From assembly GCA_026387175.1 (NCBI GenBank), contig JAPLME010000012.1, forward strand, positions 5,849 through 69,848: 64,000 nt of DNA, in the 5' to 3' direction. The position numbers and the translations under genes are program-made. Source of the stretch: Candidatus Omnitrophota bacterium (GTDB lineage: Bacteria > Omnitrophota > Gorgyraeia > 2-01-FULL-45-10). The notes under the pieces were generated by a model. The model made no database searches and was not told the DNA's origin. It was given only the letters and a program-made list of their open reading frames with translations. This document shows positions 1 to 64,000 of this stretch, one piece after another; positions within the stretch are counted from its first letter, which is position 1; each line of letters opens with the position of its first letter.

Positions 1-453
1 ATGACTACGTCTACGAAGTTGTCTTCTACCGGCAGGTTCTCTATATCGCCTAATCTAAATTCCACATTTACATAATTACCTTTTCGGGCATTTTCTTTGG
101 CGCGCTCAACCATTTCGGGCGTCATATCTATGCCTATTACTTTTCCGCTTTTACCGACTTTGGCCGCTGCCAGGAATGCGTCAAACCCGGCGCCGGCGCC
201 TAAATCAAGTACCGTTTCGCCTTCTTTTAAGGTCGCTATGGCGACTGGGTTACCGCAGCCAAAACCCAGATTCGCCCCTTCCGGAACAGCACTCATTTCA
301 GAATCACTATAACCGACCTTTCTACTGATCTCTTTTGCTTGGTCTGTTCCGCAGCAACAAGAACTCGCAGGGCAACAAGATATGCTTCGTGACAATGCTT
401 TCGCGTAACCATCCTTGACAATCTTCTTGATCTCTTCAGCTTTTCTTTTCATG
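1..453 (-). CDS. arsM: Arsenite S-adenosylmethionine methyltransferase (ArsM-like). N-terminus is present; the 3' end is truncated by the window edge.
   Basis: Minus-strand translation from ATG at 451-453: MKRKAEEIKK...SCCPASSCCCG...GCGNPVAIATLKEGETVLDLGAGAGFD...NVEF. The Cys-rich N-terminus plus a class-I SAM-MTase GxGxG motif closely resemble bacterial ArsM. Confidence 0.7.
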
Positions 454-467
454 TTTTCTCCTATATC

Positions 468-1802
468 TTAATGTATCATCAGCCCGAAAATATATCCAAC
501 TATGGTTGAAAATCCGATTGTGAGCGCGCAAAAAACGAAAGTCTTGCGCCACCCGATAATTTTGTTTATAACCAAAATACTCGGTAGCGACAATGCCGGG
601 CCCGCCAGAAGCAGCGCAAGCGCCGGGCCCTTACCCATTCCCAGGCGCATTAACATTTGCGTAATCGGTATTTCGGTCAGCGTCGCAAAGTACCATAGCG
701 CGCCTATAGTGGATGCGGCAAGGTTCGATAAGAATCCATTGCCCCCCACAAAAGTCGCAACGCCCTTCTCCGGAAGGATGCCGCCGATGAATCCCGTTAC
801 GAAGACACCTCCGAAGAGGAGCGGAATGATCATCATTCCAAAATCCCATGTCGCTGTCATCCACTCCTTGATCTCTGCGCGAGTAAACCATTTCTTGAGC
901 ATAATAAGTATGGCCAGCAGCATAAGCGCCGCCAGATACCACTTTATGGCATTGACCCTCATAACGAAATTATCCTCGGCTTTCGTTTGTGCGATATCTG
1001 ACCGGTTGATGCGTATGCTATCGACGGCCATCTTTCCATCCGGCGCATAAGGCTTAACCTCGATAAAGTCCTGCGTAGAATACTGAACACTTGATTTCAT
1101 CACAGCGCCATTCTTCAGCGTGATCGTAACTTCGTTTGTATTGTACCAGTCGCTGAAGACGAGGAACATTATCATGCAGAGAAAGTATAGTCCGGTCTTC
1201 CAGAGCGATCTTGCGGGTTTCGGCGCGCTCGGCATAGCAATAGCCGCTTTGTTACGAACGTGTTCCGACTTCCTGAATATAAATGCCATGGAAAGGCCTA
1301 TAATAAAGGCAAAGCCGATTGCGCCTATCGCTCGGGCAAGCCCGATATCAAACCCTAGAACACGCGCTGAAAGAAATATCGCCATGATGTTTATGGCCGG
1401 GCCTGAATATAGGAAGGCGCTCGCGGGCCCGAGCCCCGCACCCATAGTATAGATACCGGCAAACATAGGAAGTACGCTGCACGAACAAACGGCGAGAACA
1501 ACTCCAGAAACAGACGCTACCGTATAAGCCAGCGGACGATTCGCATCGGGCCCCAGATACCGCATTACGGAGGCCTGTGACAGGAACGTCGATATCGCGC
1601 CCGCAATGAACATGGCCGGCACAACACAAGCCAATGTATGGTTAATGATATACCACTGGAGAAGCTTAAATGCTTCAAAGATAGCATTAGATACCCTGGT
1701 ATTACCCAGAGGCAAGAAATACATAATAATGAATATGCCGGCAATCCAGTAAAGCTTTTTTATGTCCTTCACCCTGTTCTCCCCTTTATTACTTTGCAGC
1801 AT
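468..1802 (-). CDS. COG0701/DUF318 permease with a vicinal-Cys CSCS motif; resembles the ArsP organoarsenical efflux permease
   Basis: 444-aa polytopic membrane ORF with the motif AVCSCSVLPMF. Lies between the ArsM-like and DUF134 genes on the same strand. The start may be a downstream Met, because the ORF overlaps the DUF134 gene by 34 nt. Confidence 0.55.
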   Translation of the reverse strand: MLQSNKGENRVKDIKKLYWIAGIFIIMYFLPLGNTRVSNAIFEAFKLLQWYIINHTLACVVPAMFIAGAISTFLSQASVMRYLGPDANRPLAYTVASVSGVVLAVCSCSVLPMFAGIYTMGAGLGPASAFLYSGPAINIMAIFLSARVLGFDIGLARAIGAIGFAFIIGLSMAFIFRKSEHVRNKAAIAMPSAPKPARSLWKTGLYFLCMIMFLVFSDWYNTNEVTITLKNGAVMKSSVQYSTQDFIEVKPYAPDGKMAVDSIRINRSDIAQTKAEDNFVMRVNAIKWYLAALMLLAILIMLKKWFTRAEIKEWMTATWDFGMMIIPLLFGGVFVTGFIGGILPEKGVATFVGGNGFLSNLAASTIGALWYFATLTEIPITQMLMRLGMGKGPALALLLAGPALSLPSILVINKIIGWRKTFVFCALTIGFSTIVGYIFGLMIH

Positions 1803-2074
1803 CCGCCCTCGATTCTGATGGCTTTAATATTGACTAAAGCATCAGCAATCTTTTTATGTGCGGATGCCTCTATTCTTGAAAATGTCGGCCTCGATATCTT
1901 AAGCCTTTTTGCAGCGTCTATCTGATGCATTCCTTCGAGAGATGAGAGGCGTATTGCCTCAAACTCGTCAAGCGTCAAATAAACATTTCTTAATTTACTC
2001 AACGGCTTGCATAACGGCTTAAAACATCTTTCCTGCGGTGCGCATTTGATCCATCTGGTCTTTTTTGGCCTCAA
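1769..2074 (-). CDS. DUF134 (UPF0251) family small DNA-binding protein
   Basis: 101 aa: MRPKKTRWIKCAPQERCFKP...LTLDEFEAIRLSSLEGMHQIDAAKRLKISRPTFSRI...AIRIEGG matches the DUF134 pattern. Confidence 0.55.
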   Translation of the reverse strand: MRPKKTRWIKCAPQERCFKPLCKPLSKLRNVYLTLDEFEAIRLSSLEGMHQIDAAKRLKISRPTFSRIEASAHKKIADALVNIKAIRIEGGCCKVIKGRTG

Positions 2075-2143
2075 GTCAATTCCCCTTTATGAACGTATGT
2101 TCATTACTATGATAGCACATCGCGTATTAGTGTCAACAAATTT

Positions 2144-3136
2144 TTATATTCTTATTTTTTCGATCTCTTCAATTGGGGAGGCTTTAACTGTGAGGATTTG
2201 TATATCTTTTGATCCCTGATGCCAGCAGAGGACATTAAGGGCCTTTTCGTCTCGATACTTAGTGTGCTGGGAAACTATCCCGGCTGAACGCTTTATCATC
2301 TCTTCGCTGGATGGCCCCTTGAGGATCGAGAATGGCCCTTCATGGTCTTTCATCCTGAAACATATGTCATCTTTTTTTATAAGGCCGCCCAACTCGTTAT
2401 TTTCTTTATCGTTTCTGCCTATTATGAGTTTTGTAGCTTCACCAAGACGGAAATGCCGGCCTATCTTAAGAAGCCTTAATCCATCCACAGTCAACCCTTC
2501 ATGAGCTATAAGATCCCTGACGCGCTTTGTAAATCCGGGATCGGTGAGAAGACAGCCGCCGGAGGGATTCGGATACTCTTTGATCCCGAATTTTGCCGCC
2601 AGCGCGAATTGCGGTTTTCTGCTGCGCCCGCGGATATCGAAAAGCCTCTCCCTATCGATGATGCCTTCCTGCTCGGGAAGTGTCGGCGGAAGAAGCTTGG
2701 CGCTGAGCGGCCTGAGTAATATACCGCGGACCCCGGCGTTCTTCTCGATAATATTCAGAGCGTCTCTTCTCTGAGACATCGGCCGCTGGCCCAGGACCTC
2801 GCCTGTTACAAGAAACGACGCGCCAACGCTGGGCATATATTCTTTCGCCTTTTTAAGCATAAATATTTTACAGTCGATGCACGGATTTATATTCGCACCA
2901 TAGCCATGCTCGGGTTTCTTGAATATCTCGAGATACTCGTCCGTTACGTCGAATACTTTAAGCGGGATGCCGAGCATCTCGGCCGCCTTCACCGCGGCGA
3001 TGGGTCCTCCTCCGCACATGGCAAATTCAATAAAGTAGCTGACGCATATGACTTCGACGCTGAGCTCCACCATGAGCTTCGCCGCCAGTATACTGTCCAG
3101 CCCTCCCGACAATAGCGCAATAGCTTTCTTATTCAT
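2144..3136 (-). CDS. PP-loop ATP pyrophosphatase family protein, tRNA-thiolase-like (MnmA/ThiI-type motifs)
   Basis: N-terminal SGGLDS PP-loop; an NPCIDCK...LVTGE region similar to the MnmA NPDILCN...ATGH region; second Cys in GGCLLTD. Exact family not resolved. Confidence 0.45.
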   Translation of the reverse strand: MNKKAIALLSGGLDSILAAKLMVELSVEVICVSYFIEFAMCGGGPIAAVKAAEMLGIPLKVFDVTDEYLEIFKKPEHGYGANINPCIDCKIFMLKKAKEYMPSVGASFLVTGEVLGQRPMSQRRDALNIIEKNAGVRGILLRPLSAKLLPPTLPEQEGIIDRERLFDIRGRSRKPQFALAAKFGIKEYPNPSGGCLLTDPGFTKRVRDLIAHEGLTVDGLRLLKIGRHFRLGEATKLIIGRNDKENNELGGLIKKDDICFRMKDHEGPFSILKGPSSEEMIKRSAGIVSQHTKYRDEKALNVLCWHQGSKDIQILTVKASPIEEIEKIRI

Positions 3137-4436
3137 TTCCCTTCAGCTTTTCCAGCCACTCCTTGATCTTGGCTTCATAACCCATCGTCGTCGGGATATA
3201 ATATTTCTTATCTGAGGGCTTGTACTCCTGTTTCACGTGATGGTCCTTAAAGTCATGGGCGTATTTGTAGCCCTTGCCGTGGCCGAACGCCTCTCCATCT
3301 AGTGACGCGTCTTTCAGGTGGTCCGGTACTTCGAGCACCTTGCCCTCTTCGACATCTTTGAGCGCCGTCTCTATGCCCATATACGCCGCGTTGGACTTTG
3401 GCGCGCATGCGACGTATACCGCGGCTTGTGCCAGAGGTATCCTCGCTTCGGGCATCCCGACGAACTCGGATATCTGCAGCGCCGCGTTCGCTAATATAAG
3501 CGCCTGCGGATCCGCGTTGCCTACGTCCTCCGCCGCGCATATCACAATGCGGCGGGCGATAAATCTCGGGTCCTCACCTGCATAGATCATCTTCGCGAGC
3601 CAGTAGAGCACGGCATCGGGATCGGAGCCGCGCATCGATTTAATGAACGCGGAGATGGTGTCATAATGCCCGTCTTCATCCTTATCGTAAACGACCGCCT
3701 TTTTCTGTATCGACTCCTCCGCCACTTTAAGCGTGAAATGTATCGTCTTCGATTTCCCCGCCGGAGTGGAGAGCGCGCCAACCTCCAGAGCCCCAAGCGC
3801 GCGCCTGGCGTCCCCTTCGGAAGTCTTGGCCAGATGCTTGAACGCATCGTCATCCATCTCGACGGGTATCTTGCCGAGACCCATCCCCGTGTCCTTGAGC
3901 GCACGTTTTATTATATTGATAACGTCAGTGTCCTGTAATTTTTTGAATTCAAATACCTGTGAGCGTGAAAGAAGCGCGCTGTTAACATAGAAGAATGGAT
4001 TGTGGGTGGTGGTGCCGATAAGGACGGGATTGCCCGCTTCGACATCCGGCATCAGGACATCCTGCTGAGCCTTATTGAAACGATGTATCTCGTCGATCAG
4101 AAGGATGGTCCGCCCCTGGCCGAGCGCCTCTCTCTTCTTCGCGTTGTCTATGATCCGGCGCATGTCGGCAACGTTATTTGAAGCCGCGTTAATGCGTTCG
4201 AAATGCGATTTGGTCTTTTCGCTGATAATAAGCGCAAGCGTCGTCTTGCCACAACCGGGCGGCCCGTATAATATCAACGATGATATCTTGTCCGTTTCGA
4301 TAAGGCGGCGGAGCAATTTACCTTTGCCGAGTATCGATTCTTGCCCGACAAAATCATCGAGCGTCCTCGGCCTCAACCGCGAGGCAAGCGGCTCATGACT
4401 CTTATCTTTAGGTTTAGTATTTTCGAATAGATCCAT
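3129..4436 (-). CDS. rarA: Replication-associated recombination protein A (AAA+ ATPase RarA/MgsA)
   Basis: Walker A GPPGCGKTTLA; Walker B LLIDEIHRFNKAQQD; conserved C-terminal MgsA helical domain. Confidence 0.85.
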   Translation of the reverse strand: MDLFENTKPKDKSHEPLASRLRPRTLDDFVGQESILGKGKLLRRLIETDKISSLILYGPPGCGKTTLALIISEKTKSHFERINAASNNVADMRRIIDNAKKREALGQGRTILLIDEIHRFNKAQQDVLMPDVEAGNPVLIGTTTHNPFFYVNSALLSRSQVFEFKKLQDTDVINIIKRALKDTGMGLGKIPVEMDDDAFKHLAKTSEGDARRALGALEVGALSTPAGKSKTIHFTLKVAEESIQKKAVVYDKDEDGHYDTISAFIKSMRGSDPDAVLYWLAKMIYAGEDPRFIARRIVICAAEDVGNADPQALILANAALQISEFVGMPEARIPLAQAAVYVACAPKSNAAYMGIETALKDVEEGKVLEVPDHLKDASLDGEAFGHGKGYKYAHDFKDHHVKQEYKPSDKKYYIPTTMGYEAKIKEWLEKLKGNE

Positions 4437-4648
4437 TGAGTTTGCTTTTACAGAATTTTGTGATATACTTTAATCGAACAAAAGAATCCCTGCGATCGGA
4501 CGCGATTTCGATCGAATAATCTTGAACCTTTAGCATTAAATAAGGGAGCCTAACTAAGTGTACGCCTCGGCGTATGCGCGAGGGCACCCACCTGTTATAA
4601 ACAGGATCAAGATAATTCATATCTCAACGCCGATTGCGGGGATTTTTA

Positions 4649-6688
4649 TTACCTGAGTTTCGCGCCAAATTTCGCTTCAAGCTCGCCCAGCATCCTGCCG
4701 TGAACGTTCAGTATCTCTTTTTCTTCGAGAGTTTTGGCCGGGTCACAATATTCAAGCCTGTATGTAAGGCTCTGCTTTCCTTCGGGGACTTGTTTGCCTT
4801 CATATCTGTCTATTAGCCTGGCATCTTTCAGAACGACAGCGCCGGCGGCTTTCATCACCGACATAATCTCTGAATTCAATATTTCCCTCGCTACCACTAT
4901 CGATATGTCCCTGTAGACGGATGGATATTTTGATAGCTCCGCGAAGCGTTTTTCCATTCTCACATGTTTTAATATGGCATCCAGATCGACCTCGAGCAGA
5001 TAGACTTTATCTTTTATATCAAATTCATGAAGCACCTTCTGAGAGATCAGGCCCATTACGCCGACCGCCTCTCCGGCAATGTGGATTTGAGCGCATTCCG
5101 ACCGTGAAAAGCCGTTATTTAACACTCTTGAAAACTCCACCGCCTCTATCCCGAGTTCCGAATAGAGCGTCTCTACGATCCCTTTCAGTTCGAAAAAGTC
5201 CGCCTGGACCGGTTTTACCACCCAGCCCGTAAAACTTTGCCCGGTGATCGCGATCGCGAGATTTTTTTTCTCGCCGAATTTTTCGTCTTTTTTAAAATAT
5301 ACGTTGCCGATCTCGAATAATTTTAAATCTTTTGTCTTTCTATTGATGTTCCACATGACAGCGTTAAGCATGCCGGGAATGAGGCTCGGTCTCATGGCTT
5401 CCTGTTCGGTCGTAAGCGGATTGGAAATGCTTACCAGCGAATCGGTCCGGACGCCGGAGGATATTATGGCCTTCTTGTTTAACAGGCTATAGGTCATGAT
5501 CTCGTCGGCACCGAGAGCGGCCAGGCATTCTCTTACTCTGTTCCGCACTACCATATCCTGATCCATCCGCATCGGCTGCTCGACTATCTTGGGCAGCGTC
5601 ACAGGTATTTTGTCATATCCATAGATCCTCGCGATCTCCTCTATAACGTCGACTTCCGTCCTAAGATCGCTCCTGAAATTAGGGGCCTCGAGTTTCAGCT
5701 TTTTTCCGGACGAGGATTTAACGTCCATCCCCAAAGCAAGGGCCGTCTTCTTAATAAGTCCTGCTGATATATCGGTCCCGAGGAGCTTGTTCACTCTGCC
5801 GGGCCTGATATCTATTATATTCTTCTTCGCCTCCCTGGCGCCTATATCTATAAACGCTCCAGCTTCGCCGCCGGCAAGTTTCATAATAAGCTCGAGTGCC
5901 CTATTGGACGAATAGACTATATTTTCAATATCTACCCTGCGCTCGAAACGGTAGCTGGACTCGGTCGCGATGGCAAGCTTTCTTGAAGTCCTTCTTACCG
6001 ATACCTGATCGAAATATGCCGCCTCAAGCAATATATTTTTCGTGGAGCCGGTGACTTCGGTATTCAACGCGCCCATAACACCCGCTATGGCTATCGGCGA
6101 CTTGCTGTCCGCTATCACCAGCATCGACTTATCGAGCGTCTTCTCCGCTCCGTCTATTAAAATTATCTTTTCGCCCTGAAGGGCTTTCCTGATTATAACC
6201 TCGGAACCTGTAATTTTATCGAGATCGAACGCATGCATCGGCTCGCCGGTCTCGAAGAGGCAAAAGTTCGTAATATCGACTATATTATTAACGCTCCTGA
6301 GGCCCATCGCCTCGATGCGGACTTTAAGCCATTGAGGAGACTCGCCGACCTTTACATTTTTTATAATTCTGGCCGTATATCGCGGGCATAGGCCCCTCTC
6401 TTCAACCCTTATCTTTGCGCCCCGGCCGCCGGATGCTTTGACCTTCACCTTTGGGATAGACGGGATATTAAGCTTTCCGCCGGTTAGAGCCGCTACTTCG
6501 CGCGCCACGCCTATCACGGAAAGCCAGTCCGGCCTATTCGCGGTTATCTCCAGCTCAAAGATATGGTCGCTCCCAAGGGCTTTAACGGACTCTACGCTTA
6601 ACCCCGCCATCGTCAGCGCCTGGGCGAGCCTGTCCGGCTGAAGCCTCACATTCACATATTCTTTTAGCCAATTATATGAAATTCTCAT
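4649..6688 (-). CDS. pheT: Phenylalanine--tRNA ligase beta subunit
   Basis: MRISYNWLKEYV N-terminus and B3/4 and B5 region similarity; directly follows pheS. Confidence 0.85.
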   Translation of the reverse strand: MRISYNWLKEYVNVRLQPDRLAQALTMAGLSVESVKALGSDHIFELEITANRPDWLSVIGVAREVAALTGGKLNIPSIPKVKVKASGGRGAKIRVEERGLCPRYTARIIKNVKVGESPQWLKVRIEAMGLRSVNNIVDITNFCLFETGEPMHAFDLDKITGSEVIIRKALQGEKIILIDGAEKTLDKSMLVIADSKSPIAIAGVMGALNTEVTGSTKNILLEAAYFDQVSVRRTSRKLAIATESSYRFERRVDIENIVYSSNRALELIMKLAGGEAGAFIDIGAREAKKNIIDIRPGRVNKLLGTDISAGLIKKTALALGMDVKSSSGKKLKLEAPNFRSDLRTEVDVIEEIARIYGYDKIPVTLPKIVEQPMRMDQDMVVRNRVRECLAALGADEIMTYSLLNKKAIISSGVRTDSLVSISNPLTTEQEAMRPSLIPGMLNAVMWNINRKTKDLKLFEIGNVYFKKDEKFGEKKNLAIAITGQSFTGWVVKPVQADFFELKGIVETLYSELGIEAVEFSRVLNNGFSRSECAQIHIAGEAVGVMGLISQKVLHEFDIKDKVYLLEVDLDAILKHVRMEKRFAELSKYPSVYRDISIVVAREILNSEIMSVMKAAGAVVLKDARLIDRYEGKQVPEGKQSLTYRLEYCDPAKTLEEKEILNVHGRMLGELEAKFGAKLR

Positions 6689-7716
6689 TAAAATTGCCTC
6701 AGGAACCGGACATCGTTTTCGAAGAAGAACCTTATATCGGTCACGCCATATTTCAAAATAGCTATCCGTTCGACTCCCATGCCGAAAGCAAAACCCGTGA
6801 CCTTCTCCGGATCATATCCTACCGCTTCGAATACCTTCGGGTTGACCATCCCGGCCCCCATTATCTCAAGCCAGCCCTTGCCGCCGCACATGGAGCAGCG
6901 CTTTTCGCGCGGTTTGCCGCCGCAAACTATGCATGAGATATCTACTTCGGCGCTCGGCTCCGTGAACGGGAAGAAGCTCGGGCGGAATCGCATACGCGCT
7001 TCGGGGCCGAACATCTGGCGCGCAAATGTTGTCAGGGTGCCCTTCAGGTCCGAGAACTTAATATCGTCCCCTACGACGAGCCCTTCCACCTGGTGGAACA
7101 TAAATGAATGGGACGCGTCAGTAGCATCGGGCCTGAATACGCGTCCGGGGACAATTATAGCGAAAGGGGGCTTATTCTTCTCCATGAAACGCGTCTGGAC
7201 CGGAGAGGTGTGGCTCCTTAAAAGCGTCTTCTTCTCGAAAGAGACGTAGAATGTATCAAAGGCGTCCCGTGAAGGATGCTCAAGCGGAATATTAAGCGTT
7301 TCGAAGTTATAATGTTCAGTCTCGATCTCCGGCCCCTCGACCACCCTGAAACCGAGAGAGATGAAGAGGGCGTTTATCTCGTTTATCGTTTTAGTTATAG
7401 GATGGATGCTGCCGATGCGCCGGGAAGCGCCCGGAAGCGTCACATCTATAGATTCTCCCGCTTCTTCAGCGCCTGAGGTAAGCGCAGCCTTCTCGTCGAG
7501 CGACCTCGTAACATCTTCTTTCAGAACATTTATGAGCCTGCCGACCTCAGGCCTCTCTTCGGCCGAAACAGAGCCCATCTGCTTAAAGAGCTCCGTTATT
7601 ATGCCTTTTCGCCCAAGGTACTTCACCCTTAAGCTTTCAACGGCATCTTTACCGGCCTGGCAGGCGCCGATTTCTTTCAGCGCCTCTTCTGAGATCAGCC
7701 TTATTCGATCTTTCAT
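6688..7716 (-). CDS. pheS: Phenylalanine--tRNA ligase alpha subunit
   Basis: Class II aaRS motifs FRPSFFPFTEPSAEVD and GMGVERIAILKYG. Confidence 0.9.
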   Translation of the reverse strand: MKDRIRLISEEALKEIGACQAGKDAVESLRVKYLGRKGIITELFKQMGSVSAEERPEVGRLINVLKEDVTRSLDEKAALTSGAEEAGESIDVTLPGASRRIGSIHPITKTINEINALFISLGFRVVEGPEIETEHYNFETLNIPLEHPSRDAFDTFYVSFEKKTLLRSHTSPVQTRFMEKNKPPFAIIVPGRVFRPDATDASHSFMFHQVEGLVVGDDIKFSDLKGTLTTFARQMFGPEARMRFRPSFFPFTEPSAEVDISCIVCGGKPREKRCSMCGGKGWLEIMGAGMVNPKVFEAVGYDPEKVTGFAFGMGVERIAILKYGVTDIRFFFENDVRFLRQF

Positions 7717-7718
7717 GG

Positions 7719-8066
7719 CTAAATCTTAACGGCTTCTACCAATTTCGCGAATACCTTCTTATCGGTAACGGCAATGTCCGCAAGAACCTTCCTATCGAGA
7801 AGGACCTTTATCTTATTGAGGCCCGCTATGAACCTCGAGTATGATATGCCGTTCTCTTTACAGGCGGCATTGATCCTGGCTATCCAGAGTGACCTGAAGT
7901 CTCTCTTCCGCGCCTTGCGGTCCCTGTAGCTGTACATCATTCCCTTCGCCACAGATTCTCTGGCGCGTTTCTGGAAACGTGACCTTCCGCCCCACTGGCC
8001 CTCGGCTGCTTTCAATACTCTTTTCCTGCGCCGTCTTGCCGCGACAGCATGTTTGACTTTTGGCAT
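7719..8066 (-). CDS. rplT: 50S ribosomal protein L20
   Basis: MPKVKHAVAARRRRKRVLKAAEG... is typical of L20. Confidence 0.9.
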   Translation of the reverse strand: MPKVKHAVAARRRRKRVLKAAEGQWGGRSRFQKRARESVAKGMMYSYRDRKARKRDFRSLWIARINAACKENGISYSRFIAGLNKIKVLLDRKVLADIAVTDKKVFAKLVEAVKI

Positions 8067-8091
8067 TACTTATTCCTCCTGGTAATTACTG

Positions 8092-8292
8092 CTATGCTCC
8101 GTAAGGCAGTATCTTGCGTATCGACTTCATCTCGCCTTCCGCGATCGCCGCGGGCCTTCCCATATGCCTTTTTCTCTTCGGCGTTTTCATCATCAAGAGA
8201 TGGCCCCTGCCAGCCCTGAAATGCTTTCCTTTACCTCTTTTTGAAATCCTTATTCTCTTCTTCGCGCTCTTGTTTGTCTTTAGTTTCGGCAT
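8092..8292 (-). CDS. rpmI: 50S ribosomal protein L35
   Basis: MPKLKTNKSAKKRIRISKRGK... is typical of L35. Confidence 0.85.
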   Translation of the reverse strand: MPKLKTNKSAKKRIRISKRGKGKHFRAGRGHLLMMKTPKRKRHMGRPAAIAEGEMKSIRKILPYGA

Positions 8293-8328
8293 CTCTTCTC
8301 CTTGCGCTATCTATATTAAATTTTAGCC

Positions 8329-8838
8329 TTACTTTGCCCTTATCACCATCCCGATGATGCGGCCCTCGAGCCTTGGGGCTTCTTCGATTTCACCTATCGC
8401 CGATATGTCGCTCGCCAGCCTGTCGAGAATCTTGCGCCCGAGATCTATATGGGACATCTCGCGGCCCTTGAACATCATCGTGACTTTGACCTTATCTCCG
8501 CGTTTCAGAAAGTCCTGCAGATTGTGGAGCTTGAACTGATAATCATGCTCGCCGATCTTCGGGCTCATCCTCACTTCCTTGATATGTATAACGCGCTGTT
8601 TCTTACGGGCTTCCTTCTCCCTCTTCTCCTGCTCGTATTTGTACTTAGAGTAATCTATTATTCTGCATACGGGAGGTACGGCAGTCGGCGCTACCTCGAC
8701 GAGGTCGAGCCCGGCTTCCTCCGCGCACCTTATCGCATCCGGCGTGGCCATAACTCCCAGCTGCTCTCCGGCCTCGCCCACCACCCTAACTTCCCTTACC
8801 CGTATCCTGTTATTTATTCTAAGCTCTTGTCTTGCGAT
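8329..8838 (-). CDS. infC: Translation initiation factor IF-3. The N-terminus extends upstream of the listed ORF and probably uses a non-canonical (ATA/ATC) start.
   Basis: Listed ORF 8329..8784 starts at GTG, but the same frame upstream encodes the conserved IF3 N-terminus ...RINNRIRVREVRVVGEAGEQLGVM. A stop in that frame lies at ~8845-8847; the only in-frame candidates are ATC (8836-8838) and ATA (8815-8817). Confidence 0.75.
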   Translation of the reverse strand: MARQELRINNRIRVREVRVVGEAGEQLGVMATPDAIRCAEEAGLDLVEVAPTAVPPVCRIIDYSKYKYEQEKREKEARKKQRVIHIKEVRMSPKIGEHDYQFKLHNLQDFLKRGDKVKVTMMFKGREMSHIDLGRKILDRLASDISAIGEIEEAPRLEGRIIGMVIRAK

Positions 8839-8858
8839 ACCCGATCACCCTTCCTTTC

Positions 8859-10628
8859 TTATTTGACTTTCTCCTGCACCTCTTTCTTCATCATCTGAAT
8901 AAACTCATCTATCATAAGGCGGCCCATCTCTCCCTGAGCTTTCGACCGCACCGAAAGCGATTCATCGGCTGCTTCTTTTTCGCCCACGATCAGCATATAA
9001 GGCACCTTCTCCACTTCCGCGTCGCGGACCTTTTTCTGGAGCCTTTCATTCCTGTGGTCGAGCTCCGCGCGAAAACCGTTCTCGGTCAACATCCTCTCCA
9101 CTTTCTTCGCATAGCTGATCACTTTCTCCGAAACCGGTATTATGATCACCTGCGTCGGGGATAACCATAGCGGCAGCGCCCCGGCAAAATGCTCAATGAG
9201 CGCTCCGGTAAATCTTTCGAGAGAGCCCAGGATAACGCGGTGCAGCATTATCGGCCGGTACTCTTTTCCGTCCTCGCCTATATATTTGAGATCGAATCTC
9301 TCCGGCAGCGCGAAGTCACATTGTATGGTCGCGCATTGCCATTCACGCTTTAAAGCGTCTTTTAACTTTATATCTATCTTAGGGCCGTAAAAAGCGCCGT
9401 CGCCTTCATTAACGCTGTATCTTATGTATTTTTTCTTTAACGCGCTTGAGAGCGCGTGATGCGCGGCGTCCCAGTCTTCGTCGTTCCCGATCGATTTAGC
9501 GGGCCTGGTCGATAGCTCGACCACGAAATCCTCGAAACCGAAGACATTTAACGTGTCTATTACAAAATCTATCACCTTTATTATCTCATCTTCCACCTGT
9601 TCCCTGAGGCAGAATATATGGGCGTCATCCTGCGTAAATCCTCTTACGCGCAATAGGCCGTGCAGCACTCCCGATTTTTCATTCCGGTAAACCGTGCCCA
9701 GCTCAAAATATTTTATCGGCAGGTCCTTGTAGCTCCTTGTCTTGGATTTATATACGAGTATATGGCCGGGGCAATTCATCGGTTTTATCGCATACTCCTG
9801 CCCCTCTATCTTAAATGTATACATATTCTCTTTATAATATTCGAAGTGCCCCGACTGTATCCATATGTCGCTCTTCATCACATGCGGGCCGACCACTAAC
9901 TGATAGCCGCGTTTTAAATGTTCTTTCCTTATATAATCCTCGATCAGGCACCGGAGCATCGCGCCCTTGGGATGGTAAAGGACAAGCCCGGGGCCCACCT
10001 CTTCATTAAAGCTGAAATATTCGAGCTGTTTGCCGAGAACCCTGTGGTCACGCTTGCGGGCCTCTTCCATAAGGGTCAGGTAGTTGCCGAGAGCTTCCTC
10101 TGTCTCGAAAGCCGTGCCATATATCCTCTGCAACATAGGGTTGGTCTCTATGCCGTGCCAATAAGCTCCCGCGATAGACAATAGTTTGAATGCTTTGACT
10201 TGTCCGGTCGACTCTATGTGCGGTCCGCGGCAGAGGTCAACAAAATTACCGTCTTTATAAATACTGACTTTCTCGTCCGGTATCTCTTTTATCAGTTCGA
10301 GCTTATACTTTTCACCCTTTTTCTTAAATAGCTTCGCCGCTTCTTCCTTGGTCAGTTCCGAATGTTCAAACTTATAGTCCGCCCGGATTATCTCGAGCAT
10401 CTTCTCCTCGATCTTTTCCAGGTCCTCGGGCTCAAAAGGTTCCGCTTTATCGAAATCGTAATAGAACCCGTCGGCGATCGAAGGGCCAATGCCGAGCTTA
10501 ACGTCCGGCCATAATACCTTCACCGCCTGCGCCATAATATGCGATGTGCTGTGCCTTAATATATTTAAGTCCATAAGTTCCTTGTCTTGGCAAAGTAAAA
10601 TGGTGCCGGGAGAGGGGGTCGAACCCAC
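8859..10628 (-). CDS. thrS: Threonine--tRNA ligase
   Basis: Class II aaRS core and C-terminal anticodon-binding domain; conserved thrS-infC-rpmI-rplT-pheST order. Confidence 0.9.
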   Translation of the reverse strand: MGSTPSPGTILLCQDKELMDLNILRHSTSHIMAQAVKVLWPDVKLGIGPSIADGFYYDFDKAEPFEPEDLEKIEEKMLEIIRADYKFEHSELTKEEAAKLFKKKGEKYKLELIKEIPDEKVSIYKDGNFVDLCRGPHIESTGQVKAFKLLSIAGAYWHGIETNPMLQRIYGTAFETEEALGNYLTLMEEARKRDHRVLGKQLEYFSFNEEVGPGLVLYHPKGAMLRCLIEDYIRKEHLKRGYQLVVGPHVMKSDIWIQSGHFEYYKENMYTFKIEGQEYAIKPMNCPGHILVYKSKTRSYKDLPIKYFELGTVYRNEKSGVLHGLLRVRGFTQDDAHIFCLREQVEDEIIKVIDFVIDTLNVFGFEDFVVELSTRPAKSIGNDEDWDAAHHALSSALKKKYIRYSVNEGDGAFYGPKIDIKLKDALKREWQCATIQCDFALPERFDLKYIGEDGKEYRPIMLHRVILGSLERFTGALIEHFAGALPLWLSPTQVIIIPVSEKVISYAKKVERMLTENGFRAELDHRNERLQKKVRDAEVEKVPYMLIVGEKEAADESLSVRSKAQGEMGRLMIDEFIQMMKKEVQEKVK

Positions 10629-10687
10629 ATGGCCTTGCGGCCGAGGGATTTTAAATCCCTTGCGTCTGCCAATTTCGCCATCCCGGC
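10601..10687 (-). tRNA. tRNA-Leu (anticodon TAA)
   Basis: Minus-strand cloverleaf GCCGGGA.../...TCCCGGCACCA, anticodon loop TTTAAAA, long variable arm, encoded CCA. Confidence 0.8.
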
Positions 10688-10769
10688 TGACTTTTCCTGC
10701 GCAGTAGAGGACTCGCTTCGAGTCCTCCCGAGCTTACCATATAAAACAATTGTCAAACTACAGTTAATA

Positions 10770-10846
10770 TGGTGGGCAGTAGAGGACTCGAACCTCTGAC
10801 CCCCACGATGTCAACGTGGTGCGCTAACCAACTGCGCTAACTGCCC
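10770..10846 (-). tRNA. tRNA-Val (anticodon GAC)
   Basis: GGGCAGTTAGCGCAGTTGG...anticodon loop TTGACAT...GGTTCGAGTCCTCTACTGCCCACCA. Confidence 0.8.
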
Positions 10847-10891
10847 ATGCTACACTTATTGATATGTCCCGCAGCAAACTCGGTGCAAAAT

Positions 10892-10966
<75 letters not shown>

Positions 10967-10992
10967 GTAAAGTTGTTTGGCGGACAGGCCCT

Positions 10993-11451
10993 CTAGCGTG
11001 CCGCGCCCGCCGCCCATTCGACGGAACCATCCACTCTCAATACGTTCCTGCCTCTTTTCTGGTGGTTCCCGTCGAGGTCTTCCACTATAATCTCTTTAAG
11101 CGGCGAAATCTCTGTGAGCCCGAATGTATATTTATATTCGGGTTTTTCTTTAGTGCCTATATTTTTAGTCGCGGGGCAATCGAAAACATTCTCCGCATCC
11201 ACATATCGCGGATAAAGCTCACCCAGCGCGCCCGGAAAAGAATCATTATGGTCCGCGGCATATGCGTGAAGGCCCAGGCTTATCTTTCTCAGATTATTGG
11301 CGCAGCCAAACCTGCGCGACCTGGCCTTCGCCATATTCACAAATGGTGTAAGGGCCCCTATTATTAATAAAAATACCGAGACTACCGCGACAAGCTCTAT
11401 AATGGTAACCCCTTTATTCTTAGTATGTTGTACCAATAAGACGCTTCTCAT
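10993..11451 (-). CDS. Prepilin-type N-terminal cleavage/methylation domain protein with a DUF1559-like C-terminus
   Basis: N-terminus KGVTIIELVAVVSVFLLIIGAL (pilin-like) and C-terminus RNVLRVDGSVEW (compare DUF1559 NVLFADGSV). This class is abundant in PVC-group bacteria. Confidence 0.55.
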   Translation of the reverse strand: MRSVLLVQHTKNKGVTIIELVAVVSVFLLIIGALTPFVNMAKARSRRFGCANNLRKISLGLHAYAADHNDSFPGALGELYPRYVDAENVFDCPATKNIGTKEKPEYKYTFGLTEISPLKEIIVEDLDGNHQKRGRNVLRVDGSVEWAAGAAR

Positions 11452-11470
11452 ATAGTCCCCAAAATTTTTA

Positions 11471-12127
11471 CTATATATTAAAACTTAATATCTTGTCAAG
11501 GATAATATGGGACAGCTCTCTCTTGTACCGATTGCGCACCCTGATCTTGTTGCCCAGCTTGTCTATTATCACTATATCCGATCTATTATCGCCGAATACG
11601 CGCGAACGCCTGTTTAAGGAGTTTGCCACAATTATATCGGCATTTTTACCCAGGAGCTTCTTCAAGGCGTTCTTCTCGAGGTTTTCTGTCTCGAGAGCGA
11701 ATCCCGCCACCACCCTGCCAGCCTTATGAGCGCATATCTCGCTCAATATATCCGGGTTCTCTACCAGTTCGAGAGTAATTTTACCTAAAGAGCGCTTGAT
11801 CTTGCGCGAGGAGGCTTTTTTCGGCCTCCAATCGGAGACTGCGGCGGCCATTATCACGTAATCCGCCCCCTTAAGCTCCGAGAGCGCCGCATTTCTCATT
11901 TCGAGGGCGCTCTCCACGCCTATGAGCTTAACTCCTTGCGGCGCTTTAAGATGCGTCGGACCGCTCACAAGTGTGACGCGCGCTCCCCGCCTTACCGCTT
12001 CACCGGCCAATTCATATCCGAAAATTCCTGTGGAATAATTCGATATGAACCGCACAGGGTCTATCTTCTCTCGTGTGGGCCCTGCGGTTATGAGTATGGA
12101 GGGTCTTTTTTTGACGATGGCGCTCAC
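11471..12127 (-). CDS. coaB: Phosphopantothenate--cysteine ligase (CoaB); GTG start overlaps the coaC stop
   Basis: ILITAGPTREKIDPVRFISNYSTG motif; GTG at 12125-12127 overlaps the TGA of the upstream ORF (GTGA). Confidence 0.8.
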   Translation of the reverse strand: MSAIVKKRPSILITAGPTREKIDPVRFISNYSTGIFGYELAGEAVRRGARVTLVSGPTHLKAPQGVKLIGVESALEMRNAALSELKGADYVIMAAAVSDWRPKKASSRKIKRSLGKITLELVENPDILSEICAHKAGRVVAGFALETENLEKNALKKLLGKNADIIVANSLNRRSRVFGDNRSDIVIIDKLGNKIRVRNRYKRELSHIILDKILSFNI

Positions 12128-12669
12128 TTCGCCAGCCTTTTCGCTTCCGCCAGAATATCGGCTAAATCTGCTATATGGCCCATGGCTTCACATCCGCAGG
12201 CCAGATGCCCTTTTATAGGGCCTATAAAATGATACCCTATCTTTTTCAATTTCGCTATATTCTCCTGGACGATCCTGTGCTCATACATCTTATCGTTCAT
12301 GGCAGGCGCTATCAAGACGGGGGCATCGGAAGCGAATACAGTGCATGTCAATATATCATCGCATATACCTGAGGCGAGCTTCGCTATTATGTTTGCCGTA
12401 GCGGGCGCTATCAATATGAGGTCCGCCTCTTCAGCCAGAGATGTGTGGACGGGATTCCACTCCTCGGGGCTTTCAAACATATCCATAATCACTTTATTTT
12501 TTGAAAGCGTCTGGAGCGTGAGCGCCGTTACAAACTCTTTTCCTTCTTTAGTAAGCAGTATCCTGACATTAAAGCCCTCTTTTTTAAGCAGGCTTGTCAG
12601 TTCGCATGCCTTGTAGGCGGCGATCGAACCTGTAACGCCAAAAATTATGGTCTTTTTATCTTTTTTCAC
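12124..12669 (-). CDS. coaC: Phosphopantothenoylcysteine decarboxylase flavoprotein (CoaC)
   Basis: Flavoprotein fold: IIFGVTGSIAAYKA...PAMN motif; HFI...LACG. Confidence 0.8.
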   Translation of the reverse strand: MKKDKKTIIFGVTGSIAAYKACELTSLLKKEGFNVRILLTKEGKEFVTALTLQTLSKNKVIMDMFESPEEWNPVHTSLAEEADLILIAPATANIIAKLASGICDDILTCTVFASDAPVLIAPAMNDKMYEHRIVQENIAKLKKIGYHFIGPIKGHLACGCEAMGHIADLADILAEAKRLAK

Positions 12670-12869
12670 TTGCCTGGATTTATTTTGTAGGATATTTTAC
12701 CCTGTGATATCTCTTCTATGGCCACGTTCATCGCCTTGGCATTAGGCGGCGCATCTATGAGCCTTGCCGCGCCCTCGCTAAGCTCTATAGCCCTTCGGGA
12801 AGCCAGTATCACCAGCTTATAAGAGCTTCCTGTTTGATTAAAAAGATGCGCTATATCAACTTTATGCAT
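12666..12869 (-). CDS. rpoZ: DNA-directed RNA polymerase subunit omega
   Basis: 67 aa: NQTGSSYKLVILASRRAIELSEGA is typical of omega. Confidence 0.7.
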   Translation of the reverse strand: MHKVDIAHLFNQTGSSYKLVILASRRAIELSEGAARLIDAPPNAKAMNVAIEEISQGKISYKINPGK

Positions 12870-13461
12870 TCTTCGTCTCCTCCAATTCCTTTATCACTAT
12901 TCTTTTAAGGGTTTTGTAAGCGTCTTCCAGCTTATCATTTACTATCCTGTAATCGTATCTGCGCTTGTAAGCCATCTCTTTTTTGGCCAGCGACAGCCTT
13001 CTCTCCACGGCCGCAGGTGTTTCCGATCTGCGCAGATTAAGCCGGGTTTTCAATGCTTTTATCGACGGCGGTAATATAAATATCAGGACGCTGTTCTTCG
13101 GGTATGAGCGCCTGATCTTCATCGCGCCCTTAACATCTATGCTAAGGAGAACGGGTTTGCCTTTGGCGAGGTTGGCCTTTACGAATCTCGCGGGCGTTCC
13201 ATAGAGGTTGCCGAAATTCTCTTCATGCTCCAGAAAGGCCCTCTTCGTCACCATCCCGAGGAAGCGTCTTCTCGAAACGAAGAGATAGTCGATGCCTTCT
13301 CTCTCCCCGGGCCTGGGATGCCGGGTCGTCATCGAAATCGAATTAGCGAGCCCGAACCCATCCCTTAGAAGCCTGTCGCAGAGCGTAGTCTTGCCGCACC
13401 CCGATGGCGCGGATATTACGAACACTTTGGCTTTGTGGCTTCGGATAGCAGATCTTCTCAC
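12862..13461 (-). CDS. gmk: Guanylate kinase
   Basis: P-loop SAPSGCGKTTL and the GMP-binding region. Confidence 0.9.
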   Translation of the reverse strand: MRRSAIRSHKAKVFVISAPSGCGKTTLCDRLLRDGFGLANSISMTTRHPRPGEREGIDYLFVSRRRFLGMVTKRAFLEHEENFGNLYGTPARFVKANLAKGKPVLLSIDVKGAMKIRRSYPKNSVLIFILPPSIKALKTRLNLRRSETPAAVERRLSLAKKEMAYKRRYDYRIVNDKLEDAYKTLKRIVIKELEETKNA

Positions 13462-14336
13462 TCTAGGTTCTTCGCCTGTTCCCTGATCTTTTCTATCTCG
13501 CTCTTTATCTCGATGACATTCTTTGAGATCTTGAAATCGCTCGCCTTGGAGCCTATCGTATTTATTTCCCTGTGAAGCTCCTGCGCTATGAAGTCCAGCT
13601 TCTTCCCGACCTCTTCGCCGGAGGATAGTGTCTTGCTGAAATTTTCCAGATGATTTTTAAGCCTGGTGATCTCTTCTGAGATATCGCAGTTCTTCGCGAA
13701 TATAGCCACTTCCATCTCGAGCCTGCCTATATCGATATCGCGCCCGCCGGTCAGCGCCTTTACCCTCGTCTCAAATCTCTTACGGTATTCGTCGATATTA
13801 AGGTGCGCCCTTGACCTTATCGAAGCGAGCAGCTTCAGTATCTTCTTCACTCTCGTCGAAAGATCGATCGAAAGCGCCTTTCCCTCCTTGGCCCTGTCTA
13901 TAACAAGGTTCCGCATGGCATTCTCGATAGCGGACTTTACCTTTGGCCAGGCTTTCGCGAGATCCCCTTCCCCTGCCTCATAATTCAGGACTCCGGGTAA
14001 CGCCACTAATTCTTTTATTGTTATATCTCCGGAAAGGCCGAGATGCTTCTTCAGCTTAATAAGTTCGTCGTGATAATTTCTCGCGGCTTCCTTATTTATG
14101 GCGAAACGCTCGTCCTTTAACAATGTCCCGTCACATGTTAAATTAAGGCTGACCTTGCCGCGCATGATCTTTTTCTGAAGGACTTCCTTTATCTTCTCTT
14201 CGAAGACAGCCAGATTGCTCGGGAGTTTAATGGCCGCATCAAAAAATTTGTGGTTCACCGTCTTTATCTCGACGGAGATTTTACCGTTTTTGACTTTAAC
14301 GGCTCCCCTGCCGAAACCTGTCATCGATCTTATCAT
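13458..14336 (-). CDS. YicC-family stress-induced protein (DUF1732)
   Basis: MIRSMTGFGRG N-terminus and a conserved C-terminal helical region. Confidence 0.7.
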   Translation of the reverse strand: MIRSMTGFGRGAVKVKNGKISVEIKTVNHKFFDAAIKLPSNLAVFEEKIKEVLQKKIMRGKVSLNLTCDGTLLKDERFAINKEAARNYHDELIKLKKHLGLSGDITIKELVALPGVLNYEAGEGDLAKAWPKVKSAIENAMRNLVIDRAKEGKALSIDLSTRVKKILKLLASIRSRAHLNIDEYRKRFETRVKALTGGRDIDIGRLEMEVAIFAKNCDISEEITRLKNHLENFSKTLSSGEEVGKKLDFIAQELHREINTIGSKASDFKISKNVIEIKSEIEKIREQAKNLE

Positions 14337-14348
14337 CGTTTGTTCCCT

Positions 14349-14846
14349 TTAAGCCCAGACTCTTTTTTCGATCGTCGCTTTGACCTTTTTCGACGGGTAG
14401 AGGTCCGTTATTATCTCATCCGGTGAAAACCAGAGCTTTATTTCCCTCTCCGCTTCCTCGAGATTGGCCGACGCGTGGATAACGTTTTCGTAAACACCCT
14501 TCGTCGTGATGCGCCCGTAAGCGCCCCTTATCGATATGGGGTCTGCCTCTTCCGGGTTCGTGGCGCCGCAGATCTTCCTTACTTTCCCGATCGCGTCATC
14601 GCCCCAGTAGACAAGCGCCATCACTTTTTTCTTGTGGTAGGCCCCCATGATATATTTGATGAGGTCCGTGAAAAACGGCTTGTCTTTCAATAATGCGTAG
14701 TGCTGCTCCGCAAGCTCTTTAGATACCTGGACGATCCTGCACGCGACTATTTCGAGTTTCGTTTCGGACAGCCTGGTGAGCACGTTACCCGTAAGGGATT
14801 TACTCAATCCATCGGGCTTGATCAATACTAACGTCTGTTCTGCCAT
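14349..14846 (-). CDS. ndk: Nucleoside diphosphate kinase
   Basis: ERTLVLIKPDG-type N-terminus and the NIIHASD-like active-site region (NVIHASAN). Confidence 0.85.
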   Translation of the reverse strand: MAEQTLVLIKPDGLSKSLTGNVLTRLSETKLEIVACRIVQVSKELAEQHYALLKDKPFFTDLIKYIMGAYHKKKVMALVYWGDDAIGKVRKICGATNPEEADPISIRGAYGRITTKGVYENVIHASANLEEAEREIKLWFSPDEIITDLYPSKKVKATIEKRVWA

Positions 14847-14898
14847 AATCTCCTCTCTATGTTTATTATTATATCTTAATCAATTTGAGGGGTCTTCG

Positions 14899-15774
14899 TC
14901 AAGGCTTTTTCGTGTTAAGCATATCCAGTATGCGGTTCATATCATCGGTCGAATAGTATTCTATCTGGATAACTCCTCGTTTTTTACCGTGGGTTATGCG
15001 GACGCGCGTCCCGAATAGCTGCTGCAACTGGCTCTCAATATCTATTATGCTCTGATCCTTCCTTATCTCCACCGCAGGCTTAGCCCCGCTCATCCTGCGG
15101 GCAACCAGGCATTCGGTCTCTCTGACCGAAAGGCCTTTTTTAACTATCAGGTTGCAGACCCTCAGCTGATCTGTTTCCGCCGGAAGCGACAGGATCGCTT
15201 TAGCGTGCCCGGCAGTTATAATGTTCTTTGAAATATAGTCCTGTATCTTCTTCGGCAAGCCCAATAGCCTTATAGTATTAGCTATTGTCGAGCGGTCCTT
15301 GCCGAGCGCTGTGGCGATCTTCTCCTGCGTGAAATTAAAATCCGTGATGAGTTTCTGGAAAGCGAATGCCTCTTCTACGGGATTTAACTCTTCGCGCTGT
15401 ATATTCTCTATAAGCGAAATCTCCACCATATCGATATCGGTGACATTCCTCACTATAGCGGGTATCTTCTCTATCCCTATCGCCCGCACCGCCCTGAGAC
15501 GCCTCTCTCCCGCTATCAGTTCATATCCATCCGCTGTCTTCCTGACCAGGACGGGCTGGATAACCCCTTTTTCTTTGATAGAGCTTATAAGCTCGTTTAA
15601 TTTTTCCTGATTAAAATCCGTACGAGGCTGATATTTATTAGTTGTGATCCGCGCAGTATCTATATGCAGGATCTGTTCATTGCCTGACTGCTTCAGATTG
15701 GCAGAAGATGCTGATACAACTGCAGTCGGCGTCAATAGCGCATCTAAACCCCGGCCCAATGCTCTCTTTTCCAT
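14899..15774 (-). CDS. parB: Chromosome partitioning protein ParB/Spo0J
   Basis: GERRLRA ParB box and an HTH region. Confidence 0.85.
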   Translation of the reverse strand: MEKRALGRGLDALLTPTAVVSASSANLKQSGNEQILHIDTARITTNKYQPRTDFNQEKLNELISSIKEKGVIQPVLVRKTADGYELIAGERRLRAVRAIGIEKIPAIVRNVTDIDMVEISLIENIQREELNPVEEAFAFQKLITDFNFTQEKIATALGKDRSTIANTIRLLGLPKKIQDYISKNIITAGHAKAILSLPAETDQLRVCNLIVKKGLSVRETECLVARRMSGAKPAVEIRKDQSIIDIESQLQQLFGTRVRITHGKKRGVIQIEYYSTDDMNRILDMLNTKKP

Positions 15775-16601
15775 TATTTAACCTCCGCTTCACTAATATT
15801 CTGCAAGTTATTGCTACTATTGAAGTTATCTTTCATTTCTTTCTCAACGCCTAACAATTCATTTACAAAATCCTGATATTTCTGGGCACCAATAGAATGC
15901 TTATCATAAAGCGCTATTGGTTTGCCAAAACCAGGCGCTTCAGTAAGCTTAACATTTCTTGGTATAACAGTATTATAGACCTTGCCTTTGAAAAAATTCC
16001 TCGCTTCATTAATCACTTCATTTGTTAAATTTGTCCTGAAATCTGCCATTGTAAGCAGAACACCTTCGATATTTAAAGCAGAATTTATGTTTTCCTTAAC
16101 AAGGTTTATTGTATTAACTAACTGGCTGAGGCCCTCCAAGGCATAATATTCACATTGTACCGGTATCAGGACAGAATCTGCTGCAGCAAGCGCATTTATC
16201 GTTAAAAGTCCAAGCGATGGAGGACAGTCTATTATTATGAAATCATATTCGGGGAGTATAGCCGCTATTGCTTTTTTCAGCTTGTATTCTCGCCCCATTA
16301 TACCTACAAGCTCTACTTCCGCGCCGGTTAAACTCAATGTGGAAGGGATAATTGAAAAATGATCTATACCACTGCTTATTATAATAGATCTGGGGTCAGC
16401 ATCTTCGATAAGCATTTCATATACACTTGCTTTGATATTATGCTTATTTATACCGAGACCGCTGGTGGCATTACCTTGGGGATCTATATCTATAAGTAGG
16501 GTTCTTTTGCCTGAAAAGGCTAAAAATGTGGCAAGATTAATAGCAGTTGTCGTCTTCCCGACACCGCCTTTTTGATTGCATATAGCGATTGTTCTAGACA
16601 T
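15774..16601 (-). CDS. parA: Chromosome partitioning ATPase ParA/Soj
   Basis: Deviant Walker A KGGVGKTTTAINLA. Confidence 0.85.
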   Translation of the reverse strand: MSRTIAICNQKGGVGKTTTAINLATFLAFSGKRTLLIDIDPQGNATSGLGINKHNIKASVYEMLIEDADPRSIIISSGIDHFSIIPSTLSLTGAEVELVGIMGREYKLKKAIAAILPEYDFIIIDCPPSLGLLTINALAAADSVLIPVQCEYYALEGLSQLVNTINLVKENINSALNIEGVLLTMADFRTNLTNEVINEARNFFKGKVYNTVIPRNVKLTEAPGFGKPIALYDKHSIGAQKYQDFVNELLGVEKEMKDNFNSSNNLQNISEAEVK

Positions 16602-16702
16602 TCGTATTAATTTTCCACGTGGAACAATAATAACTTATTGGAAATTTTTATACTCTATTTCTCAAAAGTCTACACTATATTAGCTAAAAAGTCAAGGTTA
16701 TG

Positions 16703-18280
16703 CTAACTATTCTTAGCTAACGAGGCCTGCTCGGTTATTGTTAATAAAGTGTTAACAACCCAATATAAAACAAGCCCCGATGGCATACTGTAAAATATAA
16801 AGCCGAATACTATCGGCATGATAATCAACATCATCTTTTGCTGCTCTTTTTGCTCAGCCGTAACGGCACTGCCCATCGTCTTAGTGGAGATCTTCTGCTG
16901 CATAACCATGGCCGCTACCATTATGATAGGAAGAATATTTATGCTATTGCCGATTAAGGGCAGAGTAAAGGGCAGCCTGACCGCATCCGGGGAGGACAGA
17001 TCTCTTATCCAGAAGAAACTTGCATTACGCAGCTCTATGGATTTCATCAGCGCTGAATACAAAGCTATGAATATCGGCATCTGGAGCAGTATTGGCAGAC
17101 AGCCGCTCAATGGGTTAATCTTATATTTCTTATATAACTCCATTATCGCCTTATTCAATTTATCCGGGCTATCCTTATACTGCTTCTTCAGCTGTTCCAT
17201 TTGAGGATGTAATTCTTGCATCTTCTGCATGGACTTAAAGCTTTTTACAGTGAGGGGGAATAGAATGATATTCAAAAACACCGACAGCAATATTATCGAA
17301 AATCCCCAGCTGCGTGTTACAAGATGAAAAAATCCCATTACAGTTATCATTACTTTGCTTATTCCGCCGAAGAATCCATAATTAACCGTTGTCTCAAGCC
17401 CATAATTCAGTTCCTTCAATGCGGGTATACTGCTTGGCCCTGCATATAGAACAAACTTATTATCTATGAAAGAATTTGGCTGAATAGTAACAGCATCTGT
17501 ATCTATCCCCATCACCAGGGCGCCGCTTTTACCCTCGCTATAAAATTGGGATTTGGTGGATATGAATGGTTTCAGCACGAGCGAAAAATATTTATTTTTA
17601 AGAGTTGACCAGCCTACGATCCCTAAATTAATTATACGCTGGCCCGGCTTCGGCCTTTTAAAGCCCAGTGTCTTACCGTTTATATCAGCAGTGACTTCAA
17701 CAAATCTCTTATCCTGATTATTAACTTCGGATATGCCGGCGCCTCCTATTATCCTATAACTAAATTGTTTTGACGATCCCGAGATATTTTTTACTAAAAT
17801 GTCTAAACCTATGCCGTGCTTAGACTTATATAATGTGTACCTTTTTGTTATTTCAAGATCGCCCGTTCTAAGAATATAAGTCACCGTCTCTCCGGAGACC
17901 TGTGATGAGTAAAGAGCATTATCTATATCGGTATTAGTTACGCTACTGATATTTAGCAAGTATTCTGCCGGGTTAGTTAATTTTACCAAATCTAAGTTTT
18001 CAGTTGAATTAGATGCTTTAAAGTCTTTAAGCCTGATCTTCTTTATCGCGCCGCCTATATTACTGAATGTCAATATGTAGGTGCCGGTTTCGGCTTCGAG
18101 CTCTTTTTCCTCGACGCTAGGAGTAACTTGCTGTATAATTCCGGCATCTTTGGCAGGTTCTGCCGCTACCGGACTGGCTGCTTCGCGTGGCGGCACAGTA
18201 ACTGGTTTGGGCGATAGAAATTGGAAGGTCACAACGATAAGAACCGATAGTGCTATGGCTAATATCAGCCTTTTTTCCAT
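16703..18280 (-). CDS. yidC: Membrane protein insertase YidC
   Basis: Signal-anchor, large periplasmic domain and a 5-TM C-terminal core; gene order yidC-yidD-rnpA-rpmH. Confidence 0.85.
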   Translation of the reverse strand: MEKRLILAIALSVLIVVTFQFLSPKPVTVPPREAASPVAAEPAKDAGIIQQVTPSVEEKELEAETGTYILTFSNIGGAIKKIRLKDFKASNSTENLDLVKLTNPAEYLLNISSVTNTDIDNALYSSQVSGETVTYILRTGDLEITKRYTLYKSKHGIGLDILVKNISGSSKQFSYRIIGGAGISEVNNQDKRFVEVTADINGKTLGFKRPKPGQRIINLGIVGWSTLKNKYFSLVLKPFISTKSQFYSEGKSGALVMGIDTDAVTIQPNSFIDNKFVLYAGPSSIPALKELNYGLETTVNYGFFGGISKVMITVMGFFHLVTRSWGFSIILLSVFLNIILFPLTVKSFKSMQKMQELHPQMEQLKKQYKDSPDKLNKAIMELYKKYKINPLSGCLPILLQMPIFIALYSALMKSIELRNASFFWIRDLSSPDAVRLPFTLPLIGNSINILPIIMVAAMVMQQKISTKTMGSAVTAEQKEQQKMMLIIMPIVFGFIFYSMPSGLVLYWVVNTLLTITEQASLAKNS

Positions 18281-18286
18281 TTTAGC

Positions 18287-18547
18287 TTACCTTACTGGAT
18301 CGTAGCCGCCTTGTGAAAATGGATGACAGCGCAGTATCCTTTTTAATCCCTTAAATGATCCGGAGAATATTCCGTATTTTTCGATCGCTTCTATAGTATA
18401 TTCTGAGCAGGATGGGTAGAACCTGCAACATTGTATGTTCATGGGCGACAAATACTTACGATAAAACTTCAAAATAGAAATTGCGCCGATTTTTAAATAT
18501 CTCATAGCAGAATCCCGGCTTCTTTCGCCAATGCTAAAAAAACACAA
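18287..18547 (-). CDS. yidD: Membrane protein insertion efficiency factor YidD
   Basis: [10 protein letters not shown]...HPGGYDP-like motif ([14 protein letters not shown]...[12 protein letters not shown]). Confidence 0.8.
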
Positions 18548-18861
18548 CCGATCTCCTTACGCAAAAACTTCTTTTCGGGGCCCTTCCTTACGATCACTAC
18601 CATATCAAAGGCCGGTTTGAAGATCGGTTTATTTTTTCTATAAACTTCGCGGAAAGACCTGCGGATGCGATTGCGAATGCAGGCTCGCCTTACATTCGCG
18701 GAACTTATCGAAAAACCCATACGGTTGTAGGCTAAGCCGTTGGGCATTATCGACAGAATGAAACCGTTTTTTCTGAAAGACCTGCCTTTTTTATATACCG
18801 CCCTGAACTCCCTCGACTTTAAAATATGCTCTTTTTTCCTGAAAGTCTCGTCGGAGATCAT
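18502..18861 (-). CDS. rnpA: Ribonuclease P protein component
   Basis: Basic protein with the RNR motif region ([11 protein letters not shown]). Confidence 0.8.
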
Positions 18862-18995
18862 ACGGTAAGCTTATGGCGGCCTTTTCTCCTTCGTCTCTTT
18901 AATACTTCCCTGCCCCAGCGGTCCTTCATTCTTTTTCTAAATCCGTGTTTTTTCTTTCTCTTGATATTGGATTTGGGCTTTAGGCCATATTTCAT
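18858..18995 (-). CDS. rpmH: 50S ribosomal protein L34 (not in the ORF track because it is under 60 aa)
   Basis: Manual minus-strand translation: [45 protein letters not shown]. The stop TGA overlaps the rnpA ATG. Confidence 0.8.
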   Translation of the reverse strand: MKYGLKPKSNIKRKKKHGFRKRMKDRWGREVLKRRRRKGRHKLTV

Positions 18996-19153
18996 TTTAC
19001 GTTCCTCTCTTTCGCTGTTTTGATGTTGTTAGATTATATCATAAAGGCCCGCCCAGTCAATCATTTAATTTCACTTTATCAATTTTCCTTGCAATGCGGG
19101 CCATACTTTTATATAATAGCGCATGCTGTGCCGTATTAACGGTTAAAAACCAT

Positions 19154-19216
19154 TGTGCACAACATGTGCATAACTTGTTATTTTGTGTGGGACTGGCTTA
19201 ATATTATTGTGGATAA
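19154..19216. promoter_or_regulatory. Replication origin region: DnaA-box cluster upstream of dnaA
   Basis: Perfect TGTGGATAA at 19208-19216, plus variants TGTGCATAA (19165-19173) and TGTGCACAA (19154-19162), with AT-rich tracts at 19060-19120. Classic rpmH/dnaA divergent arrangement. Confidence 0.6.
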
Positions 19217-19234
19217 CTGCAGATTGGCGGACAA

Positions 19235-20608
19235 ATGAGCGATTCCGGCAGCGTCTGGACAAAAGCACTGGATATTATCAGAAAAGAGCTCGATAATGAG
19301 CAGACGTTCAATATCTGGTTCAGCCCTATCAAGTGTTCCTCGTGTACGTCGGAGAAAATGATCCTGGAGGTGCCAAACAAGTTTTTCCAGGACTGGTTAT
19401 TGAACAGATATATGGATGTCCTGAATTCCGGCGCCAGGAAAGCCTGCGGCGCGGAAATCAAGATAGAATTTATCTTCGGTGCCGACGAGTCGGCCAACAC
19501 GGAAATCGAGGCGGCAAAGAAAGAGGAGACGAAAAAAGAAGTTAAAGGTTTTTGGCCGTTTTCGAAACACGCTCCGGACCACGCCAGAGAACTGGGGCTC
19601 GACCCCAAGTATACATTCGATAGTTTTGTTATCGGGTCTTCCAACCGCTTTGCCCATGCCGCGGCCATGGCGGTCTCCGATTCTCCGGCGAAAGCCTATA
19701 ATCCTCTCTTTATATACGGCGGCACAGGGCTGGGTAAGACGCATCTTATGCACGCCATAGGGGATCGTGTTCTCGCGAAGAGCCCAAAGACAAAAGTCCT
19801 GTACATTTCGAGCGAGGACTTCACCAACCAGATGATAAGCGCCATCCAAAACCGATCGATGATCAAGTTCAGGGAGAAGTACCGCAGCGTCGATATCCTT
19901 CTGATAGACGATGTGCATTTCATCGCCGGCAAAGATTCCACGCAGGAAGAGTTCTTCCATACTTTTAACACTTTATACGACGCGCACAAACAGATCGTCG
20001 TGACGAGCGACCGCCCCCCGAAGGAGATAAACAAGCTGGAGGAACGGCTCGTATCCAGGTTTTTGTACGGACTCGTGACGGATGTCCAGCCGCCTGATTT
20101 TGAGACGAGGATAGCTATATTAAAGAGGAAGTCCGAAATAGCGGCATTGACTCTGCCTGAAGATGTTTTTTATTTTCTTGCGGAAAAGGTTAAGACCAAT
20201 ATCAGGGAGCTGGAGGGCGCGCTTATACGTGTGGTCGCATATTCGAAGCTTATAGGAAAAGAGGTCTCCGTCGACCTCGCTAAGGAAGTGTTGAAGGACA
20301 TGATCATAGAGGGTGAGAAGAAGATCACCATAGACCTTATACAAAAGAAGGTGAGCGAGTATTTCGATATAAAACTTTCCGATATGAGAGCGAAGAAGCG
20401 CTCGAAGGCAATAGCATACCCGCGTCAGGTGGCGATGTATCTCGCCAGGCAGCTCACTGATTATTCACTTCCGGAGATAGGAGACCAGTTTGGGGGGCGC
20501 GACCATACTACGGTAATACACGCCTGCACTAAAGTGGAAGGTGATTTAAAGAGTAAAGACGGTTTTAAGGTTTTGTTGGGGCGATTAATAGAAAGTATTA
20601 AAGGATAA
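19235..20608 (+). CDS. dnaA: Chromosomal replication initiator protein DnaA
   Basis: AAA+ Walker A GGTGLGKTHL; domain IV DNA-binding region VAMYLARQLT. Confidence 0.95.
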   Translation: MSDSGSVWTKALDIIRKELDNEQTFNIWFSPIKCSSCTSEKMILEVPNKFFQDWLLNRYMDVLNSGARKACGAEIKIEFIFGADESANTEIEAAKKEETKKEVKGFWPFSKHAPDHARELGLDPKYTFDSFVIGSSNRFAHAAAMAVSDSPAKAYNPLFIYGGTGLGKTHLMHAIGDRVLAKSPKTKVLYISSEDFTNQMISAIQNRSMIKFREKYRSVDILLIDDVHFIAGKDSTQEEFFHTFNTLYDAHKQIVVTSDRPPKEINKLEERLVSRFLYGLVTDVQPPDFETRIAILKRKSEIAALTLPEDVFYFLAEKVKTNIRELEGALIRVVAYSKLIGKEVSVDLAKEVLKDMIIEGEKKITIDLIQKKVSEYFDIKLSDMRAKKRSKAIAYPRQVAMYLARQLTDYSLPEIGDQFGGRDHTTVIHACTKVEGDLKSKDGFKVLLGRLIESIKG

Positions 20609-20629
20609 GCCTGGGTATCCTGTTTGGCG

Positions 20630-20717
20630 TGTTGATAAGTTTTTTGGTTTTGGGTAGCGGTGGGTTTTTATAATATATTGCGGTGTAGATAGTTAACACG
20701 TTATACACTTATCCACA
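20630..20717. promoter_or_regulatory. DnaA-box cluster and AT-rich tract between dnaA and dnaN
   Basis: Perfect TTATCCACA at 20709-20717, adjacent TTATACACT (20701-20709) and TGTTGATAA (20630-20638), followed by an AT-rich stretch at 20731-20763. Confidence 0.55.
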
Positions 20718-21835
20718 GGTATTACTACGGCTATTGCTATTTTTTAATTTAGTATAATAATCGAAGGGAGTAGAGGGAATGAAATTTACCGCGCCTAAGG
20801 ATGTGCTGTTAAAAGGTATACAGAGCGTGCAGACGGTGATAGATTCGAAAGCGGTACAGCCGATACTGTCACATATACTGATAAAAGCCGCAACAGACAA
20901 CTTAATATTAACAGCAACGGATTTCAATGTGGGGATAATAACCACGATCCCCGTAAAACCATCGATAATCGGGGCGATAACGGTGCCGGCGAAAAAATTT
21001 TCGGAGATAATTAAGGAGCTGCCGGACGGCGAGGCTATTTCGATATCGGTAAAGAAGAATAATATCATCAACATAGAGTGTGGCAATAGCAACTTCAAAA
21101 TAATGGGGCTGTCGGAAGAGGAATTTTCCAAGCCGCCCGAATTCAAAGACAAAAATTATGTAACATTAAAACAATCCAGGTTAAAGATGATGCTCCGCAG
21201 GACAGGTTTTGCGACGGGCCACGACGAGATAAGGCACGTGTTGAACGGGATATTGTTTGTGTTGAAACCCTCAGGTTTAAGGCTCGTGGCGACCGACGGA
21301 AGATGCCTTGCCATGACGGAAGAAAAGATGCAGCTTCCGAAAACGCTCGAGGGGAAATTTATATTACCGTCGAAAGCTGTAGCTGAGCTCGACAGGATCC
21401 TGGCCGACGACGGAGAGGTGAGGATGTCGGTGGCGGAGAAGCAGGTGATGTTCGATACCGGGGTGACGAAGCTGGTCTCCAGGCTCATCGAGGGCGACTT
21501 TCCTAACTATGAACGCGTGATCCCTGAAGAGACGAAAGAAAAGATAACCGTCTCCAGGCAGGCTCTTCTGGCGGCCATAAAACGCGTCGCGCTCTTCACA
21601 AGCCCCGACTCGATGTTCGTCAGGGTGGATGCGGCCAAGGACAAGATGGTTTTATCGAAGAGTGACCCTCATACGGGAGAAGCTCGCGTAGAGTTAACGG
21701 CGCAGTATAAAGGAAAAGAGCTGTCGATCGGGTTCAACCCCGATTATCTTATAAGCTTATTGAAGAATGTGGACCAGGAGACGATAGCCCTGGAGCTCGT
21801 CGACGCAGAGAAGCCGGGCGTTGTGAGGATCGCGG

Positions 21836-24669
<2,834 letters not shown>

Positions 24670-24749
24670 TTAATTTATAGCTATTACAAGGCCGATATCA
24701 GGGATATCGGCACTTAGCATACAAGAAGGCTTAATAAACTAGGAGTGAT

Positions 24750-27347
24750 ATGTACGCGCTTAATGAAAAAGTAACGCCCAGATGTATAGAAGAGGAGATG
24801 AAGGATTCGTATATAAATTACGCGATGAGCGTAATAGTCGGCAGGGCCCTGCCCGATATACGCGACGGGTTGAAACCCGTGCACAGGAGAGTGCTTTACG
24901 CTATGAGAGAGTTGGGGCTCGAACACAACAAGCCGCACAAGAAGAGCGCCAGGATCGTCGGAGAGGTGCTCGGTAAATATCATCCGCACGGAGACGCCTC
25001 CATCTACGATACACTTGTCCGCATGGCGCAGAGTTTCAGCCTGCGTTACCCGCTTGTCGACGGCCAGGGAAATTTTGGATCTATCGACGGAGATTCCGCG
25101 GCGGCGATGAGGTACACTGAGGCCAGGCTCGAACATATCACGGACTGGATGCTTCTCGACATCGACAAAAACACGGTCGATTTCGCGCCAAACTTCGACG
25201 GGTCTCTGGAGGAGCCGACCGTGCTGCCGTCATGCCTGCCCAACCTCCTGGTAAACGGCTCGAGCGGTATCGCCGTCGGAATGGCGACGAATATCCCCCC
25301 GCATAATTTAAAAGAAGTGGCGGATGCCATAATACATATAATAGAGAACCCCGCATGCGAACCCAAGGAACTATTGAAGAAGATAAAGGGACCCGACTTT
25401 CCGACGGGCGGGATAATAAAAGGATACGAGGGTATAAGGAACGCTTACCTGACGGGCCGCGGGCTCTTAAGGATACACGCGAAGGCCTTTATAGAGGAGA
25501 TGAAGAGCGGGAAAGAGGCCATTATTATTAAAGAGATCCCGTACATGGTCAACAAATCAAACCTCATCGAATCGATCGCCGATCTCGTCCAGGAGAAAAA
25601 GATAGACGGTATCACGGACCTGAGAGACGAATCCGATAAAGACGGAATGCGTATCGTTATAGAGCTGAGGCGCGGGGCTATCGCGCGGGTGGTATTGAAC
25701 CTGCTCTACAAGCATACCCAGATGCAGCAGACATTCGGCGTCATTATGCTGGCTCTCGTCGACGGGCGTCCCAAGGTCCTGAACCTGAAAGACATGCTCG
25801 TCGAATTCATAAAGCACAGGAAAGATATCATTGTGAGGAGGACGCGGTTCGATCTTGAGAAAGCGCAGGACCGGGCGCATATCCTGGAAGGCTTGAAAAT
25901 TGCGCTCAAGAACCTCGATAAGATAATAAAGCTTATAAGGGAATCTAAAGATCCCCAGGTCGCGAAAGCCGCCCTTATCGAAAAGTTTGATCTTTCGGAC
26001 AAGCAGGCGCAGGCGATCCTGGAGATGCAACTGCAGCGTCTCACAAATCTGGAGCGCGAAAAGATCGACAAAGAGTATCTCGAGCTTATAAAGAAGATAG
26101 AGTATTATAAGTCGATACTCGACAGCGAGAAACTGGTATTGCAGATCATCAAAGACGAAACTAAGGAGCTTGCGGAGAAATTCGGCGACGAGAGAAGGAC
26201 TGAAATCGCTCCGGAGGCGGAGGAGCTCGAGATAGAGGATCTGATAACAGAAGAAGACGTTGTTATCACGATGAGCCACGGCGGCTACATTAAGAGGCTT
26301 CCGATCTCCAGCTATCGCAAGCAGCACCGCGGCGGCAGGGGCGTGGCCGGGGCCGATATAAAAGAAGAGGATTTTATAGAGCACTTATTCGTGGCCTCGA
26401 CCCATGACTCGCTGCTCTTCTTTACCGATAAGGGTGTGGTGCACTGGCTTAAAGTTCATGAGATACCCGAAGCGGGGCGCAGCTCTAAAGGTAAAGCGAT
26501 CATAAATCTTCTGGCAATCGGCCCCGGCGAGAAGATAAGCGCCTTTGTGCCCGTGAGAGAATACAAGGATGGGCACTTTCTCGTTATGGCGACAAAGACC
26601 GGTTCGATAAAGAAAACGGATCTTCAGGCCTATTCGAACCCACGCAAGGGGGGCATCATAGGTATGGGGTTGGAAAAAGGGGATGAGCTCATCGGCGTCA
26701 AAATGACCAACGGCTCCAATGAGATACTGCTCGCCACTCGCGAAGGCAAAGCCATACGCTTCAAGGAAGAGCAGGTGCGCGATATGGGCCGCTCCGCGAA
26801 AGGCGTGCGCGGAATAAGGCTGGGCAAGAAAGACGCCGTTATAGCCATGGAGATAGTGGACCCCGACCAGACGATCCTTACCGTCACGGGCCTGGGATTT
26901 GGGAAGAGGACCTTATTCAAGGAATACAGGTTGCAAACCCGAGGCGGGAAAGGTATTATAAATATTAAAGTTACGGGTAGGAATGGCGAGGCCGTGGGCT
27001 TAAGGACCGTTTCGGATAAAGACGAGCTTATGCTCGTCACCGAAAAGGGAATGGTGGTCCGCTGCCCGGTGAAAGACGTTCGTACCACAGGCCGTTCCAC
27101 TCAAGGGGTCAGGCTGATGAAGCTTGACGCTCATGACGTGGTGGCGTCGATGGCTAAGATAGTGCCTGAAGAGGAAACGGAGAAAGTGGTAGAGGCCATT
27201 CCTGCCGCTATTCCTCAAGATAGCGTAAAAGCGCCTGAGCCGCAAAAAGCCGAAGTGAAAGAAACGAAAAAAGAGCCTGTCAAGGAAGCGGCTCCGGGAA
27301 AGAAGCCCGCGGCAAAGCCAAAGGCTAAAAAAATCAAAAGAAAATAA
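24750..27347 (+). CDS. gyrA: DNA gyrase subunit A
   Basis: Active-site region [11 protein letters not shown], GyrA box, beta-pinwheel C-terminal domain, and a Lys/Pro-rich C-terminal tail. Confidence 0.95.
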
Positions 27348-27353
27348 TTCAGC

Positions 27354-27431
27354 GTCCCCATCGTCTAGTCTGGCCTAGGACATCAGATTTTCATTCTGAC
27401 GACCGGGGTTCGAATCCCCGTGGGGACGCCA
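27354..27431 (+). tRNA. tRNA-Glu (anticodon TTC)
   Basis: GTCCCCATCGTCTAGTCTGGCCTAGGACATCAGATTTTCATTCTGA...CGGGGTTCGAATCCCCGTGGGGACGCCA. Confidence 0.8.
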
Positions 27432-27442
27432 TTCTACACGAT

Positions 27443-27532
27443 GGGGCCATCCCAAAAAGGGACACCCTGCAATCTCAACCCCCGCCCCTTTAAGTTTATT
27501 TATTACAGGGTGTCCCTTTTTGGGATGGCCCC
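27443..27532. repeat. GGGGCCATCC-family palindromic repeat: perfect 27-bp inverted repeat with a ~36-nt loop
   Basis: Left arm ggggccatcccaaaaagggacaccctg; right arm cagggtgtccctttttgggatggcccc. The same terminal motif recurs at 45016, 45575 and 48724. Confidence 0.7.
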
Positions 27533-27544
27533 CGTGGAGCCAGG

Positions 27545-28630
27545 ATGCAGATTGTAAATGGACAAATAATTTTACAAAGCGCCATAGTAAAAAATACCAC
27601 CCTTCTTATCGAAAACGGCAGGATAAAACGCCTCGGCAAAGCCGCCGCATTTCATAATGCGGATACGATCGACGCGAAAGGTTTTTTCATCTCGCCGGGC
27701 TTTATCGATTCCCATATTCACGGCGATCCGGCGAAAATATTCCCATACGAAATAAGATACGGCACCACGGCGATAGTCCCCGCCATATCATGCGGCTTGC
27801 CCGGAGACATCGCGAGGTCGGTAAATTCGATCAAACATTTTAGAGATACCGACGCGCTTGGCCCTTCTGCGCTGGGCTTGAGGCTCGAAGGGCCATTCAT
27901 CAGCAAAGAGAAATCGGGCGCTCAAGATAAAAGATTTATAAAGCCGCCCTCTCCGCGTGAACTCCGCGGGATAATTAAAAGATGCGGGGGTCTTCTAAGG
28001 ATCGTGACTCTTGCGCCCGAGCTCAAAGGCGCCGGAGAGCTGATACGGATTTTAAGGAAAAACGGTATAATAGCGTCGATGGGGCACACAAATGCCGGTT
28101 ATGAAGAGGGGATCAAAGGCATAGATGCCGGCATGACTCATGCCACGCATTTGTTTAACGGGATGCGCCGTGTTTCCAGCAATGAAGACAGCGCCGCGAT
28201 CGCATGCCTGGCCGATAAACATGTCTGGATCGAGATCATATGCGATTTAATACATGTTCGGGCGGCATTATTGCGTCTGGCGATTGCCGCAAAGCGCAAA
28301 AATATAATATTAATAACCGACTCGGTGCGGGCTGAGGCGCATGGCTGCGGGATAAGCGGGGGAGTATACAGGCTAAAGGACGGCACCATAGCAGGCTCAC
28401 GCCTTACGATGATAGAAGCAGTAAAGAACGCGGTGCGATCCTGTGGAGTCCAGCTCAAAGACGCGGTGGCTTTCGCGACGATAAATCCGGCCAGGCTCCT
28501 GGGCATTGACGCTTTTAAAGGATCCATCGCGCGGGGGAAAGATGCCGATATCGTAATATTCGACAAAAATTTTGATGTAAAAATGACGATCGCGCGTGGT
28601 AAAATAGCCTATCGGAAAAGAGGTTTTTGA
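27545..28630 (+). CDS. nagA: N-acetylglucosamine-6-phosphate deacetylase
   Basis: Amidohydrolase metal-binding motifs GFIDSHIHG and HTNAG...HLFN. Confidence 0.8.
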   Translation: MQIVNGQIILQSAIVKNTTLLIENGRIKRLGKAAAFHNADTIDAKGFFISPGFIDSHIHGDPAKIFPYEIRYGTTAIVPAISCGLPGDIARSVNSIKHFRDTDALGPSALGLRLEGPFISKEKSGAQDKRFIKPPSPRELRGIIKRCGGLLRIVTLAPELKGAGELIRILRKNGIIASMGHTNAGYEEGIKGIDAGMTHATHLFNGMRRVSSNEDSAAIACLADKHVWIEIICDLIHVRAALLRLAIAAKRKNIILITDSVRAEAHGCGISGGVYRLKDGTIAGSRLTMIEAVKNAVRSCGVQLKDAVAFATINPARLLGIDAFKGSIARGKDADIVIFDKNFDVKMTIARGKIAYRKRGF

Positions 28631-28634
28631 TAGT

Positions 28635-30497
28635 ATGTGCGGAATAGTAGGATATGTGGGAAGCAAAAAGGCCCAGGATGTGATTCTGAAAGGCCTGAGC
28701 CGTCTTGAATACAGAGGCTATGATTCCGCCGGCGCGGCGATACTCAATACCGCCGGCAAGGTAAGCATAGTGAAGAAGCAGGGAAAATTGAAGGTTCTTG
28801 CCTCAGAACTTTCCGGCAACCCTATCGAAGGCAGTGTCGGAATAGGTCACACCAGATGGGCCACCCATGGCGTTCCCAGTGATGCCAATGCCCACCCTCA
28901 CCGCGATTGCGCCGGAAAGATAGCGGTGGTGCATAACGGTATAATCGAGAACTATCTCAAGCTTAAGAACGAGTTAAAAAAGAGAGGGCACAAATTCGTC
29001 TCGGAAACGGATACCGAAGTAATACCTCATCTCGTGGAGGAGCTTTATAAGAATGACCTGGAAGAAGCGGTGCGTAGAGCCGTCAAGATGCTGAAGGGCT
29101 CTTATGCCATCGCGGTGATCCATAAAGACGAGCCGTGGAAAGTGGTAGGGGCCAGGCTCGATTCGCCTCTCATAGTCGGGGTCGGCAAAGACGAAAATTT
29201 CCTCGCAAGCGATGTGCCGGCTATCCTGGACTACACGCATGATGTCATATATCTCGATAATTACGATATAGTGACGATCACGAAGGAGTCCGTGACCGTG
29301 AAAGATACGGCGGGCCGTATTGTACAAAAGAAACCTTCCAGAATAAAATGGGATATAAGCCAGGCGGAAAAGGCCGGCTATAAACACTTTATGCTGAAGG
29401 AGATATTCGAACAGGGAGATGTAGTAGAAAAGATCATAGATGAAAGGATAAAGGACGGCAGAGTCGAATTCGACGAGCTTAAGATAAAAGAAGCGGATTT
29501 TAAACGTTTTAAGAATATAGCGATAGTGGCGTGCGGCACCGCCTATCATGCCGGGCTTACCGGCAAATATATGATAGAGGAGTATGTGAAGGTCCCCTGC
29601 CTCGTCGATACTTCAAGCGAGTTCCGCTACCGGAGCCCGGTGGTGGATAAAGATACGCTCGTCATCATAGTATCGCAGTCGGGCGAAACGGCGGATAGCC
29701 TTGCGGCCCTCAGAGAAGCCAGGAAGAAGGGATGTAAGGTGCTCGCGATCTGTAACGTGCTGGGCAGTTCGATCGCTCGAGAAGCTCACGGCGTCATATA
29801 TACGCATGCTGGCCCCGAGATAGCGGTGGCGTCTACCAAGGCCTATACCGCGCAGCTTGCGATATTCTATCTGATCACGCTGTATCTCGCGTGTATCAAA
29901 AGGACGATCTCTCCACCCGGGTTAAGGACGCTTATCAAAGAATTTAAAAAATGCGCCGCGCTGATGAACGGGCTCCTGGACGAATACAGGTCCGATTATA
30001 ATATACTGGCGGCGTATGCCCAGGAGTTTAAAAAATATTACCACTCGAAACACAATAAATCGTATTTCTTATATATGGCGCGCAATATAAATTATCCAAA
30101 CGCGCTTGAGGGCGCGCTGAAACTGAAAGAGATATCTTATATCAGCGCCGAAGGGTATCCTGCCGGTGAAATGAAACACGGGCCGATAGCGCTTATCGAC
30201 GAGAACCCGTGGGTCGTCTGTATCGCGGTAAAGTCAAAGACCTACGATAAGATGCTTTCGAATATACAGGAGATAAAGACGCGCGGCGGCATAGTGATAG
30301 CTATGGTTACCGAAGGCGACAAAGAGATAATGCACCATAATGTGAACTACACTATCGAAATACCATCGGTAGAAGAGCTCTTCTCGCCGCTTCTGGCGGT
30401 GATCCCGCTTCAGCTTTTGGCCTACTATGTGGCGTTTGAATTCGGGTATGATATCGATCAACCCAGAAATCTCGCCAAATCCGTAACGGTAGAATAG
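28635..30497 (+). CDS. glmS: Glutamine--fructose-6-phosphate aminotransferase
   Basis: N-terminal MCGIVGYVG (Ntn glutaminase) and two SIS domains; ends with ...KSVTVE. Confidence 0.95.
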   Translation: MCGIVGYVGSKKAQDVILKGLSRLEYRGYDSAGAAILNTAGKVSIVKKQGKLKVLASELSGNPIEGSVGIGHTRWATHGVPSDANAHPHRDCAGKIAVVHNGIIENYLKLKNELKKRGHKFVSETDTEVIPHLVEELYKNDLEEAVRRAVKMLKGSYAIAVIHKDEPWKVVGARLDSPLIVGVGKDENFLASDVPAILDYTHDVIYLDNYDIVTITKESVTVKDTAGRIVQKKPSRIKWDISQAEKAGYKHFMLKEIFEQGDVVEKIIDERIKDGRVEFDELKIKEADFKRFKNIAIVACGTAYHAGLTGKYMIEEYVKVPCLVDTSSEFRYRSPVVDKDTLVIIVSQSGETADSLAALREARKKGCKVLAICNVLGSSIAREAHGVIYTHAGPEIAVASTKAYTAQLAIFYLITLYLACIKRTISPPGLRTLIKEFKKCAALMNGLLDEYRSDYNILAAYAQEFKKYYHSKHNKSYFLYMARNINYPNALEGALKLKEISYISAEGYPAGEMKHGPIALIDENPWVVCIAVKSKTYDKMLSNIQEIKTRGGIVIAMVTEGDKEIMHHNVNYTIEIPSVEELFSPLLAVIPLQLLAYYVAFEFGYDIDQPRNLAKSVTVE

Positions 30498-30502
30498 CGG
30501 TT

Positions 30503-31165
30503 ATGCCCGGGACTCTCTACATAGTCTCCACCCCCATTGGTAATCTGGCCGACATGACACTTCGCGGGATCGAGACATTAAAATCCGTGGATCTTATAGC
30601 CGCGGAGGACACTCGCCACACCAGGATACTGCTGGGCCACTATCAGATAGCCACCGGGATGACCAGCTACTTCGAATACAATAAGATCCAGAAGACAGAA
30701 TATCTCTTAAAGATTTTACAGGAAGGGAAGTCGGTCGCCCTTGTCTCCGACGCCGGCACCCCCGGTATTTCAGATCCCGGATACAGGGTGATCCGGATGT
30801 GCATAGATAACAAGATACCGGTCGTACCGATACCGGGTGCGTCGGGCCTCTTGACGGCTCTCGTCGTATCGGGCAAACCCACCGATAAATTCACATTCGA
30901 GGGATTCCTGTCTAATAAACCCATAAAGAGAAAAAACCAGTTGAAGAAGCTTAAAAGCGAAGAGAGGACCGCGGTGCTCTACGAGTCGCCTCACAGGATA
31001 CTTAAATTACTGGCGGATATACTTGAGGTGTACGGCGACATCGAGATTGTCGTAGCGAGGGAATTGACCAAGAAATTCGAGGAGCTCAGGCGAGAAAAGG
31101 TGACGGACGCGCTCGGGCATTTTAAATCCGCTTCGCCCCGGGGCGAATTTATAGTGATAATTTAA
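30503..31165 (+). CDS. rsmI: 16S rRNA (cytidine1402-2'-O)-methyltransferase RsmI-like (tetrapyrrole-methylase fold)
   Basis: MPGTLYIVSTPIGNLADMTLRGIETLKSVDLIAAEDTRHTRILL. Confidence 0.7.
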   Translation: MPGTLYIVSTPIGNLADMTLRGIETLKSVDLIAAEDTRHTRILLGHYQIATGMTSYFEYNKIQKTEYLLKILQEGKSVALVSDAGTPGISDPGYRVIRMCIDNKIPVVPIPGASGLLTALVVSGKPTDKFTFEGFLSNKPIKRKNQLKKLKSEERTAVLYESPHRILKLLADILEVYGDIEIVVARELTKKFEELRREKVTDALGHFKSASPRGEFIVII

Positions 31166-32257
31166 ATGGCGACGACAAAGAGAAATATAAAAGCGCTATT
31201 TTTAACGAAATATTCGCGCGAAGGCGCCAGCACCAGATACAGGTTTCTGCAATACTTCCCTTATCTGGAGGCCGAAGGCGTACGGTGCACCTTCTCATCG
31301 CTTACGGACGCGTCGTATTTAAAAAACCTCTACGCTATTAAAAGAGGAACGCCCGGTGATTATACTAGAGCGTTTTTCCGCAGGGTGAAAGCGTTCCTGG
31401 GCGTCCGTAAATATGATATAGTGGTGATAGAATATGAGATTTTGCCTTATTTCCCGCCGGTCCTGGAAACGGCCCTGAAGGCATTAAAGATCCCCTATAT
31501 CGTCAATTACGATGACGCGGTATTTTACAGGTACAGCCAGAGCCCGAAGCCATGGGTGAGAGCGCTCCTGGGCAATAAGATAGACGTGGTGATGCGTAAC
31601 GCGAACCTTGTCATTGCCGGTAACCAATATTTGGCTGACTATGCCGCGAAAAAAGCAGGGGCTCCCCATGTCGAGATACTGCCCACGGCAGTGGATATAA
31701 AAAGATATCCGCTTATCTCCCCGCGCAAAGAGAACCCGATATTCACGATCGGCTGGATAGGATCGCCGTCCACAGCGAAGTATTTAACCGATATCGCTCC
31801 GGCGCTTGCCAGAGTATGCGAGGGAGGTAGAGGCAAAGTGGTTTTAATCGGCTCAGGCCCTGTGAAGCTTGAAGGCCTCCCGGCTGAGGTTAGGCCATGG
31901 AGCGAAGAAACCGAGGTGCGGGACCTTGAGTCGTGCGATGCGGGGATAATGCCGCTTTACGACGGATTATGGGAGAAGGGCAAATGCGGGCTCAAGACCA
32001 TTCAGTACATGGCGTGCGCTCTTCCCGTAGTCGTGTCCCCTGTAGGCGTAAACAGGGAGATCGTTGAGGATGGCGCGACCGGCATTCTGGCGTCTAGTAA
32101 CGACGAATGGGTTCGCGCCCTTACAACGTTAAGAGATGATAAGGCATTAAGAGGCCGACTGGGACTTGCCGGGCGTAAAAGGGTGGAGGAGAGGTATTCG
32201 GTGCAGGTGGCTGCGCCAAAATTCGCGAAACTCATCATAGAAGCGTCTGGAAAATAA
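31166..32257 (+). CDS. Glycosyltransferase, GT4/GT1-type (group 1)
   Basis: C-terminal Rossmann domain with the EX7E-like region (GLKTIQYMACALPVVVSPVG...EDGATGIL). Confidence 0.65.
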   Translation: MATTKRNIKALFLTKYSREGASTRYRFLQYFPYLEAEGVRCTFSSLTDASYLKNLYAIKRGTPGDYTRAFFRRVKAFLGVRKYDIVVIEYEILPYFPPVLETALKALKIPYIVNYDDAVFYRYSQSPKPWVRALLGNKIDVVMRNANLVIAGNQYLADYAAKKAGAPHVEILPTAVDIKRYPLISPRKENPIFTIGWIGSPSTAKYLTDIAPALARVCEGGRGKVVLIGSGPVKLEGLPAEVRPWSEETEVRDLESCDAGIMPLYDGLWEKGKCGLKTIQYMACALPVVVSPVGVNREIVEDGATGILASSNDEWVRALTTLRDDKALRGRLGLAGRKRVEERYSVQVAAPKFAKLIIEASGK

Positions 32258-32260
32258 AAG

Positions 32261-32288
32261 TTGACACCGGCGTGAGATATGGTATAAT
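32261..32288 (+). promoter_or_regulatory. Sigma-70-like promoter for the pyr operon
   Basis: TTGACA (32261-32266), 16-nt spacer, TATAAT (32283-32288). Confidence 0.5.
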
Positions 32289-32315
32289 AGAGTCCGGTTC
32301 AGATCAAAACCTTTT

Positions 32316-32350
32316 AAAGATCGGTCCTTGAGAGGCCGGAAAAGGAGAAG
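32316..32350 (+). promoter_or_regulatory. PyrR-binding RNA element (pyr leader attenuator)
   Basis: GGUCCUUGAGAGGCCGGAAAAGGAG resembles the conserved PyrR binding loop (UCCAGAGAGGCU...AAGG). Lies in the 5' leader of pyrR, followed by a weak hairpin plus U-tract. Confidence 0.5.
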
Positions 32351-32418
32351 AATAAGATGAGACTGCCCATTTATCTGTTTAAGGTAAGTGGGATTTTTTA
32401 TGCCCGGGGAAGGGAGAT

Positions 32419-32967
32419 ATGGCTGTGAAAGAGAAATCCAAAGTAATGGATAAAGAGGCGATCGATAAAGCGCTCGAGCGCATAGCCCACGAAATCATCG
32501 AGCATTTCGAGGATCTGGACGATATAGCGGTGATAGGAATAAAAAACCGCGGAGCACACCTGGCCCAGCGCCTTGCATTAAAAATAGGGCGTATCACAAA
32601 GAAGAACCCGCCCGTCGGAGCGCTCGATATAACTCTTTACAGGGACGACCTTACGCAGGTAGCGGAACAGCCGGTTGTCCATGCCACGGAAATAGATTTT
32701 ACCATAGAGGGCAGGAATATAGTCCTGGTCGACGACGTTCTCTTCACCGGCCGTACGATAAGGTGCGCCCTTGACGCTCTGATAGATTTCGGCCGCCCGG
32801 GCTGTATACAGCTCGCCGTGCTCGTAGATAGGGGGCATAGGGAGCTTCCGATAAAAGCCGATTATGTAGGCAAGAATGTGCCGACATCCGCCGATGAGCT
32901 TGTCGAGGTAAGGCTTGCGGAGACAGACGGCAAAGATGAGGTTGTGCTTTGTCAGAAGACGTCCTAA
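32419..32967 (+). CDS. pyrR: Bifunctional pyr operon regulator / uracil phosphoribosyltransferase PyrR
   Basis: PRT motif VLVDDVLFTGRTIRCALDAL. Confidence 0.9.
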   Translation: MAVKEKSKVMDKEAIDKALERIAHEIIEHFEDLDDIAVIGIKNRGAHLAQRLALKIGRITKKNPPVGALDITLYRDDLTQVAEQPVVHATEIDFTIEGRNIVLVDDVLFTGRTIRCALDALIDFGRPGCIQLAVLVDRGHRELPIKADYVGKNVPTSADELVEVRLAETDGKDEVVLCQKTS

Positions 32968-32982
32968 AGATGAGGTTGTTCT

Positions 32983-33936
32983 ATGAATAATAAGTTTGTC
33001 TGGACCAAAAAGGACCTGCTGGGGCTCGAATATCTTTCAGCTGAAGAGATAAAGTTCATTTTATATACCGCCGGAAGCTTTAAAGAAGTGACGACCAGGC
33101 AGATAAAAAAAGTGCCCGCGCTTCGGGGCAAAACGGTCGTGAACCTGTTCTACGAACCGTCGACGAGGACCCGCGCTTCGTTTGAGCTAGCGGCAAAGAG
33201 GCTGTCGGCGGATGTTTTAAATATAGCAGTGGAATCGTCCAGCGTGAAGAAGGGCGAGACGCTGATGGACACCGGAAAGAATATAGAGGCCCTCAAGATA
33301 GATATAATAGTGGTGCGCCATAACTGCAGCGGCGCCCCGCAGATACTGGCGCGTTCGGTCTCCTCCAGCATCGTGAACGCGGGTGACGGATGGCACGAAC
33401 ACCCGACTCAGGCGCTCCTGGACATTTTTACGTTAAAAGAGAAACTCGGTAAAATAGAGGGCTTACGGGTCAGCATAATAGGCGATATAGCGCACTCCAG
33501 AGTCGCGCGTTCGAATATCTGGGGGCTGACCAAATTAGGCGCCAAAGTCACCGTCTGCGCGCCGGAGATGCTGATCCCCGAAGGTATAGAGAAAATGGGC
33601 GTTAAGACCACGACGAACCTCGATGAAGCATTAGAAGGGGCGGACGCTATAAATGTGCTCAGGATGCAGTTTGAGAGAGATGCGGCCGTGGCCTTTCCGT
33701 CAAAACTCGAATATTTAAAGAATTACGGTATCACCACAGAGAGGCTCGCCAAATGCAAGAAAGATATAGTGGTTATGCATCCAGGGCCCATCAATAGAGG
33801 TGTGGAGATGTCGAGCGAAGTGGCTGATGGTAAAAACTCGGTCATATTAGAGCAGGTGACCAACGGGATAGCGGTCAGGATGGCGGTCCTCTATCTTGTC
33901 TCAGCCGCCAAGGATAAACCCGGAGGCTTAAAGTAG
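32983..33936 (+). CDS. pyrB: Aspartate carbamoyltransferase catalytic subunit
   Basis: STRTR and HPTQ motifs. Confidence 0.9.
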   Translation: MNNKFVWTKKDLLGLEYLSAEEIKFILYTAGSFKEVTTRQIKKVPALRGKTVVNLFYEPSTRTRASFELAAKRLSADVLNIAVESSSVKKGETLMDTGKNIEALKIDIIVVRHNCSGAPQILARSVSSSIVNAGDGWHEHPTQALLDIFTLKEKLGKIEGLRVSIIGDIAHSRVARSNIWGLTKLGAKVTVCAPEMLIPEGIEKMGVKTTTNLDEALEGADAINVLRMQFERDAAVAFPSKLEYLKNYGITTERLAKCKKDIVVMHPGPINRGVEMSSEVADGKNSVILEQVTNGIAVRMAVLYLVSAAKDKPGGLK

Positions 33937-35231
33937 TGAAATATCTCATTAAGAACGGCAGGGTGATAGATCCCGCTAATAAGATCGATGGAGAATTTGA
34001 TATACTGGTCTCCGGTGATAAGATCGAAAAGATCGGCCCGCGCTTAAATGAGAAGTGCGGCAAGGTTATAGACGCTAAAGGCAAGATAGTCGCCCCGGGC
34101 TTTATCGATATGCATACGCATCTGAGGGAGCCGGGCAGGGAAGATAAGGAAACTATCGCCAGCGGCACCCGAGCCGCCGTGCGCGGCGGATTTACCACTA
34201 TCTGCTGTATGCCGAACACGGAGCCCGCCATAGACAATCCCAAGACCGTAAAACTCGTCAAAGATATTATTAAGAAGGACGCTTTATGTAATGTCCTGAT
34301 AGTCGGAGCCATAACGCTTTCGCGTCTGGGTAAAGAGCTTGCCGATCTTGCCGGTATGAAAAGGGCAGGCGTTATAGCCCTTTCCGACGACGGTTCATCG
34401 GTAGAGGATAGGGACCTTATGCGGGATGCGTTTAAAGAGACAAAAATAAACGGCATGCTCGTAATGGACCACTGTGAGGATCCTGCGTTATCGGCTCTCG
34501 GCGTGGTCAACAAAGGTTTTATCTCTACGAAGATGGGGCTCAAAGGAATAGCTAAAGCCGCGGAATACGAGATGATAAAGCGTGATATAGAGCTGGCTGA
34601 ACGAGCGGCCGCGCGGATCCATATAGCGCATGTGAGCTGCGGCGAATCTGTGGAGATAATAAGGAAAGCGAAGAAGCGGGGGGTGAAGGTGACGGCAGAG
34701 ACAGCGCCTCACTACTTCACGCTTACGGAAGAGTGCTGCGTGACGTATGATACAAATACAAAGATGAACCCGCCTCTTCGGACGAAAGAAGACGTCGAAG
34801 CCATAAAGAAGGGGCTCTCCGAAGGCACGATAGACGCCATAGCTACGGATCATGCGCCTCATACAGACTCGGAGAAGGACGTTGAATTCGATTTTGCTCC
34901 ATTCGGGATAATAGGCCTCGAGACTGCGCTCGGCCTGGCTGTGACGGAACTGGTCGAGAAAAAAATTCTATCATGGGACGAACTTATCGAGAAGATGTCC
35001 ATTAACCCCGCGAAGATCCTGGGCGTCGAGGCCCTCGGCCTGAAAGAGGGCGCTCCGGCGGATATCGTAATAATAGATCCTGCGGAAGAATACACGTATG
35101 CCAAAGGCTCCATAGAATCGAAATCGAAGAACTCGCCTTTTGTGGGCTGGCGGCTTAAAGGAAAAGTCACGGACGTTTTTGTCAGAGGCGAACCTGTGAT
35201 GGAAGGAAAGTCGATCAAGGCGGACAGATGA
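33936..35231 (+). CDS. pyrC: Dihydroorotase
   Basis: Amidohydrolase: PGFIDMHTHLREPG, DHAPH. Confidence 0.9.
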   Translation: MKYLIKNGRVIDPANKIDGEFDILVSGDKIEKIGPRLNEKCGKVIDAKGKIVAPGFIDMHTHLREPGREDKETIASGTRAAVRGGFTTICCMPNTEPAIDNPKTVKLVKDIIKKDALCNVLIVGAITLSRLGKELADLAGMKRAGVIALSDDGSSVEDRDLMRDAFKETKINGMLVMDHCEDPALSALGVVNKGFISTKMGLKGIAKAAEYEMIKRDIELAERAAARIHIAHVSCGESVEIIRKAKKRGVKVTAETAPHYFTLTEECCVTYDTNTKMNPPLRTKEDVEAIKKGLSEGTIDAIATDHAPHTDSEKDVEFDFAPFGIIGLETALGLAVTELVEKKILSWDELIEKMSINPAKILGVEALGLKEGAPADIVIIDPAEEYTYAKGSIESKSKNSPFVGWRLKGKVTDVFVRGEPVMEGKSIKADR

Positions 35232-36025
35232 GACAGTTAAAAGCGGAGATATTATCGAATAAAAAAGTCGGCAGCGGCTTTTATAGAATGAAGCTCGGTG
35301 AAAACTATCTGGCAAAAATCACGCGGGCCGGGCAGTTCGTTGAAGTAAGATGCTCGAGCGGCGCGGAAACGCTTCTTCGCAGGCCGCTCGGCGTGCATAG
35401 GATATGGCCCGACGGTATCGAGATGCTGTATGAGGTGGTGGGGAAGGGTACTGCGCTTCTCTCCGAAAAAAAAGCCGGCGAAAAACTGGATATGATCGGG
35501 CCTCTGGGGAACGGTTTCGATACGGATCTCGCGTCTGATATCAATATACTGGTAGCGGGAGGGATCGGCGTGGCGCCTCTTACGGCGCTCGCGGAGAACT
35601 TACGCGCAAGACAGAATAAAAAAGTGCATGTCATGATCGGCGCCAGGACGAGATCGCATATAATGTGCAAAGAAGAGTTCAAGTCTCTGGGATGCAGCGT
35701 CAAGATTTCCACGGATGACGGGTCAAGGGGCTATAAGGGCTTTGCGACGGAGCTTCTCATTAATTTACTTGCAACCTGTAAGCCTGAGACCTATTTGCCC
35801 CAATTCAGGCGCGTGATGGTCTACGCTTGCGGCCCGATGGAGATGCTGAGGGCCGTAAGGGCGATTACGCTAAAGCGCGGCATCCCGTGCCAGGTCTCGC
35901 TCGAAGAGCGCATGGCATGTGGAGTAGGAGTTTGCCTGGGCTGTCCCGTAAAGATGAAGACGGGCGGCTACAAGATGGTCTGTAAGGACGGCCCGGTTTT
36001 TAACACGGAGGATCTCGCCTGGTGA
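35228..36025 (+). CDS. pyrK: Dihydroorotate dehydrogenase electron-transfer subunit
   Basis: FAD/NAD-binding fold and a C-terminal [2Fe-2S] Cys cluster (CGVGVCLGC). Confidence 0.85.
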   Translation: MRQLKAEILSNKKVGSGFYRMKLGENYLAKITRAGQFVEVRCSSGAETLLRRPLGVHRIWPDGIEMLYEVVGKGTALLSEKKAGEKLDMIGPLGNGFDTDLASDINILVAGGIGVAPLTALAENLRARQNKKVHVMIGARTRSHIMCKEEFKSLGCSVKISTDDGSRGYKGFATELLINLLATCKPETYLPQFRRVMVYACGPMEMLRAVRAITLKRGIPCQVSLEERMACGVGVCLGCPVKMKTGGYKMVCKDGPVFNTEDLAW

Positions 36026-36939
36026 AAATGAATCTAGGAGTTAAGATAGGGAAGCTGAAACTGAAAAACCCGGTGATGGTGGCCTCCGGCACATGGGGCG
36101 CCGAATACGGGGAGCTCTACGATATCAATAAGCTCGGCGCGATCGTGCTTAAGACTATTACTCTCGAAGAGCGCACGGGTAACCCGTCGCCGCGCGTATG
36201 TGAGACAGCGTCCGGCATGCTTAACTCGATAGGCCTTGAGAATAAGGGCGTCGAGGATTTTATCAATAACAAATTGCCTAAATTACGCGGCGCCAAGACG
36301 CATGTGATAGCAAGCATCGCAGGTAGCGGCAAGAATGAGTTTAAAGAGCTTGCCAGGCGCCTTTCCAGATGCGAACGAGTGAATGCGCTCGAACTTAACC
36401 TCTCATGCCCCAATATCAGCTATGGTTCAGGAGAAGACCTTATCGCGCATAATGAGAAAGCGGTCTATGAAGTCGTGAAAGCCGTAAAGCGCTCGACAGG
36501 GCTCACGATAATAACGAAGCTCTCTCCCAATGTTACGGATATTAAGGTCTTCGCGAAGGCGGCCGAGGCGGGAGGTTCCGACGCCATCGCGCTCACCAAC
36601 ACATTCATAGGCATGGCGGTGGATATTAATACGAAGAAGCCGATGCTCGGCAATGTCACAGGCGGATTGAGCGGACCGGCGGTAAAACCACTGTCATTAA
36701 GGGCCGTCTGGGAGGCGAGCAAAGCTATCGACATCCCGATCATCGGCATCGGCGGTATAATGGATTATAGGGATGCCGTGGAATTTATGCTCTGCGGGGC
36801 GAGCGCTATCCAGGTTGGGACAGCTAATTTCGTTAACCCCAGGGCACCGGTGGAAATAATCAAGGGCCTGGAAGAATATTTAAAGAAAAAGAATATAAAC
36901 AGCGTTAGTAAATTAATCGGAGCGGTAAAACTAGGATAA
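36022..36939 (+). CDS. pyrD: Dihydroorotate dehydrogenase catalytic subunit (class 1B)
   Basis: LKNPVMVASGT...NLSCPN... TIM-barrel motifs. Confidence 0.9.
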   Translation: MKMNLGVKIGKLKLKNPVMVASGTWGAEYGELYDINKLGAIVLKTITLEERTGNPSPRVCETASGMLNSIGLENKGVEDFINNKLPKLRGAKTHVIASIAGSGKNEFKELARRLSRCERVNALELNLSCPNISYGSGEDLIAHNEKAVYEVVKAVKRSTGLTIITKLSPNVTDIKVFAKAAEAGGSDAIALTNTFIGMAVDINTKKPMLGNVTGGLSGPAVKPLSLRAVWEASKAIDIPIIGIGGIMDYRDAVEFMLCGASAIQVGTANFVNPRAPVEIIKGLEEYLKKKNINSVSKLIGAVKLG

Positions 36940-36942
36940 CTT

Positions 36943-37656
36943 ATGGATCCGAAAGAGAAGCTGATAATAGCGCTTGACGTGGATACGAAAGAGAAAGCGT
37001 TGTCGCTCGTCGATATGTTAAAGAGCGATGTAAAGTTTTTCAAGATCGGCCTTGAGCTCTTTTCATCATGCGGCCCGTCAATCGTCGGAGACGTAAGTCG
37101 AAAGAGCTGTCGGATATTCCTGGACCTGAAGTATCATGATATACCCAATACCGTATCAAAGTCTGCGGTAAGCGTAACCAAGCTGGGCGTCTTCATGTTA
37201 AATCTTCATGCGCTTGGCGGATATGAAATGATGAAGAAGGCCGCGTCGGCTGTCAGGCAGGAGGCCGATAGATTAAAGATAACAAGGCCGAAGGTCATCG
37301 CCGTCACTATCCTTACAAGCATGGATGAAACGGCCTTGAAGAAAGCGGGTATAAATGATACTATGGACGCCGCGGTCTTGAGGCTGGCGAAGCTGGCAAA
37401 AGAGGCAGGACTCGATGGTGTTGTCGCCTCACCGTCCGAGATCAAGTTATTGCGAGAAGGCCTCGGCAAGGATTTTCTGATAGTCACTCCCGGGGTGCGG
37501 CCTGAATGGGCCGCGGCAGGCGACCAAAAGAGGATCGCGACGCCTGCTCAGGCGATTAGGGATGGTGCCAGCTTTATCGTAGTCGGCCGCCCTGTGACGG
37601 AGGCCAAAGACCCGCGGGAAGCGGCAAGAAAAATATTGAAAGAGATGGATCTGTGA
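36943..37656 (+). CDS. pyrF: Orotidine 5'-phosphate decarboxylase
   Basis: LIIALDV...DLKYHDIPNT motifs. Confidence 0.9.
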   Translation: MDPKEKLIIALDVDTKEKALSLVDMLKSDVKFFKIGLELFSSCGPSIVGDVSRKSCRIFLDLKYHDIPNTVSKSAVSVTKLGVFMLNLHALGGYEMMKKAASAVRQEADRLKITRPKVIAVTILTSMDETALKKAGINDTMDAAVLRLAKLAKEAGLDGVVASPSEIKLLREGLGKDFLIVTPGVRPEWAAAGDQKRIATPAQAIRDGASFIVVGRPVTEAKDPREAARKILKEMDL

Positions 37657-38222
37657 CCGACAAAGAGGTAATTGGGCTATTCGAAAAAAACAATGCTCTT
37701 CTGAGCGGGCATTTTAAACTTTCCAGCGGCCGGCATAGCGAAAAATACCTGCAATGCGCTCTCGTGCTCCAATATCCGGATATAGCCGAAAAGCTCGCGA
37801 AGGAGCTGGCCGAGAAATTCGCCGGCACCAAAATCGACCTTGTAGTAGGGCCGGCACTCGGCGGAATGACATTTGCGTATGAAGTCGCCAGGGCGCTCGG
37901 TGTACGCGGAATATTCACAGAGCGGGATGGGGGTAAGATGACCTTGCGTCGCGGCTTCTCGATAGCTTCCGGAGAGAAGGTCCTTATAGCGGAAGATGTT
38001 GTGACGACAGGCCTGTCCACTAAAGAGGTGATGGATGTCGTAAGGGCACATGGCGGTGCAGTAGTGGCCGTGACGAGCATAATAGACAGGAGCGATGCAG
38101 CTCCCGACTACGGAGTCAGGTTTGAGTCTCTCGCGAAGATCAAGGTAGAGACATATGAGCCGGAAGCGTGTCCGCTCTGTAAAGCAGGAAGCCCGGCGGT
38201 AAAGCCCGGTTCCAGGAAATAA
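37653..38222 (+). CDS. pyrE: Orotate phosphoribosyltransferase
   Basis: PRT motif VLIAEDVVTTGLS. Confidence 0.9.
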   Translation: MTDKEVIGLFEKNNALLSGHFKLSSGRHSEKYLQCALVLQYPDIAEKLAKELAEKFAGTKIDLVVGPALGGMTFAYEVARALGVRGIFTERDGGKMTLRRGFSIASGEKVLIAEDVVTTGLSTKEVMDVVRAHGGAVVAVTSIIDRSDAAPDYGVRFESLAKIKVETYEPEACPLCKAGSPAVKPGSRK

Positions 38223-38237
38223 GAAAAATAATTTTGT

Positions 38238-38312
38238 GGGCAAGTAGCTCAATGGCGGAGCACTCGGTTTACATCCGAGTGGTTACAGGTTCGAGTCCTG
38301 TCTTGCCCACCA
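38238..38312 (+). tRNA. tRNA-Val (anticodon TAC)
   Basis: GGGCAAGTAGCTCAATGGCGGAGCACTCGGTTTACATCCGAG...GGTTCGAGTCCTGTCTTGCCCACCA. Confidence 0.8.
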
Positions 38313-38350
38313 TAATAAGTCAATCTACCTCTGTGTTTTAAGGTTTAGCG

Positions 38351-38473
38351 TAGGGACTTGAAGCTTGCGAGCGCCGACGAATAGGAGGAAAAGGTCTCCG
38401 ACCGGCAGCGAGCAAGCTGGCTACGCAGGTGAGCTCTGCGAACCGAAGTAGCCGAGTCCTGTCTTGCCCACCA
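38351..38473 (+). repeat. tRNA-linked conserved ~100-nt element, copy 1; ends in a direct repeat of the tRNA-Val(TAC) 3' end
   Basis: Core GAAGCTTGCGAGCGCCGACGAATAGGAGGAAAAG...CAGCGAGCAAGCTGGCTACGCAGGTGAGCTCTGCGAACCGAAGTAGCCGA, then GAGTCCTGTCTTGCCCACCA. The final 21 nt are identical to tRNA positions 38292-38312. The left end GGGACTTGAA is near-inverse of the T-arm TTCGAGTCC. Confidence 0.6.
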
Positions 38474-38486
38474 TCCTTCATCTATT

Positions 38487-38729
38487 ATGAGCAACTGGAC
38501 CCTATATATACTCAAATGTTCCGACGGATCTCTGTATACCGGGATAACGACGGATCTCGGGAAGCGCTTTAAATGCCACAATGAAGGCAAGGCCTCGAAG
38601 TATACGAGATCCAGGCTTCCCGTGAAACTGGCATATAAAAGATCTCTGAAGGATGAATCTTCCGCAAGAAAAGAAGAGGCCCGAATTAAGGGCCTCTCCA
38701 GAAAAGCAAAACTCGATATTATATCTTAG
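38487..38729 (+). CDS. GIY-YIG nuclease superfamily small protein (YhbQ/UPF0213-like)
   Basis: WTLYILKCSDGSLYTGITTDLGKRFKCHNEG...KYTRSRLPVKLAY. Confidence 0.7.
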   Translation: MSNWTLYILKCSDGSLYTGITTDLGKRFKCHNEGKASKYTRSRLPVKLAYKRSLKDESSARKEEARIKGLSRKAKLDIIS

Positions 38730-40284
38730 GGCGCCTAAACTTAGCGAACGGAATGTTGCTGTGAGGTTTGCTGTAAGGTACCTGGCCGTGGCTGTGTTTC
38801 TCGCCGGTGTTTGGGCTAGCGTGTTGGCTGCCCTCGCGCCTTGGGCCGTATTCCGGCCTCGGAGCGTATGCGCGTTTTTCGCCATAGCTGCTTCCACTAC
38901 TACTTCCGCCGCTGCTATGTTCGCGATTACTGCTCTTATTATATGAGTGCCTCGGCTGGCCTCCGCCGAAACCGCGCGGCTTGCCATAACTACTGCCACC
39001 GCCGGACCCCCTGCCACCGAATCCGCCGCCACGGTTACCGCCACCACCGTATCTCGGCCTATATCCTGATGAGCCATGGCTTGAACCTTGAACGAATGTC
39101 TCTTTCGGAAGCTCTGGATGTTCCGATATAGGAATTGCAGCCTTAATGAGTCTTTCTATATTCTTTACGTCCGGGCCCTGATCCGGCGTGGCGAATGATA
39201 TCGCGCGGCCTTCCAGTCCGGCTCTCGCGGTGCGGCCTATGCGATGAACATAATTCTCCGACTCTTCCGGAAGGTCAAAGTTAATGACCACCTCTATGCC
39301 CGCCACATCTATTCCGCGGGCTGCGATATCGGTCGCTACGAGTATCCTGTATCTGCCGTTCTTAAAACCCTCTAGCGCTTCCTTGCGCTGTCCGAGCGTA
39401 CGATCCGAATGTATCTCGGCGGCTTTATGGCCCATATCCCTGATAAGGCGGGTCGTCTTCTTAGCTCCGATCCTTGTCCTGGTGAATAAGAGGACCGAAC
39501 CATGATACTGGGCGAGGATCTTTTCGAGAAGATGCCTCTTCGATTCCTTCTTTACGATGAATAATTCCTGAGTAACGAGTTCTACGGTAGTTCCTGAGGG
39601 AGCGACCTCCACGCTTACGGGCAGTTTCATGTGCGCCGTGGCGATCTTCATGATCTCGGCCGGTATGGTCGCCGAGAAGAGCAGCGTCTGCCTGTTGCGC
39701 GGTATCGCTTTTATTATCTGTTCGATCGATGGCAGAAATCCCATGTCGAGCATGCGGTCGGCCTCATCGAGCACCAGTATATTCACATCGGCCATCATTA
39801 TAGTGTGCCGTTCCATGTGATCGACCAGTCTTCCGGGTGTGGCGATGAGAATGCGCGGGTTCTTTCTCAGAGCCTGTATCTGCAGCCCCATAGCCGCTCC
39901 CCCTATCAGGACGGCGGTCTTTATGCCGAATATGGGAGCGATCTTGCGGAATGTCTCATCTATCTGTATCGCGAGTTCGCGTGTCGGCGCGAGAACGAGG
40001 CATCTGCCCTTGCCTTGCGCGAGCCTCTGTATCACGGGGATCGCGAAAGCGAGCGTCTTGCCGGTTCCTGTCTGGGCTATGCCTATCATATCTTTGCCCT
40101 CGATAGCCTGAGGGATAGCCTTGTGCTGTATCGGCGTAGGAACGGTGAACGAAAGCTTGCTCAATGTTTCGAGTATCTTTGGAGCTATGCCTAAACCGTA
40201 AAACGATCCGCCCGCCTGCTGAGGCTGTTGAGGTTGTTGCGGTTGCTGCGGTTCGATGCTTGAAGCGTCAAAATGCCATGCCAT
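38719..40284 (-). CDS. DEAD-box ATP-dependent RNA helicase with an N-terminal (QQP)n tract and a C-terminal RGG/Gly-rich tail
   Basis: Motifs: Q-motif, GKTLAF, DEAD, SAT, HRIGRTARAG; C-terminus GGGGNRGGGFGGRGSGGG. Confidence 0.9.
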   Translation of the reverse strand: MAWHFDASSIEPQQPQQPQQPQQAGGSFYGLGIAPKILETLSKLSFTVPTPIQHKAIPQAIEGKDMIGIAQTGTGKTLAFAIPVIQRLAQGKGRCLVLAPTRELAIQIDETFRKIAPIFGIKTAVLIGGAAMGLQIQALRKNPRILIATPGRLVDHMERHTIMMADVNILVLDEADRMLDMGFLPSIEQIIKAIPRNRQTLLFSATIPAEIMKIATAHMKLPVSVEVAPSGTTVELVTQELFIVKKESKRHLLEKILAQYHGSVLLFTRTRIGAKKTTRLIRDMGHKAAEIHSDRTLGQRKEALEGFKNGRYRILVATDIAARGIDVAGIEVVINFDLPEESENYVHRIGRTARAGLEGRAISFATPDQGPDVKNIERLIKAAIPISEHPELPKETFVQGSSHGSSGYRPRYGGGGNRGGGFGGRGSGGGSSYGKPRGFGGGQPRHSYNKSSNREHSSGGSSSGSSYGEKRAYAPRPEYGPRREGSQHASPNTGEKHSHGQVPYSKPHSNIPFAKFRRPKI

Positions 40285-40487
40285 ATTGAATTTTACCTTT
40301 TTGTTGTGGTTTTCAGACCATATAAAAACAAAAAAACCGCTAGGTTAGTGATCTTTCTACCTTGCGGTTACAGATTCTAATCTCCATGTCGAGCCTCATC
40401 GTACCACAGCAGTTGCTATTTGTCCAGACATTTCTTAAAATACCCGAAAGTTTACTTTTTCATAAGTTTTATGTTATAATATCGTTC

Positions 40488-41486
40488 ATGAAGATATCAG
40501 AACTGGCGCGCCTAATCGGCGGCGTTGTCGAAGGCGATGGCAATATTGATATAAAAGGTCTGGGCGGAATAGAATCTGCCAAGGCGGGCGAGCTCACATT
40601 CGCTACAGACGAAGAGAAGCTCTCATATGCCGAGCGCTCGAACGCTTCATGTGTTTTGACCGCTAAAACCGTCAGAAGCTCCACAAAGCCCCTGATAAAG
40701 GTCGATAATCCGAAACTTTCGTTCCTGATCATATATAATACCCTCAATACCCCTGAGCGGAGGGGAGAGTTTCGGCATCCTACGGCTACAGTGGAGAAGT
40801 CCGCGCGGCTCGGGAAGAACGTCTGGATCGGGCCCCATGTTTCGATAGAGGACGGGGTCGAGATAGGCGATAACGCTATAATCGAGTCCAATTCCGCAAT
40901 TAAGAAGAATTGCCGGCTGGGGCCATCCTGCCGGGTCTATCCGAATGTAACATTATATGAAGGTATGGTGCTGGGGCGCAATGTCATACTTCACAGCGGA
41001 GTGGTGGTAGGCGCCGATGGTTTCGGATACGTTAGAGAGAAAGATAAGATATATAAATTTCCTCAAGCCGGGAAGGTTATTATAGGAGATGACGTAGAGA
41101 TAGGCGCCAATACCACCATCGACAGGGGATCCATGAATGATACCGTCATAGGCGCCGGCACTAAGATAGATAACCTGTGCCAGATAGCGCATAACGTCAG
41201 GATAGGCAAGAATACGATAATAGCCGGCCATAGCGGCGTTTCCGGGTCGACCGTGATCGGCGATAACGTCACCATCGCCGGAAAAGTCGGCATAGCCGAT
41301 AACCTTACGATAGGGTCTAACGCGATTGTAGGCGGAGGAACCTCCGTCATCGGGGATATCAGGGAAGGCGAAGTGGTCTGGGGATTTCCCGCAAGACCTA
41401 TACGCGAGATGAAGCGGCAGCTGGCGACCCTCTCATGGCTGACGAAGCATTTTGGGGCTCTTTCCAAACTCCTGCACAAAGAATAA
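40488..41486 (+). CDS. lpxD: UDP-3-O-acylglucosamine N-acyltransferase
   Basis: [12 protein letters not shown] start is typical of LpxD, followed by left-handed beta-helix hexapeptide repeats. The listed ORF from 40362 carries an implausible N-terminal extension. Confidence 0.8.
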
Positions 41487-41539
41487 AAATCTTGCCATGC
41501 GTGGCAGAATAATTATATAATACCGCTGGCAAATTTACC

Positions 41540-41616
41540 GGGGACGTAGTTCAGTTGGTTAGAACGTCAGATTGTCGATCTGAAGGTCGCGGGTTCGACC
41601 CCCGTCGTCCCCGCCA
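41540..41616 (+). tRNA. tRNA-Asp (anticodon GTC)
   Basis: GGGGACGTAGTTCAGTTGGTTAGAACGTCAGATTGTCGATCTGAAGGTCGCGGGTTCGACCCCCGTCGTCCCCGCCA. Confidence 0.8.
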
Positions 41617-41623
41617 CTTTAGG

Positions 41624-41659
41624 AAATGCCTTACAAAATAACTGTAGGGCATTTTTATT
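41624..41659 (+). terminator. Rho-independent terminator-like hairpin after tRNA-Asp
   Basis: aaatgcc-(17 nt)-ggcattt followed by TTTATT. Confidence 0.4.
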
Positions 41660-41660
41660 G

Positions 41661-41788
41661 GTGGCGGGGATATAGGGGGTCGAAGCTCGCGAGCGCCGAC
41701 GAATAGGAGGAAAAGCGCTATGCGCGACAGCGAGCGAGCTGGCTACGCAGGCGAGCTCTGCGAGCCGAAGTAGCCGACCCCCGTCGTC
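41661..41788 (+). repeat. tRNA-linked conserved ~100-nt element, copy 2; bracketed by an inverted and a direct copy of the tRNA-Asp 3' end
   Basis: Left: TGGCGGGGAtataGGGGGTCGAA (reverse complement of TTCGACCCCCGTCGTCCCCGCCA with a 4-nt change). Core nearly identical to copy 1. Right: CGACCCCCGTCGTC (41775-41788). Confidence 0.6.
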
Positions 41789-41942
41789 AAATCCTCTTGA
41801 CTAATCCTAATTCCAAGAGTAGCATATTCTTTAACTGGTTATTAGGCAGTTACTTAAGGAGCCGAAGCGACGTTCGACTCCCCTCGTCCCCGCTGGAGTT
41901 TGACATATGTGCAGAACCCATAATTAGATATCCGAGTTTCTC

Positions 41943-41970
41943 AGCTGCCCCTAAAGGCAGCTTTTTTATT
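41943..41970 (+). terminator. Rho-independent terminator-like hairpin
   Basis: agctgcc-cctaaa-ggcagct followed by TTTTTTATTT. Confidence 0.45.
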
Positions 41971-42049
41971 TCATGGAATAGACGGCACAAAAACGGCACA
42001 GTCTTAAGGGAGGGGTTAAGCCTATCCCCTAGTATCTTTAAAGGATAAA

Positions 42050-42670
42050 ATGAAAACAAGAGATTGGTTAGAAAAAAATAAAATCTTTTTTGAAACCGTT
42101 GCTGCCATAGCCCTCTCGCTCATGGCTTTGTTAGTTTCCTGCACGCAATCCGAAATAGCCAGAAATCAATTAGTCCTTTCTGGAAATCCTATAATTTTAA
42201 TCGAGCCTTCAGACACTGTGAAAGGATCCATCGGTGAATTCAAAATATCCGTTAAAAATATCAGTATGGCAGAACTATACGATATTCGTATTTATGAGGA
42301 TTACTTTGTCACTATGGCACAAGAAAATGGTTCAATTAACTTAGTAAGTGTAGGGGCGTTTATAACTAAACCAAATTTGGTTATCCCACAATTAAAACCG
42401 AATAATAGGGAAGATATTACGATTAATTGTAAATTAATAATTAAAAATATGAAGGAGCTTTACCGCGAACACAAAGGGGTAGAAATGCGAATTGCCCGGA
42501 TAAGAATTAAATATTGCAGAAAACTAGATGGGAAAGAATTTATGCAAACCAAAGCATATATTATTGCGGGACAGGGTGATTTTCTTATTGATTACGATGA
42601 GCGTGGCATAAGAACTCCTATGACTCCCAGTTTTGAGGATATCAAAAATATACTCGGGGCTGAAAATTAG
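42050..42670 (+). CDS. Hypothetical protein: N-terminal single TM anchor plus a ~170-aa soluble domain (AT-rich island gene 1)
   Basis: 206-aa ORF with TM segment IFFETVAAIALSLMALLVS; no recognisable catalytic motif; AT-rich codon usage unlike the flanking core genes. Confidence 0.5.
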   Translation: MKTRDWLEKNKIFFETVAAIALSLMALLVSCTQSEIARNQLVLSGNPIILIEPSDTVKGSIGEFKISVKNISMAELYDIRIYEDYFVTMAQENGSINLVSVGAFITKPNLVIPQLKPNNREDITINCKLIIKNMKELYREHKGVEMRIARIRIKYCRKLDGKEFMQTKAYIIAGQGDFLIDYDERGIRTPMTPSFEDIKNILGAEN

Positions 42671-42748
42671 TGCTATCATTAGAAAAGATAGCACAGTATC
42701 TATTAATGAGTCTTATTACTAAGTCGCATAAGAAAGATAGGAGGAACG

Positions 42749-43843
42749 ATGGCAAAGCTCAATGAGGATATAGAGCAATTAAAGGAAGACCTCGAAGCAG
42801 TTACTGCCGTGGATGATGAAACTTCAAACGAAAATGTTCCCATAAAATATGCAATTAGTTCTTATGGGGCAGATTATCCAGTTGATGGATTGGTTAAAAG
42901 ATTGCAGGCCAAAGATGTTATAATTCCCGAATTTCAAAGAGAATATGTATGGACACTTAGACAAGCATCTAGGTTTATAGAATCCCTTCTTTTGGGTCTT
43001 CCCGTTCCCGGCGTTTTTCTTTCAAAAGAACAAGAAACGGGCAAACTCTTAGTCATCGATGGTCAGCAGAGATTAAAAACATTGCAGTTCTTTTTTGAAG
43101 GCGTTTTTCGTGGAAAAGAATTTCGACTTACTGAAGTACAAGATGAATACAAAGGACGATTGTATAAAGAACTCGAAGACATAGATAAGCGACAATTACA
43201 AAACTCTGTTATTCATGCCACGGTATTAAAACAAGACACCCCAAAGGATGACCAGAGCAGTGTATATCACGTTTTCGAACGATTAAATACGGGCGGGTCT
43301 ATTCTTTACCCACAGGAAATAAGAGCTTGTATATATCATGGGCCCTTTAACAACGTTTTATCCGAAATCAATAACAATACGCACTGGCGAAACATTTTTG
43401 GAAAGATAAATAAACGACTAAAAGACGAAGAATTGCTATTGAGATTCTTCGCTTTATATTATGACAAGGCTACGTATACAACGCCTTTCAAATCTTTTCT
43501 TAACACTTTTATGGAAAGTAACAGAAAAATGGAAAGGTATTCTAAGGCTAATCTTGAAAAACTATTTTCTCCGGCAATGGAAGTGGTATATAAATGTATT
43601 GGCGAGAAAGCATTTAGATTAGATAAAGCTATTAATGCCGCTGTTTTTGAATCAGTAATGGTTGGTCTAGCGACTAGACTAGAGAAAGGAGCTATTAATA
43701 ACGCAACGCAAGTTAAATCAGAATACGAAAAATTAATAAAAATTCCAGATTATTTGGCAGCATGCAAAACAGGAACTTCTGATAAGGGAAAAGTCGAAAA
43801 AAGGCTATCTTTAGCCATTGACGCGTTTAGTCGGATTTCATAA
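42749..43843 (+). CDS. DUF262 (ParB-like / GmrSD N-terminal domain) protein, stand-alone
   Basis: IPEFQREYVWT...RFIESLLLGLPVPGVFL...LLVIDGQQRLKTL and FERLNTGG match DUF262 signature motifs. Good RBS AGGAGG 4 nt upstream. Confidence 0.8.
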   Translation: MAKLNEDIEQLKEDLEAVTAVDDETSNENVPIKYAISSYGADYPVDGLVKRLQAKDVIIPEFQREYVWTLRQASRFIESLLLGLPVPGVFLSKEQETGKLLVIDGQQRLKTLQFFFEGVFRGKEFRLTEVQDEYKGRLYKELEDIDKRQLQNSVIHATVLKQDTPKDDQSSVYHVFERLNTGGSILYPQEIRACIYHGPFNNVLSEINNNTHWRNIFGKINKRLKDEELLLRFFALYYDKATYTTPFKSFLNTFMESNRKMERYSKANLEKLFSPAMEVVYKCIGEKAFRLDKAINAAVFESVMVGLATRLEKGAINNATQVKSEYEKLIKIPDYLAACKTGTSDKGKVEKRLSLAIDAFSRIS

Positions 43844-44301
43844 TGCTTAGTCATGTTACTTCGGAAATAGACAAGATAGACGCTCTTTTTAAGTTTGAAA
43901 ACGACATCATTAATGATGAAGTAAGAGCTTATTGGGCCGAATATCTTTGTGTGCGAGTTGCTGGATTAATAGAGGCCGTTCTAAGAATAATACTATTTTA
44001 TTATGCTAAGAATAAATCGCATGAGAACGTTGCGCGTTACGTATCCAAGAAGGTAGAGGGTGTTACAAATCTTAATTCAGAGAAAATTGAAAACTTGTTA
44101 GGAGATTTTAGCGAGGTTTGGCAAGAGCGCTACGTTCAAAATATTACGGATTCTCAAAAAGCAGCAATCGGCAATATTTACATAAATAGAAATAGAGTTG
44201 GTCACGGACGCAATTCCGAATTATCTTATTATAGAGTAAAAGAATATTATAAGGAAATAAAAGGTGCGTTATTAGCTATTTTGAAAATCGTTGAAGCATA
44301 A
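43843..44301 (+). CDS. HEPN-domain protein (Rx4H motif, RiboL-PSP/Swt1-like flavour)
   Basis: 152-aa all-helical ORF with NRNRVGHG (R-x4-H) near the C-terminal third. The start ATG overlaps the DUF262 stop by 1 nt (ATAATG). Confidence 0.55.
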   Translation: MLSHVTSEIDKIDALFKFENDIINDEVRAYWAEYLCVRVAGLIEAVLRIILFYYAKNKSHENVARYVSKKVEGVTNLNSEKIENLLGDFSEVWQERYVQNITDSQKAAIGNIYINRNRVGHGRNSELSYYRVKEYYKEIKGALLAILKIVEA

Positions 44302-44320
44302 AAACTTTTACTTATCCAGA

Positions 44321-44400
44321 AAAATAGGAAAATAGGGGGGGCCGGTCCAGAAAGTACCACTCTATAAGCTAATGGGCTGGCACCAAAAGAGCCGTCCCCG
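44321..44400. repeat. Divergent copy of the GGGGCCATCC-family repeat with an aaaataggaaaatagggg leader
   Basis: aaaataggaaaataggggggGCCGGTCCAGAAAG...GGGCTGGCACCAAAAG. The 18-mer leader recurs at 45488-45505. Confidence 0.4.
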
Positions 44401-44467
44401 TAAATACGTATGAGATCCGATCCTCATAATATTTTTTACAAGTATCAGATTTTCAAGGAGGTTTGTT

Positions 44468-45013
44468 ATGTCGCTTTTAGGAGAAGAGTTAGTAGAAGAA
44501 TGGTTAAATAGAAAAGGCTATTTCACAATCCGCGGTGCAAAAATCGGAAACGGAGAAATAGACTTGCTTGCTGTTAAATATACAAGCAAAGGAATTGACT
44601 GTTGGCATTATGAGGTTCAGGCCTCCCTTCGACCAGTAAGTTATATTTGTTCAGCGCCTCAAGAGCTTCGTAAATTAGGTAAGTCCGCTCACAATGCTAA
44701 GAAACGTCCTATGTCTGAAATCGAGACTGCGGCGAAAGAATGGATTTATAAAAAGTATTTAGATCCAAAGAAAGAAAATATTAGAAGGAGTCTTTGGCCA
44801 ATGAAATGGAGCTTTGGTCTTATTGTGGGGAATGTTAAACACTCAGAAGAATTGGAAATTATTGCTAAAAATAATATCACCATTGTTCGAATTGCGGATA
44901 TTATTAAAAACCTTTCGCCAAAATCTCAAACTAATAGCAAGGATTTTAGAGTTGGAGCAGCAAGTGGTGCTGATTTAATTGATTTGGTTTTTGCTCACTC
45001 CCAACTTGCATAA
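44468..45013 (+). CDS. Hypothetical protein with possible PD-(D/E)xK nuclease-like N-terminal motif
   Basis: EELVEEWLNRKGYFTIRGAKIGNGEIDLLAVKY...WHYEVQAS resembles an E...D...E-x-K/Q restriction-endonuclease-fold core. Weak; strong RBS AAGGAGG. Confidence 0.4.
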   Translation: MSLLGEELVEEWLNRKGYFTIRGAKIGNGEIDLLAVKYTSKGIDCWHYEVQASLRPVSYICSAPQELRKLGKSAHNAKKRPMSEIETAAKEWIYKKYLDPKKENIRRSLWPMKWSFGLIVGNVKHSEELEIIAKNNITIVRIADIIKNLSPKSQTNSKDFRVGAASGADLIDLVFAHSQLA

Positions 45014-45015
45014 GC

Positions 45016-45088
45016 GGGGCCATCCCACAAAGTGCCACCCTGCATGACAAGAGAAGATCCTAGGCTGTCCCCAAAACAGGATGGCACC
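45016..45088. repeat. GGGGCCATCC-family palindromic repeat (MITE/REP-like), copy B
   Basis: ggggccatcccacaaagtgccaccctgcatgacaagagaagatcctaggctgtccccaaaacaggatggcacc. Terminal 10-nt arms are inverted complements. Confidence 0.6.
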
Positions 45089-45115
45089 AAATATTCTTAG
45101 TGAAGGAGAAATGAG

Positions 45116-45469
45116 ATGTTTGAACATAAGCATGAAAAAATAGCGTCGGTTTCAGTCTTCATAAAAAGGCTGGTCGGGTATATCGCAGCCGCTATTCTAT
45201 TGATTTTACTCTCCTTATTTGTTGGAATCGCCGGATATCATTGGCTAGCCGGCTTTAGCTGGATCGATTCGCTCTTAAACGCATCTATGATCTTAGGCGG
45301 TATGGGGCCGGTGAACTTGCTGACCAATCTCGGCGCAAAAGTCTTTGCGTCCCTGTACGCGCTTTTTAGCGGACTTGTATTCATTGCGGTAATGGGAATA
45401 GTTTTCTCTCCGATCATACATAGAATGCTTCATACATTTCATATCGACGACAAAGATTTACATAAATGA
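45116..45469 (+). CDS. Small hypothetical membrane protein (3 predicted TM helices) flanked by repeat copies
   Basis: 117-aa ORF with hydrophobic segments YIAAAILLILLSLFVGIAGY, MILGGMGPVNLL, LYALFSGLVFIAVMGIVF; RBS GGAG. Confidence 0.45.
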   Translation: MFEHKHEKIASVSVFIKRLVGYIAAAILLILLSLFVGIAGYHWLAGFSWIDSLLNASMILGGMGPVNLLTNLGAKVFASLYALFSGLVFIAVMGIVFSPIIHRMLHTFHIDDKDLHK

Positions 45470-45487
45470 TAACCTTGAGATTCGGTC

Positions 45488-45648
45488 AAAATAGGAAAAT
45501 AGGGGACAGCGCCCTATTTCCGAAAGTAATGAGGCCATCTCATAAGGGGACACCCTGCATAATAAGCAAGAACCGGGGCCATCCCACAAAGGGACGCCCT
45601 GCATGATAAGAGAAGCTTCTAGGCTGTCCCCAAATAGGATGGCCCCAA
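45488..45648. repeat. GGGGCCATCC-family repeat, copy C (leader 18-mer, a partial unit and a full unit in tandem)
   Basis: aaaataggaaaataggggacagcgccctattt... gaggccatctcataaggggacaccctgcat... ggggccatcccacaaagggacgccctgcatgataagagaagcttctaggctgtccccaaataggatggcccc (full unit 45575-45646). Confidence 0.6.
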
Positions 45649-45685
45649 AACACCAGAATACAAATCATATGAAAGAAGTGGCGCA

Positions 45686-48600
45686 ATGAAGAATTTGCTT
45701 TCCATGATCATAATTATTTCAGTAATCTCTCTTATCAATCGACCAACCATGGCGGACTCGTGGAACTTTGCCGTATTTGGCGATGACCGTAGTGACAATA
45801 CGACTGGCTCCGCAGTAAATACAACCGCTGTTACTGCTATCGCAACTGATATTACAAACAACAGGAATGCATCCTTTGCTATAGTCCTCGGCGATCTTGT
45901 ACATGGAAAAGAAAATGATACTCCCATTGCCACCCAGTTCAATACCTTCAAAACTGCTGCGACAAGCGGCGGATTTAAGGTAGCAGGCGAAGCCGGCGCT
46001 GGGGTTCCATATTATCCCGTCCGTGGTAATCACGACAACGATGTTGTCGATCCTTTAGGCGTAGCATGGAAGGCGGCATTCCCCACATTGCCTCAAAATG
46101 GACCTACCACAAATACATCCGGAGGCGGCAATAGCGAAGTGGGGATGACGTATAGTTTCACTAATGGCAATTCCCTGTTTTTAAGTTTAGATGAATATGT
46201 GAACACAGACACTTATCCAAATCAAGTCAATCAGACTTGGGTGAATACTCAATTAAGCAGCTCTACTGCCGCTCACGTGTTTGCTTATGGGCATTTGCCT
46301 GCATATTATACGGTTGCCGGGGAATCCCTGTCTATTTATGCGGCTGCAAGAGATGCTTTTCTGACCAGTCTTTATGATAAAAACGGCCAAATCTATTTCG
46401 CAGGGCACCAACATTTTAGTGCTATCGCAAGTGCGAATATAGACGGGAACGCATCAAAGGTGTTCTATCCGATCATTGATGGCGCAGGTGGCGCTCCAGG
46501 AACTCTATGGGACGGCACATACACAGATCCTAATGTAACAGGTCTCTACTACAATAGCACTAGCAGCACTCCTTACTATTACACATATTCAATAGTTACC
46601 GTTGATGACGACCTTGTATGGTTAAGGTTGTATGGGACGACAAGCGTGACGACGCCGACTTGGCTGAACCTATATGCGCTTGTTATCAGTGGAACTCTTA
46701 CAACTGATACTAATACTCTGATAAGCGACGTTGCGAATTATTCAACGATTGATTTTAAGCAAGCTTCTAACGGTACCTATTCGAAAGTAATCATCGGCAC
46801 AGGCAACATAGTAAAAAGTGGCGCTGCTGAACTGACCCTGAGCGGCGCCAATACCTACACAGGAGCCACGACAGTCAACGCCGGAACGCTCAAAGCCGGA
46901 GTGGCAACTCACGCCTTTGGTGTGGGCTCAGCCGTGACGGTTGCGACCGGAGGGACACTGGATTTGAACGGCTATTCCCAGACTATCGGTTCACTCGCAG
47001 GTGGCGGCACAGTCATTAACGGTGATACAATCGATACGATCTTGACGACAGGCGATACTGCCTCGACCACATTTTTCGGGATTATCCAGGACGGTACTCA
47101 CAAATTGGGATTCACCAAGGCTGGAACTGGGACACTTACTCTTACCGGCGCCAACGCCTACACCGGTACTACAACGATCAGCGCTGGTACGCTGCAAATA
47201 GGAAACGCCAGTGCTCTCGGTACAGGAGCCGTTACGAACAATGCTACGTTGGATGTCGGCACGACCAATCTTGCAGTTACCGGCGCCTATAAACAAAACG
47301 CAGGTTCAACTTTAAAACTTACCGCAAATTCTTCCTCCAGTTTTGGCAAGATCACGTCCGGCGTTGCTGCGACGGTAGATGCCGGAAGCACTCTTAACGT
47401 TACGGTCGGAGGCTTTATTCCGAATAACACAACTCTTACAATTATAGATACAGGAGGAAAGGGTATAGGGAGCGTCCCAACTACAATTATTTCAAGTAAT
47501 TCTTTCATGACATTCTCCATCGAGAACTCCGGTAACAACCTTGTTCTTACCGTGAACCGTTCCGGAAGTAACAGCTTCAGCGGTGTCGCAGCCAATTCCA
47601 ATGCGGCTACTGTCGGCGCCGCTCTCGATAATATCACCAGTCCGTCCGCAGACATGCAGAGCGTTCTTACGGCGCTCGGCAATTTATCGCCGAGCCAGGT
47701 CGCATCTTCTTTAAATAGCATGACTCCTACCGTTGACGGCGCGGTGACACAATCGGCTCTATCCATGCTTAGCCAGATAACGGGCTCGACCGTAACGCAT
47801 CTTGAAAATGTAAGCACGGGAGGTGTAACCGGTATCTCAACAGGCGACGATTATTTACATGGTTTAGATATTTGGGCGCAGGGCTTAGGTGATTATGCTC
47901 ATCAGGATCCCCGCGGGTTTAGTAACGGTTATAATGCGACGTCGTGGGGCGTTTCGGGCGGCGCGGATATCCCGCTTAATATAGGCGATGATTTGCTGCG
48001 TATGGGTATAGGTTCCGGTTATGGCCAGACCTTTGTCCGCTCAAAGGATAGTTCCGGAAGGAATGATATCGACAGCATTCCGGGAACATTATATTGTGCT
48101 TATGAAAATAATAAATATCCTCTTTATTTGGATATCACTTTCACTTTTATATATAATCTCTATCAAGCCTCTCGCGCAGTTACGGTCGGCACGTTAACCG
48201 AGCGTACCGCCAATGCCGATTATAACGGCCAGCAGTATTCGGGCTATTTTGAGGGCGGCTACAGCTTTTTCTATAAGAATCTCCGCATGACGCCTCTCGT
48301 TTCATTTCAATACATGCATCTGCATACAGGCAGTTACACCGAAACCGGCGCCGACGCGCTTAACTTAAGTGTCAATAGCCAGGATTATGACATGGCCATG
48401 ACGGGTTTCGGCGCTAAAGCAGCGTATCCATTAGAGTTTAAATACGGGACCATCATGCCGGACCTGCATGCCAAGTGGCTCTATGATTGGGCCGGCGATA
48501 ATCAGGCTGCAACTGCGTCTTTTGCCGGTGGCGGAACAGCATTCGGTACAAACGGTTTTAGGGCTGCGCGATCGGGATATGATATGGGCACAAAGATTAG

Positions 48601-48706
48601 CTTTAAGACAAAATACAATATTTCGCTCGATTTGGATTACGATTTTCTTCTCAAGGCTGATTATTATGAGCATTACGGAAGCGTGACTGTAAGATACGGC
48701 TTCTAA
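45686..48706 (+). CDS. Autotransporter-like outer-membrane protein: signal peptide, calcineurin-like metallophosphoesterase domain, beta-helical passenger repeats and a C-terminal beta-barrel
   Basis: Signal peptide MKNLLSMIIIISVISLINRPTMA. MPP motifs FGDDRSD, GDLVHG, GNHDN, GH...GHQH. Repeats of the GANTYTGATTVNAGTL type. C-terminus ...VTVRYGF (aromatic terminal residue). Confidence 0.7.
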   Translation: MKNLLSMIIIISVISLINRPTMADSWNFAVFGDDRSDNTTGSAVNTTAVTAIATDITNNRNASFAIVLGDLVHGKENDTPIATQFNTFKTAATSGGFKVAGEAGAGVPYYPVRGNHDNDVVDPLGVAWKAAFPTLPQNGPTTNTSGGGNSEVGMTYSFTNGNSLFLSLDEYVNTDTYPNQVNQTWVNTQLSSSTAAHVFAYGHLPAYYTVAGESLSIYAAARDAFLTSLYDKNGQIYFAGHQHFSAIASANIDGNASKVFYPIIDGAGGAPGTLWDGTYTDPNVTGLYYNSTSSTPYYYTYSIVTVDDDLVWLRLYGTTSVTTPTWLNLYALVISGTLTTDTNTLISDVANYSTIDFKQASNGTYSKVIIGTGNIVKSGAAELTLSGANTYTGATTVNAGTLKAGVATHAFGVGSAVTVATGGTLDLNGYSQTIGSLAGGGTVINGDTIDTILTTGDTASTTFFGIIQDGTHKLGFTKAGTGTLTLTGANAYTGTTTISAGTLQIGNASALGTGAVTNNATLDVGTTNLAVTGAYKQNAGSTLKLTANSSSSFGKITSGVAATVDAGSTLNVTVGGFIPNNTTLTIIDTGGKGIGSVPTTIISSNSFMTFSIENSGNNLVLTVNRSGSNSFSGVAANSNAATVGAALDNITSPSADMQSVLTALGNLSPSQVASSLNSMTPTVDGAVTQSALSMLSQITGSTVTHLENVSTGGVTGISTGDDYLHGLDIWAQGLGDYAHQDPRGFSNGYNATSWGVSGGADIPLNIGDDLLRMGIGSGYGQTFVRSKDSSGRNDIDSIPGTLYCAYENNKYPLYLDITFTFIYNLYQASRAVTVGTLTERTANADYNGQQYSGYFEGGYSFFYKNLRMTPLVSFQYMHLHTGSYTETGADALNLSVNSQDYDMAMTGFGAKAAYPLEFKYGTIMPDLHAKWLYDWAGDNQAATASFAGGGTAFGTNGFRAARSGYDMGTKISFKTKYNISLDLDYDFLLKADYYEHYGSVTVRYGF

Positions 48707-48723
48707 ACTCGATACGAATAACC

Positions 48724-48760
48724 GGGGCCATCCCACAAAGGGACACCCTGCATGACTAGA
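48724..48760. repeat. GGGGCCATCC-family repeat, copy D (left half only)
   Basis: ggggccatcccacaaagggacaccctgcatgactaga immediately after the autotransporter stop. Confidence 0.5.
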
Positions 48761-48828
48761 GAATATGCTAAATCAATAACGGAGGTGTAAGATGAAGAAG
48801 TTATATCTATCCGATACTGACCGTAAGA

Positions 48829-49920
48829 TTGGCGGCGTTTGTGAAGGTGTTTCTAATGCGTAAATCGGCCATAGCGTTAATATTTTTCTTTATATTATCA
48901 ATTTCTTCTACCATGGTGTGGGCCGAAGAGAAATCAACAGATATGCAGAAGACAACCTGGGGAGATATTTTTGCAGATGTTATTGGTCATTACCCTTTAG
49001 CGGACAGCTTGACCACTGATAATACTATCAAGCAGAAAAATAAGTTAAACACACCAAAAAATTGGGAATTCGGCATAGAAGCAAAGCGTTATATCGCCAG
49101 TAATACCTCGTATGAATTTGGTGATCCGGGCGGGGCCTTTACAAAACCTCTCAGCCGGCTGGAATTTCCGATAAATACGTGGTGGTTAAATTTTGATCTT
49201 CGTCGGACCTGCCCGCGATGGTCGGTTGGGGCAAAGGCGGGTTTTAGCATGAACCGCAATTCAAACGGTTGGATGGAAGATTCGGACTGGGCTACATCCG
49301 GCAGCGATAATATTTTAACCAATTATTCAAGAAGCTATTGTGATATAAGAAAAGCTTTCCTCTTTCGCGGAGATGTAGATGTTAATATCTCGGATTGGCT
49401 GAGGCTGCCTTCATCATTAGAGATACGACCGTTATTCGCATTCCAATTTCAACGATTCAATCCCGTAGCGCATAACGGCGTGCAGTGGAATTATGATGAT
49501 GGAAGCGCGATGTCCCTTGATGGTAACGCTATAAGCTTCAGACAGGACTGGTATACATATATGATCGGGATGAGAGGGGCATACAGTTTAGACCTGAATA
49601 AGCATATAGCGATTAAATTGAAGACAGAGGCCGACTGGGGACCAGCCCTCGGCCATAATGAAGACCATCACATACTGCGCGGGGATAGGTGGACATACGA
49701 AAACACATCAGGCAATGCCCTTTACTTTTTAGCCGGAGTTGATATGACCATTTCAAAAACTATAACGATAGGCGCCGGCATAGATTATCTGTGGATACAA
49801 ACTTTCGGAACCCATCGATGGCGGGATCCTTCTCTTCCTGTCGATCAATCGTGGTCTGACGGCGTCAAGGCCTGGTCTGATCAATTGGGCTTAACAATGC
49901 ATGCATCTTACGCATTTTAG
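48829..49920 (+). CDS. Outer-membrane beta-barrel protein (paralog 1 of a tandem pair)
   Basis: Signal peptide, alternating amphipathic strands, C-terminal ...HASYAF. The true start is probably the downstream Met (MRKS..., ~48856). Confidence 0.55.
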   Translation: MAAFVKVFLMRKSAIALIFFFILSISSTMVWAEEKSTDMQKTTWGDIFADVIGHYPLADSLTTDNTIKQKNKLNTPKNWEFGIEAKRYIASNTSYEFGDPGGAFTKPLSRLEFPINTWWLNFDLRRTCPRWSVGAKAGFSMNRNSNGWMEDSDWATSGSDNILTNYSRSYCDIRKAFLFRGDVDVNISDWLRLPSSLEIRPLFAFQFQRFNPVAHNGVQWNYDDGSAMSLDGNAISFRQDWYTYMIGMRGAYSLDLNKHIAIKLKTEADWGPALGHNEDHHILRGDRWTYENTSGNALYFLAGVDMTISKTITIGAGIDYLWIQTFGTHRWRDPSLPVDQSWSDGVKAWSDQLGLTMHASYAF

Positions 49921-50046
49921 TAAATCTAATGAAAATTTCTGGGCCGATTCTCGCCGTAATCCCAGATCCGTCCCAAAATACCCATAAGGATGATTTGCCA
50001 AAACCCTACCCTTAGAGTATACTTTTACAAAAAGAAAGGATGGGAT

Positions 50047-51150
50047 ATGAATAGATCTATTGTTTTGTTTTTAGCATTAATCCTTATGTTATCTGTTTCA
50101 CCAACAATGTCATGGGCCGGTGAAAAAACATCAGATATAAAAATGACAACATGGCAGGATATCTTTTCAGATGTAGCCGGACATTACCCGCTAAACATTG
50201 GCCAGGCTAATACCTATGCGGAACAGAAAGGTAAATTGAATCAGCCGAAGAATTGGGCATTCGATCTCGGCGTTCAGTATTTCCTTATGAGCCATACTTC
50301 ATATCAATTCGCTAATTCAGGCGCGGTTTTTCAAAATCCACTTAGTAAACTGCAGTTTCCTTTAAATACATGGTGGCTGGAAACTGAACTGCGCCGCACT
50401 TGTCCGAGGTGGTCGGCCGGGATCCGCGCAGGCTTAAGCGTCGCCAAGAATGTAGACGGGCGGTTCAAGGATTCGGACTGGCTGAACCCGGGAAACACCA
50501 GCATGTTAACAACATATTCAGAGAGCGCAATGCGGTCGGAAAACAGTTACCTCTTTCGCGCAGACGCCGATGTGAATATCTCGGACTGGTTGGGGCTTCC
50601 GCCGTCATTCGAAATACGGCCTCTCTTCGCTTTCGAGTTTCAGCGATTAAAGCTCATGGCGCACGATGGTGTGCAATGGGAAGTCGGTTCATACGATCCT
50701 GATGAAGGGAGAAGCCTTGATGGATATGCGAGCGCCCAGGCGCTCGCCGGAAATTCAATACATTTTCGACAGGACTATTATATGTATCAGATCGGGCTAA
50801 GAGGCGTGTATGATGGTTTCAAGATCGGAAAGTACATAACTATTAAAGCGCATGGCGAAGCTGACTGGGGCCCTGTCGTAGGATACAACGAAGATAATCA
50901 CCTCCTGCGTGATCTCTTCGGTTATATTAGGTCATCCGGTAATTCTTTATACTTTTCAACCGGCCTGGACATGGTCTTTGCGAAAACCATTACAGCCGGT
51001 ATTTCAATGGATTACCTGTGTATAAGAACTACCGGCATGCTGCACGATCGAGATCTGGCGCATGGCGGCGTGGAGGCGTGGAATGATGAAAGTGTCAAAG
51101 TCTGGTCCGATCAGACGAGCTTAATAGCGCATGTGTCTTATGCATTTTAG
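50047..51150 (+). CDS. Outer-membrane beta-barrel protein (paralog 2)
   Basis: Start chosen at MNRSIVLFLALILMLSVSPTMSWA (the listed ORF starts at 49990). Co-linear similarity with 48829..49920 (TTWxDIFxDVxGHYPL, LxFPxNTWWL, RRTCPRWS, NISDWL, RPLFAFxFQR); ends HVSYAF. Confidence 0.55.
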   Translation: MNRSIVLFLALILMLSVSPTMSWAGEKTSDIKMTTWQDIFSDVAGHYPLNIGQANTYAEQKGKLNQPKNWAFDLGVQYFLMSHTSYQFANSGAVFQNPLSKLQFPLNTWWLETELRRTCPRWSAGIRAGLSVAKNVDGRFKDSDWLNPGNTSMLTTYSESAMRSENSYLFRADADVNISDWLGLPPSFEIRPLFAFEFQRLKLMAHDGVQWEVGSYDPDEGRSLDGYASAQALAGNSIHFRQDYYMYQIGLRGVYDGFKIGKYITIKAHGEADWGPVVGYNEDNHLLRDLFGYIRSSGNSLYFSTGLDMVFAKTITAGISMDYLCIRTTGMLHDRDLAHGGVEAWNDESVKVWSDQTSLIAHVSYAF

Positions 51151-51220
51151 CACAGTTTGATTTTCAGTTTTTGTAACTCATTGCCATATCATTAGATAGC
51201 AATCCCTATAATACTTCCCC

Positions 51221-53242
51221 ATGAAAACAGCTACAGAAAAGACGGCCGCCATTGAGATAAAGAACATCGCGCACTCCTACATAATGGGAGAGCATGAGCT
51301 AAAGGTTCTCAAGGGGGTCTCGCTTAAAATTGAGGAAGGGGAGTTTGTCGCAATTGTGGGTCATTCCGGATCCGGGAAATCGACTTTGATGCAGATCATG
51401 GGGTTACTGGATAGGCCCACTTCAGGACAGTATTTCTTATTAGGCCGGGATGTGTCGTGTCTCTCGGATGATGAGGGAGCGGTTCTGCGCTCCAAAACAA
51501 TCGGCTTTGTCTTTCAGGCGTTCAATTTACTGGCTAGAACGAGCGCATTAGATAATGTTATACTTCCAATGGTCTATTCCGGTCAAAAACATCGCGGGGA
51601 ACGTGGACAAGAACTTTTACGCGAAATGGGGCTGGAAGGCCGCACGCAGCATAAACCCAACGAACTTTCCGGCGGCGAGCAGCAGCGGGTGGCTATCGCC
51701 AGGGCGCTTGTCAATAAACCCCGAATCATTCTAGCGGATGAGCCGACCGGAAATGTGGATTCCCGCCAGGCCGACGAAATCTTGCACCGCTTAGTTAATT
51801 TGAATAAACAGGGTATTACCGTCATCATCGTGACTCATGAAACTAGCATCGCCGCTTATACCAGACGAATTATACGGCTCAAAGATGGAGTGATTATTGA
51901 AGACGTACCTAATATTCCAATTCAGGTGGACCGAAAAGAGCAAATCCCTGTAAGCGTTCTGGCTGTGCCTTCCACGATAGCTATTTCGCCTGCAGTTAAA
52001 TTAGAACATCCTGAGCTTAATATGGCCGAACTCAAAGAGCATATTATTACATCTCTTCGGGCTATGGCCGCCAATAAAGTTCGCAGCTTCCTTTCAATGT
52101 TAGGGGTTCTTATCGGAGTTGCCGGAGTCATCGCGGTGATGGCTGTTGGAGCAGGGGCCCAAAAATCCATTCAAGCCCGCATTGCAAGCCTGGGTTCAAA
52201 TGTGATTATGCTGTTTCCCGGTGCACCGAATATGCGGGGTGTCCAGGGCGCTGTGGGTGATTACAGCCGTCTTACTTTGGACGACGTAAAGGCGGTGCGG
52301 AATGCCAGCCTTAACATTGTCGATATTTACGGAGAAGCCGAGGCAAATGTTCGAGTTGTGTATCAGGATAAAAATACCATAGCGGAATTACAGGGAGTTC
52401 CTATTAGCTACGAATCGATCCGTAGCGCCAAGCCTGAGAACGGTAGATTTTTTACTGAAGATGAGGATGTGAGCAGGTCCAGGGTGGTCCTGTTAGGGCA
52501 GACCGTTGTTAATAATCTCTTTGGTGATGAGAACCCGGTAGGAAAGATTGTTAAAATTAACAAAGAAAATTTCAATGTTGTCGGCATCCTTCCGGTCAAA
52601 GGGTTTTCGGGAGGTTTCAGTGATCAGGATAATATGGTCGTCGTACCATTGCAGACAGCCATGAAGCGGGTGCTTAATACAACGTATTTACATGAAATGG
52701 CTATCCAATGCGATTCGTCCGAGTCTATACAGCCCGTTATAGATGATATTGAAGCTATGTTGCGTAAGAGGCATCACTTGGCTAGCGGTAAAGAGAACGA
52801 TTTTACCTTGAGAAACAATGCTCAAATGCAGGCCACGCTATCTGAGACGACCAAAACCTTATCCACCCTTCTGGGAACCGTGGCGATAATTTCACTTTTG
52901 GTCGGAGGGGTCAGCATTATGAACATAATGCTCGTCTCTGTCAATGAACGAACCAGAGAGATCGGATTACGTAAAGCTGTGGGCGCGCCTCGTCGCGCGA
53001 TCTTAATTCAATTTCTGATGGAATCATCGCTACTTTGCGTTTTGGGCGGGATGATGGGTATTTTATTAGGAATTTTAGTTTCTTTTACTATTTCTCAGCT
53101 GGCAGGATGGGTAACTTCTGTTACTATACAATCTATTGTTTTGGCGTTCGCGTTCTCAGTTGGTATAGGCATAGTCTTTGGTTTCTGGCCTGCTTATACG
53201 GCATCCCTTCTATCACCGATCAAAGCTCTGCGTTATGAATAA
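51221..53242 (+). CDS. MacB-family ABC transporter (fused N-terminal ATPase and C-terminal FtsX-like permease)
   Basis: Walker A GHSGSGKSTL, signature LSGGEQQRVAIARAL, Walker B ILADEPT, a periplasmic domain between TM1 and TM2, and four TM helices. Confidence 0.8.
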   Translation: MKTATEKTAAIEIKNIAHSYIMGEHELKVLKGVSLKIEEGEFVAIVGHSGSGKSTLMQIMGLLDRPTSGQYFLLGRDVSCLSDDEGAVLRSKTIGFVFQAFNLLARTSALDNVILPMVYSGQKHRGERGQELLREMGLEGRTQHKPNELSGGEQQRVAIARALVNKPRIILADEPTGNVDSRQADEILHRLVNLNKQGITVIIVTHETSIAAYTRRIIRLKDGVIIEDVPNIPIQVDRKEQIPVSVLAVPSTIAISPAVKLEHPELNMAELKEHIITSLRAMAANKVRSFLSMLGVLIGVAGVIAVMAVGAGAQKSIQARIASLGSNVIMLFPGAPNMRGVQGAVGDYSRLTLDDVKAVRNASLNIVDIYGEAEANVRVVYQDKNTIAELQGVPISYESIRSAKPENGRFFTEDEDVSRSRVVLLGQTVVNNLFGDENPVGKIVKINKENFNVVGILPVKGFSGGFSDQDNMVVVPLQTAMKRVLNTTYLHEMAIQCDSSESIQPVIDDIEAMLRKRHHLASGKENDFTLRNNAQMQATLSETTKTLSTLLGTVAIISLLVGGVSIMNIMLVSVNERTREIGLRKAVGAPRRAILIQFLMESSLLCVLGGMMGILLGILVSFTISQLAGWVTSVTIQSIVLAFAFSVGIGIVFGFWPAYTASLLSPIKALRYE

Positions 53243-53401
53243 TGAGAGATATAAAATAATGCATGCTATTTCAAAAATAAACTAACAATACCGACATATT
53301 CAATATCTTGTAATTGACGTAATTTTAGAGTAAGCTTTATTAAGATCATAGCAATATCAAGACTATCATCTGGGTGATATGAATATTAAGGGAGGGTTAA
53401 G

Positions 53402-54289
53402 ATGCTTAGGCGAGCAGGCACAGCAATAAGCAGGGTATTAATCATAGTAATGCTGTCTTTAGTTGTTTGCAATAGTTACGCCCAAACTGCTGAAGAAGAG
53501 GCCCTGAAAAAAGGTGTAGACCTTATCCGTCACGACAAATTTGATGAGGCGATAGCAGAATTTAATAATGTCATAACGGTTAATCCTAAATCCACCAGTG
53601 CGCATTACAACTTGGGATTTGCCTATGACAAAAAAGGCGATCTGGACAAGGCCATTCTCAGTTTCAGTAAAGCGGTAGAGATAGACCCCACCCTTGCGGA
53701 TGCTTACTATAACCGCGGTTTCGCCTACTATAAAAAAGGCGCTTTTGACAATGCAATTACCGACTATAATAAAGTCATTGAAATCAGCCCTTCTTCCGCT
53801 GATGCTTATTATGGCCTAGGGCTAGTCTATTCCCACAAAGGCGATCTGAATAAAGCTATCGTCAATTATACCAAAGCGATAGAGATAAGGCCTAATTTTG
53901 CGCTGGCGTATGATGCGCGAGCAGTCGCATATGTTACGAAAAATAACTATATCGGTGCCATGGCGGATGTGAATAAAGCGCAGTCATTAGGATTCAGGTC
54001 GCGTCCCCTCAAGAGGGCGCCGGCCGATTTGACCAATACCGAGAAAAGCCCTGCAAATCTGCCTGCTAGCGAACCAAAGCAGGGAGGACAGATGCAGGCA
54101 CTGGCGCTAAAGACGACAGGATTTATTTTTCTATTGGTTTCCTTTTTGCACTTATTGAGGCTTATCTTTAAGATAAAGGTGATGGTAGGAAAATTTACAG
54201 TTCCGGTATGGTTTAGCGCAGCAGGGTTTATAATTCCGCTGCTTCTGTCATTCTGGATATTCAAATCGTTGAATTTGACTGCCCGATAA
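53402..54289 (+). CDS. TPR-repeat protein with signal peptide and a C-terminal hydrophobic anchor
   Basis: Five consecutive 34-residue TPR units (AHYNLGFAYDKKGDLDKAI...; ADAYYNRGFAYYKKGAFDNAI...). Confidence 0.7.
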   Translation: MLRRAGTAISRVLIIVMLSLVVCNSYAQTAEEEALKKGVDLIRHDKFDEAIAEFNNVITVNPKSTSAHYNLGFAYDKKGDLDKAILSFSKAVEIDPTLADAYYNRGFAYYKKGAFDNAITDYNKVIEISPSSADAYYGLGLVYSHKGDLNKAIVNYTKAIEIRPNFALAYDARAVAYVTKNNYIGAMADVNKAQSLGFRSRPLKRAPADLTNTEKSPANLPASEPKQGGQMQALALKTTGFIFLLVSFLHLLRLIFKIKVMVGKFTVPVWFSAAGFIIPLLLSFWIFKSLNLTAR

Positions 54290-54325
54290 AAGGAAGGTCT
54301 GTGCCGTCGTCGTCTCATCTTAAAA

Positions 54326-55114
54326 TTGATGCTGTTGCGGATGGTAAGTGGAGCGATAAAGGAGAAAAGAATGAAGAAGAACCTGGTTTTGAGCGGTATA
54401 TTAGTTTCAGTATTTTTAGTTGCGCATAACGCCTATGCCCAGGAACCCGCAATCGATTATAAACAGCTGATAGCTAAATGCGGCGAGGCAATTAAACAGG
54501 CAAAATCATACAGTGTTAAAATGGAAATTAAGAGCTCCTTTACAATCAACTCACAGAAAAATAAAGGCAATTCCGCAGAGTTAAATATAGCTTTTATAAG
54601 CCCGGACAGATTTAAGGCAGCGCAAGTCATAGATGAGGGCACGAGTGAGAAGTTGTGGGACGGCTGGATACTGATAGGTAACGATTATTATGTTCTTAAT
54701 GCGGCTTTCGGCTGGGAAAAGGGAGATGATGATAATCGCAGGACAATGTGCAGGGCCCATTCTCCCGAAGGTATTATAAAACAATTCGAAAGCGTCGAAA
54801 AGGAAGACAAGAGAGATTCCATAAGCTCCGCCGCTAAAGACGGGATAGAATATTTTGTGATCAAATATTCATTCGGCAAAGAAGCAGTTAATATTGAATC
54901 CTTGCCTCCGGAATTAAAAGATAGCAAAGTAAACGGAACATATGAAATCTGGATAAATAAAAATAATTATTTACCGTTAAAACAATTGGAGGAAGTTTCC
55001 TATTATTCAAATGAGCAAAATAAAGGGACCTTCTCAAGGACCATAAACTATTCTTCATATAACGATGATACGATAAAGATCGATGAGCCACAGCTCGGTA
55101 GCAAGGAGTTCTGA
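54326..55114 (+). CDS. Secreted hypothetical protein (possibly LolA-like fold; speculative)
   Basis: Probable true start MKKNLVLSGILVSVFLVAHNAYAQ (~54371); beta-rich; no motifs. Confidence 0.4.
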   Translation: MMLLRMVSGAIKEKRMKKNLVLSGILVSVFLVAHNAYAQEPAIDYKQLIAKCGEAIKQAKSYSVKMEIKSSFTINSQKNKGNSAELNIAFISPDRFKAAQVIDEGTSEKLWDGWILIGNDYYVLNAAFGWEKGDDDNRRTMCRAHSPEGIIKQFESVEKEDKRDSISSAAKDGIEYFVIKYSFGKEAVNIESLPPELKDSKVNGTYEIWINKNNYLPLKQLEEVSYYSNEQNKGTFSRTINYSSYNDDTIKIDEPQLGSKEF

Positions 55115-56298
55115 TGATTTTCAGGCTCTCAAAGTTAACATACGCGCTGCTTATCGTTTCCTTGTTTCTCTTCACGGATTCATTCATCATCAAGTCTCAA
55201 GCCGCCGATTCAGCTGAACAAAAAGAAGACGCCGATTCCGCCCCCGACCGACAGCTTCCTCAATTAGCGCCGGGTAAATGGCAGCCATTATTCGAGATGG
55301 GGGAGAATATTTTCCCTTCGGTGGTGATAAGCACCGCGACATTAAAACAAAAGCAATGGGATGACAAGCAGCAGCACATCGGAGACCCATCGGGGACCAT
55401 AGGCATAGCCCTCCGCGGCACCAGAGAGAACTGTCCGGTAAAAGTAGAAATATCGGGCACAGGTTTTATCGGCCCTACTGTCTTTACAGGCACATTGCCT
55501 GAAAAAGATACTGTATATTGTGTCTATCCCGATCTTGATTATGATTATGAAAAACTCCTGTCAGTTAAACAGACTGTCCCTGAAATGTTAATTTTTAAAG
55601 TTACAATAGACGGAAAACAAGACTCCGAAAAAGCAGTGAGAGTACAGGTCCGCCCGGTAAATGAATGCGTTTTCTATTTTGCCGACTCCATGGGAAATTC
55701 ACACGACACCTCCTTCATCTTCGCCGCGTATGTTAATGAAAACCATCCTTTCATAAACCAGGTATTAAAAGAAGCCCTCGCCTCAAAAATGGTGGATAGC
55801 TTCGAAGGATACTCGGGTGACGAAGAAAGCGTGAAGAAGGAAATCGAGGCCGTCTGGGAAACGCTCAAAAATAAAGGCATGCATTACACAACTATGTCCG
55901 CCGGCACGGAAGATTTCGATCCCTATCTAGGCACTCAATATGTCAGGCTATTGGGGGAAAGCATTAATTATACCCAGAGTAACTGTGTTGACGGCTCTGT
56001 CCTTATGGCGTCGATATTTCGCAAGATCGGCCTTAACGTCAGTTTAATAGAAATTCCCGAACATATGTTTATAGGGGTAAGCCTGGACCGGGAAGGGAAA
56101 GATAATATTTATATCGAGACGACCACGCTAGCTAGCGATACCCTGGATGAGGCCATAGAGGACGGAAATAAAGAGTATATGGAAAACAAGGAGAAGCTTG
56201 AATCGGAAAAAGAGGAAGAGCCGGAATATAATATTATTAACATCCAGGATGCCCGCATGCTGGGTATTATGCCGATAAAAGATTCGTCGGCAGATTAA
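55114..56298 (+). CDS. Secreted hypothetical protein with a transglutaminase-like (Cys-His-Asp) core
   Basis: Signal peptide. SNCVDGSVLMASIFRKIGL...IPEHMFIGV...DNIYIETT is consistent with the TGc papain-like triad order. Confidence 0.4.
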   Translation: MIFRLSKLTYALLIVSLFLFTDSFIIKSQAADSAEQKEDADSAPDRQLPQLAPGKWQPLFEMGENIFPSVVISTATLKQKQWDDKQQHIGDPSGTIGIALRGTRENCPVKVEISGTGFIGPTVFTGTLPEKDTVYCVYPDLDYDYEKLLSVKQTVPEMLIFKVTIDGKQDSEKAVRVQVRPVNECVFYFADSMGNSHDTSFIFAAYVNENHPFINQVLKEALASKMVDSFEGYSGDEESVKKEIEAVWETLKNKGMHYTTMSAGTEDFDPYLGTQYVRLLGESINYTQSNCVDGSVLMASIFRKIGLNVSLIEIPEHMFIGVSLDREGKDNIYIETTTLASDTLDEAIEDGNKEYMENKEKLESEKEEEPEYNIINIQDARMLGIMPIKDSSAD

Positions 56299-56402
56299 AG
56301 ACTCGACATTATTCCGGATCCTGTTTGTATTTACCACACTATTTTTAGGGGGCGGAATTCTTTTATACCTGATAATGTGGCTGGTCGTCCCCAGGAAGCC
56401 GA

Positions 56403-56771
56403 ATGAGCTTAAAGAGGGAGAGTGATCGCATGAAGAAGGTAATGGCTGTGGTCCTCGCTATTTTATTGATGCTGGCGGATATTCAAATAGCCATTGCATT
56501 CATGCCCAATCCAGAAGCGCTCAAGGACAGCAAGCCGGAGGCGCTATCTATAGTGGACCAATTATACTTGAGGTACGACACGATCGATCTAAATAGCCTT
56601 ACCAAAATAAAGATTTTAGTCAATAGGCTTACCAATAGAGTCGAGTATGTATTCAATAACGGCTATAAGCGTTATATTAGGCCTAAATTTGTTATGCCCG
56701 ATGCCCAAGCCTTATACGATAAGACGTGCGCGGGGAAAATAGGGAACGATCCAGAAAGTGACACCCCATAG
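56403..56771 (+). CDS. Small hypothetical secreted protein
   Basis: ORF with the internal Met MKKVMAVVLAILLMLADIQIA (~56433) as the likely start; no motifs. Confidence 0.3.
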   Translation: MSLKRESDRMKKVMAVVLAILLMLADIQIAIAFMPNPEALKDSKPEALSIVDQLYLRYDTIDLNSLTKIKILVNRLTNRVEYVFNNGYKRYIRPKFVMPDAQALYDKTCAGKIGNDPESDTP

Positions 56772-56852
56772 AGGAAAACAGGGATACCCTATTTGTATTT
56801 TGAGACTTTGTAATGTACACTATCCTTAATATCGAATGAAAAAGGAGCATTT

Positions 56853-58523
56853 TTGGCACAAATAGAGCATAAAGCCAATATTTTGGTCGTAGATGATGAC
56901 AGGGGTTTTTGGGAAGTAGTCGCTGAAGGATTGGAAGCCAGGGATTATCGTGTTGTTGCCGCCATGAGCGGAGAAGAGTGTATCGAGAAGATCAAGTCCG
57001 ACACATTTCATGTTATCCTCCTTGACCTGCAGATGCCCGGGATGAATGGCATTCAAACCCTCGAAGAGATACGTAAGATGAACCCGGAGATCGAGGTGCT
57101 GATGGTTACCGGGCATGGCGATATAACTACTGCCACCGAGGCCCTTAAGAAGGGAGCGAGCGACTTTATCGAGAAGCCGGTATCCGTAGAAAGGCTGATC
57201 GGCATAATTGAGAAGATCCGCCAGCAGAGCATGCTCAAAGAGACCGTTTTACTTTACGAATTGAGCCAAGCCATATTCTCGACCATCGAGCTCGATAAGC
57301 TGCTCAAGATAATTATTGACCTGACTATGAGGTTGTTGCGGGCGGATGATGCTTCGATAATGCTATTTAATGAAAAGAAAGAGCTCTATATAGCGATTTC
57401 GAGCGGCCTGGACCTGGATGTGCAGAAGCAGACGCGGCTGGCTATCGGCGAGCGGATCGCTGGGTGGGCCGTCCAGAGCAAGGAGCCATTGATCCTTATA
57501 AATGGGTTGCGTAACGATCCCCGTTTCAGTGACTTCAGAGGCCGCAGCGAGATACAGTCGTCGATGATCGTGCCGCTATTGAAGAACAATGAGGCGATCG
57601 GCGTCCTCAACGCCAACAGGATCAAGGTCGCCGATAATTTTACGAAGAACGATATCTATAAGGGCAAAATATTTATTTCGCTGGTTAGCCTGGCACTCGA
57701 TAACGCAAATCTTTATAACAACCTTAAGAATACTCGAGAAAGGCTGGAAAGGTCGAATGAAGAGATTCGCGCGAGCCAGGCGGTCGCCATGGAACGGTTG
57801 GCTGAGATAGAGAAGGCGCATGTGGAGCTGGAGACAACACATCAGCGGTTGGTGCAGAGTGAGAAGCTCAGCTTGCTGGGCAAACTTGTTTCCGAGGTAG
57901 CCCATGAGGTGCTGAACCCGCTCATGGTCATTTCCGGGAATGCTCAGCTTATCCTGGCAAGGGGAGCGCAGTCCGAAGAGACAGCTAAGGGCCTGACCGT
58001 CATCGTCGAGCAAACTATGCGGGCTAAGGATATACTGCAGCGGCTGCTCAGGACCGCCCGAACGGTTAAAAGCGACCTGCAGGAGACGGATATCAGAAAG
58101 GTAGTAGAGTCGGTGGTGGGCCTTCTCGAGGATCAATTTGCAAAATGCGGTGTTGCGATACGGCGGTCATATGAGGAGGATCTGCCATTTGTTAACGCAG
58201 ACGCGAAGCAGCTAGAGGAAGTTTGCATGAACATCTTTAACAATGCGCGTGACGCAATGTCGGGAGGCGGCACTATAGAAATAAAGGCAGTTTGTGAAGG
58301 CGATTTCGTGCGTGTTGATTTTAAGGATAGCGGGTGCGGAATGCCGAATGAGATTAAGGCGCGGATCTTCGAACCGTTCCTGACGACTAAAAAGAAAGGC
58401 ACGGGGTTGGGGCTTTCTGTCTGTTATGAGATCATCAAAGCTCACAAAGGAGAGCTGATGGTCGAAAGCAGCCCTGGGGCAGGGACGGTCGTATCTTTTC
58501 GTCTGCCGCGTGCGAAAGCATAA
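56853..58523 (+). CDS. Hybrid sensor: response-regulator receiver, GAF, histidine kinase (HisKA and HATPase_c)
   Basis: Receiver ILVVDDD...LDLQMPGMNG; GAF region; H-box VAHEVLNPL; G-boxes DSGCGMP and GTGLGLSV. Confidence 0.8.
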   Translation: MAQIEHKANILVVDDDRGFWEVVAEGLEARDYRVVAAMSGEECIEKIKSDTFHVILLDLQMPGMNGIQTLEEIRKMNPEIEVLMVTGHGDITTATEALKKGASDFIEKPVSVERLIGIIEKIRQQSMLKETVLLYELSQAIFSTIELDKLLKIIIDLTMRLLRADDASIMLFNEKKELYIAISSGLDLDVQKQTRLAIGERIAGWAVQSKEPLILINGLRNDPRFSDFRGRSEIQSSMIVPLLKNNEAIGVLNANRIKVADNFTKNDIYKGKIFISLVSLALDNANLYNNLKNTRERLERSNEEIRASQAVAMERLAEIEKAHVELETTHQRLVQSEKLSLLGKLVSEVAHEVLNPLMVISGNAQLILARGAQSEETAKGLTVIVEQTMRAKDILQRLLRTARTVKSDLQETDIRKVVESVVGLLEDQFAKCGVAIRRSYEEDLPFVNADAKQLEEVCMNIFNNARDAMSGGGTIEIKAVCEGDFVRVDFKDSGCGMPNEIKARIFEPFLTTKKKGTGLGLSVCYEIIKAHKGELMVESSPGAGTVVSFRLPRAKA

Positions 58524-58546
58524 GGAGGTGTCTTATTGATACTATA

Positions 58547-58927
58547 ATGATAGTGGATGACGATATTATGATCTGCGAGATGCTCGAAAAATTTTTCGTA
58601 AAATCGGGGTTTGAAGTGCTGCTCGCCTATGGCGGAAATGAAGCTATCGGCATCTTACGGCAAGGGGTCATGCCGGGACTCGTTATACTGGATATGAAAA
58701 TGCCGTCGGGGAGCGGCCTGGATGTGCTGCATGAGATACATCGGATGGGGATTGTTCTCCCCGTTATCCTATTGACCGGTACGATCGACGCCGAAAAATA
58801 TTCTGACACGTTCAAAAAGCTCAAATTTCCGAAAGAGAATATCTGTTATAAGCCGATCGAACTCTCAATTCTTCTGAATATGGTCAAGAAGCGATTGTCT
58901 TTATCGCACGAAAGTTCGAAAGAATGA
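58547..58927 (+). CDS. Single-domain response regulator (CheY-like receiver)
   Basis: MIVDDDIMICEML...LDMKMPSGSGLDVL. Confidence 0.7.
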   Translation: MIVDDDIMICEMLEKFFVKSGFEVLLAYGGNEAIGILRQGVMPGLVILDMKMPSGSGLDVLHEIHRMGIVLPVILLTGTIDAEKYSDTFKKLKFPKENICYKPIELSILLNMVKKRLSLSHESSKE

Positions 58928-59253
58928 CGCCTACCGCAACGATCCTGATTGCTTATGGCGAGCCTGGTATACCATCCTGTTGACCATAATCTTTTATCTG
59001 TTTCAGGGAAAATAGAACGAGGCCCAATAATGTCCGTCTATGAGTGCAATATTTGCGGCTGCCGATTTGAAATAGAAGACAATTAAGTTTAAAATGTTAG
59101 GCACACAAAAGCAAGCTTCCAAGCCTTGCCTAGTGTGATATTATAGGGTACACTTAAGTATGTGTCAGTTTGGTCTATCCAGCGAGAGGGGTATTTTTTT
59201 GTGCACTTTGTAAAAATATTTAATAACAGATCATTAATACAAAGGAGGAAAAT

Positions 59254-59358
59254 ATGAAATGCACATGTTGCGGCAAGCGTATAGATGAGGTTGATTGTTC
59301 ATGCAAAATGTGTACAATGTGCGGATGGGAACTTCCTGCGGAGGAGACGGAACGATAA
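59254..59358 (+). CDS. Candidate 34-aa Cys-rich (zinc-ribbon-like) small protein, not in the ORF track
   Basis: MKCTCCGKRIDEVDCSCKMCTMCGWELPAEETER with AGGAGG 7 nt upstream of the ATG. A terminator-like hairpin lies downstream (59472-59520). Confidence 0.35.
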   Translation: MKCTCCGKRIDEVDCSCKMCTMCGWELPAEETER

Positions 59359-59471
59359 CGAAAGTTATCAGGTCACGCGCCATTGTATTTCACTCAAAAA
59401 TGTGGTATACTTTAAGTGAGGCTAAGGGAGAAAGGATTTAGATAGTAACCCATAAGCCTCACAAGGTTTCA

Positions 59472-59520
59472 CCCATCTACCAAACATATCAGAAGCGGAA
59501 AAGGTAGATGGGTTTTATTT
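59472..59520 (+). terminator. Rho-independent terminator-like hairpin
   Basis: cccatctacc-(21 nt)-ggtagatggg followed by TTTTATTTT. Confidence 0.45.
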
Positions 59521-59598
59521 TGCCTTTTCAGGATGGCCCTCTAAATGCCCACTTTTCCAAAATCTATGCTATAATCATAAAAGTTACTGAAATTATAT

Positions 59599-60237
59599 AT
59601 GAAAAGACTTATAGCCATATTTTTATTTGCCATACTTAGTTTGACTTTCGCATCCGAATCCTGGGCGATTTCCTGGGAACACGATTTAACGGACGCATTT
59701 GAAAAGGCAAAGACTGAAAAGAAGCCTGTCATGGCTGACTTTTACACCGACTGGTGTCACTGGTGTAAAAAACTCGATAAAGATGTTTATGAAGACGCGA
59801 GTGTGAATCAGTTGGCTGAAAAATTCATATGTGTTAAGGTGAATTGCGAGATTGATAAAGGCGCATTTTCGAAATATGGATTAAGAGGATACCCCACGAT
59901 CATCTTCTTTAACGCTTCCGGCACCGCGGAAGAGACCGTTGTAGGATACAGAACCGCGCAGGTCTTTGCCGACATCATGAAGAAAGTCCTCGACAAAGCT
60001 CCAAAATCGAGCGTAACCCCGCAGCGGTCGCGGCCGGCTAATGAGCCTGTCATTATTGAGGAAAAAATTGCCCCGGGCGAATTTAAGCTGTCAGGGATCA
60101 TGGGATCGAAAGCAATCGTTAATGACAAGGTTGTAGTTATAGGAGATGAAGTAGATGATGCGAAGGTTATTGCCCTTACAGGAAGCTCTGTAAAGTTACG
60201 ATATAAAGATAAAGAGCTGACGCTAAAAATGCAATAA
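59599..60237 (+). CDS. Secreted thioredoxin-fold protein (CxxC: WCHWCK)
   Basis: Signal peptide, FYTDWCHWCKKLDKDVYED, thioredoxin-like topology, and a C-terminal extra domain. Confidence 0.6.
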   Translation: MKRLIAIFLFAILSLTFASESWAISWEHDLTDAFEKAKTEKKPVMADFYTDWCHWCKKLDKDVYEDASVNQLAEKFICVKVNCEIDKGAFSKYGLRGYPTIIFFNASGTAEETVVGYRTAQVFADIMKKVLDKAPKSSVTPQRSRPANEPVIIEEKIAPGEFKLSGIMGSKAIVNDKVVVIGDEVDDAKVIALTGSSVKLRYKDKELTLKMQ

Positions 60238-60252
60238 AAAGGCGAGCCATGT

Positions 60253-60939
60253 ATGAATGATAAAAAAATAAAGTTATCCGGTTTTATAATGACTTTTATT
60301 TTATGCATGGTAGTGTCAAGTTCGATATCGGCCGGCGAGACAATAAAGTCGGACGAGGCGTTGAAATTACTTAAGGAAGGAAACGCGCGTTTCGTCGAAA
60401 TGAAATTACGCCACCCGGATGAGACTATCAAGCAGAGAGAAGAGACCGCCGTGAATGGACAAAGGCCGTTTGCGGCCGTTCTTGCTTGTTCAGATTCACG
60501 CGTTCCGGTAGAAGCTATATTCGATCGCGGCATAGGTGATATTTTTGTTGTCCGCGTAGCGGGGAATATAGTCATGGATAACGGCGTAATAGGCTCTATC
60601 GAATATGCCGCGAAACATCTCAAATCACCGCTATTAGTTATTATGGGGCATACAGGATGCGGAGCGGTTAAGGCCGCGGTAGATGATTCTGCCGTAGAGG
60701 GAAAGATCTGCGATATTCAGGAACAGATCAGGCCCATCGCGGTAAAGACAGAAAAAGAGCACCCTGGTCTAGCTGGCCCCGACCTGGTAAACGCTGTAGC
60801 GAAGAATAACGCTCTCCAGGCAAAGAGGGATCTTTTATCCCTGAGCCATGAAGTCAAGGAAATGGTAGATGAGGGAAAGTTAAGAATAGTGACCGCCGTG
60901 TATGATATCAAGACCGGCAAAGTGGAATGGATCGATTAA
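60253..60939 (+). CDS. Beta-class carbonic anhydrase with signal peptide
   Basis: CSDSRVP and HTGCGAV zinc-ligand motifs. Confidence 0.8.
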   Translation: MNDKKIKLSGFIMTFILCMVVSSSISAGETIKSDEALKLLKEGNARFVEMKLRHPDETIKQREETAVNGQRPFAAVLACSDSRVPVEAIFDRGIGDIFVVRVAGNIVMDNGVIGSIEYAAKHLKSPLLVIMGHTGCGAVKAAVDDSAVEGKICDIQEQIRPIAVKTEKEHPGLAGPDLVNAVAKNNALQAKRDLLSLSHEVKEMVDEGKLRIVTAVYDIKTGKVEWID

Positions 60940-60995
60940 TTCTCTCCGAATAACAGGCCGGAATAAAAATCTTCATTGCCTACCGATGGAATGAG

Positions 60996-62186
60996 ATGTA
61001 TAATGCTTTCATGAAAATGTTTTTCCGCGGATTTTTCACCATTATATTCGGCGGTATATTTTTATCAGGATGTTCGACCCTCCCCATCAAAAGATCCCAA
61101 AACTATTCTCTGGAAGATATCTATAAACGTATAGCTTACAAAGTGGACGGCCGCTACAGAGTGATCAATATATTTTACGCGACCAGCCGGCAGATCGACT
61201 ATGGCCCCGATCTGTCTCCGGATTTTAAGCCGGAACTCGCTAAAGAGACGACATATGGCACTCTCGATATGCGGATAGACCCCAGATTAAGGATAGGGGA
61301 GATGCTGCCGGATAAGATAAAGAAGAACGGCTTAATAGAGATGAAGAATATTAAAAGGCTGGACGCGGATGCTTTCATAAAAGAACTTTCGGAAGCCGTG
61401 AAGGCATCTCCGCATAACTCGGTCCTTGTGCTTATCTTTGGGTATAAAGACGGCTTTGAGGCCACCGCTATGAAGGCCGCCTATTTCAGTTATCTGCTCG
61501 ATGTCGATACGCCGGTCCTCCTATTCGATTGGCCCGGCGATCAATCGGTCGATATGTTTGGATATGAAAAAGCGCAATCCCTGGCTTCGGCCTCCGGGCC
61601 ATATCTGGCCGATGTCATCGCGAAGGTCGTTCGCGAGATCAAACCGAAAAAGCTTTGGATCGAGGCGTCGAGCCTCGGCGCCCAGGTGATCTGCGACGCT
61701 TTCGATACTCTTTATAAATACCCGGATTTTACCGGCCCGGATCTGGAAATAGACCATGTCCTGCTGGCGGCGCCGGATGTTAGCGGGGGAGAGTTCACTA
61801 ATAAATTCAAAAAGGAATTCGAAGTTATTGCGAAGAAGATAACGGCTTACGTCTCTTCCGAAGACGACGCCCTGCTTATGAGCGGATTTATAAACCAGGA
61901 TAACAGGCTTGGCCGCATAAAACTGAGGGTAACCGAACCCAAGCAATTGGAAGAGGCAAAAGAATTGTTGTATTTAAAGTCGTTGGCTCCGGATCGCTTA
62001 ACGGCGATCGATGTCACGCCCATCAATACAGCGAGTTTTAAGCACGGTTATTATCTTGAGTGCTCTGAATTTTATGATGATTTTTATATGCGCATACTTG
62101 ACGCGAAGCCAAACGTGAACAGATGGCTATACCTTTTGAAAACCAAAGACGGCGAAGATTACTGGGTCATGCAGAGTTCAAAATAA
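60996..62186 (+). CDS. Alpha/beta-hydrolase, DUF900-like, probable lipoprotein
   Basis: N-terminal signal plus Cys (LSGCST); VLVLIFGYKDGFE and a nucleophile-elbow-like EASSLGAQ. Confidence 0.45.
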   Translation: MYNAFMKMFFRGFFTIIFGGIFLSGCSTLPIKRSQNYSLEDIYKRIAYKVDGRYRVINIFYATSRQIDYGPDLSPDFKPELAKETTYGTLDMRIDPRLRIGEMLPDKIKKNGLIEMKNIKRLDADAFIKELSEAVKASPHNSVLVLIFGYKDGFEATAMKAAYFSYLLDVDTPVLLFDWPGDQSVDMFGYEKAQSLASASGPYLADVIAKVVREIKPKKLWIEASSLGAQVICDAFDTLYKYPDFTGPDLEIDHVLLAAPDVSGGEFTNKFKKEFEVIAKKITAYVSSEDDALLMSGFINQDNRLGRIKLRVTEPKQLEEAKELLYLKSLAPDRLTAIDVTPINTASFKHGYYLECSEFYDDFYMRILDAKPNVNRWLYLLKTKDGEDYWVMQSSK

Positions 62187-62213
62187 GATTGGCCTCTCAA
62201 AGAGGAAATTAGC

Positions 62214-63365
62214 GTGAAACGAATAGCGTATATTATCGGGATCGTCGTTATCGGCCTTTCTGTTACGGTTTTCTCATGTATGGCGCAGGAATTATCTGAT
62301 TATAAATATAGCGAAACAAAGGACCTCGTGAGCCTTGTTAGAGACGCAAGTGCCGTCATCGCAGCCAAAGGCGAAGCCGCGTTTCCCGAATTCAAAAAAG
62401 AGGGAAGCCAATGGCGGCACGGGAAAGTATATATATTCGTCCTGAATACAGACGGCGATCTGGTCGTTCACCCGGATCCGGTGCTCGAGGGTAAAAACCA
62501 GATAGGCATAAAGTCCGTCAATGGTAAGCCCATAATAAAAGGCATCATTGAAGCGACGGCCTCCGATTCGAACAAGAATGAAGGATGGTACTTTTACCAA
62601 TGGCCCGAACCGGGCACCATATTCTCCGCCTGGAAGAGCACCTTCGCAAAACGCGTAGTTGCTTCTTCGGGCAAGGCCTATGTGGTCTGCTCAGGGGTGT
62701 ATAATCCCAAGGTAGAGGATATCTTTCTTATCAATGCCGTGGATGCGGCCGTTGCTTTGATTGAAAAAAAAGGGACGGCGGCTTTCGACACCCTTCGTGA
62801 TAAAACCAGCCAGTTTGTCTTTCTCGGAACATATATATTTGTCGATACCCCCAAAGGAGTGGAGGTCGTGAACGGCGGTTTTCCGGACATAGAGGGCAAG
62901 AACATCCTTAACTATAAGGATTATGACGGAACATACCTTACTCGCGAGATCATCGATATCGCGACTAAGAAGGGATCGGGCTGGGTGGATTATCTTTGGC
63001 CGAAACCGGGAGAGATCAAGCCTTCGAGGAAACATACATATGTCAGAAAGGCCGTTTACGGAGACAGCGTATTTGCCGTCGGCGCCGGCTCGTATCCCGA
63101 GGACGAGTCCGCCGCCCCTAAAGCGGATGCCGTAGATATTTCCGGACAATTCGCGATACTGGAACTTAAAGATGGCGATTTGGCGGCGGGGAATATTACC
63201 AGGGAGACGGTGGATAGCGTTTTCCTGACAAACGACGGTGGAAGCACGGAAGTTTCATTCCCGCGCGACAGGGTCGCCAAGATTCGAAAGCCTACGGATG
63301 AGGAACTCAAAAAGATTAAAGAAGGCCTTGTGGAAGGAAGTCGGCACCCGGTGCAAAAATTGTGA
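62214..63365 (+). CDS. Periplasmic protein with two tandem sCache_2-like sensor modules and no recognisable output domain
   Basis: Two repeats, each ending in the sCache_2 signature (GWYFYQWPEPG; GWVDYLWPKPGE). N-terminal signal/anchor. Confidence 0.55.
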   Translation: MKRIAYIIGIVVIGLSVTVFSCMAQELSDYKYSETKDLVSLVRDASAVIAAKGEAAFPEFKKEGSQWRHGKVYIFVLNTDGDLVVHPDPVLEGKNQIGIKSVNGKPIIKGIIEATASDSNKNEGWYFYQWPEPGTIFSAWKSTFAKRVVASSGKAYVVCSGVYNPKVEDIFLINAVDAAVALIEKKGTAAFDTLRDKTSQFVFLGTYIFVDTPKGVEVVNGGFPDIEGKNILNYKDYDGTYLTREIIDIATKKGSGWVDYLWPKPGEIKPSRKHTYVRKAVYGDSVFAVGAGSYPEDESAAPKADAVDISGQFAILELKDGDLAAGNITRETVDSVFLTNDGGSTEVSFPRDRVAKIRKPTDEELKKIKEGLVEGSRHPVQKL

Positions 63366-63453
63366 TTTATAGCCGCAGAGCCTTTTACGATAGCCAAGAT
63401 ATTCAAACAATGCTCCCCTGTATCAGATAAAACCGAAAAATGAGGAGGATGAA

Positions 63454-64000
63454 ATGGCGAAGTTCATGAAAATATCGGCAGTGATATGTTTGGTCATGTT
63501 GTCAGTGTATGGCGTCTCTTACGCCCAGGACGATGATCAGGGTGGCCAGGGAGATGCCGGAGGAAGCGTATCCGATGAAAGCAGCGCGGCAGATGTACCG
63601 GACGCAGGAAATGTGCAGACAGAAGTTAGTGATACTGGAGATACAGGAAATACACAGACAGAGGTCAGCGATACCGGAGATACAGGAAATACACAGGTAG
63701 AAGTTAGTGATACCGGAGATACGGGAAATACGCAAGTAGAGGTTAGTGATACGGGGAATACAGAGGATGTACAAGCAATAGAGAATGATGCGGTCCCCGC
63801 ACCGGATGAAGCGCGCGGAGTAATAGGAACTAGCGAGAGCTATGAAGAATATCAGAGCGACACGAATCCGAGTGAAGGCGTAATAAGCACCAGCACCACT
63901 TATCCGGTCCGCAAAAACGCGAGAGTGGTAAGGCCGGCCGTTGTAGGTGTACCCGTAGCAACCGGAGCGAGGGCTATTGTAAGAGGCTCTTTCGCCGGCC
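63454..64000 (+). CDS. Secreted acidic protein with tandem 13-aa repeats (3' end truncated at the window edge)
   Basis: RBS GAGGAGG; signal peptide MAKFMKISAVICLVMLSVYGVSYA; repeats EVSDTGDTGNTQT x4. Confidence 0.5.
   Translation, partial: MAKFMKISAVICLVMLSVYGVSYAQDDDQGGQGDAGGSVSDESSAADVPDAGNVQTEVSDTGDTGNTQTEVSDTGDTGNTQVEVSDTGDTGNTQVEVSDTGNTEDVQAIENDAVPAPDEARGVIGTSESYEEYQSDTNPSEGVISTSTTYPVRKNARVVRPAVVGVPVATGARAIVRGSFAG
63622..63775 (+). repeat. 39-bp tandem repeat (~4 units) within the terminal CDS
   Basis: gaagttagtgatactggagatacaggaaatacacagaca and three near-identical units. Confidence 0.7.

Follow-up and report, generated by a model that had tools for sequence, protein, structure and literature searches.

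A small structured element directly downstream of tRNA and tmRNA genes, possibly mobile, in Omnitrophota and other bacteria

Large genomic islands that carry an integrase classically integrate at tRNA and tmRNA genes, and they are typically recognised by direct repeats of the tRNA 3′ end that start in the T-loop. Each such island is specific for a single gene, encodes its integrase and brings a copy of the tRNA end with it. MITEs and REP-like sequences (Correia, ERIC, RUP, REPIN) carry the terminal inverted repeats of a parent IS, make 2–10-bp duplications and show no tRNA specificity. Group II introns are far larger than the element described here and insert without duplication, as do IS200/IS605 elements; we know of no bacterial SINE-like element. 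Casposons are large elements that encode Cas1 and PolB and are bordered by terminal inverted repeats. A casposase needs the T-psi-C-loop palindrome of a tRNA gene and makes a 15-bp duplication at the 3′ end of that gene (PMC5137440).

In a 64,000-nt stretch of contig JAPLME010000012.1 from a Candidatus Omnitrophota bacterium (hereafter the window), we analysed an element present in two copies, one behind tRNA-Val(TAC) and the other behind tRNA-Asp(GTC) (Table 1). The two conserved halves of the core each occurred exactly twice in the window with up to three mismatches allowed, and in 0/100 shuffles. The covariance model R1 scored copy 1 at 129.8 bits and copy 2 at 131.8 bits (E about 1e-33), and a filters-off R1 search of the 64 kb gave nothing above 12.3 bits beyond these two. 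The original prediction, that each copy opens with an inverted segment of its own tRNA and ends with a direct repeat of it, was borne out; the repeat measured 22 nt for Val, including CCA and a further T, and 14 nt for Asp. It had also called the cores near-identical around 16 variable nucleotides. A shared core is indeed present, but about 13 of 96 positions differ, and the variable stretch is a small hairpin (P2a) that has been fully swapped. Two of the differences are compensatory base-pair swaps, one each in P2 and P3a.

Table 1. Positions of the element copies, their host tRNA genes and the core-less site in the window
Feature	Position	Strand	Basis or remark
Host tRNA-Val(TAC)	38238..38312	+	ARAGORN; Rfam tRNA 71.2 bits
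Upstream repeat copy, tRNA-Val positions 56-76 plus one T	38292-38313	+	repeat mapping
Copy 1 spacer, long-spacer subfamily	38313..38351	+	homologous spacers behind 9 tRNA/tmRNA genes
Spacer box TTTAAGGT	38337-38344		complementary to tRNA ACCA and first spacer bases
Copy 1 5′ arm AGGGACTTGAA	38352..38362	+	inverted T-loop/T-stem, tRNA-Val positions 54-64
Copy 1 core, three-way junction	38363..38452	+	MFE fold, model R1, covariation
Copy 1 P2	38362-38368 paired with 38412-38418
Copy 1 tandem G.A pair	38369-70 with 38410-11
Copy 1 conserved purine-rich loop GCCGACGAAUAGGAGGAAAAG	38373-38393
Copy 1 variable hairpin P2a	38393-38403
Copy 1 P3	38419-38424 paired with 38448-38453
Copy 1 symmetric GNA/GNA internal loop and hairpin P3a	38428-38444
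Copy 1 3′ arm, direct repeat of tRNA-Val 56-76 including CCA, plus T	38453..38474	+	22/22 identity to 38292-38313
Host tRNA-Asp(GTC)	41540..41616	+	ARAGORN, Rfam; upstream repeat copy 41596-41609
tRNA-Asp trailer, terminator-like hairpin ATGCCTTAC...GTAGGGCAT and T-run	41617..41658	+	read from sequence
Copy 2 long 5′ arm TGGTGGCGGGGATATAGGGGGTCGAA	41659..41684	+	reverse complement of tRNA-Asp positions 54-76 except 64-68
Copy 2 core, architecture as copy 1	41685..41774	+	alignment; R1 131.8 bits
Copy 2 3′ arm, 14-nt direct repeat of tRNA-Asp positions 56-69	41775..41788	+	identical to 41596-41609
Candidate remnant of an older copy	41860..41893	+	AGCCGAAGCGAC resembles core 3′ end CCGAAGTAGCC
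Core-less frame behind tRNA-Val(GAC)	10701..10769	-	spacer aligns with spacers of full copies
tRNA-Val(GAC)	10770-10846	-
Core-less frame, family-type spacer, 40 nt	10730-10769	-	box TTATATGGT at 10736-10744
Core-less frame, 5′ (inverted) arm	10717-10729	-	one G between the arms
Core-less frame, 3′ (direct) arm, 15-nt tRNA repeat	10701-10715	-

In copy 1, the spacer starts with TAAT straight after CCA. The 5′ arm AGGGACTTGAA departs from the reverse complement of tRNA positions 54-64 by one G.U pair and one mismatch, and the first ~8 nt of the 3′ arm form the 3′ strand of P1. The minimum free energy fold had z = -3.5. We rejected the GIY-YIG ORF at 38487-38729 as a part of the element, as this gene also follows the tRNA-Val of the syntenic locus L009, where the site is empty. 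Copy 2 is separated from tRNA-Asp by a terminator-like hairpin, an arrangement that we refer to as the type B frame and that was also observed in L009, L123, L145 and L015. Our terminator scan did not call this hairpin, whose 9-nt loop, by reading, is beyond the loop limit of the scan. The long arm TGGTGGCGGGGATATAGGGGGTCGAA carries one extra TGG (CCACCA on the other strand), and the orthologous arm in L009 has the same layout. The acceptor/CCA part of the copy 2 3′ arm has decayed. Further downstream, AGCCGAAGCGAC is followed by a diverged tRNA-Asp 3′ fragment, GTTCGACTCCCCTCGTCCCCGC, and TCGTCCCCGC was found solely in this region and in tRNA-Asp; the region is possibly the remnant of an older element copy. 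The stretch downstream of tRNA-Asp is also low in GC. A 17-codon peptide gene after AGGAGG was discarded: copy 2 has the ATG, but a start codon is missing at this place in copy 1 and in most relatives.

Relatives were sought with one 19-mer from the core in one genome per species, which yielded 26 loci, about 20 of them real; a scan of metagenomes added about 13 further members. The hosts are MAGs of Omnitrophota, Planctomycetia, ‘Deltaproteobacteria’, Deferrimicrobiaceae and Spirochaetia. Nearly all members follow a tRNA or tmRNA gene of the same strand at a distance of 13–63 nt; those with no tRNA nearby are a GC-rich subfamily (L007, L020, L148) and the loci L017 and L053. At least 12 tRNA species and a tmRNA serve as hosts of the core family, and each copy has the repeat of its own host gene. 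A direct repeat of 20–22 nt, running from C56/G57 to CCA, was present in 17 of the 23 mapped copies (hosts: Val, Asp, Met, Lys, Thr, Tyr, Leu, Pro, Gly, Arg and Ser tRNAs and the tmRNA), and it starts at the centre of the T-loop TTCGA palindrome. The junction between the core and position 56 is exact, the spacer length varies between 13 and 63 nt, and the 5′ arm closes with GAA without exception, matching T54-C56 in reverse complement. The inserts measure 110–170 nt and contain no ORF. Thus, the association of copies with tRNA genes suggested by the original prediction extends to the relatives, and the similarity between copies survived careful alignment with strong covariation.

On its right side, each insertion thus ends with the last 20–22 nt of the host tRNA in a second copy, and the 5′ segment of the element is complementary to the T-loop/T-stem part of this repeat, closing P1. 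We give about even chances to the reading that this is a small non-autonomous mobile element, which inserts just past the end of a tRNA or tmRNA gene, pointing the same way as the gene, and duplicates positions 56-76. The direct repeat would then be a target duplication made at insertion, as a conservative crossover cannot give each new tRNA species its own perfect repeat and leave the tRNA intact.

The original prediction had also considered att-site scars, that is, attachment sites of larger integrase-borne islands that were later deleted. Such an origin would account for tRNA 3′-end direct repeats that bound the insert and start in the T-loop, and it agrees with the low GC after tRNA-Asp and with a further tRNA-Asp-like fragment at 41872-41893. 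However, one core of about 95 nt and uniform size recurs at genes for at least 12 tRNA species and at a tmRNA gene, with perfect repeats of their own and not with one element family per target gene; random deletion would not leave such a constant structured unit. Moreover, the covariation described below shows selection on folding, a conservative crossover cannot place the sequence of a new tRNA on both sides, and no integrase lies within or beside the copies. A Pfam search of the neighbours returned a single integrase (L021), upstream of the tRNA and outside the repeats, and by reading of the ORFs we saw no integrase-like ORF of at least 130 aa between 44.4 and 52 kb of the window. We therefore strongly disfavour this explanation, which has become very improbable.

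The site behind tRNA-Val(GAC), described earlier as an empty form in which an inverted and a direct arm meet with no core between them, has the arms as described and folds as a 10-bp hairpin. The family-typical 40-nt spacer had been overlooked. As the spacer of this hairpin-only site includes the ATATGGT box, the site seems to have been a full copy from which the core was lost, and a core-less derivative of the element is the more likely interpretation. A partial internal deletion of the same kind was found in L011 (2760-2828). The suggestion that the element targets pre-existing hairpins was consequently not established. The orthologous tRNA-Asp frames of the window and L009 hold different cores, so cores may be exchanged within existing frames.

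To describe the fold, we built a model from a hand-given structure on six sequences, followed by model-based re-alignment; MAFFT with RNAalifold on the raw members did not recover the structure, as the stems are too variable. The covariance model aligned 35 members. The fold is a three-way junction that holds the conserved purine-rich loop GACGAAUAGGAGGAAAAG and consists of P1, P2 with this loop and a small hairpin, and P3 with the GNA/GNA loop and a hairpin. Paired cells amounted to 92.8% among the 35 members, compared to 66.8% in shuffles, and double compensatory changes were observed in 28 of 31 pairs. The covariation score was 0.542 vs 0.148 for shuffled alignments (0/500 shuffles reach 0.542), and slid controls gave at most 0.07. 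In P1, all seven pairs covary across the 35 members and 94% of the cells pair. The fold is thus maintained by compensatory changes. The loop sequence of 19–21 nt is kept across phyla, including copies that lack the search word (L002b, L006b and L075a), and the tRNA-sense strand carries conserved tandem G.A pairs and purine-rich loops. The expectation of a conserved, structured, multi-copy element tied to tRNA 3′ ends was therefore supported by the relatives, their linkage and the covariation.

The nature of the folded strand is less clear. We counted 901 Watson-Crick, 14 G.U and 14 A.C pairs, so a strand call from wobble pairs is uninformative. Wobble pairing that is nearly absent and symmetric is unusual in RNA; a folded DNA strand accounts for it at least equally well. 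Accordingly, one alternative is that the element works as folded single-stranded DNA with no RNA involved, like an integron attC site or the CTX phage attP hairpin: P1 would rebuild the T-loop/T-stem duplex, and a recombinase, HUH or Cas1-type enzyme would pair it with the real gene. The almost exclusive Watson-Crick pairing with equally rare G.T and A.C, the equal folding of both strands under DNA parameters, P1 as an exact duplex copy of the target segment, and type B copies located behind a terminator all agree with this, as does the precedent of the casposase at the tRNA T-psi-C loop (PMC5137440). Nevertheless, conserved purine-purine mismatches and long single-stranded loops of conserved sequence are seen more typically in RNA, and attC-type sites conserve shape and not a 19-nt loop sequence. 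No integrase or other enzyme gene of the type needed was found near any copy, and the IMG/VR, plasmid and phage collections held none. On balance, we consider folded DNA quite unlikely.

Signs of movement came from comparing loci. The tRNA-Val(TAC) gene is filled in the window, whereas in the syntenic L009 it is empty, with the tRNA followed by 31 nt and the ATG of the GIY-YIG gene. Three copies are stacked behind one tRNA-Leu in L002, with cores and spacers that all differ. Hence, occupancy varies among syntenic genomes, and one tRNA can be followed by several independent copies in a row. One MAG has identical cores behind two Gly tRNAs, and its contigs end inside the element; since the spacers of these two copies measure 17 and 38 nt, any left boundary drawn for the moving unit is tentative. 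In near-identical strains, contigs break within the copies of the window, and an exact-protein look-up of closer strains returned short contigs alone, ending in or near repeats. Modules have also been shuffled between subfamilies: L009 has the P2 of L013 and the P3 of L123. In type B copies (window tRNA-Asp, L009, L123, L145), the intervening terminator means that the repeat is not contiguous with the insertion point, and it makes co-transcription with the tRNA doubtful.

In the long-spacer copies (n = 9), the pairing NCCAUAU/AUAWGGN was 88.9% kept. The 5′ segment thus appears to be complementary to N73-CCA as well in this one subfamily. Within the nine anti-NCCA boxes, we noted one covariation with the discriminator base (A-U to G-C, in L142) and two swaps of the seventh pair, which are few events. 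A + strand sigma-70 promoter in the spacer (TATAAGGT) was considered and dropped: it has no T at position 6, and the sigma-70 scan did not call the spacer box. The box would instead pair with the tRNA NCCA.

T-box and RNase P RNAs pair with the NCCA of tRNAs, and the box recalls these. Since the 3′ end of the element copies the T-arm/acceptor 3′ strand and CCA, it could act on tRNA metabolism. The element might then be a host-serving small RNA made with or beside the tRNA, possibly a decoy for tRNA-3′-end enzymes or toxins, an external-guide-like RNase P partner, or an NCCA-sequestering partner, with mobility being secondary. Such a role is consistent with compensatory change that preserves every helix, with the purine-rich loop kept across phyla and with the discriminator covariation in L142. 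Behind the tRNA-Lys of four syntenic Omnitrophota genomes, moreover, the element is present with perfect 21–24-nt repeats while the spacers have diverged, and this retention could reflect long-term host function. On the other hand, occupancy is patchy, as at tRNA-Val(TAC), any tRNA species can carry the element, copies stack in tandem or decay, and near-identical copies break assemblies; descent from active master copies would conserve the structure equally well. We regard a host-serving RNA as possible but rather unlikely.

The family is apparently previously undescribed, in agreement with the original prediction. With Rfam 15 at the gathering threshold, only tRNAs and 6S passed in the whole window, and an E-value search of 38200-38520 returned the tRNA and chance-level matches, none over the core; the Rfam intron, ribozyme and IS605-type RNA models did not match the element. 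BLAST of 72,556 plasmids and 50,697 phages gave no match, and the 56 of 56 pattern matches in IMG/VR were by chance, the best (L171) being a coding sequence, so that a phage or plasmid vehicle is unsupported. Full-text literature searching found no description of the element. An all-against-all BLASTP of 394 ORFs from 30 loci showed that the shared proteins are syntenic housekeeping genes alone; we thus rejected a conserved neighbouring protein partner, and the element is taken to be non-autonomous because no neighbouring protein is shared. The locus flanks yielded no candidate transposase, reverse transcriptase or Cas1 and no recurring tnpA or tnpB ORF.

With integrase islands and phages at the T-loop sublocation, the element shares the tRNA/tmRNA target, the orientation and the repeat from T-loop to 3′ end; unlike them, it is geneless, occupies many tRNA species, is flanked by the host's own sequence and has a covarying fold. 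Casposons and CRISPR Cas1 integration are alike in insertion at the tRNA 3′ end with a T-psi-C palindrome in the target (PMC5137440), in ruler-set staggered cuts and long direct duplication, here starting at the centre of the palindrome, and in repeat-insert-repeat arrays, of which L002 provides an example. The casposon duplication of 15 bp overlaps the tRNA by 5 bp, whereas the 20–22 nt observed here lie wholly inside the tRNA. Also unlike casposons, the element has a 110–170-nt insert, a conserved fold, an internal arm complementary to the duplicated target, and no cas1 in its flanks.

Like MITEs and REP-like sequences, the element is small, non-coding, multi-copy and intergenic, presumably dependent on an enzyme in trans, and foldable. 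However, it has no terminal inverted repeats matching an IS: its inverted arms match the target, copying the local tRNA and differing from site to site, and no inverted repeat links its outer ends (spacer start and P3 3′ strand). The duplication is structure-defined and 20–22 nt long, not 2–10 bp, and the interior is conserved by covariation across phyla. With site-specific non-LTR retroelements and SINEs (R2-type) and with group II introns, it has in common the fixed orientation, a precise 3′ and a variable 5′ junction, and element-target pairing that is kept after insertion (compare EBS-IBS, or R2 ribozyme P1 with rRNA); the shuffling of modules is compatible with template switching. No reverse transcriptase is linked to it, and the core of about 95 nt, the duplication and the lack of a match to the Rfam intron models set it apart from hairpin-targeting class C introns. 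The ends of IS200/IS605 elements and TnpB guide RNAs resemble it in a structured non-coding end, target recognition by pairing and an approximately 20-nt 3′ flank read as part of the RNA, but here a duplication is present, and a nuclease guided by the 3′ arm would cut the intact neighbouring tRNA gene. Integron attC sites differ in the loop, whose sequence is conserved here, although Watson-Crick-only pairing does fit a DNA fold.

If the element does insert behind tRNA and tmRNA genes as a non-autonomous unit, a mechanism can be proposed. The constant spacing between T-loop and CCA may fix the places of two cut or priming points, one at the T-loop TTCGA palindrome and the other about 20 bp further. 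The target would be found by pairing of the 5′ segment with the conserved T-loop/NCCA sequences on the 3′ strand of the tRNA gene. The moving form would be the folded + sense single strand, most likely RNA from read-through of the tRNA promoter, which a trans-acting enzyme would copy back into DNA, either target-primed or by a Cas1/RT-Cas1-like staggered integration. The conserved core may be the handle that this enzyme recognises. A more specific version, which we find tentative and rather unlikely, is that of an RNA-borne unit, comparable in bacteria to a site-specific SINE: it would be transcribed from the tRNA promoter, excised by the tRNA 3′-end machinery and written back into DNA by an RT/RT-Cas1-like integrase in trans. 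The long arms of type B copies would then be fill-in products of panhandle-folded cDNA, and their CCACCA a possible trace of post-transcriptional CCA addition. In a stronger variant, the core may itself be a ribozyme of a new kind, or act as guide scaffold in an RNA-directed insertion.

The observations describe a geneless element of roughly 150 nt that occupies, in several phyla, a landing site known from islands, with duplication ends that would be set by tRNA geometry. If its mobility and mechanism are confirmed, it would represent a new class of bacterial non-autonomous element and imply a trans-acting enzyme (Cas1-like, reverse-transcriptase or HUH type) and programmable pairing-based targeting. 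It would also account for the repeated breaks in Omnitrophota and Planctomycetia assemblies and for the stray tRNA 3′ fragments in these genomes, and the covariance model would let annotators mask or label such loci. If the element serves the host instead, it would be a new family of RNAs that mimic tRNA ends.

Two full copies of the element were located in the window, one behind tRNA-Val(TAC) and one behind tRNA-Asp. Each conserved half of the core occurred exactly twice with ≤ 3 mismatches, shuffled sequences gave zero matches, and the covariance model, run with filters off, returned only these two full copies in the 64 kb. ARAGORN and Rfam placed six tRNA genes in the window. The layout, repeat mapping and covariance model bore out the original prediction of two tRNA-linked core copies and a hairpin at a third site. 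The core is shared, as had been proposed, but not near-identical: ~ 13 of 96 positions differ between copies 1 and 2, including two compensatory swaps of pairs, and a small hairpin is exchanged entirely. Further downstream, CCGAAGCGAC, similar to the 3' end of the core, stands ahead of a diverged second tRNA-Asp 3' fragment, GTTCGACTCCCCTCGTCCCCGC; judging by sequence, this could be what is left of an older copy, once stacked behind copy 2.

Coordinates of the element copies and of other features in the window and in related loci
Feature	Position (strand)	Length	Remarks
Host tRNA-Val(TAC)	38238-38312		
Copy 1 spacer		39 nt	directly behind tRNA-Val(TAC)
Copy 1 inverted arm	38352-38362	11 nt	reverse complement of tRNA-Val T-loop and T-stem
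Copy 1 core		90 nt	
Copy 1 direct repeat	38453-38474 (= 38292-38313)	22 nt	exact match, tRNA positions 56-76 plus one base
Host tRNA-Asp	41540-41616		
tRNA-Asp trailer before copy 2			hairpin with T-run
Copy 2 inverted arm	41659-41684	26 nt	inverted copy, nearly complete tRNA-Asp 3' end
Long arm behind tRNA-Asp, L009	~3575-3598 (-)		
Copy 2 core	41685-41774		core as in copy 1
Copy 2 direct repeat	41775-41788	14 nt	tRNA-Asp positions 56-69
Diverged tRNA-Asp fragment	41860-41893 (+)		
Hairpin between tRNA-Val(GAC) and tRNA-Leu	10717-10729, 10701-10715 (-)		inverted arm, one G, direct arm
GIY-YIG ORF	38487-38729 (+)	80 aa	
6S/SsrS RNA gene	4484-4646 (+)		
GC-skew region	~16000-20000		
Low-GC region	42000-46000		behind tRNA-Asp
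T(C/T)CTACTTCGCC...GGCTTCGTAGGA motif	L022 ~3345-3395, 2402-2452; L075 ~2880-2926 (-); L006 ~756-800, 1152-1200	~50 nt	
TGGTTCGACGCGC trailer element	L067 ~6530-6589 (-); L118 ~7380-7472 (-)		
CTAGAACGTTCGG...CCGAACGTTCT element	L016 ~1130-1254 (-); L010 ~1725-1850 (+)	~110 nt	
L118 insert	7473-7535 (-)	63 nt	behind tRNA-Gly(GCC)
L009 ORF	4185-4859 (-)	225 aa	

Elsewhere in the window, a 6S/SsrS RNA gene matched Rfam RF00013 with 57 bits, exceeding the gathering score. Around 19-20 kb the GC skew, negative until then, becomes positive, and GC falls to 0.39 at 16-18 kb, a pattern that would fit a replication origin or a switch in strand bias. The low-GC region (0.36-0.41) holds ORFs of 206, 364, 152 and 181 aa, among which no integrase was seen. 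The 206-aa ORF had no Pfam match. A DGQQR motif within the 364-aa ORF may be that of DUF262/ParB-like nucleases.

The family was searched with the 19-mer CGACGAATAGGAGGAAAAG in one genome per species, giving 26 loci, of which ~ 20 contained the whole element and the remainder were chance matches in coding sequence. Host MAGs were labeled Omnitrophota (the majority), Planctomycetia, 'Deltaproteobacteria', Deferrimicrobiaceae and Spirochaetia. A metagenome scan with a degenerate 18-mer added at least ~ 13 members confirmed by the model among the 120 loci listed. Since copies found by the model without the search word retain the loop variants GACCUUAUGGGAGGAAAAG, GCUGACGAAGAGGAAGAAAAG and GAGCGAAUAGCGAGGAAAAG, loop conservation is not solely a search artefact. 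The predicted tRNA association also held outside the window, with a tRNA gene 13-63 nt upstream on the same strand in nearly all copies with sufficient upstream sequence, or tmRNA at L067 (L-numbers denote loci with matches in other genomes or metagenomes). At least 12 tRNA species serve as hosts (Val, Asp, Met, Lys, Thr, Tyr, Leu, Pro, Gly, Arg and Ser isoacceptors); a minority of copies have no nearby tRNA (L007, L020 and L148, in GC-rich genomes, also L017 and L053). No Rfam family matches the element, searches of plasmid, phage and IMG/VR collections yielded no copy, and a literature search found no paper describing it. The family is real and widespread, and apparently so far undescribed.

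The direct repeat spans 20-22 nt, from T-loop position 56/57 through CCA, in 17 of the 23 mapped copies. Unambiguous junctions put its first base at G57/A57, in the middle of the TTCGA palindrome. Short or diverged repeats, counted as products of decay, were found in the window tRNA-Asp copy, L009 (the syntenic Omnitrophota relative) and L075-Tyr. The 3' end of the inverted arm is invariably GAA, the complement of T54-C56, and the arm reaches 5-9 nt into the 3' strand of the T-stem. In type B copies, which have a terminator between tRNA and element (window tRNA-Asp, L009, L123, L145), the long arms match positions 54-63 and 69-76 and mismatch 64-68, a two-block pattern. On the opposite strand, the long arm behind tRNA-Asp in the window and L009 reads ...CCCCGCCACCA, i.e. 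the tRNA-Asp 3' end plus a second CCA absent from the gene. The extra CCA could be due to chance (1 in 64) or be the trace of an RNA given an additional CCA; the two arms bearing it descend from a single event.

A box in the spacer is complementary to the tRNA discriminator, CCA and the first three spacer bases, with 88.9% of the pairing kept; in L142, the change of the discriminator from A to G is accompanied by U to C in the box. Given this and the complementarity of the 5' arm, the left part of the element is complementary to the T-loop and NCCA of the tRNA 3' strand, and it has no complementarity to the variable acceptor strand, in agreement with the two blocks of the long type B arms. In one MAG, two cores of identical sequence have spacers of 17 and 38 nt. 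The box, TATAAGGT, was rejected as a -10 element, since the conserved final T is missing and the promoter scan made no call there.

At the third site, behind tRNA-Val(GAC), the hairpin is as originally described, but it is probably not the virgin 'empty' target it was thought to be. The 40-nt spacer before it aligns, box TTATAWGGT included, with those from eight full copies located behind other tRNAs and the tmRNA, and the site is therefore a core-less family member. On this alignment, it would most simply be a deletion derivative, the single core-less frame in the 50 tRNA/tmRNA genes examined. The tRNA-Asp frames of the window and L009 are orthologous, with the same trailer start, terminator and long arm with the odd CCACCA, and contain cores from different subfamilies, so core replacement within pre-existing frames is possible.

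Other repeats were observed in tRNA trailers. The recurrent T(C/T)CTACTTCGCC...GGCTTCGTAGGA motif is hairpin-like, begins immediately past CCA, either that of a tRNA or that of the element's repeat, and apparently represents a second family of small repeats. Two unrelated metagenome contigs share, behind the repeat, TGGTTCGACGCGC, an A/T-rich hairpin and GCTTGCTCACCAT...GTCCCGAG. In two Omnitrophota MAGs, the tRNA repeat is followed by an element that has CTAGAACGTTCGG...CCGAACGTTCT as inverted repeats at its borders. Short hairpins and then TTGATCC(TGA) recur just past the repeat's CCA in L013, L024 and L145 (e.g. AAATTTGCGAAGCAAATTTGATCCTGA), and could represent either the genomes' own tRNA terminators or another repeat.

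Because MAFFT and RNAalifold were unable to align the hypervariable stems, a structure derived by hand on six sequences was used to start the covariance model R1, with which all matches were re-aligned. Among 35 members, standard pairs occupied 92.8% of pair cells (66.8% when shuffled), both-sided changes occurred in 28 of 31 pairs, and the covariation score was 0.542, a value reached by 0 of 500 shuffles, vs 0.148; with partners slid by 1-3 columns, it was ≤ 0.07. The modeled core fold is a three-way junction, in which helix P1 pairs both tRNA-derived arms. The hypervariable P2 (7-11 bp) encloses the near-invariant GC(G/C)CCGACGAAUAGGAGGAAAAG, a small variable hairpin and CGNMAG, and P3 is interrupted by a symmetric internal loop, GNA/GNA, and capped by a hairpin. 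Wobble pairs are near-absent and symmetric (G.U 14, A.C 14, Watson-Crick 901), so the usual discrimination of the RNA strand fails, and the folded form may be a DNA strand. The recurrent non-canonical pairs, tandem G.A/A.G, and the purine-rich conserved loops suggest that it is the tRNA-sense strand that folds.

L009 (Omnitrophota STD1_81) is syntenic with the window in pyrF, pyrE, tRNA-Val-TAC, a GIY-YIG gene and tRNA-Asp (PyrE identity of 63%). Its GIY-YIG start codon lies 31 nt behind tRNA-Val, meaning that this site is empty in L009 and filled in the window. In the window, the GIY-YIG ORF (Pfam E = 1.7e-16) begins 13 nt past the element's CCA; as L009 has the same gene behind its empty tRNA-Val, the gene is resident and outside the element. 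The L009 ORF between pyrE and tRNA-Val, where the window has nothing, is homologous to a 170-aa ORF in L016 (107-619 nt past the element). Both adjoin tRNA genes and share the motifs LYWAEG and (Y/F)WSN...PL.QFNKS, with only a weak HTH match in Pfam, and may represent a free-standing homing-endonuclease-like gene.

Three successive copies, differing in cores and spacers and each ended by the same 20-nt tRNA repeat, follow tRNA-Leu in L002; L011, L012 and L016 have two copies each. The Zod_Metabat.276 MAG carries identical cores behind tRNA-Gly-CCC and tRNA-Gly-TCC, and the ends of several of its contigs interrupt the element, while near-identical strains of the window's organism have contig breaks within both copies. 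Modules are shuffled: L009 shares P2 with L013, and P3 with L123 and the window. A decay product in L011 (2760-2828) lost the loop between two GCGCC repeats. Occupancy that differs between syntenic sites, stacking, identical cores, contig breaks, module exchange and decay all count as evidence of mobility. Since the flanks of the loci compared share no recurring protein besides syntenic housekeeping genes, the element is taken as non-autonomous; very likely, it is mobile and aimed at tRNA 3' ends.

The insert in L118 is a different one of the same geometry: its 20-nt repeat spans G57 to CCA, and it contains a single hairpin and a short arm that is the complement of the T-stem. In L086, the orthologous site, downstream of 1287 (-), is empty. 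The insert behind tRNA-Gln in L022 is 113 nt long and has a 16-nt repeat. Accordingly, one insertion mechanism may serve several cargo families.

For the mechanism, every site was read as an intact tRNA plus a second perfect copy of its own positions 56-76. A conservative crossover in which the element carried the end of one tRNA and met a different tRNA would yield a hybrid, broken tRNA, and the direct repeat is thus best explained as a duplication created during insertion. It could arise via two nicks ~ 20 bp apart and fill-in or, alternatively, via synthesis primed at a nick in the T-loop centre. A ruler anchored on the GGTTCGANTCC box would reach just past CCA without 'seeing' the tRNA end, because the T-loop-to-CCA distance is constant. 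A single-stranded, + sense intermediate copied into the target would fit the exact right junction with the variable left side (spacers of 13-63 nt; the 17/38-nt pair), the fixed orientation and the module shuffling. As the element precedes the apparent original terminator of the tRNA in most copies, read-through from the tRNA promoter would provide element RNA. An RNA-mediated route is only the more likely of two routes, opposed chiefly by the nearly Watson-Crick-only pairing and by the type B copies situated behind a terminator.

We file the element as a small non-autonomous mobile element, and so as kin to a known kind. It has the same target and repeat as integrase-borne islands, but no integrase, and the family is not confined to one gene. 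In size and copy number it resembles MITEs, yet terminal repeats of the IS type are missing, and the duplication is double the length of any usual one. Element-target pairing is retained after insertion as in site-specific retroelements and group II introns, whereas a reverse transcriptase or intron domain is absent. The duplication logic is that of casposons and CRISPR adaptation, although neither cas1 nor terminal repeats are evident. The A. boonei casposase requires the T-psi-C-loop segment of tRNA-Pro, and its 15-bp duplication overlaps the tRNA-Pro 3' end by 5 bp (PMC5137440). Among documented chemistries, that of Cas1-family integrases is the closest. Once known, the mechanism has a substantial chance of being new in kind.

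Follow-up and report, generated by a model that had tools for sequence, protein, structure and literature searches.

The segment 42749..44301 of the window, by which we mean the whole stretch of 64,000 nucleotides that was analysed, is very probably a PD-T4-2-type anti-phage cassette of two genes, carried by a decayed, acquired island in a Candidatus Omnitrophica genome, with a DUF262 protein (A) as the putative sensor and a HEPN protein (B) as the predicted RNase effector. The assignment is drawn from profiles, Pfam families, gene geometry and homologs. The features that carry it are the following:

42749..43843, + strand: gene A, PD-T4-2A / NsnA-like DUF262 protein of 364 aa (profile matches, motifs)
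43843..44301, + strand: gene B, PD-T4-2B-like HEPN protein of 152 aa, RiboL-PSP family (PF18735; Rx4H)
42737..44308, + strand: conserved two-gene cassette (blastn against the closest relatives, L006 and L007, and their gene content)

The DUF262 and HEPN proteins

The N-terminal part of A is a DUF262 NTPase domain of the ParB/Srx fold (Pfam PF03235, 1e-28), with the motifs FQR at residue 62, DGQQR at residue 104, and FERLNTGG. The protein matches the PADLOC model PD-T4-2_A (PDLC04027) at 5.1e-66, residues 49-361 aligning with positions 44-362 of 363, and the NsnA model at 7.8e-74, residues 17-361 aligning with positions 28-380 of 385. Its PADLOC matches to SspE, HEC-05 and HEC-06 are restricted to the N-terminal region, and no Pfam match to the DUF1524 nuclease domain was found in A. 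The AF2 model shows an all-alpha C-terminal half. The HEPN protein of the window gives a weak PADLOC match to positions 229-311 of PD-T4-2_A; a HEPN-like C-terminal domain in A was nevertheless rejected, since hhalign of a HEPN profile against the A profile returned a probability of 1.2%. Two homologs on E. coli plasmids (L003 and L004) score lower than A against PD-T4-2_A, and the matches in Peduovirus phages are weak (28% identity over 62% of the query).

The B protein matches the Pfam families PF18735, PF18737 and HEPN_Swt1, and carries the Rx4H motif (R116...H121) together with a conserved E44; it is predicted to be an RNase effector. The only solved structure found by PDB sequence searches with A and B concerns the N-terminal DUF262 region of BrxU. 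Both domain calls of the initial annotation, DUF262 and Rx4H HEPN, are thus upheld by PF03235 with DGQQR at 104 and by PF18735 with Rx4H at 116, and so is the translational coupling that it proposed: the stop codon of A overlaps the start codon of B by 1 nt (TAATG), the two same-strand genes spanning 1,553 bp.

Conservation of the two-gene unit

The species-representative genomes hold 592 relatives of the DUF262 component, and we analysed the best 80 of these loci, which are spread over many bacterial and archaeal phyla. A HEPN gene lies directly downstream on the same strand in 73 of the 80 (91%). Among the 72 pairs detected by phmmer the genes overlap by 4 bp in 41 cases and by 1 bp in 8. 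In this set of 73, DGxQR is present in every A protein and Rx4H in 69 of the B proteins. The pair occurs in chromosomes and on plasmids, all five plasmid loci carrying both genes. In Akkermansia phage Chambord, the ORF that follows the DUF262 gene was not detected by the HEPN profile. Furthermore, A and B co-diverge (pairwise identities, r=0.71; Mantel test, 0 of 999 permutations) and are inherited as a unit, which answers the check on co-conservation suggested at the outset. The HEPN partner is missing for the remaining 7 of the best 80 DUF262 homologs, so A can act with other partners or alone.

The limits of the unit are given by its closest relatives, L006 and L007. Their DNA homology with the window (79-81% nucleotide identity by blastn) covers exactly 42737..44308, and the conserved unit is therefore the two genes alone. 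At this distance of about 80% both ORFs are intact and of identical lengths, 364 and 152 aa, which points to purifying selection.

The initial annotation had instead proposed an abortive-infection module of three genes, without counterpart among named systems, in which a membrane protein (the 206-aa ORF at 42050..42670) precedes the DUF262 and HEPN genes. The three genes do share a strand and an AT-rich composition, and the gap between the membrane ORF and the DUF262 gene is only 78 bp. Yet a homolog of this ORF is present in none of the 80 related loci, nor was any found by tblastn in plasmids or phages; the homology with the closest relatives starts 12 bp ahead of the DUF262 start codon, leaving the ORF outside, and in these relatives the 338-405 bp that precede the DUF262 gene contain no gene call. 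Since the two-gene pair is, in addition, a named system, a three-gene module is extremely unlikely, and the membrane protein has to be dropped from the unit. We retain the cassette of two genes.

Relation to PD-T4-2 and other known systems

The cloned PD-T4-2 originates from E. coli ECOR65 and consists of two CDSs within 1,540 bp, its deletion in native ECOR65 restored T4 plaquing, and the published top Pfam call for PD-T4-2B is RiboL-PSP HEPN, PF18735 (Vassallo et al. 2022, PMC9519451). A RiboL-PSP-HEPN in 'operon with ParB' had already been tabulated in 2013 (PMC3710099), and the system was termed 'largely uncharacterized' in 2025. The locus described here has the same layout, i.e. a co-directional DUF262 protein of about 350 aa devoid of DUF1524 and then a small RiboL-PSP HEPN, over a similar span (1,553 bp, compared with 1,540 bp in ECOR65), with PF03235 in A and PF18735, PF18737 and HEPN_Swt1 in B, and with A aligning to the whole of the PD-T4-2_A model. 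It differs by its host, an uncultured Omnitrophica, phage resistance having been demonstrated for the E. coli system alone, and by its B protein, which is too divergent for the PD-T4-2_B models and is linked to them only via homologs.

Indeed, the B protein of the window matches neither of the two PADLOC PD-T4-2_B models at E<=1, and an automated PADLOC run would therefore probably miss the system at this locus. On the other hand, 14 of the 74 aligned HEPN partners match PD-T4-2_B (best 2.4e-9), it is the best PADLOC match for 6 of the 10 nearest homologs of B, and one protein (P0126) that is 35% identical to B matches it at 3.5e-8. The models appear narrow. The Enterobacterales and 168-aa HEPN matches give no PD-T4-2_B hit. 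The suggestion that the pair lies outside described systems does not survive these comparisons, A matching PD-T4-2_A directly and B joining through its nearest homologs; a DUF262 protein with a RiboL-PSP HEPN is PD-T4-2. The likely defence role proposed for it gains from the same identification, by the PD-T4-2_A match and by the T4 plaquing of the ECOR65 deletion.

The second relationship of A is with Menshen (NsnA-NsnB-NsnC; Millman 2022). NsnA consists of a ParB-DUF262 domain and a C-terminal 'ParBDB' domain, and is a proposed DNA sensor driving an RNase effector (PMC12065111). The homology of A to NsnA extends along the whole protein, and A presumably shares this architecture. However, the cassette has neither the NsnB ABC-ATPase nor the inPIN-nuclease NsnC, and a HEPN gene lies directly downstream of A; none of the five ORFs analysed gave a PADLOC match to NsnB or NsnC, and no ATPase ORF is present.

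Other systems are more distant. In contrast to the proteins of the GmrSD/BrxU/SspE/DndI group, A is without the DUF1524 His-Me nuclease domain and is shorter (364 aa against about 560-820 aa), and the effector is a separate HEPN, predicted to be an RNase. PD-lambda-5 (Vassallo 2022) is likewise a validated defence system that combines ParB-like and HEPN modules, but it requires a methyltransferase, of which there is none in the island, and its ParB and HEPN are listed for one component. The HepT/MntA (HEPN-MNT) type VII toxin-antitoxin pairs have an MNT nucleotidyltransferase as partner, whereas the partner here is an upstream DUF262 protein and the HEPN is of the RiboL-PSP subfamily, PF18735; no NTase domain was found in the DUF262 protein or in the 181-aa protein encoded downstream of the cassette.

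An addiction role of the toxin-antitoxin kind could still be imagined for the pair, the HEPN protein being the toxin and the DUF262 protein its neutraliser, with stabilisation of mobile DNA as the primary function and defence as a side effect at most. We consider this unlikely, because deleting PD-T4-2 from native E. coli restores T4 plaquing (PMC9519451) and because A, a conserved 364-aa protein of the NTPase/DNA-binding type with invariant catalytic motifs, does not resemble a simple antitoxin. We keep to the anti-phage reading. Addiction and defence roles of such a pair can coexist.

A is related to BrxU, SspE and DndI in structure and sequence, which could also be taken to indicate a DNA-targeting system akin to type IV restriction, where A reads modified phage DNA and the HEPN protein is a non-catalytic adaptor or a DNase. 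T4 DNA carries glucosyl-hmC. PD-T4-2 was selected on T4 (PMC9519451), which would suit such an activity. However, no DUF1524, HNH or other DNase domain is found in A or B, 69 of 73 partners retain the Rx4H RNase motif, and every Rx4H HEPN domain that has been characterised is an RNase (PMC3710099). A DNA-targeting system seems quite improbable on these grounds, and an RNase effector remains our preferred role for B.

The island and its neighbouring genes

The cassette lies in an AT-rich block downstream of a tRNA gene, with the following surroundings:

41540..41616, + strand: tRNA-Asp(GTC), left landmark of the island (ARAGORN; Rfam RF00005, 72.9 bits)
41660..41893, no strand: GC-rich scar zone with three tRNA-Asp 3'-end-like fragments (repeat search and sequence inspection)
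41943..41962, + strand: terminator-like hairpin and T-run, at the left edge of the AT-rich block
42050..42670, + strand: 206-aa orphan ORF, island cargo outside the cassette (GC3 0.319)
44468..45013, + strand: 181-aa ORF, island cargo unlinked to the cassette (GC3 0.286)
45012..45095, no strand: palindromic repeat copy, at the right edge of the AT-rich block
45116..45469, + strand: 117-aa multi-TM ORF, host-like composition

The block measures about 3.1 kb (about 41,900–45,010), with a GC content of 0.36, and on its left edge GC drops from 0.545 to 0.37 across 41700-42099. GC3 is 0.29–0.32 in its genes against 0.574±0.060 in core genes, and this distance (0.29 vs 0.574) indicates a foreign origin, in agreement with the initial annotation, which had recognised an AT-rich, horizontally acquired island next to tRNA-Asp. 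Its right end, set there at 45,650, has to be drawn back to about 45,010: the 117-aa TM gene has a GC3 of 0.475, against 0.467 for the adjacent host autotransporter gene, and is probably outside the acquired block. Other low-GC patches of the window were rejected as islands, as they hold housekeeping genes (ParA, YidC, a TPR protein and a thioredoxin-like protein).

Three fragments resembling the tRNA-Asp 3' end, one inverted (about 41660-41684) and two direct (41772-41793, 68%; 41872-41893, 91%), are probably leftovers of earlier integration events. They do mark the left side, as had been proposed; no copy marks the right end of the block, and none occurs elsewhere in the window (<=3 mismatches over 25 nt). 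Of the signs of a tRNA-integrated island, flanking tRNA 3'-end direct repeats were not found, all fragments lying left of the block, and no integrase ORF is present; the absence of integrase and methyltransferase from the ORFs of the island had been correctly noted. The locus is most aptly seen as the small, decayed remnant of a horizontally acquired island beside tRNA-Asp. In relatives of LpxD (58-69% identity) the DEAD helicase and LpxD genes are partly still adjacent, and none of tRNA-Asp, the autotransporter or the island genes lies downstream, a synteny consistent with an accessory island but short of a true empty-site comparison.

The palindromic repeat thought to separate the island genes is a dispersed host element. 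Further copies lie at 45574-45634 and 48723-48763, with partial ones near tRNA-Glu (27443-27471 and 27506-27532), and no copy is present between the 206-aa membrane ORF and the DUF262 gene. An Rfam scan of 41300-45800 found the tRNA alone.

Decay of the island raises the question of whether the cassette itself is a non-functional, unexpressed relic. The absence of an integrase, the several tRNA-end scars and a promoter scan at background level (13 found vs 11.7 expected) would fit this. Nevertheless, both ORFs are intact with all their catalytic motifs, and the retention of the 364- and 152-aa lengths in relatives at about 80% nucleotide identity points to purifying selection, which makes a dead remnant very improbable. 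The PD-T4-2-type cassette is thus taken as intact within a decayed surrounding.

The 206-aa, 181-aa and 117-aa TM ORFs are neighbours unrelated to the cassette. The 206-aa ORF has no significant match in Pfam, PADLOC, NCBIfam or PHROG; of the single-pass membrane protein first described, the N-terminal hydrophobic segment stands, but it ends in L-V-S-C and by inspection reads as a lipobox. The 181-aa ORF belongs to a small, uncharacterised family (375 representative clusters at E<=1e-3), and has no Pfam family, no PDB sequence match and no homolog in the 80 related loci. The PD-(D/E)xK-like character ascribed to it is plausible from the invariant E6/D32/E49-x-Q51 pattern of the family alignment, its match to UPF0102 being weak and sub-threshold. 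No significant family match was found for the 117-aa TM ORF. It is a long shot that the block is a mini defence island with new cargo, where the 181-aa protein would be a stand-alone PD-(D/E)xK-type defence nuclease and the 206-aa protein a surface-exclusion factor, and where a HEPN branch missed by the PD-T4-2_B models would leave PD-T4-2 under-called in environmental phyla.

A model for the cassette and its significance

By analogy with GmrSD, BrxU, SspE and NsnA, A may be a sensor or regulator that binds invading, possibly modified, phage DNA, with NTP binding or hydrolysis as the switch. B would be a HEPN RNase effector whose activity is held in check, probably through complex formation with A; once activated it would cut RNA (tRNA, rRNA or mRNA), so that translation and phage growth stop. 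The cassette could then be viewed as a Menshen-like sensor wired straight to a HEPN RNase, without an ATPase transducer. The sensor and effector roles, the RNA target and the A-B complex are here what we infer.

In conclusion, the locus carries little weight as a discovery, since the pair represents an anti-phage system that already has a name and experimental validation and is found very widely. It does document PD-T4-2-type cassettes in Omnitrophica. For much of the family the PADLOC models of the B component are too restrictive, and automated surveys are therefore expected to miss such instances. A unit of strictly two genes, partners that diverge together, DGxQR and Rx4H motifs retained almost throughout and the homology of A to NsnA along its entire length offer a comparative basis for mechanistic work on PD-T4-2.

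A PD-T4-2-type pair in the island

The DUF262 protein (A) and the HEPN protein (B) encoded to the right of tRNA-Asp are a pair of the known PD-T4-2 type, a two-gene anti-phage system of E. coli ECOR65 whose entry reads 'DUF262, HEPN' (Vassallo et al. 2022, PMC9519451).

Genes of the region (window positions)
41540..41616, tRNA-Asp(GTC), called by ARAGORN and Rfam
42050..42670, + strand, 206-aa ORF, GC3 0.319
42749..43843, + strand, 364-aa DUF262 ORF (A), GC3 0.290
43843..44301, + strand, 152-aa HEPN ORF (B), GC3 0.288
44468..45013, + strand, 181-aa ORF, GC3 0.286
45116..45469, + strand, 117-aa ORF, GC3 0.475

In ECOR65 the two CDSs, RCO39066.1 and an unannotated ORF downstream of it, span 1,540 bp (QOYX01000002:338334-339873; PMC9519451), against 1,553 bp for A and B in the window. 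The top HHpred match of PD-T4-2A is PF03235, and PD-T4-2B matches, in this order, PF18735, PF18737 and HEPN_Swt1 (PMC9519451), three families that the window HEPN protein matches as well. When PD-T4-2 was deleted from ECOR65, T4 regained plaquing on this strain (PMC9519451). The system is listed under both DUF262 and PF18735 in a 2023 review, a 'Ribo L-PSP-HEPN ... operon with ParB' is on record in a 2013 HEPN survey, and the 2025 Menshen analysis describes PD-T4-2 as still largely uncharacterised. The initial annotation, which had proposed an abortive-infection-type module, was thus right in kind about a defence role; the system it took to be unnamed has a name (PMC9519451).

The two genes are co-conserved. 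Among species-representative genomes we found 592 relatives of A, the best 80 of which are spread over many phyla of Bacteria and Archaea; a same-strand HEPN homolog lies directly downstream at 72 of these 80 loci by single-sequence phmmer and at 73 with a profile. Of the 72 phmmer-found pairs, 41 have genes that overlap by 4 bp and eight have a 1-bp overlap. On plasmids, five homologs were inspected (from Hymenobacter, Kocuria, Phaeobacter and, in two cases, E. coli), and a small HEPN gene stands directly 3' of the DUF262 gene in every one. The DGxQR motif is present in 73/73 A proteins and Rx4H in 69/73 B proteins. B evolves faster, with a mean pairwise identity of 0.32 versus 0.49 for A, and the pairwise identities of the two proteins are correlated (r=0.71; Mantel, 0/999 permutations); the two genes are therefore passed on together, with no reshuffling of partners.

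The HEPN partner is missing at seven of the 80 loci (L011, L014, L016, L025, L029, L052 and L055), where other genes follow the DUF262 homolog, such as 428-aa ORFs at L029 and L052 and a 929-aa ORF at L014; these seven loci may represent effector swaps on the same DUF262 sensor. In the temperate Akkermansia phage Chambord (L168, 851..3661), a DNA methyltransferase gene is followed by a DUF262 homolog (31.6% identity) and a 178-aa ORF that gave no match to the HEPN profile; this locus may be nearer to the PD-lambda-5-type ParB/HEPN plus methyltransferase arrangement.

The window HEPN protein did not reach a match with the PADLOC PD-T4-2_B models, which appear narrow: all 74 HEPN partners found beside A homologs match PF18735, and only 14/74 match PD-T4-2_B. 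PD-T4-2_B is nevertheless the best PADLOC match, over nearly the full length, in six of the ten nearest homologs of the window protein, and one HEPN homolog 35% identical to it (P0126) matches at 3.5e-8. At the level of sequence, it is these close homologs that link the window protein to PD-T4-2_B.

Neighbouring genes and the origin of the island

The initial annotation had counted a membrane protein, the 206-aa ORF, as a third component. Homologs of the 206-aa, 181-aa and 117-aa ORFs are found at 0/80 of the best DUF262 loci. In the closest relatives (81-89% protein identity), the genes downstream of the pair differ from those of the window, the 338-405 bp that precede the DUF262 gene hold no gene call, and blastn homology is limited to 42737..44308, that is, from 12 bp before the start codon of A to 7 bp after the stop codon of B. 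A three-gene module is thus unsupported, and the membrane protein and the rest of the neighbours are cargo unrelated to the pair. No homolog of the orphan 206-aa ORF turned up in any library or collection tried, and the L-V-S-C at the end of its N-terminal hydrophobic segment reads as a lipoprotein lipobox, not as the simple anchor of a single-pass membrane protein.

The 181-aa ORF is a member of a real but small, uncharacterised protein family (375 representative clusters at E<=1e-3), mostly stand-alone and of 165-190 aa, with no Pfam family and no PDB relative in sequence searches. E6, W12, T20, E30, D32, H47, E49, P56, K96, W114 and E128 are invariant and V50 and Q51 nearly so. The pattern E6/D32/E49-x-Q51 (D...ExQ) fits a PD-(D/E)xK core, as the initial annotation had it, but the profile backing is limited to a sub-threshold match to UPF0102; the family could be an unrecognised nuclease.

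The five ORFs of the initial annotation were all recovered, on the + strand, and so was the AT-rich stretch: GC content drops to the right of tRNA-Asp from about 0.50-0.58 to 0.32-0.40 across ~41,900 to ~45,010. Over the rest of the window, the GC3 of 24 long ORFs averages 0.574 ± 0.060 and is never below 0.449. The composition of the island strongly indicates that it was horizontally acquired. The proposed boundaries must be moved, as the GC3 of the 117-aa gene (0.475) is close to that of the adjacent autotransporter gene (0.467): the foreign block stops at ~45,010 and contains four genes, not five. The autotransporter itself (1,006 aa, 45686..48706, + strand) carries a calcineurin-like metallophosphoesterase passenger domain, which is unusual for an Omnitrophica bacterium, together with PATR repeats and a C-terminal autotransporter beta-domain. 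When synteny was anchored on LpxD, the relatives (58-69% identity) kept the DEAD helicase-LpxD adjacency in part, but neither tRNA-Asp nor the autotransporter nor any gene of the island was present in them. This fits an accessory island, in a comparison that offers no true empty site.

tRNA-Asp 3'-end-like fragments and palindromic repeat copies (window positions)
about 41660-41684, tRNA-Asp fragment, inverted
41772-41793, tRNA-Asp fragment, direct, 68%
41872-41893, tRNA-Asp fragment, direct, 91%
27443-27471, palindromic repeat
27506-27532, palindromic repeat
45012-45095, palindromic repeat
45574-45634, palindromic repeat
48723-48763, palindromic repeat

The tRNA-Asp 3' end recurs in three degenerate copies within 280 bp (41617..41900), to the right of the tRNA and ahead of the AT-rich block, in a GC-rich and partly palindromic segment (e.g. 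CTCGCGAG at about 41686). A search of the window found no such copy to the right of the block, and no integrase is present among the island ORFs. These fragments suggest that DNA integrated at tRNA-Asp repeatedly and then decayed, and are probably stacked att-site scars of several integration and excision events.

The palindromic repeat is GC-rich and intergenic, with the core GGGGCCATCCCACAAAG.G.C.CCCTGCATGA ... GGATGGCCCC, and is found after several genes. Since copies also occur after the autotransporter gene (48723-48763) and beside tRNA-Glu (27443-27532), it is a dispersed REP- or MITE-like element of the host genome and not an island feature; the copies at 45012-45095 and 45574-45634 are real, but no copy lies in the gap between the 206-aa ORF and the DUF262 gene.

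A switch in the sign of the GC skew was noted near 19-20 kb, at the cumulative skew minimum (region about 15,700-20,000), beside genes for a ParA/Soj-type ATPase (15774..16601, - strand) and YidC (16703..18280, - strand); the window probably contains the chromosomal replication origin.

Possible mechanism

What the data show is which domains A and B carry, that the catalytic motifs of both are intact, and that the two genes are tightly coupled and co-inherited. By analogy with GmrSD, BrxU, SspE and NsnA, A would sense invading DNA, with NTP binding or hydrolysis as a possible switch. B would be an RNase effector, probably complexed with A and inactive until triggered, whose activation would lead to translation arrest. 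NsnA, the infection sensor of Menshen, combines a ParB-DUF262 domain with a ParBDB DNA-binding domain (2025 Menshen analysis); the present pair would resemble a Menshen-type sensor coupled straight to a HEPN RNase, with the ATPase transducer of Menshen left out. A HEPN-like fold in the C-terminal half of A, which would have pointed to a pseudo-dimer lock, was rejected (hhalign probability 1.2%).

The pair could otherwise act purely as an addiction module, restrict DNA in a type IV-like manner or be a dead remnant. All three are less likely, given that PD-T4-2 has a deletion phenotype in its native strain, that no DNase domain is present, that Rx4H is conserved and that the ORFs are intact in diverged relatives.

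With the pair assigned to PD-T4-2, the remaining value of this locus lies in the biochemistry of the family and in how narrow the current models of its B component evidently are.

Follow-up and report, generated by a model that had tools for sequence, protein, structure and literature searches.

A probable PD-T4-2-type DUF262–HEPN gene pair in a low-GC islet of an uncultured Omnitrophota bacterium

The window considered here is the whole 64,000-nt stretch of contig JAPLME010000012.1 from an uncultured Omnitrophota bacterium. Within it, two genes on the forward strand, termed A and B, form a pair that spans positions 42749-44301 (1553 bp in total), with A first and a 1-nt overlap between the two. 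The pair, its motifs and its immediate surroundings comprise the following features:

41540-41616: tRNA-Asp, immediately upstream of the islet
41900-45050, no strand: low-GC islet containing the pair and two unrelated small open reading frames (ORFs), delimited by GC profile
42050-42670 and 44468-45013: the other ORFs of the islet
42739-42744, + strand: AGGAGG, the Shine-Dalgarno sequence of gene A, spaced 4 nt from its start codon (ATG), read from the sequence
42749-43843, + strand: gene A, encoding a 364-aa ParB-like DUF262 (GmrSD_N) protein whose C-terminal domain is helical and which lacks DUF1524/HNH
42935-42952, + strand: DUF262 motif I (QRxxxW), here QREYVW, Q63-W68, with Q63, R64 and W68 invariant in a 20-sequence alignment
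43058-43072, + strand: DUF262 motif II, DGQQR, D104-R108, the predicted NTP-binding centre, with D104, G105, Q107 and R108 invariant in the 20-sequence alignment
43274-43288, + strand: DUF262 motif III (FxxxN), here FERLN, F176-N180, with F176 and N180 invariant in the 20-sequence alignment
43841-43845, + strand: TAATG junction of A and B, read from the sequence
43843-44301, + strand: gene B, encoding a 152-aa HEPN protein (RiboL-PSP family) that consists of a single domain and is the predicted RNase effector
44188-44205, + strand: predicted catalytic HEPN motif R116-N-R-V-G-H121 (Rx4H), conserved in the B family
44338-44390, + strand: hairpin-forming copy of a REP-like intergenic repeat of the host, just 3ʹ of gene B

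At the junction, base 43843 belongs both to the stop codon of A (TAA, 43841-43843) and to the start codon of B (ATG, 43843-43845). The initial annotation of this locus had reported this shared nucleotide and had placed it in the correct interval, but the string it gave for that interval, ATAATG, would begin at 43840; TAATG is the one that fits, and the slip is trivial. Inspection of the sequence upstream of gene B revealed no clear Shine-Dalgarno sequence, as expected for termination-reinitiation coupling of the two genes, and the TAATG junction itself fits translational coupling.

Protein A contains GmrSD_N/DUF262 as its sole Pfam domain (residues 54-196, 1.1e-28). No DUF1524/HNH match was found in the Pfam search, in agreement with the earlier statement that the C-terminal nuclease half is missing. 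The three DUF262 motifs listed above follow the definitions QRxxxW, DGxQR and FxxxN of Li et al. 2025 (PMC12065111), and the second is the DGQQR motif (residues 104-108) to which the initial annotation had drawn attention. The helical C-terminal domain extends over approximately residues 200-364 and corresponds to what Li et al. 2025 (PMC12065111) term 'ParBDB'. Among the PADLOC defence profiles, A matches NsnA at 7.8e-74 (residues 17-361 on profile positions 28-380 of 385) and PD-T4-2_A (PDLC04027) at 5.1e-66 and 221 bits (residues 49-361 on profile positions 44-362 of 363), and its matches to the BrxU-like HEC-05/06 and SspE profiles are weak and limited to the N-terminus. Structural likeness to BrxU and SspE is similarly confined to the DUF262 part, and a PDB sequence search with the A profile matched nothing beyond the N-terminal DUF262 regions of two entries, one of them BrxU. 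Judged from its sequence, A comprises two parts of the GmrSD-type enzymes, DUF262 and the helical middle domain, but not their HNH nuclease.

Protein B matches the Pfam family HEPN_RiboL-PSP (PF18735) with 36.8 bits against a gathering cut-off of 28.4 (residues 6-150 on profile positions 4-189 of 191), followed by weaker matches to HEPN_MAE_28990, DZIP3 and Swt1. A PDB sequence search with the B profile gave no match. The AlphaFold model of B, built from an 81-sequence alignment, consists of seven helices (pLDDT 93.8, pTM 0.89), and its best structural matches are solved HEPN proteins, including the HepT-type toxins 8xdj, 5yep and 7ae2. An all-alpha HEPN fold is confirmed at the level of this model, so that the earlier assignment of B to HEPN holds by profile and by structure comparison alike. 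The NRNRVGHG stretch singled out in the initial annotation occupies residues 115-122 and includes the Rx4H motif. Among 77 family members, all of which match PF18735, H121 is present in every one, and R116, asparagine or histidine at position 117, and G122 are each found in 76.

Homologues of A are numerous, exceeding 7,000 at cluster level, with identities of about 55% common among them. A scan of one genome per species yielded 564 relatives, the best 80 of which were examined; these 80 loci span Planctomycetota, Cyanobacteria, Acidobacteriota, Chloroflexota, Nitrospirota, Bacteroidota, Burkholderiales, Actinomycetota and others, and further include Zixibacteria, Latescibacterota, Patescibacteria and one archaeon. 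The clade covers more than 15 bacterial phyla and at least one archaeon at roughly 50% identity in A. When two further loci are added, a B homologue lies directly downstream of A on the same strand in 76 of 82 loci (phmmer E 6e-11 to 5e-36). Two of the six remaining contigs end 133 and 206 nt past A, leaving 80 loci with readable downstream DNA and four, from three Acidobacteriota and Arthrospira, that truly have no B. The DUF262-HEPN pairing is therefore not unique to this genome, a search that the initial annotation had called for. After refinement of start codons, the A and B genes overlap in 62 of the 76 paired loci, by 4 nt in 50 (ATGA in 47) and by 1 nt in 12; the latter is the type present at the Omnitrophota locus.

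The same arrangement is found in three A homologues on long contigs (one annotated as Deltaproteobacteria, one as Aminicenantes and one an ENA metagenome contig), each of which is followed immediately by a PF18735 protein of 135-152 aa; partners of A homologues on long contigs are 38-40% identical to the Omnitrophota B over its full length. A word-index search with the single B sequence had returned only five close relatives, as if B were rare or swapped for other genes. This was an artefact of sensitivity, ruled out by the neighbours of the A homologues and by a profile search with the B alignment, which recovered 776 proteins at E <= 1e-5, PF18735 being present in all 120 among the matches listed. 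Across 77 pairs, the identity matrices of A and B correlate with r = 0.79, a value reached in none of 999 permutations. Mean pairwise identity over these pairs is 52% for A vs 38% for B, a difference in apparent rate that fits, but does not prove, a role of B as a fast-evolving effector.

The pair resides in an islet of about 3 kb with a GC content of 0.34-0.37, whereas both flanks have 0.50-0.55 and carry housekeeping genes; acyltransferase-like and DEAD-box-helicase-like ORFs, judged from their translations alone, lie upstream. The 3ʹ end of the adjoining tRNA-Asp recurs as a 22-nt repeat at 41872-41893 (20 of 22 bases), and further copies, partial or inverted, occur at about 41772 and 41660. 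These repeats resemble integration scars at the tRNA. The islet has no integrase gene. Downstream of B, the fold of the REP-like hairpin is not significant on its own (z -0.7), and this element may mark the 3ʹ end of the operon. An Rfam search of the 38-46 kb region of the window detected only two tRNAs and no other structured RNA. The flanking ORFs (206 aa; 181 aa, weakly YraN/PD-(D/E)xK-like; and 117 aa) were considered as further components and discarded, having no homologues in the 82 related loci. Since this holds for the two other ORFs of the islet, the module is strictly one of two genes.

One reading of such an arrangement is that A and B are neighbours without a joint function, either unrelated mobile genes brought together by chance or genes with a housekeeping role. 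No observation in favour of this reading was found, and it is most improbable, given that 76 of the 80 informative loci, across many phyla, retain the pair, that its genes mostly overlap, that the divergences of A and B are correlated, and that the low-GC islet around it adjoins a tRNA gene. The Omnitrophota pair is instead likely to be an anti-phage module of the PD-T4-2 type, made up of two genes and acquired horizontally, and comparison with the known DUF262 and HEPN systems bears on this assignment.

GmrSD, BrxU and SspE share with A an N-terminal DUF262 domain bearing the DGxQR motif. These enzymes are single polypeptides of approximately 560-800 aa with a C-terminal DUF1524 HNH DNase. 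In the Omnitrophota pair, this HNH half is absent, which excludes membership in the group, and the presumed effector is a separate protein, predicted to be an RNase. A closer counterpart of A is found in Menshen, or NsnABC (Millman 2022; Li et al. 2025, PMC12065111), for which a logic of one sensor combined with variable effectors has been proposed. NsnA is composed of ParB-DUF262 and ParBDB, A shares this architecture, and NsnA is its best PADLOC match. However, Menshen also includes the ATPase NsnB and the inPIN-nuclease effector NsnC, and neither gene is present here: A is followed by the single small HEPN protein of 152 aa and then by a 181-aa ORF without a PADLOC or ATPase match. Membership in Menshen was rejected for this reason, and an ATPase gene between A and the HEPN gene was found in none of the 76 related loci. 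Because A scores only slightly better against NsnA than against PD-T4-2_A, A alone does not tell Menshen from PD-T4-2.

PD-T4-2 was described in E. coli ECOR65 as 'DUF262, HEPN', a system of two coding sequences at 338334-339873 of QOYX01000002 (1540 bp), of which the A protein is RCO39066.1 and the B gene is unannotated, and T4 plaquing was restored in ECOR65 lacking it (Vassallo et al. 2022, Nat Microbiol, PMC9519451). According to the HHpred table published with it, the top match of its A protein is DUF262, and those of its B protein are HEPN_RiboL-PSP, HEPN_MAE_28990 and HEPN_Swt1 (PMC9519451). The association has an earlier record: a 'Ribo L-PSP-HEPN ... operon with ParB' was tabulated by Anantharaman et al. 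2013 (Biol Direct, PMC3710099), as a prediction from comparative genomics only. A 2023 review places PF18735 under PD-T4-2 and lists PD-T4-2, Menshen and Dazbog as DUF262 systems without DUF1524, and Li et al. 2025 (PMC12065111) likewise count PD-T4-2 among DUF262-centred systems. A full-text literature search found no paper on the mechanism of PD-T4-2.

The Omnitrophota locus resembles PD-T4-2 in that its operon consists of two genes, the leading one for a DUF262 protein without DUF1524 and the other for a small HEPN protein of RiboL-PSP type, as well as in length (1553 vs 1540 bp). Additionally, the Pfam ranking of the Omnitrophota B is the published HHpred ranking of PD-T4-2B, and both proteins have a histidine at the HEPN catalytic position, H121 in Omnitrophota and H127, which was mutated, in E. 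coli; H127 of PD-T4-2B presumably corresponds to H121 of B. The locus also agrees with the 2013 association in that a PF18735 protein shares an operon with a gene of the ParB superfamily (DUF262), and departs from it in that the Omnitrophota B is not fused to an endoribonuclease L-PSP domain (PMC3710099). It differs from the E. coli system in its host, an uncultured Omnitrophota bacterium, and in the divergence of B, which is too great for the PADLOC PD-T4-2_B models: neither PDLC04028 nor PDLC04029 matches it even at E <= 1. Membership on the B side accordingly rests on transitive and profile evidence. Of the PADLOC families, PD-T4-2_B is the one that the 77 B proteins match most often (21 members for one model and 8 for the other at E <= 0.01; best 2.9e-6), and partners that score 6e-6 and 2.6e-3 against PD-T4-2_B share 38-40% identity with the Omnitrophota B along its whole length. 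The link to the ECOR65 system runs through PADLOC profiles and published tables. The Omnitrophota pair most likely belongs to a system that has been described before, has been validated by experiment and occurs very widely. The novelty implied by the initial annotation is not borne out, the architecture having been published as PD-T4-2 (PMC9519451) and the operon of ParB with RiboL-PSP-HEPN having been noted in 2013 (PMC3710099).

More distant relatives are found on mobile elements. A blastn search in 'distant' mode of the Omnitrophota pair against 5,426 complete E. coli genomes gave no match, and tblastn against plasmids and phages returned only more distant DUF262 genes (27-47% identity). 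DUF262 genes of E. coli plasmids, 33-34% identical to A, are followed by a small homologue of the B family; in hhalign comparisons, the B family aligned with these small plasmid proteins with probabilities of 98.8% (pLR-27_3) and 85% (pRHB15-C18_2), with R-x4-H in register. That the E. coli relatives are plasmid-borne, one of them directly adjoining pemIK, is among the observations compatible with a toxin-antitoxin addiction module. Here B would be a HEPN toxin and A an antitoxin acting by binding or by NTP-dependent modification, as MNT acts on HepT, and defence would be at most a side effect. The overlap of the genes with the putative neutraliser first, the HepT-type toxins 8xdj, 5yep and 7ae2 among the best structural matches of B, and the existence of four loci with A and no B, with none having B alone in the A-anchored set, point in the same direction. 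Nevertheless, A at 364 aa is the large and the slower-evolving partner, and it carries all three DUF262 NTPase motifs, as do the DNA-sensing modules of GmrSD and SspE. Furthermore, the homologous system that has been characterised was picked out as a defence against T4 and confirmed as such by deletion (PMC9519451). An addiction module is therefore unlikely as the main function, although a toxin-antitoxin mode and abortive infection are not mutually exclusive. Relative to HEPN-MNT (HepT/MntA), the partner of B is a DUF262 NTPase rather than a minimal nucleotidyltransferase, and B is only 8-14% identical to HepT.

The division of labour within a defence module could also run the other way. A might itself be the effector, a DNase or nickase with a ParB fold that attacks the DNA of phages much as type IV restriction enzymes do. 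B would then be an accessory subunit that binds RNA or has a regulatory role. Anantharaman et al. 2013 (PMC3710099) regard the ParB-like domains of operons like this one as DNases resembling those of restriction-modification systems, and the nearest solved relatives of A, BrxU and SspE, are type IV enzymes. However, BrxU, GmrSD and SspE cut by means of the DUF1524 HNH domain, which A does not have. On the side of B, the Rx4H motif is intact in 76-77 of the 77 members, and PD-T4-2B H127A is one of four point mutants whose residues were reported collectively to be essential for protection (PMC9519451). It is very unlikely, on these grounds, that A is the nuclease and B the accessory.

For the preferred reading, in which A is the sensor and B the effector, a sequence of events may be outlined. 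A single mRNA would yield both proteins through coupled translation, and the two probably associate in a complex. A would act as a ParB-like DUF262 NTPase, its helical C-terminal domain probably binding DNA, and, as analogy to the DUF262 modules found in GmrSD, BrxU and SspE suggests, would survey DNA. In those enzymes, the DUF262 module reads modified or phosphorothioated DNA, and NTP hydrolysis turns on the attached nuclease (2023 review; PMC12065111). On meeting phage DNA, A would release or activate dimeric B. RNA (tRNA, mRNA or rRNA) would then be cut at the composite Rx4H site of the dimer, and phage production would stop. We infer the sensor role of A, DNA as its ligand, the binding of A to B and RNA as the target; abortive infection may be the outcome. 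A full-text literature search found no report of RNase activity, DNA sensing or A-B binding for this family. Such a logic leading from sensor to effector is a reasonable proposal for the Omnitrophota pair and for PD-T4-2 alike. In a more specific and tentative form, which is possible though somewhat short of an even chance, the DUF262 sensor of the A/B clade would read a feature of phage DNA, for example base hypermodification, and NTP hydrolysis would license the separate HEPN RNase, converting recognition of DNA into destruction of RNA.

The initial annotation had described the pair as a split architecture. As a DNA-sensing module with a separately encoded RNase, this description is reasonable, but nothing suggests that the pair arose by fission of a GmrSD gene. 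By comparison with Menshen, the split would better be seen as a shared sensor-type module, in which DUF262 is joined to a helical C-terminal domain, combined with a different effector.

With respect to what the locus adds, earlier publications already cover its architecture, its connection with defence and mutation of the HEPN histidine, and only the host phylum and a B protein that escapes the current defence-finder profile are mildly new. Automatic defence finders may miss the Omnitrophota locus. Because B proteins of this common environmental clade are too diverged for the PADLOC PD-T4-2_B models, PD-T4-2 is probably under-counted outside Proteobacteria, which a broader B profile would fix. 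The tight 4-nt and 1-nt overlaps, together with the conservation of A relative to B, make the clade a clean and abundant data set for work on the mechanism of PD-T4-2, both for paired alignments in co-folding and for the choice of orthologues. If the proposed mechanism is true, a HEPN RNase licensed by DUF262 would be new to any system and the first mechanism for PD-T4-2; even then, the Omnitrophota locus itself would count as another copy of a known system.

The low-GC islet that carries the DUF262–HEPN pair (gene A and gene B, respectively) starts directly after tRNA-Asp and a set of repeats of its 3ʹ end (41540-41900). The tRNA gene, its repeats, the remaining ORFs of the islet, and the genes that follow are:

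41540-41616, tRNA-Asp
~41660-41684, inverted copy of the tRNA-Asp 3ʹ end
41772-41793, weaker copy of the tRNA-Asp 3ʹ end
41872-41893, direct repeat of the tRNA-Asp 3ʹ end (20/22 bases identical)
42050-42670, + strand, 206-aa ORF, the first gene of the islet
44468-45013, + strand, 181-aa ORF
45686-51150, 1006-aa autotransporter-like ORF, then two paralogous ORFs of ~365-386 aa

From their sequence, the tRNA-Asp repeats look like att-type scars left by integration on more than one occasion; no integrase accompanies the repeats or the islet. The 206-aa ORF has a hydrophobic segment at its N-terminus, found no significant family match across all libraries searched, and has no homologues at the 82 related loci. 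The 181-aa ORF has an N-terminal "GEIDLLAV...YEVQ" pattern and weakly matches UPF0102/YraN (Pfam E 0.007), which together suggest a small PD-(D/E)xK nuclease. This ORF has no match in PADLOC, a library of defense-system profiles, or in PHROG and is not kept beside the pair at other loci; it could be an independent, uncharacterized gene for defense or mobility.

The window also contains a REP-like intergenic repeat with the core GGCCATCCCAcAAAGgGaCaCCCT and a full unit of ~64 nt, of which seven copies were observed against 0.01 expected. Sites lie at:

27445-27530
44340-44363
45018-45041
45533-45600
48726-48749

Most copies are positioned directly 3ʹ of stop codons, and one inverted pair adjoins tRNA-Glu. 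The copy at 45570-45655 forms a long hairpin (z -4.3), whereas folding of the other copies is not significant. As for the two paralogous ORFs at 45686-51150, their translations look like outer-membrane beta-barrel proteins, both terminating in "...SYAF"; the genes of this stretch bear no relation to the pair.

Some close homologues of gene A (P0057, P0072, P0092, P0117, and P0125; 53-56% identity) have gained a PF20296 domain, presumably a sensor, at the N-terminus and reach 513-522 aa, an arrangement that recalls the reported N-terminal polymorphism of NsnA, the DUF262 protein of the Menshen system. At four loci, L016, L019, and L030 (Acidobacteriota) and L039 (Arthrospira platensis), an A gene with ~51-52% identity to that of the window has no HEPN partner downstream, and in L016 it is abutted by a convergent acyltransferase-like gene. 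Such orphans could have lost B, or A could function solo. Where the pair is found elsewhere, an 810-aa TIR-TPR protein directly follows it on an Aminicenantes contig (L002, 5694-8126), and NYN, PIN_12, DUF4145, and Fic genes neighbor it at L001; elsewhere, therefore, the pair resides in typical defense-island surroundings.

Follow-up and report, generated by a model that had tools for sequence, protein, structure and literature searches.

Palindromic repeats of a Candidatus Omnitrophota genome as probable REP sequences associated with RAYT transposase genes

The window, a 64-kb stretch of DNA from a Candidatus Omnitrophica MAG (window proteins MCX5678938-43), includes a core region with gyrA and tRNA-Glu and, by tRNA-Asp, a low-GC region with three consecutive accessory genes, encoding a 181-aa nuclease-like protein, a 117-aa membrane protein and an autotransporter. 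Scanning of the window with a covariance model identified 11 copies of a unit of ~29 nt (GGGGCCATCCCAnAAAGGGACACCCTGCA and variants), distributed over six sites from 27.4 to 56.8 kb, with E-values ranging from 3.5e-10 to 3.3e-3. No convincing unit was detected between 1 and 27 kb, even with the filters of the model switched off. The monomers are arranged as singles and as inverted doublets, and they belong to two related repeat families: F1, which corresponds to the main unit of an initial annotation of this DNA, and F2, which comprises the "divergent copy" and the 18-mer "leader" of that annotation. Three doublets in the window are of the F1 type and one is of the F2 type. The diverged B-type arms of the F1 heterodimers were picked up by the covariance model although they had been left out of model building. 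The features are as follows.

27440-27535: F1 REPIN-like doublet (27440-27472 on the + strand, 27503-27535 on the - strand) with a 28-nt spacer; 45.9 and 45.5 bits, E about 4e-10.
44321-44405: F2 doublet (44335-44367 on the + strand, 44370-44402 on the - strand), the leader AAAATAGGAAAATAGG followed by two monomers; 34.2 and 27.1 bits.
45013-45091: F1 heterodimer of an A-type monomer (45013-45045, + strand; 41.8 bits) and a diverged B-type monomer (45058-45091, - strand; 20.3 bits, E=0.003).
45488-45520: + strand, truncated F2 monomer (GGGGACAGCGCCC...) preceded by the second copy of the 18-mer leader; a marginal hit at 13.2 bits, E=0.28.
45528-45560: + strand, degenerate single F1 A-type monomer with a doublet-related spacer; 38.7 bits, E=3e-8, 86% identity to the 29-mer given below.
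45572-45649: F1 heterodimer (A, 45572-45604, + strand; B, 45617-45649, - strand); 39.6 and 34.7 bits.
48721-48753: + strand, single F1 A monomer with part of the doublet spacer, B arm missing; 44.4 bits, 0 mismatches to the 29-mer.
56729-56797: degenerate F2 unit, a monomer (56739-56771, + strand) with a decayed partner arm and the leader AAAATAGGG; 32.5 bits, E=1.6e-6.

At 11 per 64 kb the copy number is modest, and nine of the 11 monomers lie inside 4.5 kb; REP sequences typically reach tens to hundreds of copies per genome. The F1 doublet of the core region, beside gyrA and tRNA-Glu, is positioned 11 nt past tRNA-Glu and 12 nt ahead of an amidohydrolase gene. The F2 doublet at 44321-44405 separates a HEPN gene from the 181-aa gene; the first heterodimer starts 2 nt past the stop codon of the 181-aa gene, the second follows the 117-aa membrane gene and precedes the autotransporter gene, and the single monomer at 48721-48753 follows the autotransporter stop codon by 17 nt, so that the three accessory genes are each bracketed by units. 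The earlier statement that all copies are intergenic applies to ten of the 11 monomers, which lie 2-19 nt past a stop codon or a tRNA in a run of co-directional genes. The F2 copy at 56739-56771, in contrast, covers the final 33 nt of a hypothetical ORF of 122 aa, and copies without strict intergenic placement therefore exist.

All coordinates of the initial annotation were confirmed. The ~72-nt units with 10-nt terminal inverted repeats that had been described were recovered as a doublet of 73 nt (45016-45088), with one mismatch in the terminal repeat, and a doublet of 72 nt (45575-45646), in which the terminal inverted repeat is perfect. These two share 89% identity over 64 nt, spacer included, and their spacer is also present at the half-unit at 48724, which is the top match to the consensus. 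The unit reported next to tRNA-Glu at 27443-27532 does possess perfect 27-bp arms, these being 27 perfect nt inside 31-nt arms that are 97% complementary overall, and a genuine monomer underlies the supposed partial unit at 45529-45570. For the "divergent copy" at 44321 the coordinates hold, but the element is an inverted doublet of the separate, related family F2. The 18-mer does occur in two copies, but it is part of the F2 family and no separate leader; at 45488 it does not belong to the neighboring F1 partial unit and instead heads a truncated F2 unit (45499-45519). This unit contains a small hairpin, AAATAGGG / CCCTATTT, and the same pair closes the F2 unit at 56729-56797.

The 29-mer GGGGCCATCCCACAAAGGGACACCCTGCA was found five times at up to three mismatches compared to 0 occurrences expected from 100 shuffles, and the 18-mer AAAATAGGAAAATAGGGG exactly twice, at 44321 and 45488, compared to 0.08 expected. 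The monomers form a non-random family that within the window is confined to 27.4-56.8 kb. The repeats recur without change in Logan assemblies built independently from several runs (L005-L015) and are therefore no assembly artefact; being identical in every Logan contig of the strain, they showed no insertion polymorphism. Further copies lie outside the window, in other Omnitrophota as well as on another contig assigned to this genome; L016 and L018, from two further organisms, possess A/B heterodimers with the same arms. In the window, the copies terminate in ...CCCTGCA, ...CCCTGTA or ...GCCTAG, corresponding to GCAG, ACAG or CTAG on the other strand, and thus carry no conserved GTAG (or CGTC) end tag. 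A GTAG tag, from ends reading ...CCCTAC, is found in the sister lineages L020, L021 and L022 and in the 3' copy of L001. Degenerate tags (GYAG and others) are noted for some families in PMC3733652, and the GCAG of the window copies fits GYAG.

Each monomer is an imperfect palindrome of about 26-29 nt, for which we propose a hairpin consisting of 4 bp, a 3x2 internal loop, 4 bp and a 5-nt loop. This pairing was kept in 90.4% of cells compared to at most 73.8% in slid controls, and two of the hairpin pairs show compensatory changes between F1 and F2. As DNA, single-monomer hairpins are weak, with energies of -2.6 to -6.2 kcal/mol and a z-score below -2 in one of the eight tested.

The same repeats are associated with transposase genes outside the window. 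At nine related loci, from Omnitrophota MAGs and metagenomes, F1 or F2 sequences in inverted orientation surround a gene for a 194-aa HUH/Tyr transposase of the RAYT type, in line with the REP-like or miniature-element option considered in the initial annotation. The spacing is nearly constant: the 5' REP is located 90-115 nt ahead of the ATG (nine of nine loci), and the 3' REP -6 to +2 nt from the stop codon (all eight complete loci). Locus L019, with two inverted copies around the 194-aa ORF, exemplifies the arrangement, which is also found in L001, L020, L021, L022, L023, L026 and L029; the two RAYT genes of L020 differ in their repeats, which are F1 at one gene and F2 at the other. In ~89 kb of related loci, nearly all repeat copies adjoin a RAYT gene. 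The doublets of the window have the organization of a RAYT unit minus the gene, with a short spacer joining a REP of the 5' type to one of the 3' type. One arm of the 27440-27535 doublet bears the flank AATCTCAA, which at RAYT loci overlaps the RAYT stop codon, and in the F2 doublet at 44321-44405 the left monomer resembles the 5' REP, and the right monomer the 3' REP, of F2-type RAYT genes. At L029 the leader and monomer of the 44321 doublet (AAAATAGGAAAATAGGGGACGGTCCATAAAGTGCCACCCCAT) are located upstream of the RAYT gene, which is followed by GGGGACGGTCCTTTTGGTGCCACCCC on the opposite strand.

Among GTDB representative genomes, a degenerate 25-mer had four hits, of which only L001 (Omnitrophota) is real; the others (L002-L004) lie inside genes of unrelated phyla, at approximately the number expected by chance, and were discarded. 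A metagenome scan for the repeat identified four contigs, and scans of viral contigs for F1 and F2 found nothing. The heptamer AAATAGG, considered as an IS608-like target motif, is found upstream of every 5' repeat of the F2 and L026 types and of the 5' repeat of L001. It was not adopted, since it is absent ahead of most F1 copies, where the flank is usually ...AAT or another sequence.

The 194-aa ORF of L019 matches Pfam Y1_Tnp (PF01797, E=1.7e-15) and the NCBIfam RAYT model NF047646 (REP_Tyr_transpos, 82.1 bits). NF047646 was the best family match for every protein. Relative to its curated cut-off of 80 bits, P0001 (82.1) and P0004 (85.0) score above, P0002 reaches 74.7, and the others range from 69.7 to 76.8, whereas the NCBIfam IS200 model, with a cut-off of 55 bits, gave at most 27.6. 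The seven full-length RAYT proteins all contain the HUH motif, PNH(T/A/I/F)H(I/L/M)LL, and in them the tyrosine motif GRYIERNPLRAG is invariant. The sole PDB match is E. coli TnpAREP (4ER8); it is a weak one (phmmer E=0.0018), with both motifs aligning to the corresponding TnpAREP segments. The protein, of ~194 aa, carries a C-terminal extension of roughly 50 aa.

Regular-expression and profile searches found no RAYT gene or fragment in the 64-kb window, and scanning of the window ORFs revealed no transposase of any kind. The initial annotation had suggested that a cognate transposase, such as an IS200/IS605-type TnpA, might be encoded outside the window; what was found is a RAYT-type Y1 transposase, P0002 (MCX5677835.1), at locus L023, where three full repeat copies and partial fragments are located around the gene. 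Its accession belongs to the same series as those of the window proteins. P0002 is present in runs SRR20698638, SRR20698639 and ERR15302206, which are the runs holding the genes of the window, as one contig per sample. The tetranucleotide correlation between L023 and the window is 0.963, within or above the values for window sub-segments, compared to 0.71-0.90 for other Omnitrophota loci. The shared runs, accession series and tetranucleotide profile make it very probable that the genome of the window also encodes the cognate RAYT. A search by accession series for an F2-type RAYT of this MAG found none among ten candidates. The RAYT proteins P0004, P0013 and P0014 derive from other samples and are informative on architecture, not on this genome.

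Taken together, these repeats are likely to be REP sequences, their inverted doublets REPIN- or BIME-like, with the families F1 and F2 associated with RAYTs in Candidatus Omnitrophota. Since the repeats also flank a RAYT gene, the system is a known kind of element, REP/REPIN-RAYT, here in Omnitrophota; a search of the literature found no published description of such repeats in this phylum. By analogy with E. coli and Pseudomonas, the monomer would fold into a small hairpin in single-stranded DNA, which a RAYT encoded elsewhere in the genome would bind and cut. Over long times, single monomers as well as doublets would thereby be copied or moved to intergenic sites, and no target duplications would arise. 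Truncated, diverged or nested copies, as most of those seen here are, would probably be old and immobile.

The A/B heterodimers have a further peculiarity: they are strand-asymmetric, with the A-rich loops of both arms on the same strand. Their conservation extends to at least three organisms of the phylum, and the B arm is similar to the 3'-type repeat of the F2 RAYT family. It is conceivable, if unlikely, that the A/B heterodimer is a functional unit of its own, either a REPIN requiring two different RAYT paralogues or a pair of REPs under selection on a single strand (lagging-strand template or mRNA), possibly carrying the gene between units. If true, REP/RAYT would be a gene-shuffling device of the defence and accessory region.

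Several other origins were weighed against a REP/REPIN-RAYT system. Host cis-regulatory RNA (terminators, attenuators or 3' mRNA-stabilising stem-loops) with no transposase connection would agree with the placement of all sites but one just behind co-directional genes, with the shared orientation of the asymmetric units relative to transcription, and with the RNA folds of two doublets, which reach -58.1 kcal/mol (z = -8.4) at 27440-27535 and -35.7 kcal/mol (z = -4.4) on the + strand at 45572-45649, where the - strand gives -44.2. It also agrees with effects of REPs on mRNA stability and termination elsewhere, as reported in PMC3733652. However, the 45016 doublet folds on the + strand at the level of shuffled sequence (z = -0.76) and better on the non-coding strand, and single monomers and truncated units would form no stable stem. 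On the + strand, none of the units is followed by a T-run or coincides with a terminator-like call of a terminator scan, and both observations speak against the simple terminators envisaged in the initial annotation. Within 27-57 kb, none of the repeats matched an Rfam family at E up to 1, and a purely regulatory origin, which we regard as improbable, leaves the flanking of RAYT genes at nine loci unexplained. A secondary, co-opted RNA role is compatible with the REP/RAYT explanation: because the doublets are located 2-19 nt past stop codons in a co-directional gene run, they are probably transcribed, and they may act as secondary 3' stem-loops affecting mRNA stability or read-through.

With a length of about 72-90 nt and terminal inverted repeats, the units have the size and shape of many bacterial MITEs. 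Classical MITEs would be internally deleted DDE insertion sequences moving by cut-and-paste via their 10-nt terminal inverted repeats. Against this reading, the only gene found between such repeats encodes a Y1 HUH transposase, no transposase was found among the window ORFs scanned, and monomers stand alone at 48721 and 45528. Target-site duplications, which the initial annotation had put forward as a check, are absent from all three F1 doublets (flanks CATAAGC / AAATATT, AAGAACC / AAAACAC and CACGAT / CGTGGAG), and we hold a classical MITE origin to be very improbable. Equally remote is the proposal of recombination sites that build the island gene by gene, in the manner of integron attC sites receiving single cassettes. 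The bracketing of three consecutive accessory genes in a low-GC region beside tRNA-Asp is suggestive of it, and like attC sites the units are imperfect palindromes at gene 3' ends. Against it, no integrase or recombinase domain was detected by Pfam in the 44 window ORFs scanned, the core sites RYYYAAC / GTTRRRY are absent from the units, one doublet is found in the core region, and the nearest repeats around each bracketed gene are oriented opposite to those around a RAYT gene. The cassette idea was dropped because, on three other contigs (L032-L034), close homologues of the 181-aa gene lack bordering repeats of this kind.

The Omnitrophota repeats share with the REP/REPIN-RAYT systems of Pseudomonas fluorescens (REPINs) and E. 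coli (REP/BIME-TnpAREP) their form as short, imperfect extragenic palindromes, occurring as singles and as inverted doublets with short spacers, and their placement downstream of co-directional genes. Common to both are also inverted repeats around an HUH/Tyr Y1 gene, for which RAYT is here the best-matching family and TnpAREP the best-matching structure, as well as a separate repeat family for each of the paralogous RAYT genes (L020). The doublets of E. coli BIMEs alternate Y and Z monomer types, and two alternating monomer variants are likewise present in the Omnitrophota doublets. On the other hand, the sequences are unrelated and the monomer hairpins much weaker, GCAG, ACAG or CTAG replace the classical GTAG, the ~194-aa protein with its C-terminal extension matches E. 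coli TnpAREP weakly, and several family members, P0002 included, fall just under the NCBIfam cut-off. REPINs and RAYT groups are described in PMC3116915 and PMC5581495, respectively. REPs flanking RAYT genes ('REPtrons'), inverted dimers and placement downstream of unidirectional genes are covered in PMC3733652.

According to the same paper (Di Nocera et al. 2013, PMC3733652), RAYT-like genes may also be flanked by repeats with a common GGGGWSAS motif. This TIRYT or 'TIRtron' type resembles the present loci, on the published description, in a RAYT-like gene with inverted repeats at roughly constant distances, and in moderately abundant repeat families occurring as singles, dimers and clusters. 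The motif is fitted by GGGGACAC of F1 and by GGGGACAG of the B arm but not by GGGGACGG of F2, and Omnitrophota are not named in the abstract, the GTAG-family section or the REP/tyrosine-transposase section of that paper. With IS200/IS605 elements and their non-autonomous derivatives (PATEs), the system has in common the PF01797 superfamily, hairpin-forming ends, the lack of target duplication and the existence of gene-less derivatives. The ends of IS200/IS605 elements are not inverted copies of each other and the elements are multi-copy, whereas the Omnitrophota gene is apparently single-copy, its repeats are inverted, and the IS200 model scores remain far from that model's cut-off. Bacterial MITEs such as Correia, ERIC and RUP are similar in size, intergenic location, terminal inverted repeats and RNA folding, and differ in the lack here of target-site duplications, the lone monomers and a Y1 rather than a DDE enzyme.

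The Omnitrophota REP-RAYT system reveals no new mechanism. Work on REP/REPIN-RAYT systems has so far been almost entirely on Proteobacteria, and here a multi-family system is found in an uncultured phylum, Candidatus Omnitrophota, with about a thousand related RAYT proteins in public data. Annotators can now name the intergenic palindromes of Omnitrophota MAGs as well as their "transposase" genes, and the REP-RAYT identity accounts for some of the contig breaks and repeats in such assemblies. Finally, the phylum provides an independent lineage for testing ideas on the long-term coexistence of REPINs and RAYTs.

The repeat units that the initial annotation had described were present in the sequence at 44.2-45.8 kb. 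The 29-mer GGGGCCATCCCACAAAGGGACACCCTGCA occurs in five copies with at most three mismatches in the window and in none in shuffled sequence, and a repeat finder joined copies at 45012, 45527, 45571 and 48720 into one family and returned a near-perfect inverted repeat at 27443-27473 / 27502-27532. A covariance model, built from an alignment of 30 monomers from the window and related loci and run across the entire window with filters off, identified 11 monomers at six sites (E <= 0.0033), including the diverged right-hand arms 45617-45649 and 45058-45091, which had been left out of the model; no convincing repeat was found in the first 27 kb.

Repeat sites in the window identified by the covariance model.
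27440-27535, inverted monomer pair
44335-44402, inverted monomer pair
45013-45091, inverted monomer pair
45528-45560, single monomer; the same site then holds an inverted pair, 45572-45649
48721-48753, single monomer
56739-56771, single monomer

Since assemblies made independently from several sequencing runs (L005-L015) agree base for base in the repeats, these are not an assembly artefact. They form two families that can be aligned position by position, with the consensus sequences GGGGCCATCC(C/T)nnAAAGGGACACCCTG for F1 and (AAAATAGG)AAAATAGGGGACGGTCCAnAAAGT(G/A)CCACCCCAT for F2. The "divergent copy" (44321-44405) is an inverted doublet of family F2. The 18-mer AAAATAGGAAAATAGGGG, which occurs exactly twice in the window and had been described as a leader of two copies, makes up the 5' portion of the F2 repeat; its second copy, at 45488, is the start of a truncated F2 unit. 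The F1 units of ~72 nt at 45016 and 45575 are heterodimers that combine a consensus-type A arm with a B arm reading GGGGCCATCCTATTTGGGGACAGCCTAG on the other strand; L016 and L018, from two other organisms, show this pairing with shorter spacers. All six asymmetric sites share one orientation with respect to transcription as well as replication, and the A/B heterodimers have A-rich loops on one strand; apart from these two features, nothing hints at a departure from the standard picture of such repeats.

Folded as DNA, single monomers gave weak structures, mostly equal to or worse than shuffled sequence. Pairing in the hairpin (4 bp, internal loop, 4 bp) was kept in 90.4% of cells over the 30 monomers, compared with at most 73.8% for slid partners, and in two pairs both partners differ between F1 and F2; this support is modest because the structure was derived from the same 30 sequences. 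As RNA, doublets folded strongly (-35.7 and -58.1 kcal/mol; z = -4.4 and -8.4), while the doublet at 45016 folded poorly on the coding strand.

Scanning GTDB representative genomes for the repeat pattern yielded a single true match, in an Omnitrophota MAG (L001), where the repeat lies immediately upstream of a truncated ORF ending ...QYIERNPLRAGMV..., and a metagenome scan gave four contigs with the repeat. Between two inverted copies on contig L019 lies a 194-aa ORF with a Pfam Y1_Tnp match, whose product (P0001) passes the NCBIfam equivalog "REP-associated tyrosine transposase" (RAYT; 82.1 bits, cut-off 80). At E <= 1e-10, P0001 has 1062 relatives, all named ones being from Omnitrophota, and contigs were retrieved for six of them. 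At nine of nine loci, a 5' repeat on the same strand as the gene precedes the ATG by 90-115 nt, and a 3' inverted repeat lies -6 to +2 nt relative to the stop codon at all eight complete loci. Contig L020 carries two paralogous RAYT genes 2 kb apart, one surrounded by F1 and the other by F2; in L029 a RAYT gene is flanked by F2, the upstream repeat starting with the same 18-mer as in the window; and L026 carries a third variant, GGTGCCATCCCAGAAGGTGCCACCC. Thus, every lineage of the transposase goes with a repeat that matches it, as PMC3733652 describes for REP-RAYT pairs. The window doublets look like a RAYT unit minus its gene. The F2 doublet at 44335-44402 consists of a 5'-type F2 repeat joined to a 3'-type F2 repeat, and in the F1 doublet at 27443 one arm retains the flank AATCTCAA, the part that in RAYT loci overlaps the stop codon of the gene.

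In L001 (3860-4141; MAG JBAZUO010000002), two REPs enclose a RAYT gene with an internal deletion, its first five codons being fused to the C-terminal ~81 residues with loss of the HUH motif; this remnant is a natural intermediate between a REPtron (a RAYT gene flanked by REPs) and a gene-less doublet. The ~100 nt that separate the RAYT start codon from the 5' REP, reading ...TATTTTAAAATAATTTGCAACAATTTAGCCTCTTTnAGCGTCTTTATATA...AAAGGAGGCnTTTTTATG, are strikingly conserved, though the RAYT genes are merely 56-87% identical. This stretch contains the segment GCCTCTTT, which is almost the complement of the Shine-Dalgarno sequence AAGGAGGC, and may form a translational control hairpin for the transposase.

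Conserved stretch ahead of the RAYT start codon.
L019, 1109-1206 (-)
L020, 3898-4012 and 6433-6524
L023, 4452-4547
L026, 9886-10000
L029, 9896-10000
L001, 3805-3895

All seven aligned full-length RAYT proteins contain the HUH motif (PNHxHxLL) and an invariant GRYIERNPLRAG motif, the counterpart in the alignment of the E. coli TnpAREP segment with the catalytic tyrosine, and the sole PDB match was TnpAREP itself (4ER8, E=0.0018). The NCBIfam RAYT model was the top match for seven of seven further proteins, its cut-off being passed only by P0004, from another sample, and by two of eight proteins overall (P0001, P0004), whereas the IS200 model reached at most 27.6. The clade is therefore a divergent RAYT lineage and not a typical IS200.

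No RAYT was detected in the window, either by regular expression or by a profile from 120 homologues searched against the six reading frames (best E 0.6). Exact look-ups identified the window proteins as MCX5678938.1-MCX5678943.1 (locus tag NTY76_07550) of a Candidatus Omnitrophica MAG, encoded on a 251-kb contig. A RAYT protein in the same accession series, ~1100 lower (P0002, MCX5677835.1; 87% identity to the L019 protein; 74.7 bits against the RAYT cut-off of 80), is present in SRR20698638, SRR20698639 and ERR15302206, the runs containing the window's genes. The tetranucleotide correlation of its 12.7-kb contig (L023) with the window is 0.963, equal to the level of the window's own sub-segments, and lower values (0.71-0.90) were obtained for other Omnitrophota loci. 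Shared runs, accession series and tetranucleotide signature indicate that this RAYT and the window likely belong to one genome. The repeats flanking P0002 (GGGGCCATCCTGAAAAGGGACACCCTGTA) are two or three bases off the window F1 copies; no F2-type RAYT assignable to this genome was found.

These observations support the assignment of the repeats, which are real, to a REP/REPIN-RAYT system of a known kind. The initial annotation had offered a REP or miniature-element reading, which is supported by the same repeats flanking Y1 transposase genes, and the cognate Y1 transposase it suggested was found between related repeats, likely in the same genome. Its further proposal of transcription terminators is not supported: no T-run follows any unit on the coding strand, and no terminator-like site on the + strand coincides with a unit. 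Rfam gave no match to the repeats at E up to 1. All observations would be compatible with a putative secondary role of the transcribed doublets in mRNA stability.

That the repeats are MITEs of the DDE type is very improbable, given that target-site duplications are absent, lone monomers exist and the sole enclosed gene encodes a Y1 enzyme. Recombination sites assembling the island gene by gene, in the manner of integron cassettes, are an equally improbable explanation: no integrase was found among 44 ORFs scanned, the units have no attC core sites, and close homologues of the bracketed 181-aa gene on three other contigs are without such repeats.

The window contains the replication origin region (16703-27347), in which yidC, yidD and rnpA on the minus strand are followed by dnaA (19235-20608), dnaN, dciA (21836-22192), gyrB and gyrA, and GC skew switches sign at 19-20 kb. 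Every repeat copy lies on the right replichore, whose + strand serves as template for the lagging strand. Nine of the 11 monomers lie at 44.3-48.8 kb, within or just past a low-GC stretch (36-41% GC, 42-46 kb) 3' of tRNA-Asp that carries a PD-T4-2/NsnA-like defence gene and then a HEPN gene. This defence-like pair (42749-44301, 36% GC) comprises a full-length PADLOC NsnA / PD-T4-2_A match (E=8e-74; Pfam GmrSD_N) and a HEPN (RiboL-PSP) protein; the 206-aa ORF ahead of it (42050-42670) had no match. The REP-bracketed 181-aa protein (44468-45013) gave only a weak, sub-threshold UPF0102 nuclease-like match and belongs to a widespread family of >700 relatives. Its 76%-identical homologues (L033 5017-5580, L034 2550-3113) each lie directly 3' of a reverse-transcriptase gene, in one case also 3' of a Schlafen-like helicase gene, which suggests a defence context. 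Further along, an autotransporter with a calcineurin-like phosphoesterase passenger domain is followed by two tandem omptin-family outer-membrane protease paralogues (48829-51150), 75% identical in DNA over 133 nt (49356-49488 / 50547-50679). Elsewhere in the window were a 6S RNA gene (4484-4646, +; Rfam RF00013, 57 bits, exceeding the gathering score), a sub-threshold PyrR binding site match (32306-32400, +; 40.6 bits, gathering score 54, E=0.019) immediately upstream of an ORF at 32419-32967, and, at the right edge (63605-63760), at least four tandem 39-nt repeats of 79-85% identity, probably a 13-residue repeat of a gene running past the window end.

A conserved element of ~113 nt lies directly 3' of two tRNA genes, its copies being 85% identical.

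tRNA-linked elements.
38313-38470 (core 38351-38463), after tRNA-Val-TAC
41617-41795 (core 41673-41785), after tRNA-Asp-GTC

Each copy is preceded by the reverse-complemented T-arm of its own tRNA and followed by a direct repeat of that tRNA's 3' end; with these tRNA-derived flanks, the copies therefore differ in their flanks yet keep the closing stem. RNAalifold predicted a three-stem structure for the two copies (-48 kcal/mol), with six of 32 pairs changed on both sides, and Rfam gave no match. A third, decayed tRNA-Asp 3'-end copy lies at 41872-41893, and directly 3' of the tRNA-Val-linked copy is a gene for an 80-aa stand-alone GIY-YIG nuclease (38487-38729, +; Pfam E=1.7e-16). A structured RNA and a miniature integrative element that targets tRNA genes are both possible readings of this element, which is perhaps a less ordinary feature than the REPs.

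The repeats and their transposases share architecture, location and enzyme type with the REP/REPIN-RAYT systems, or REPtrons, as presented in PMC3116915, PMC3733652 and PMC5581495. There is a likeness, too, to the TIRYT genes described in PMC3733652, whose flanking repeats have GGGGWSAS in common; GGGGACAC is contained in F1. In contrast to known REP-RAYT systems, the Omnitrophota system has weak hairpins and a protein with a longer C-terminus; its end tag, GTAG in sister lineages, reads GCAG or ACAG here, and high copy number is not evident in the sequence examined. A full-text search returned no publication linking Omnitrophota to REPs, and the three papers containing both "Omnitroph" and "RAYT" had neither term in title or abstract. 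The mechanistic interest of the system is moderate to low, and its value lies in annotation and in the comparative study of REPIN-RAYT persistence.
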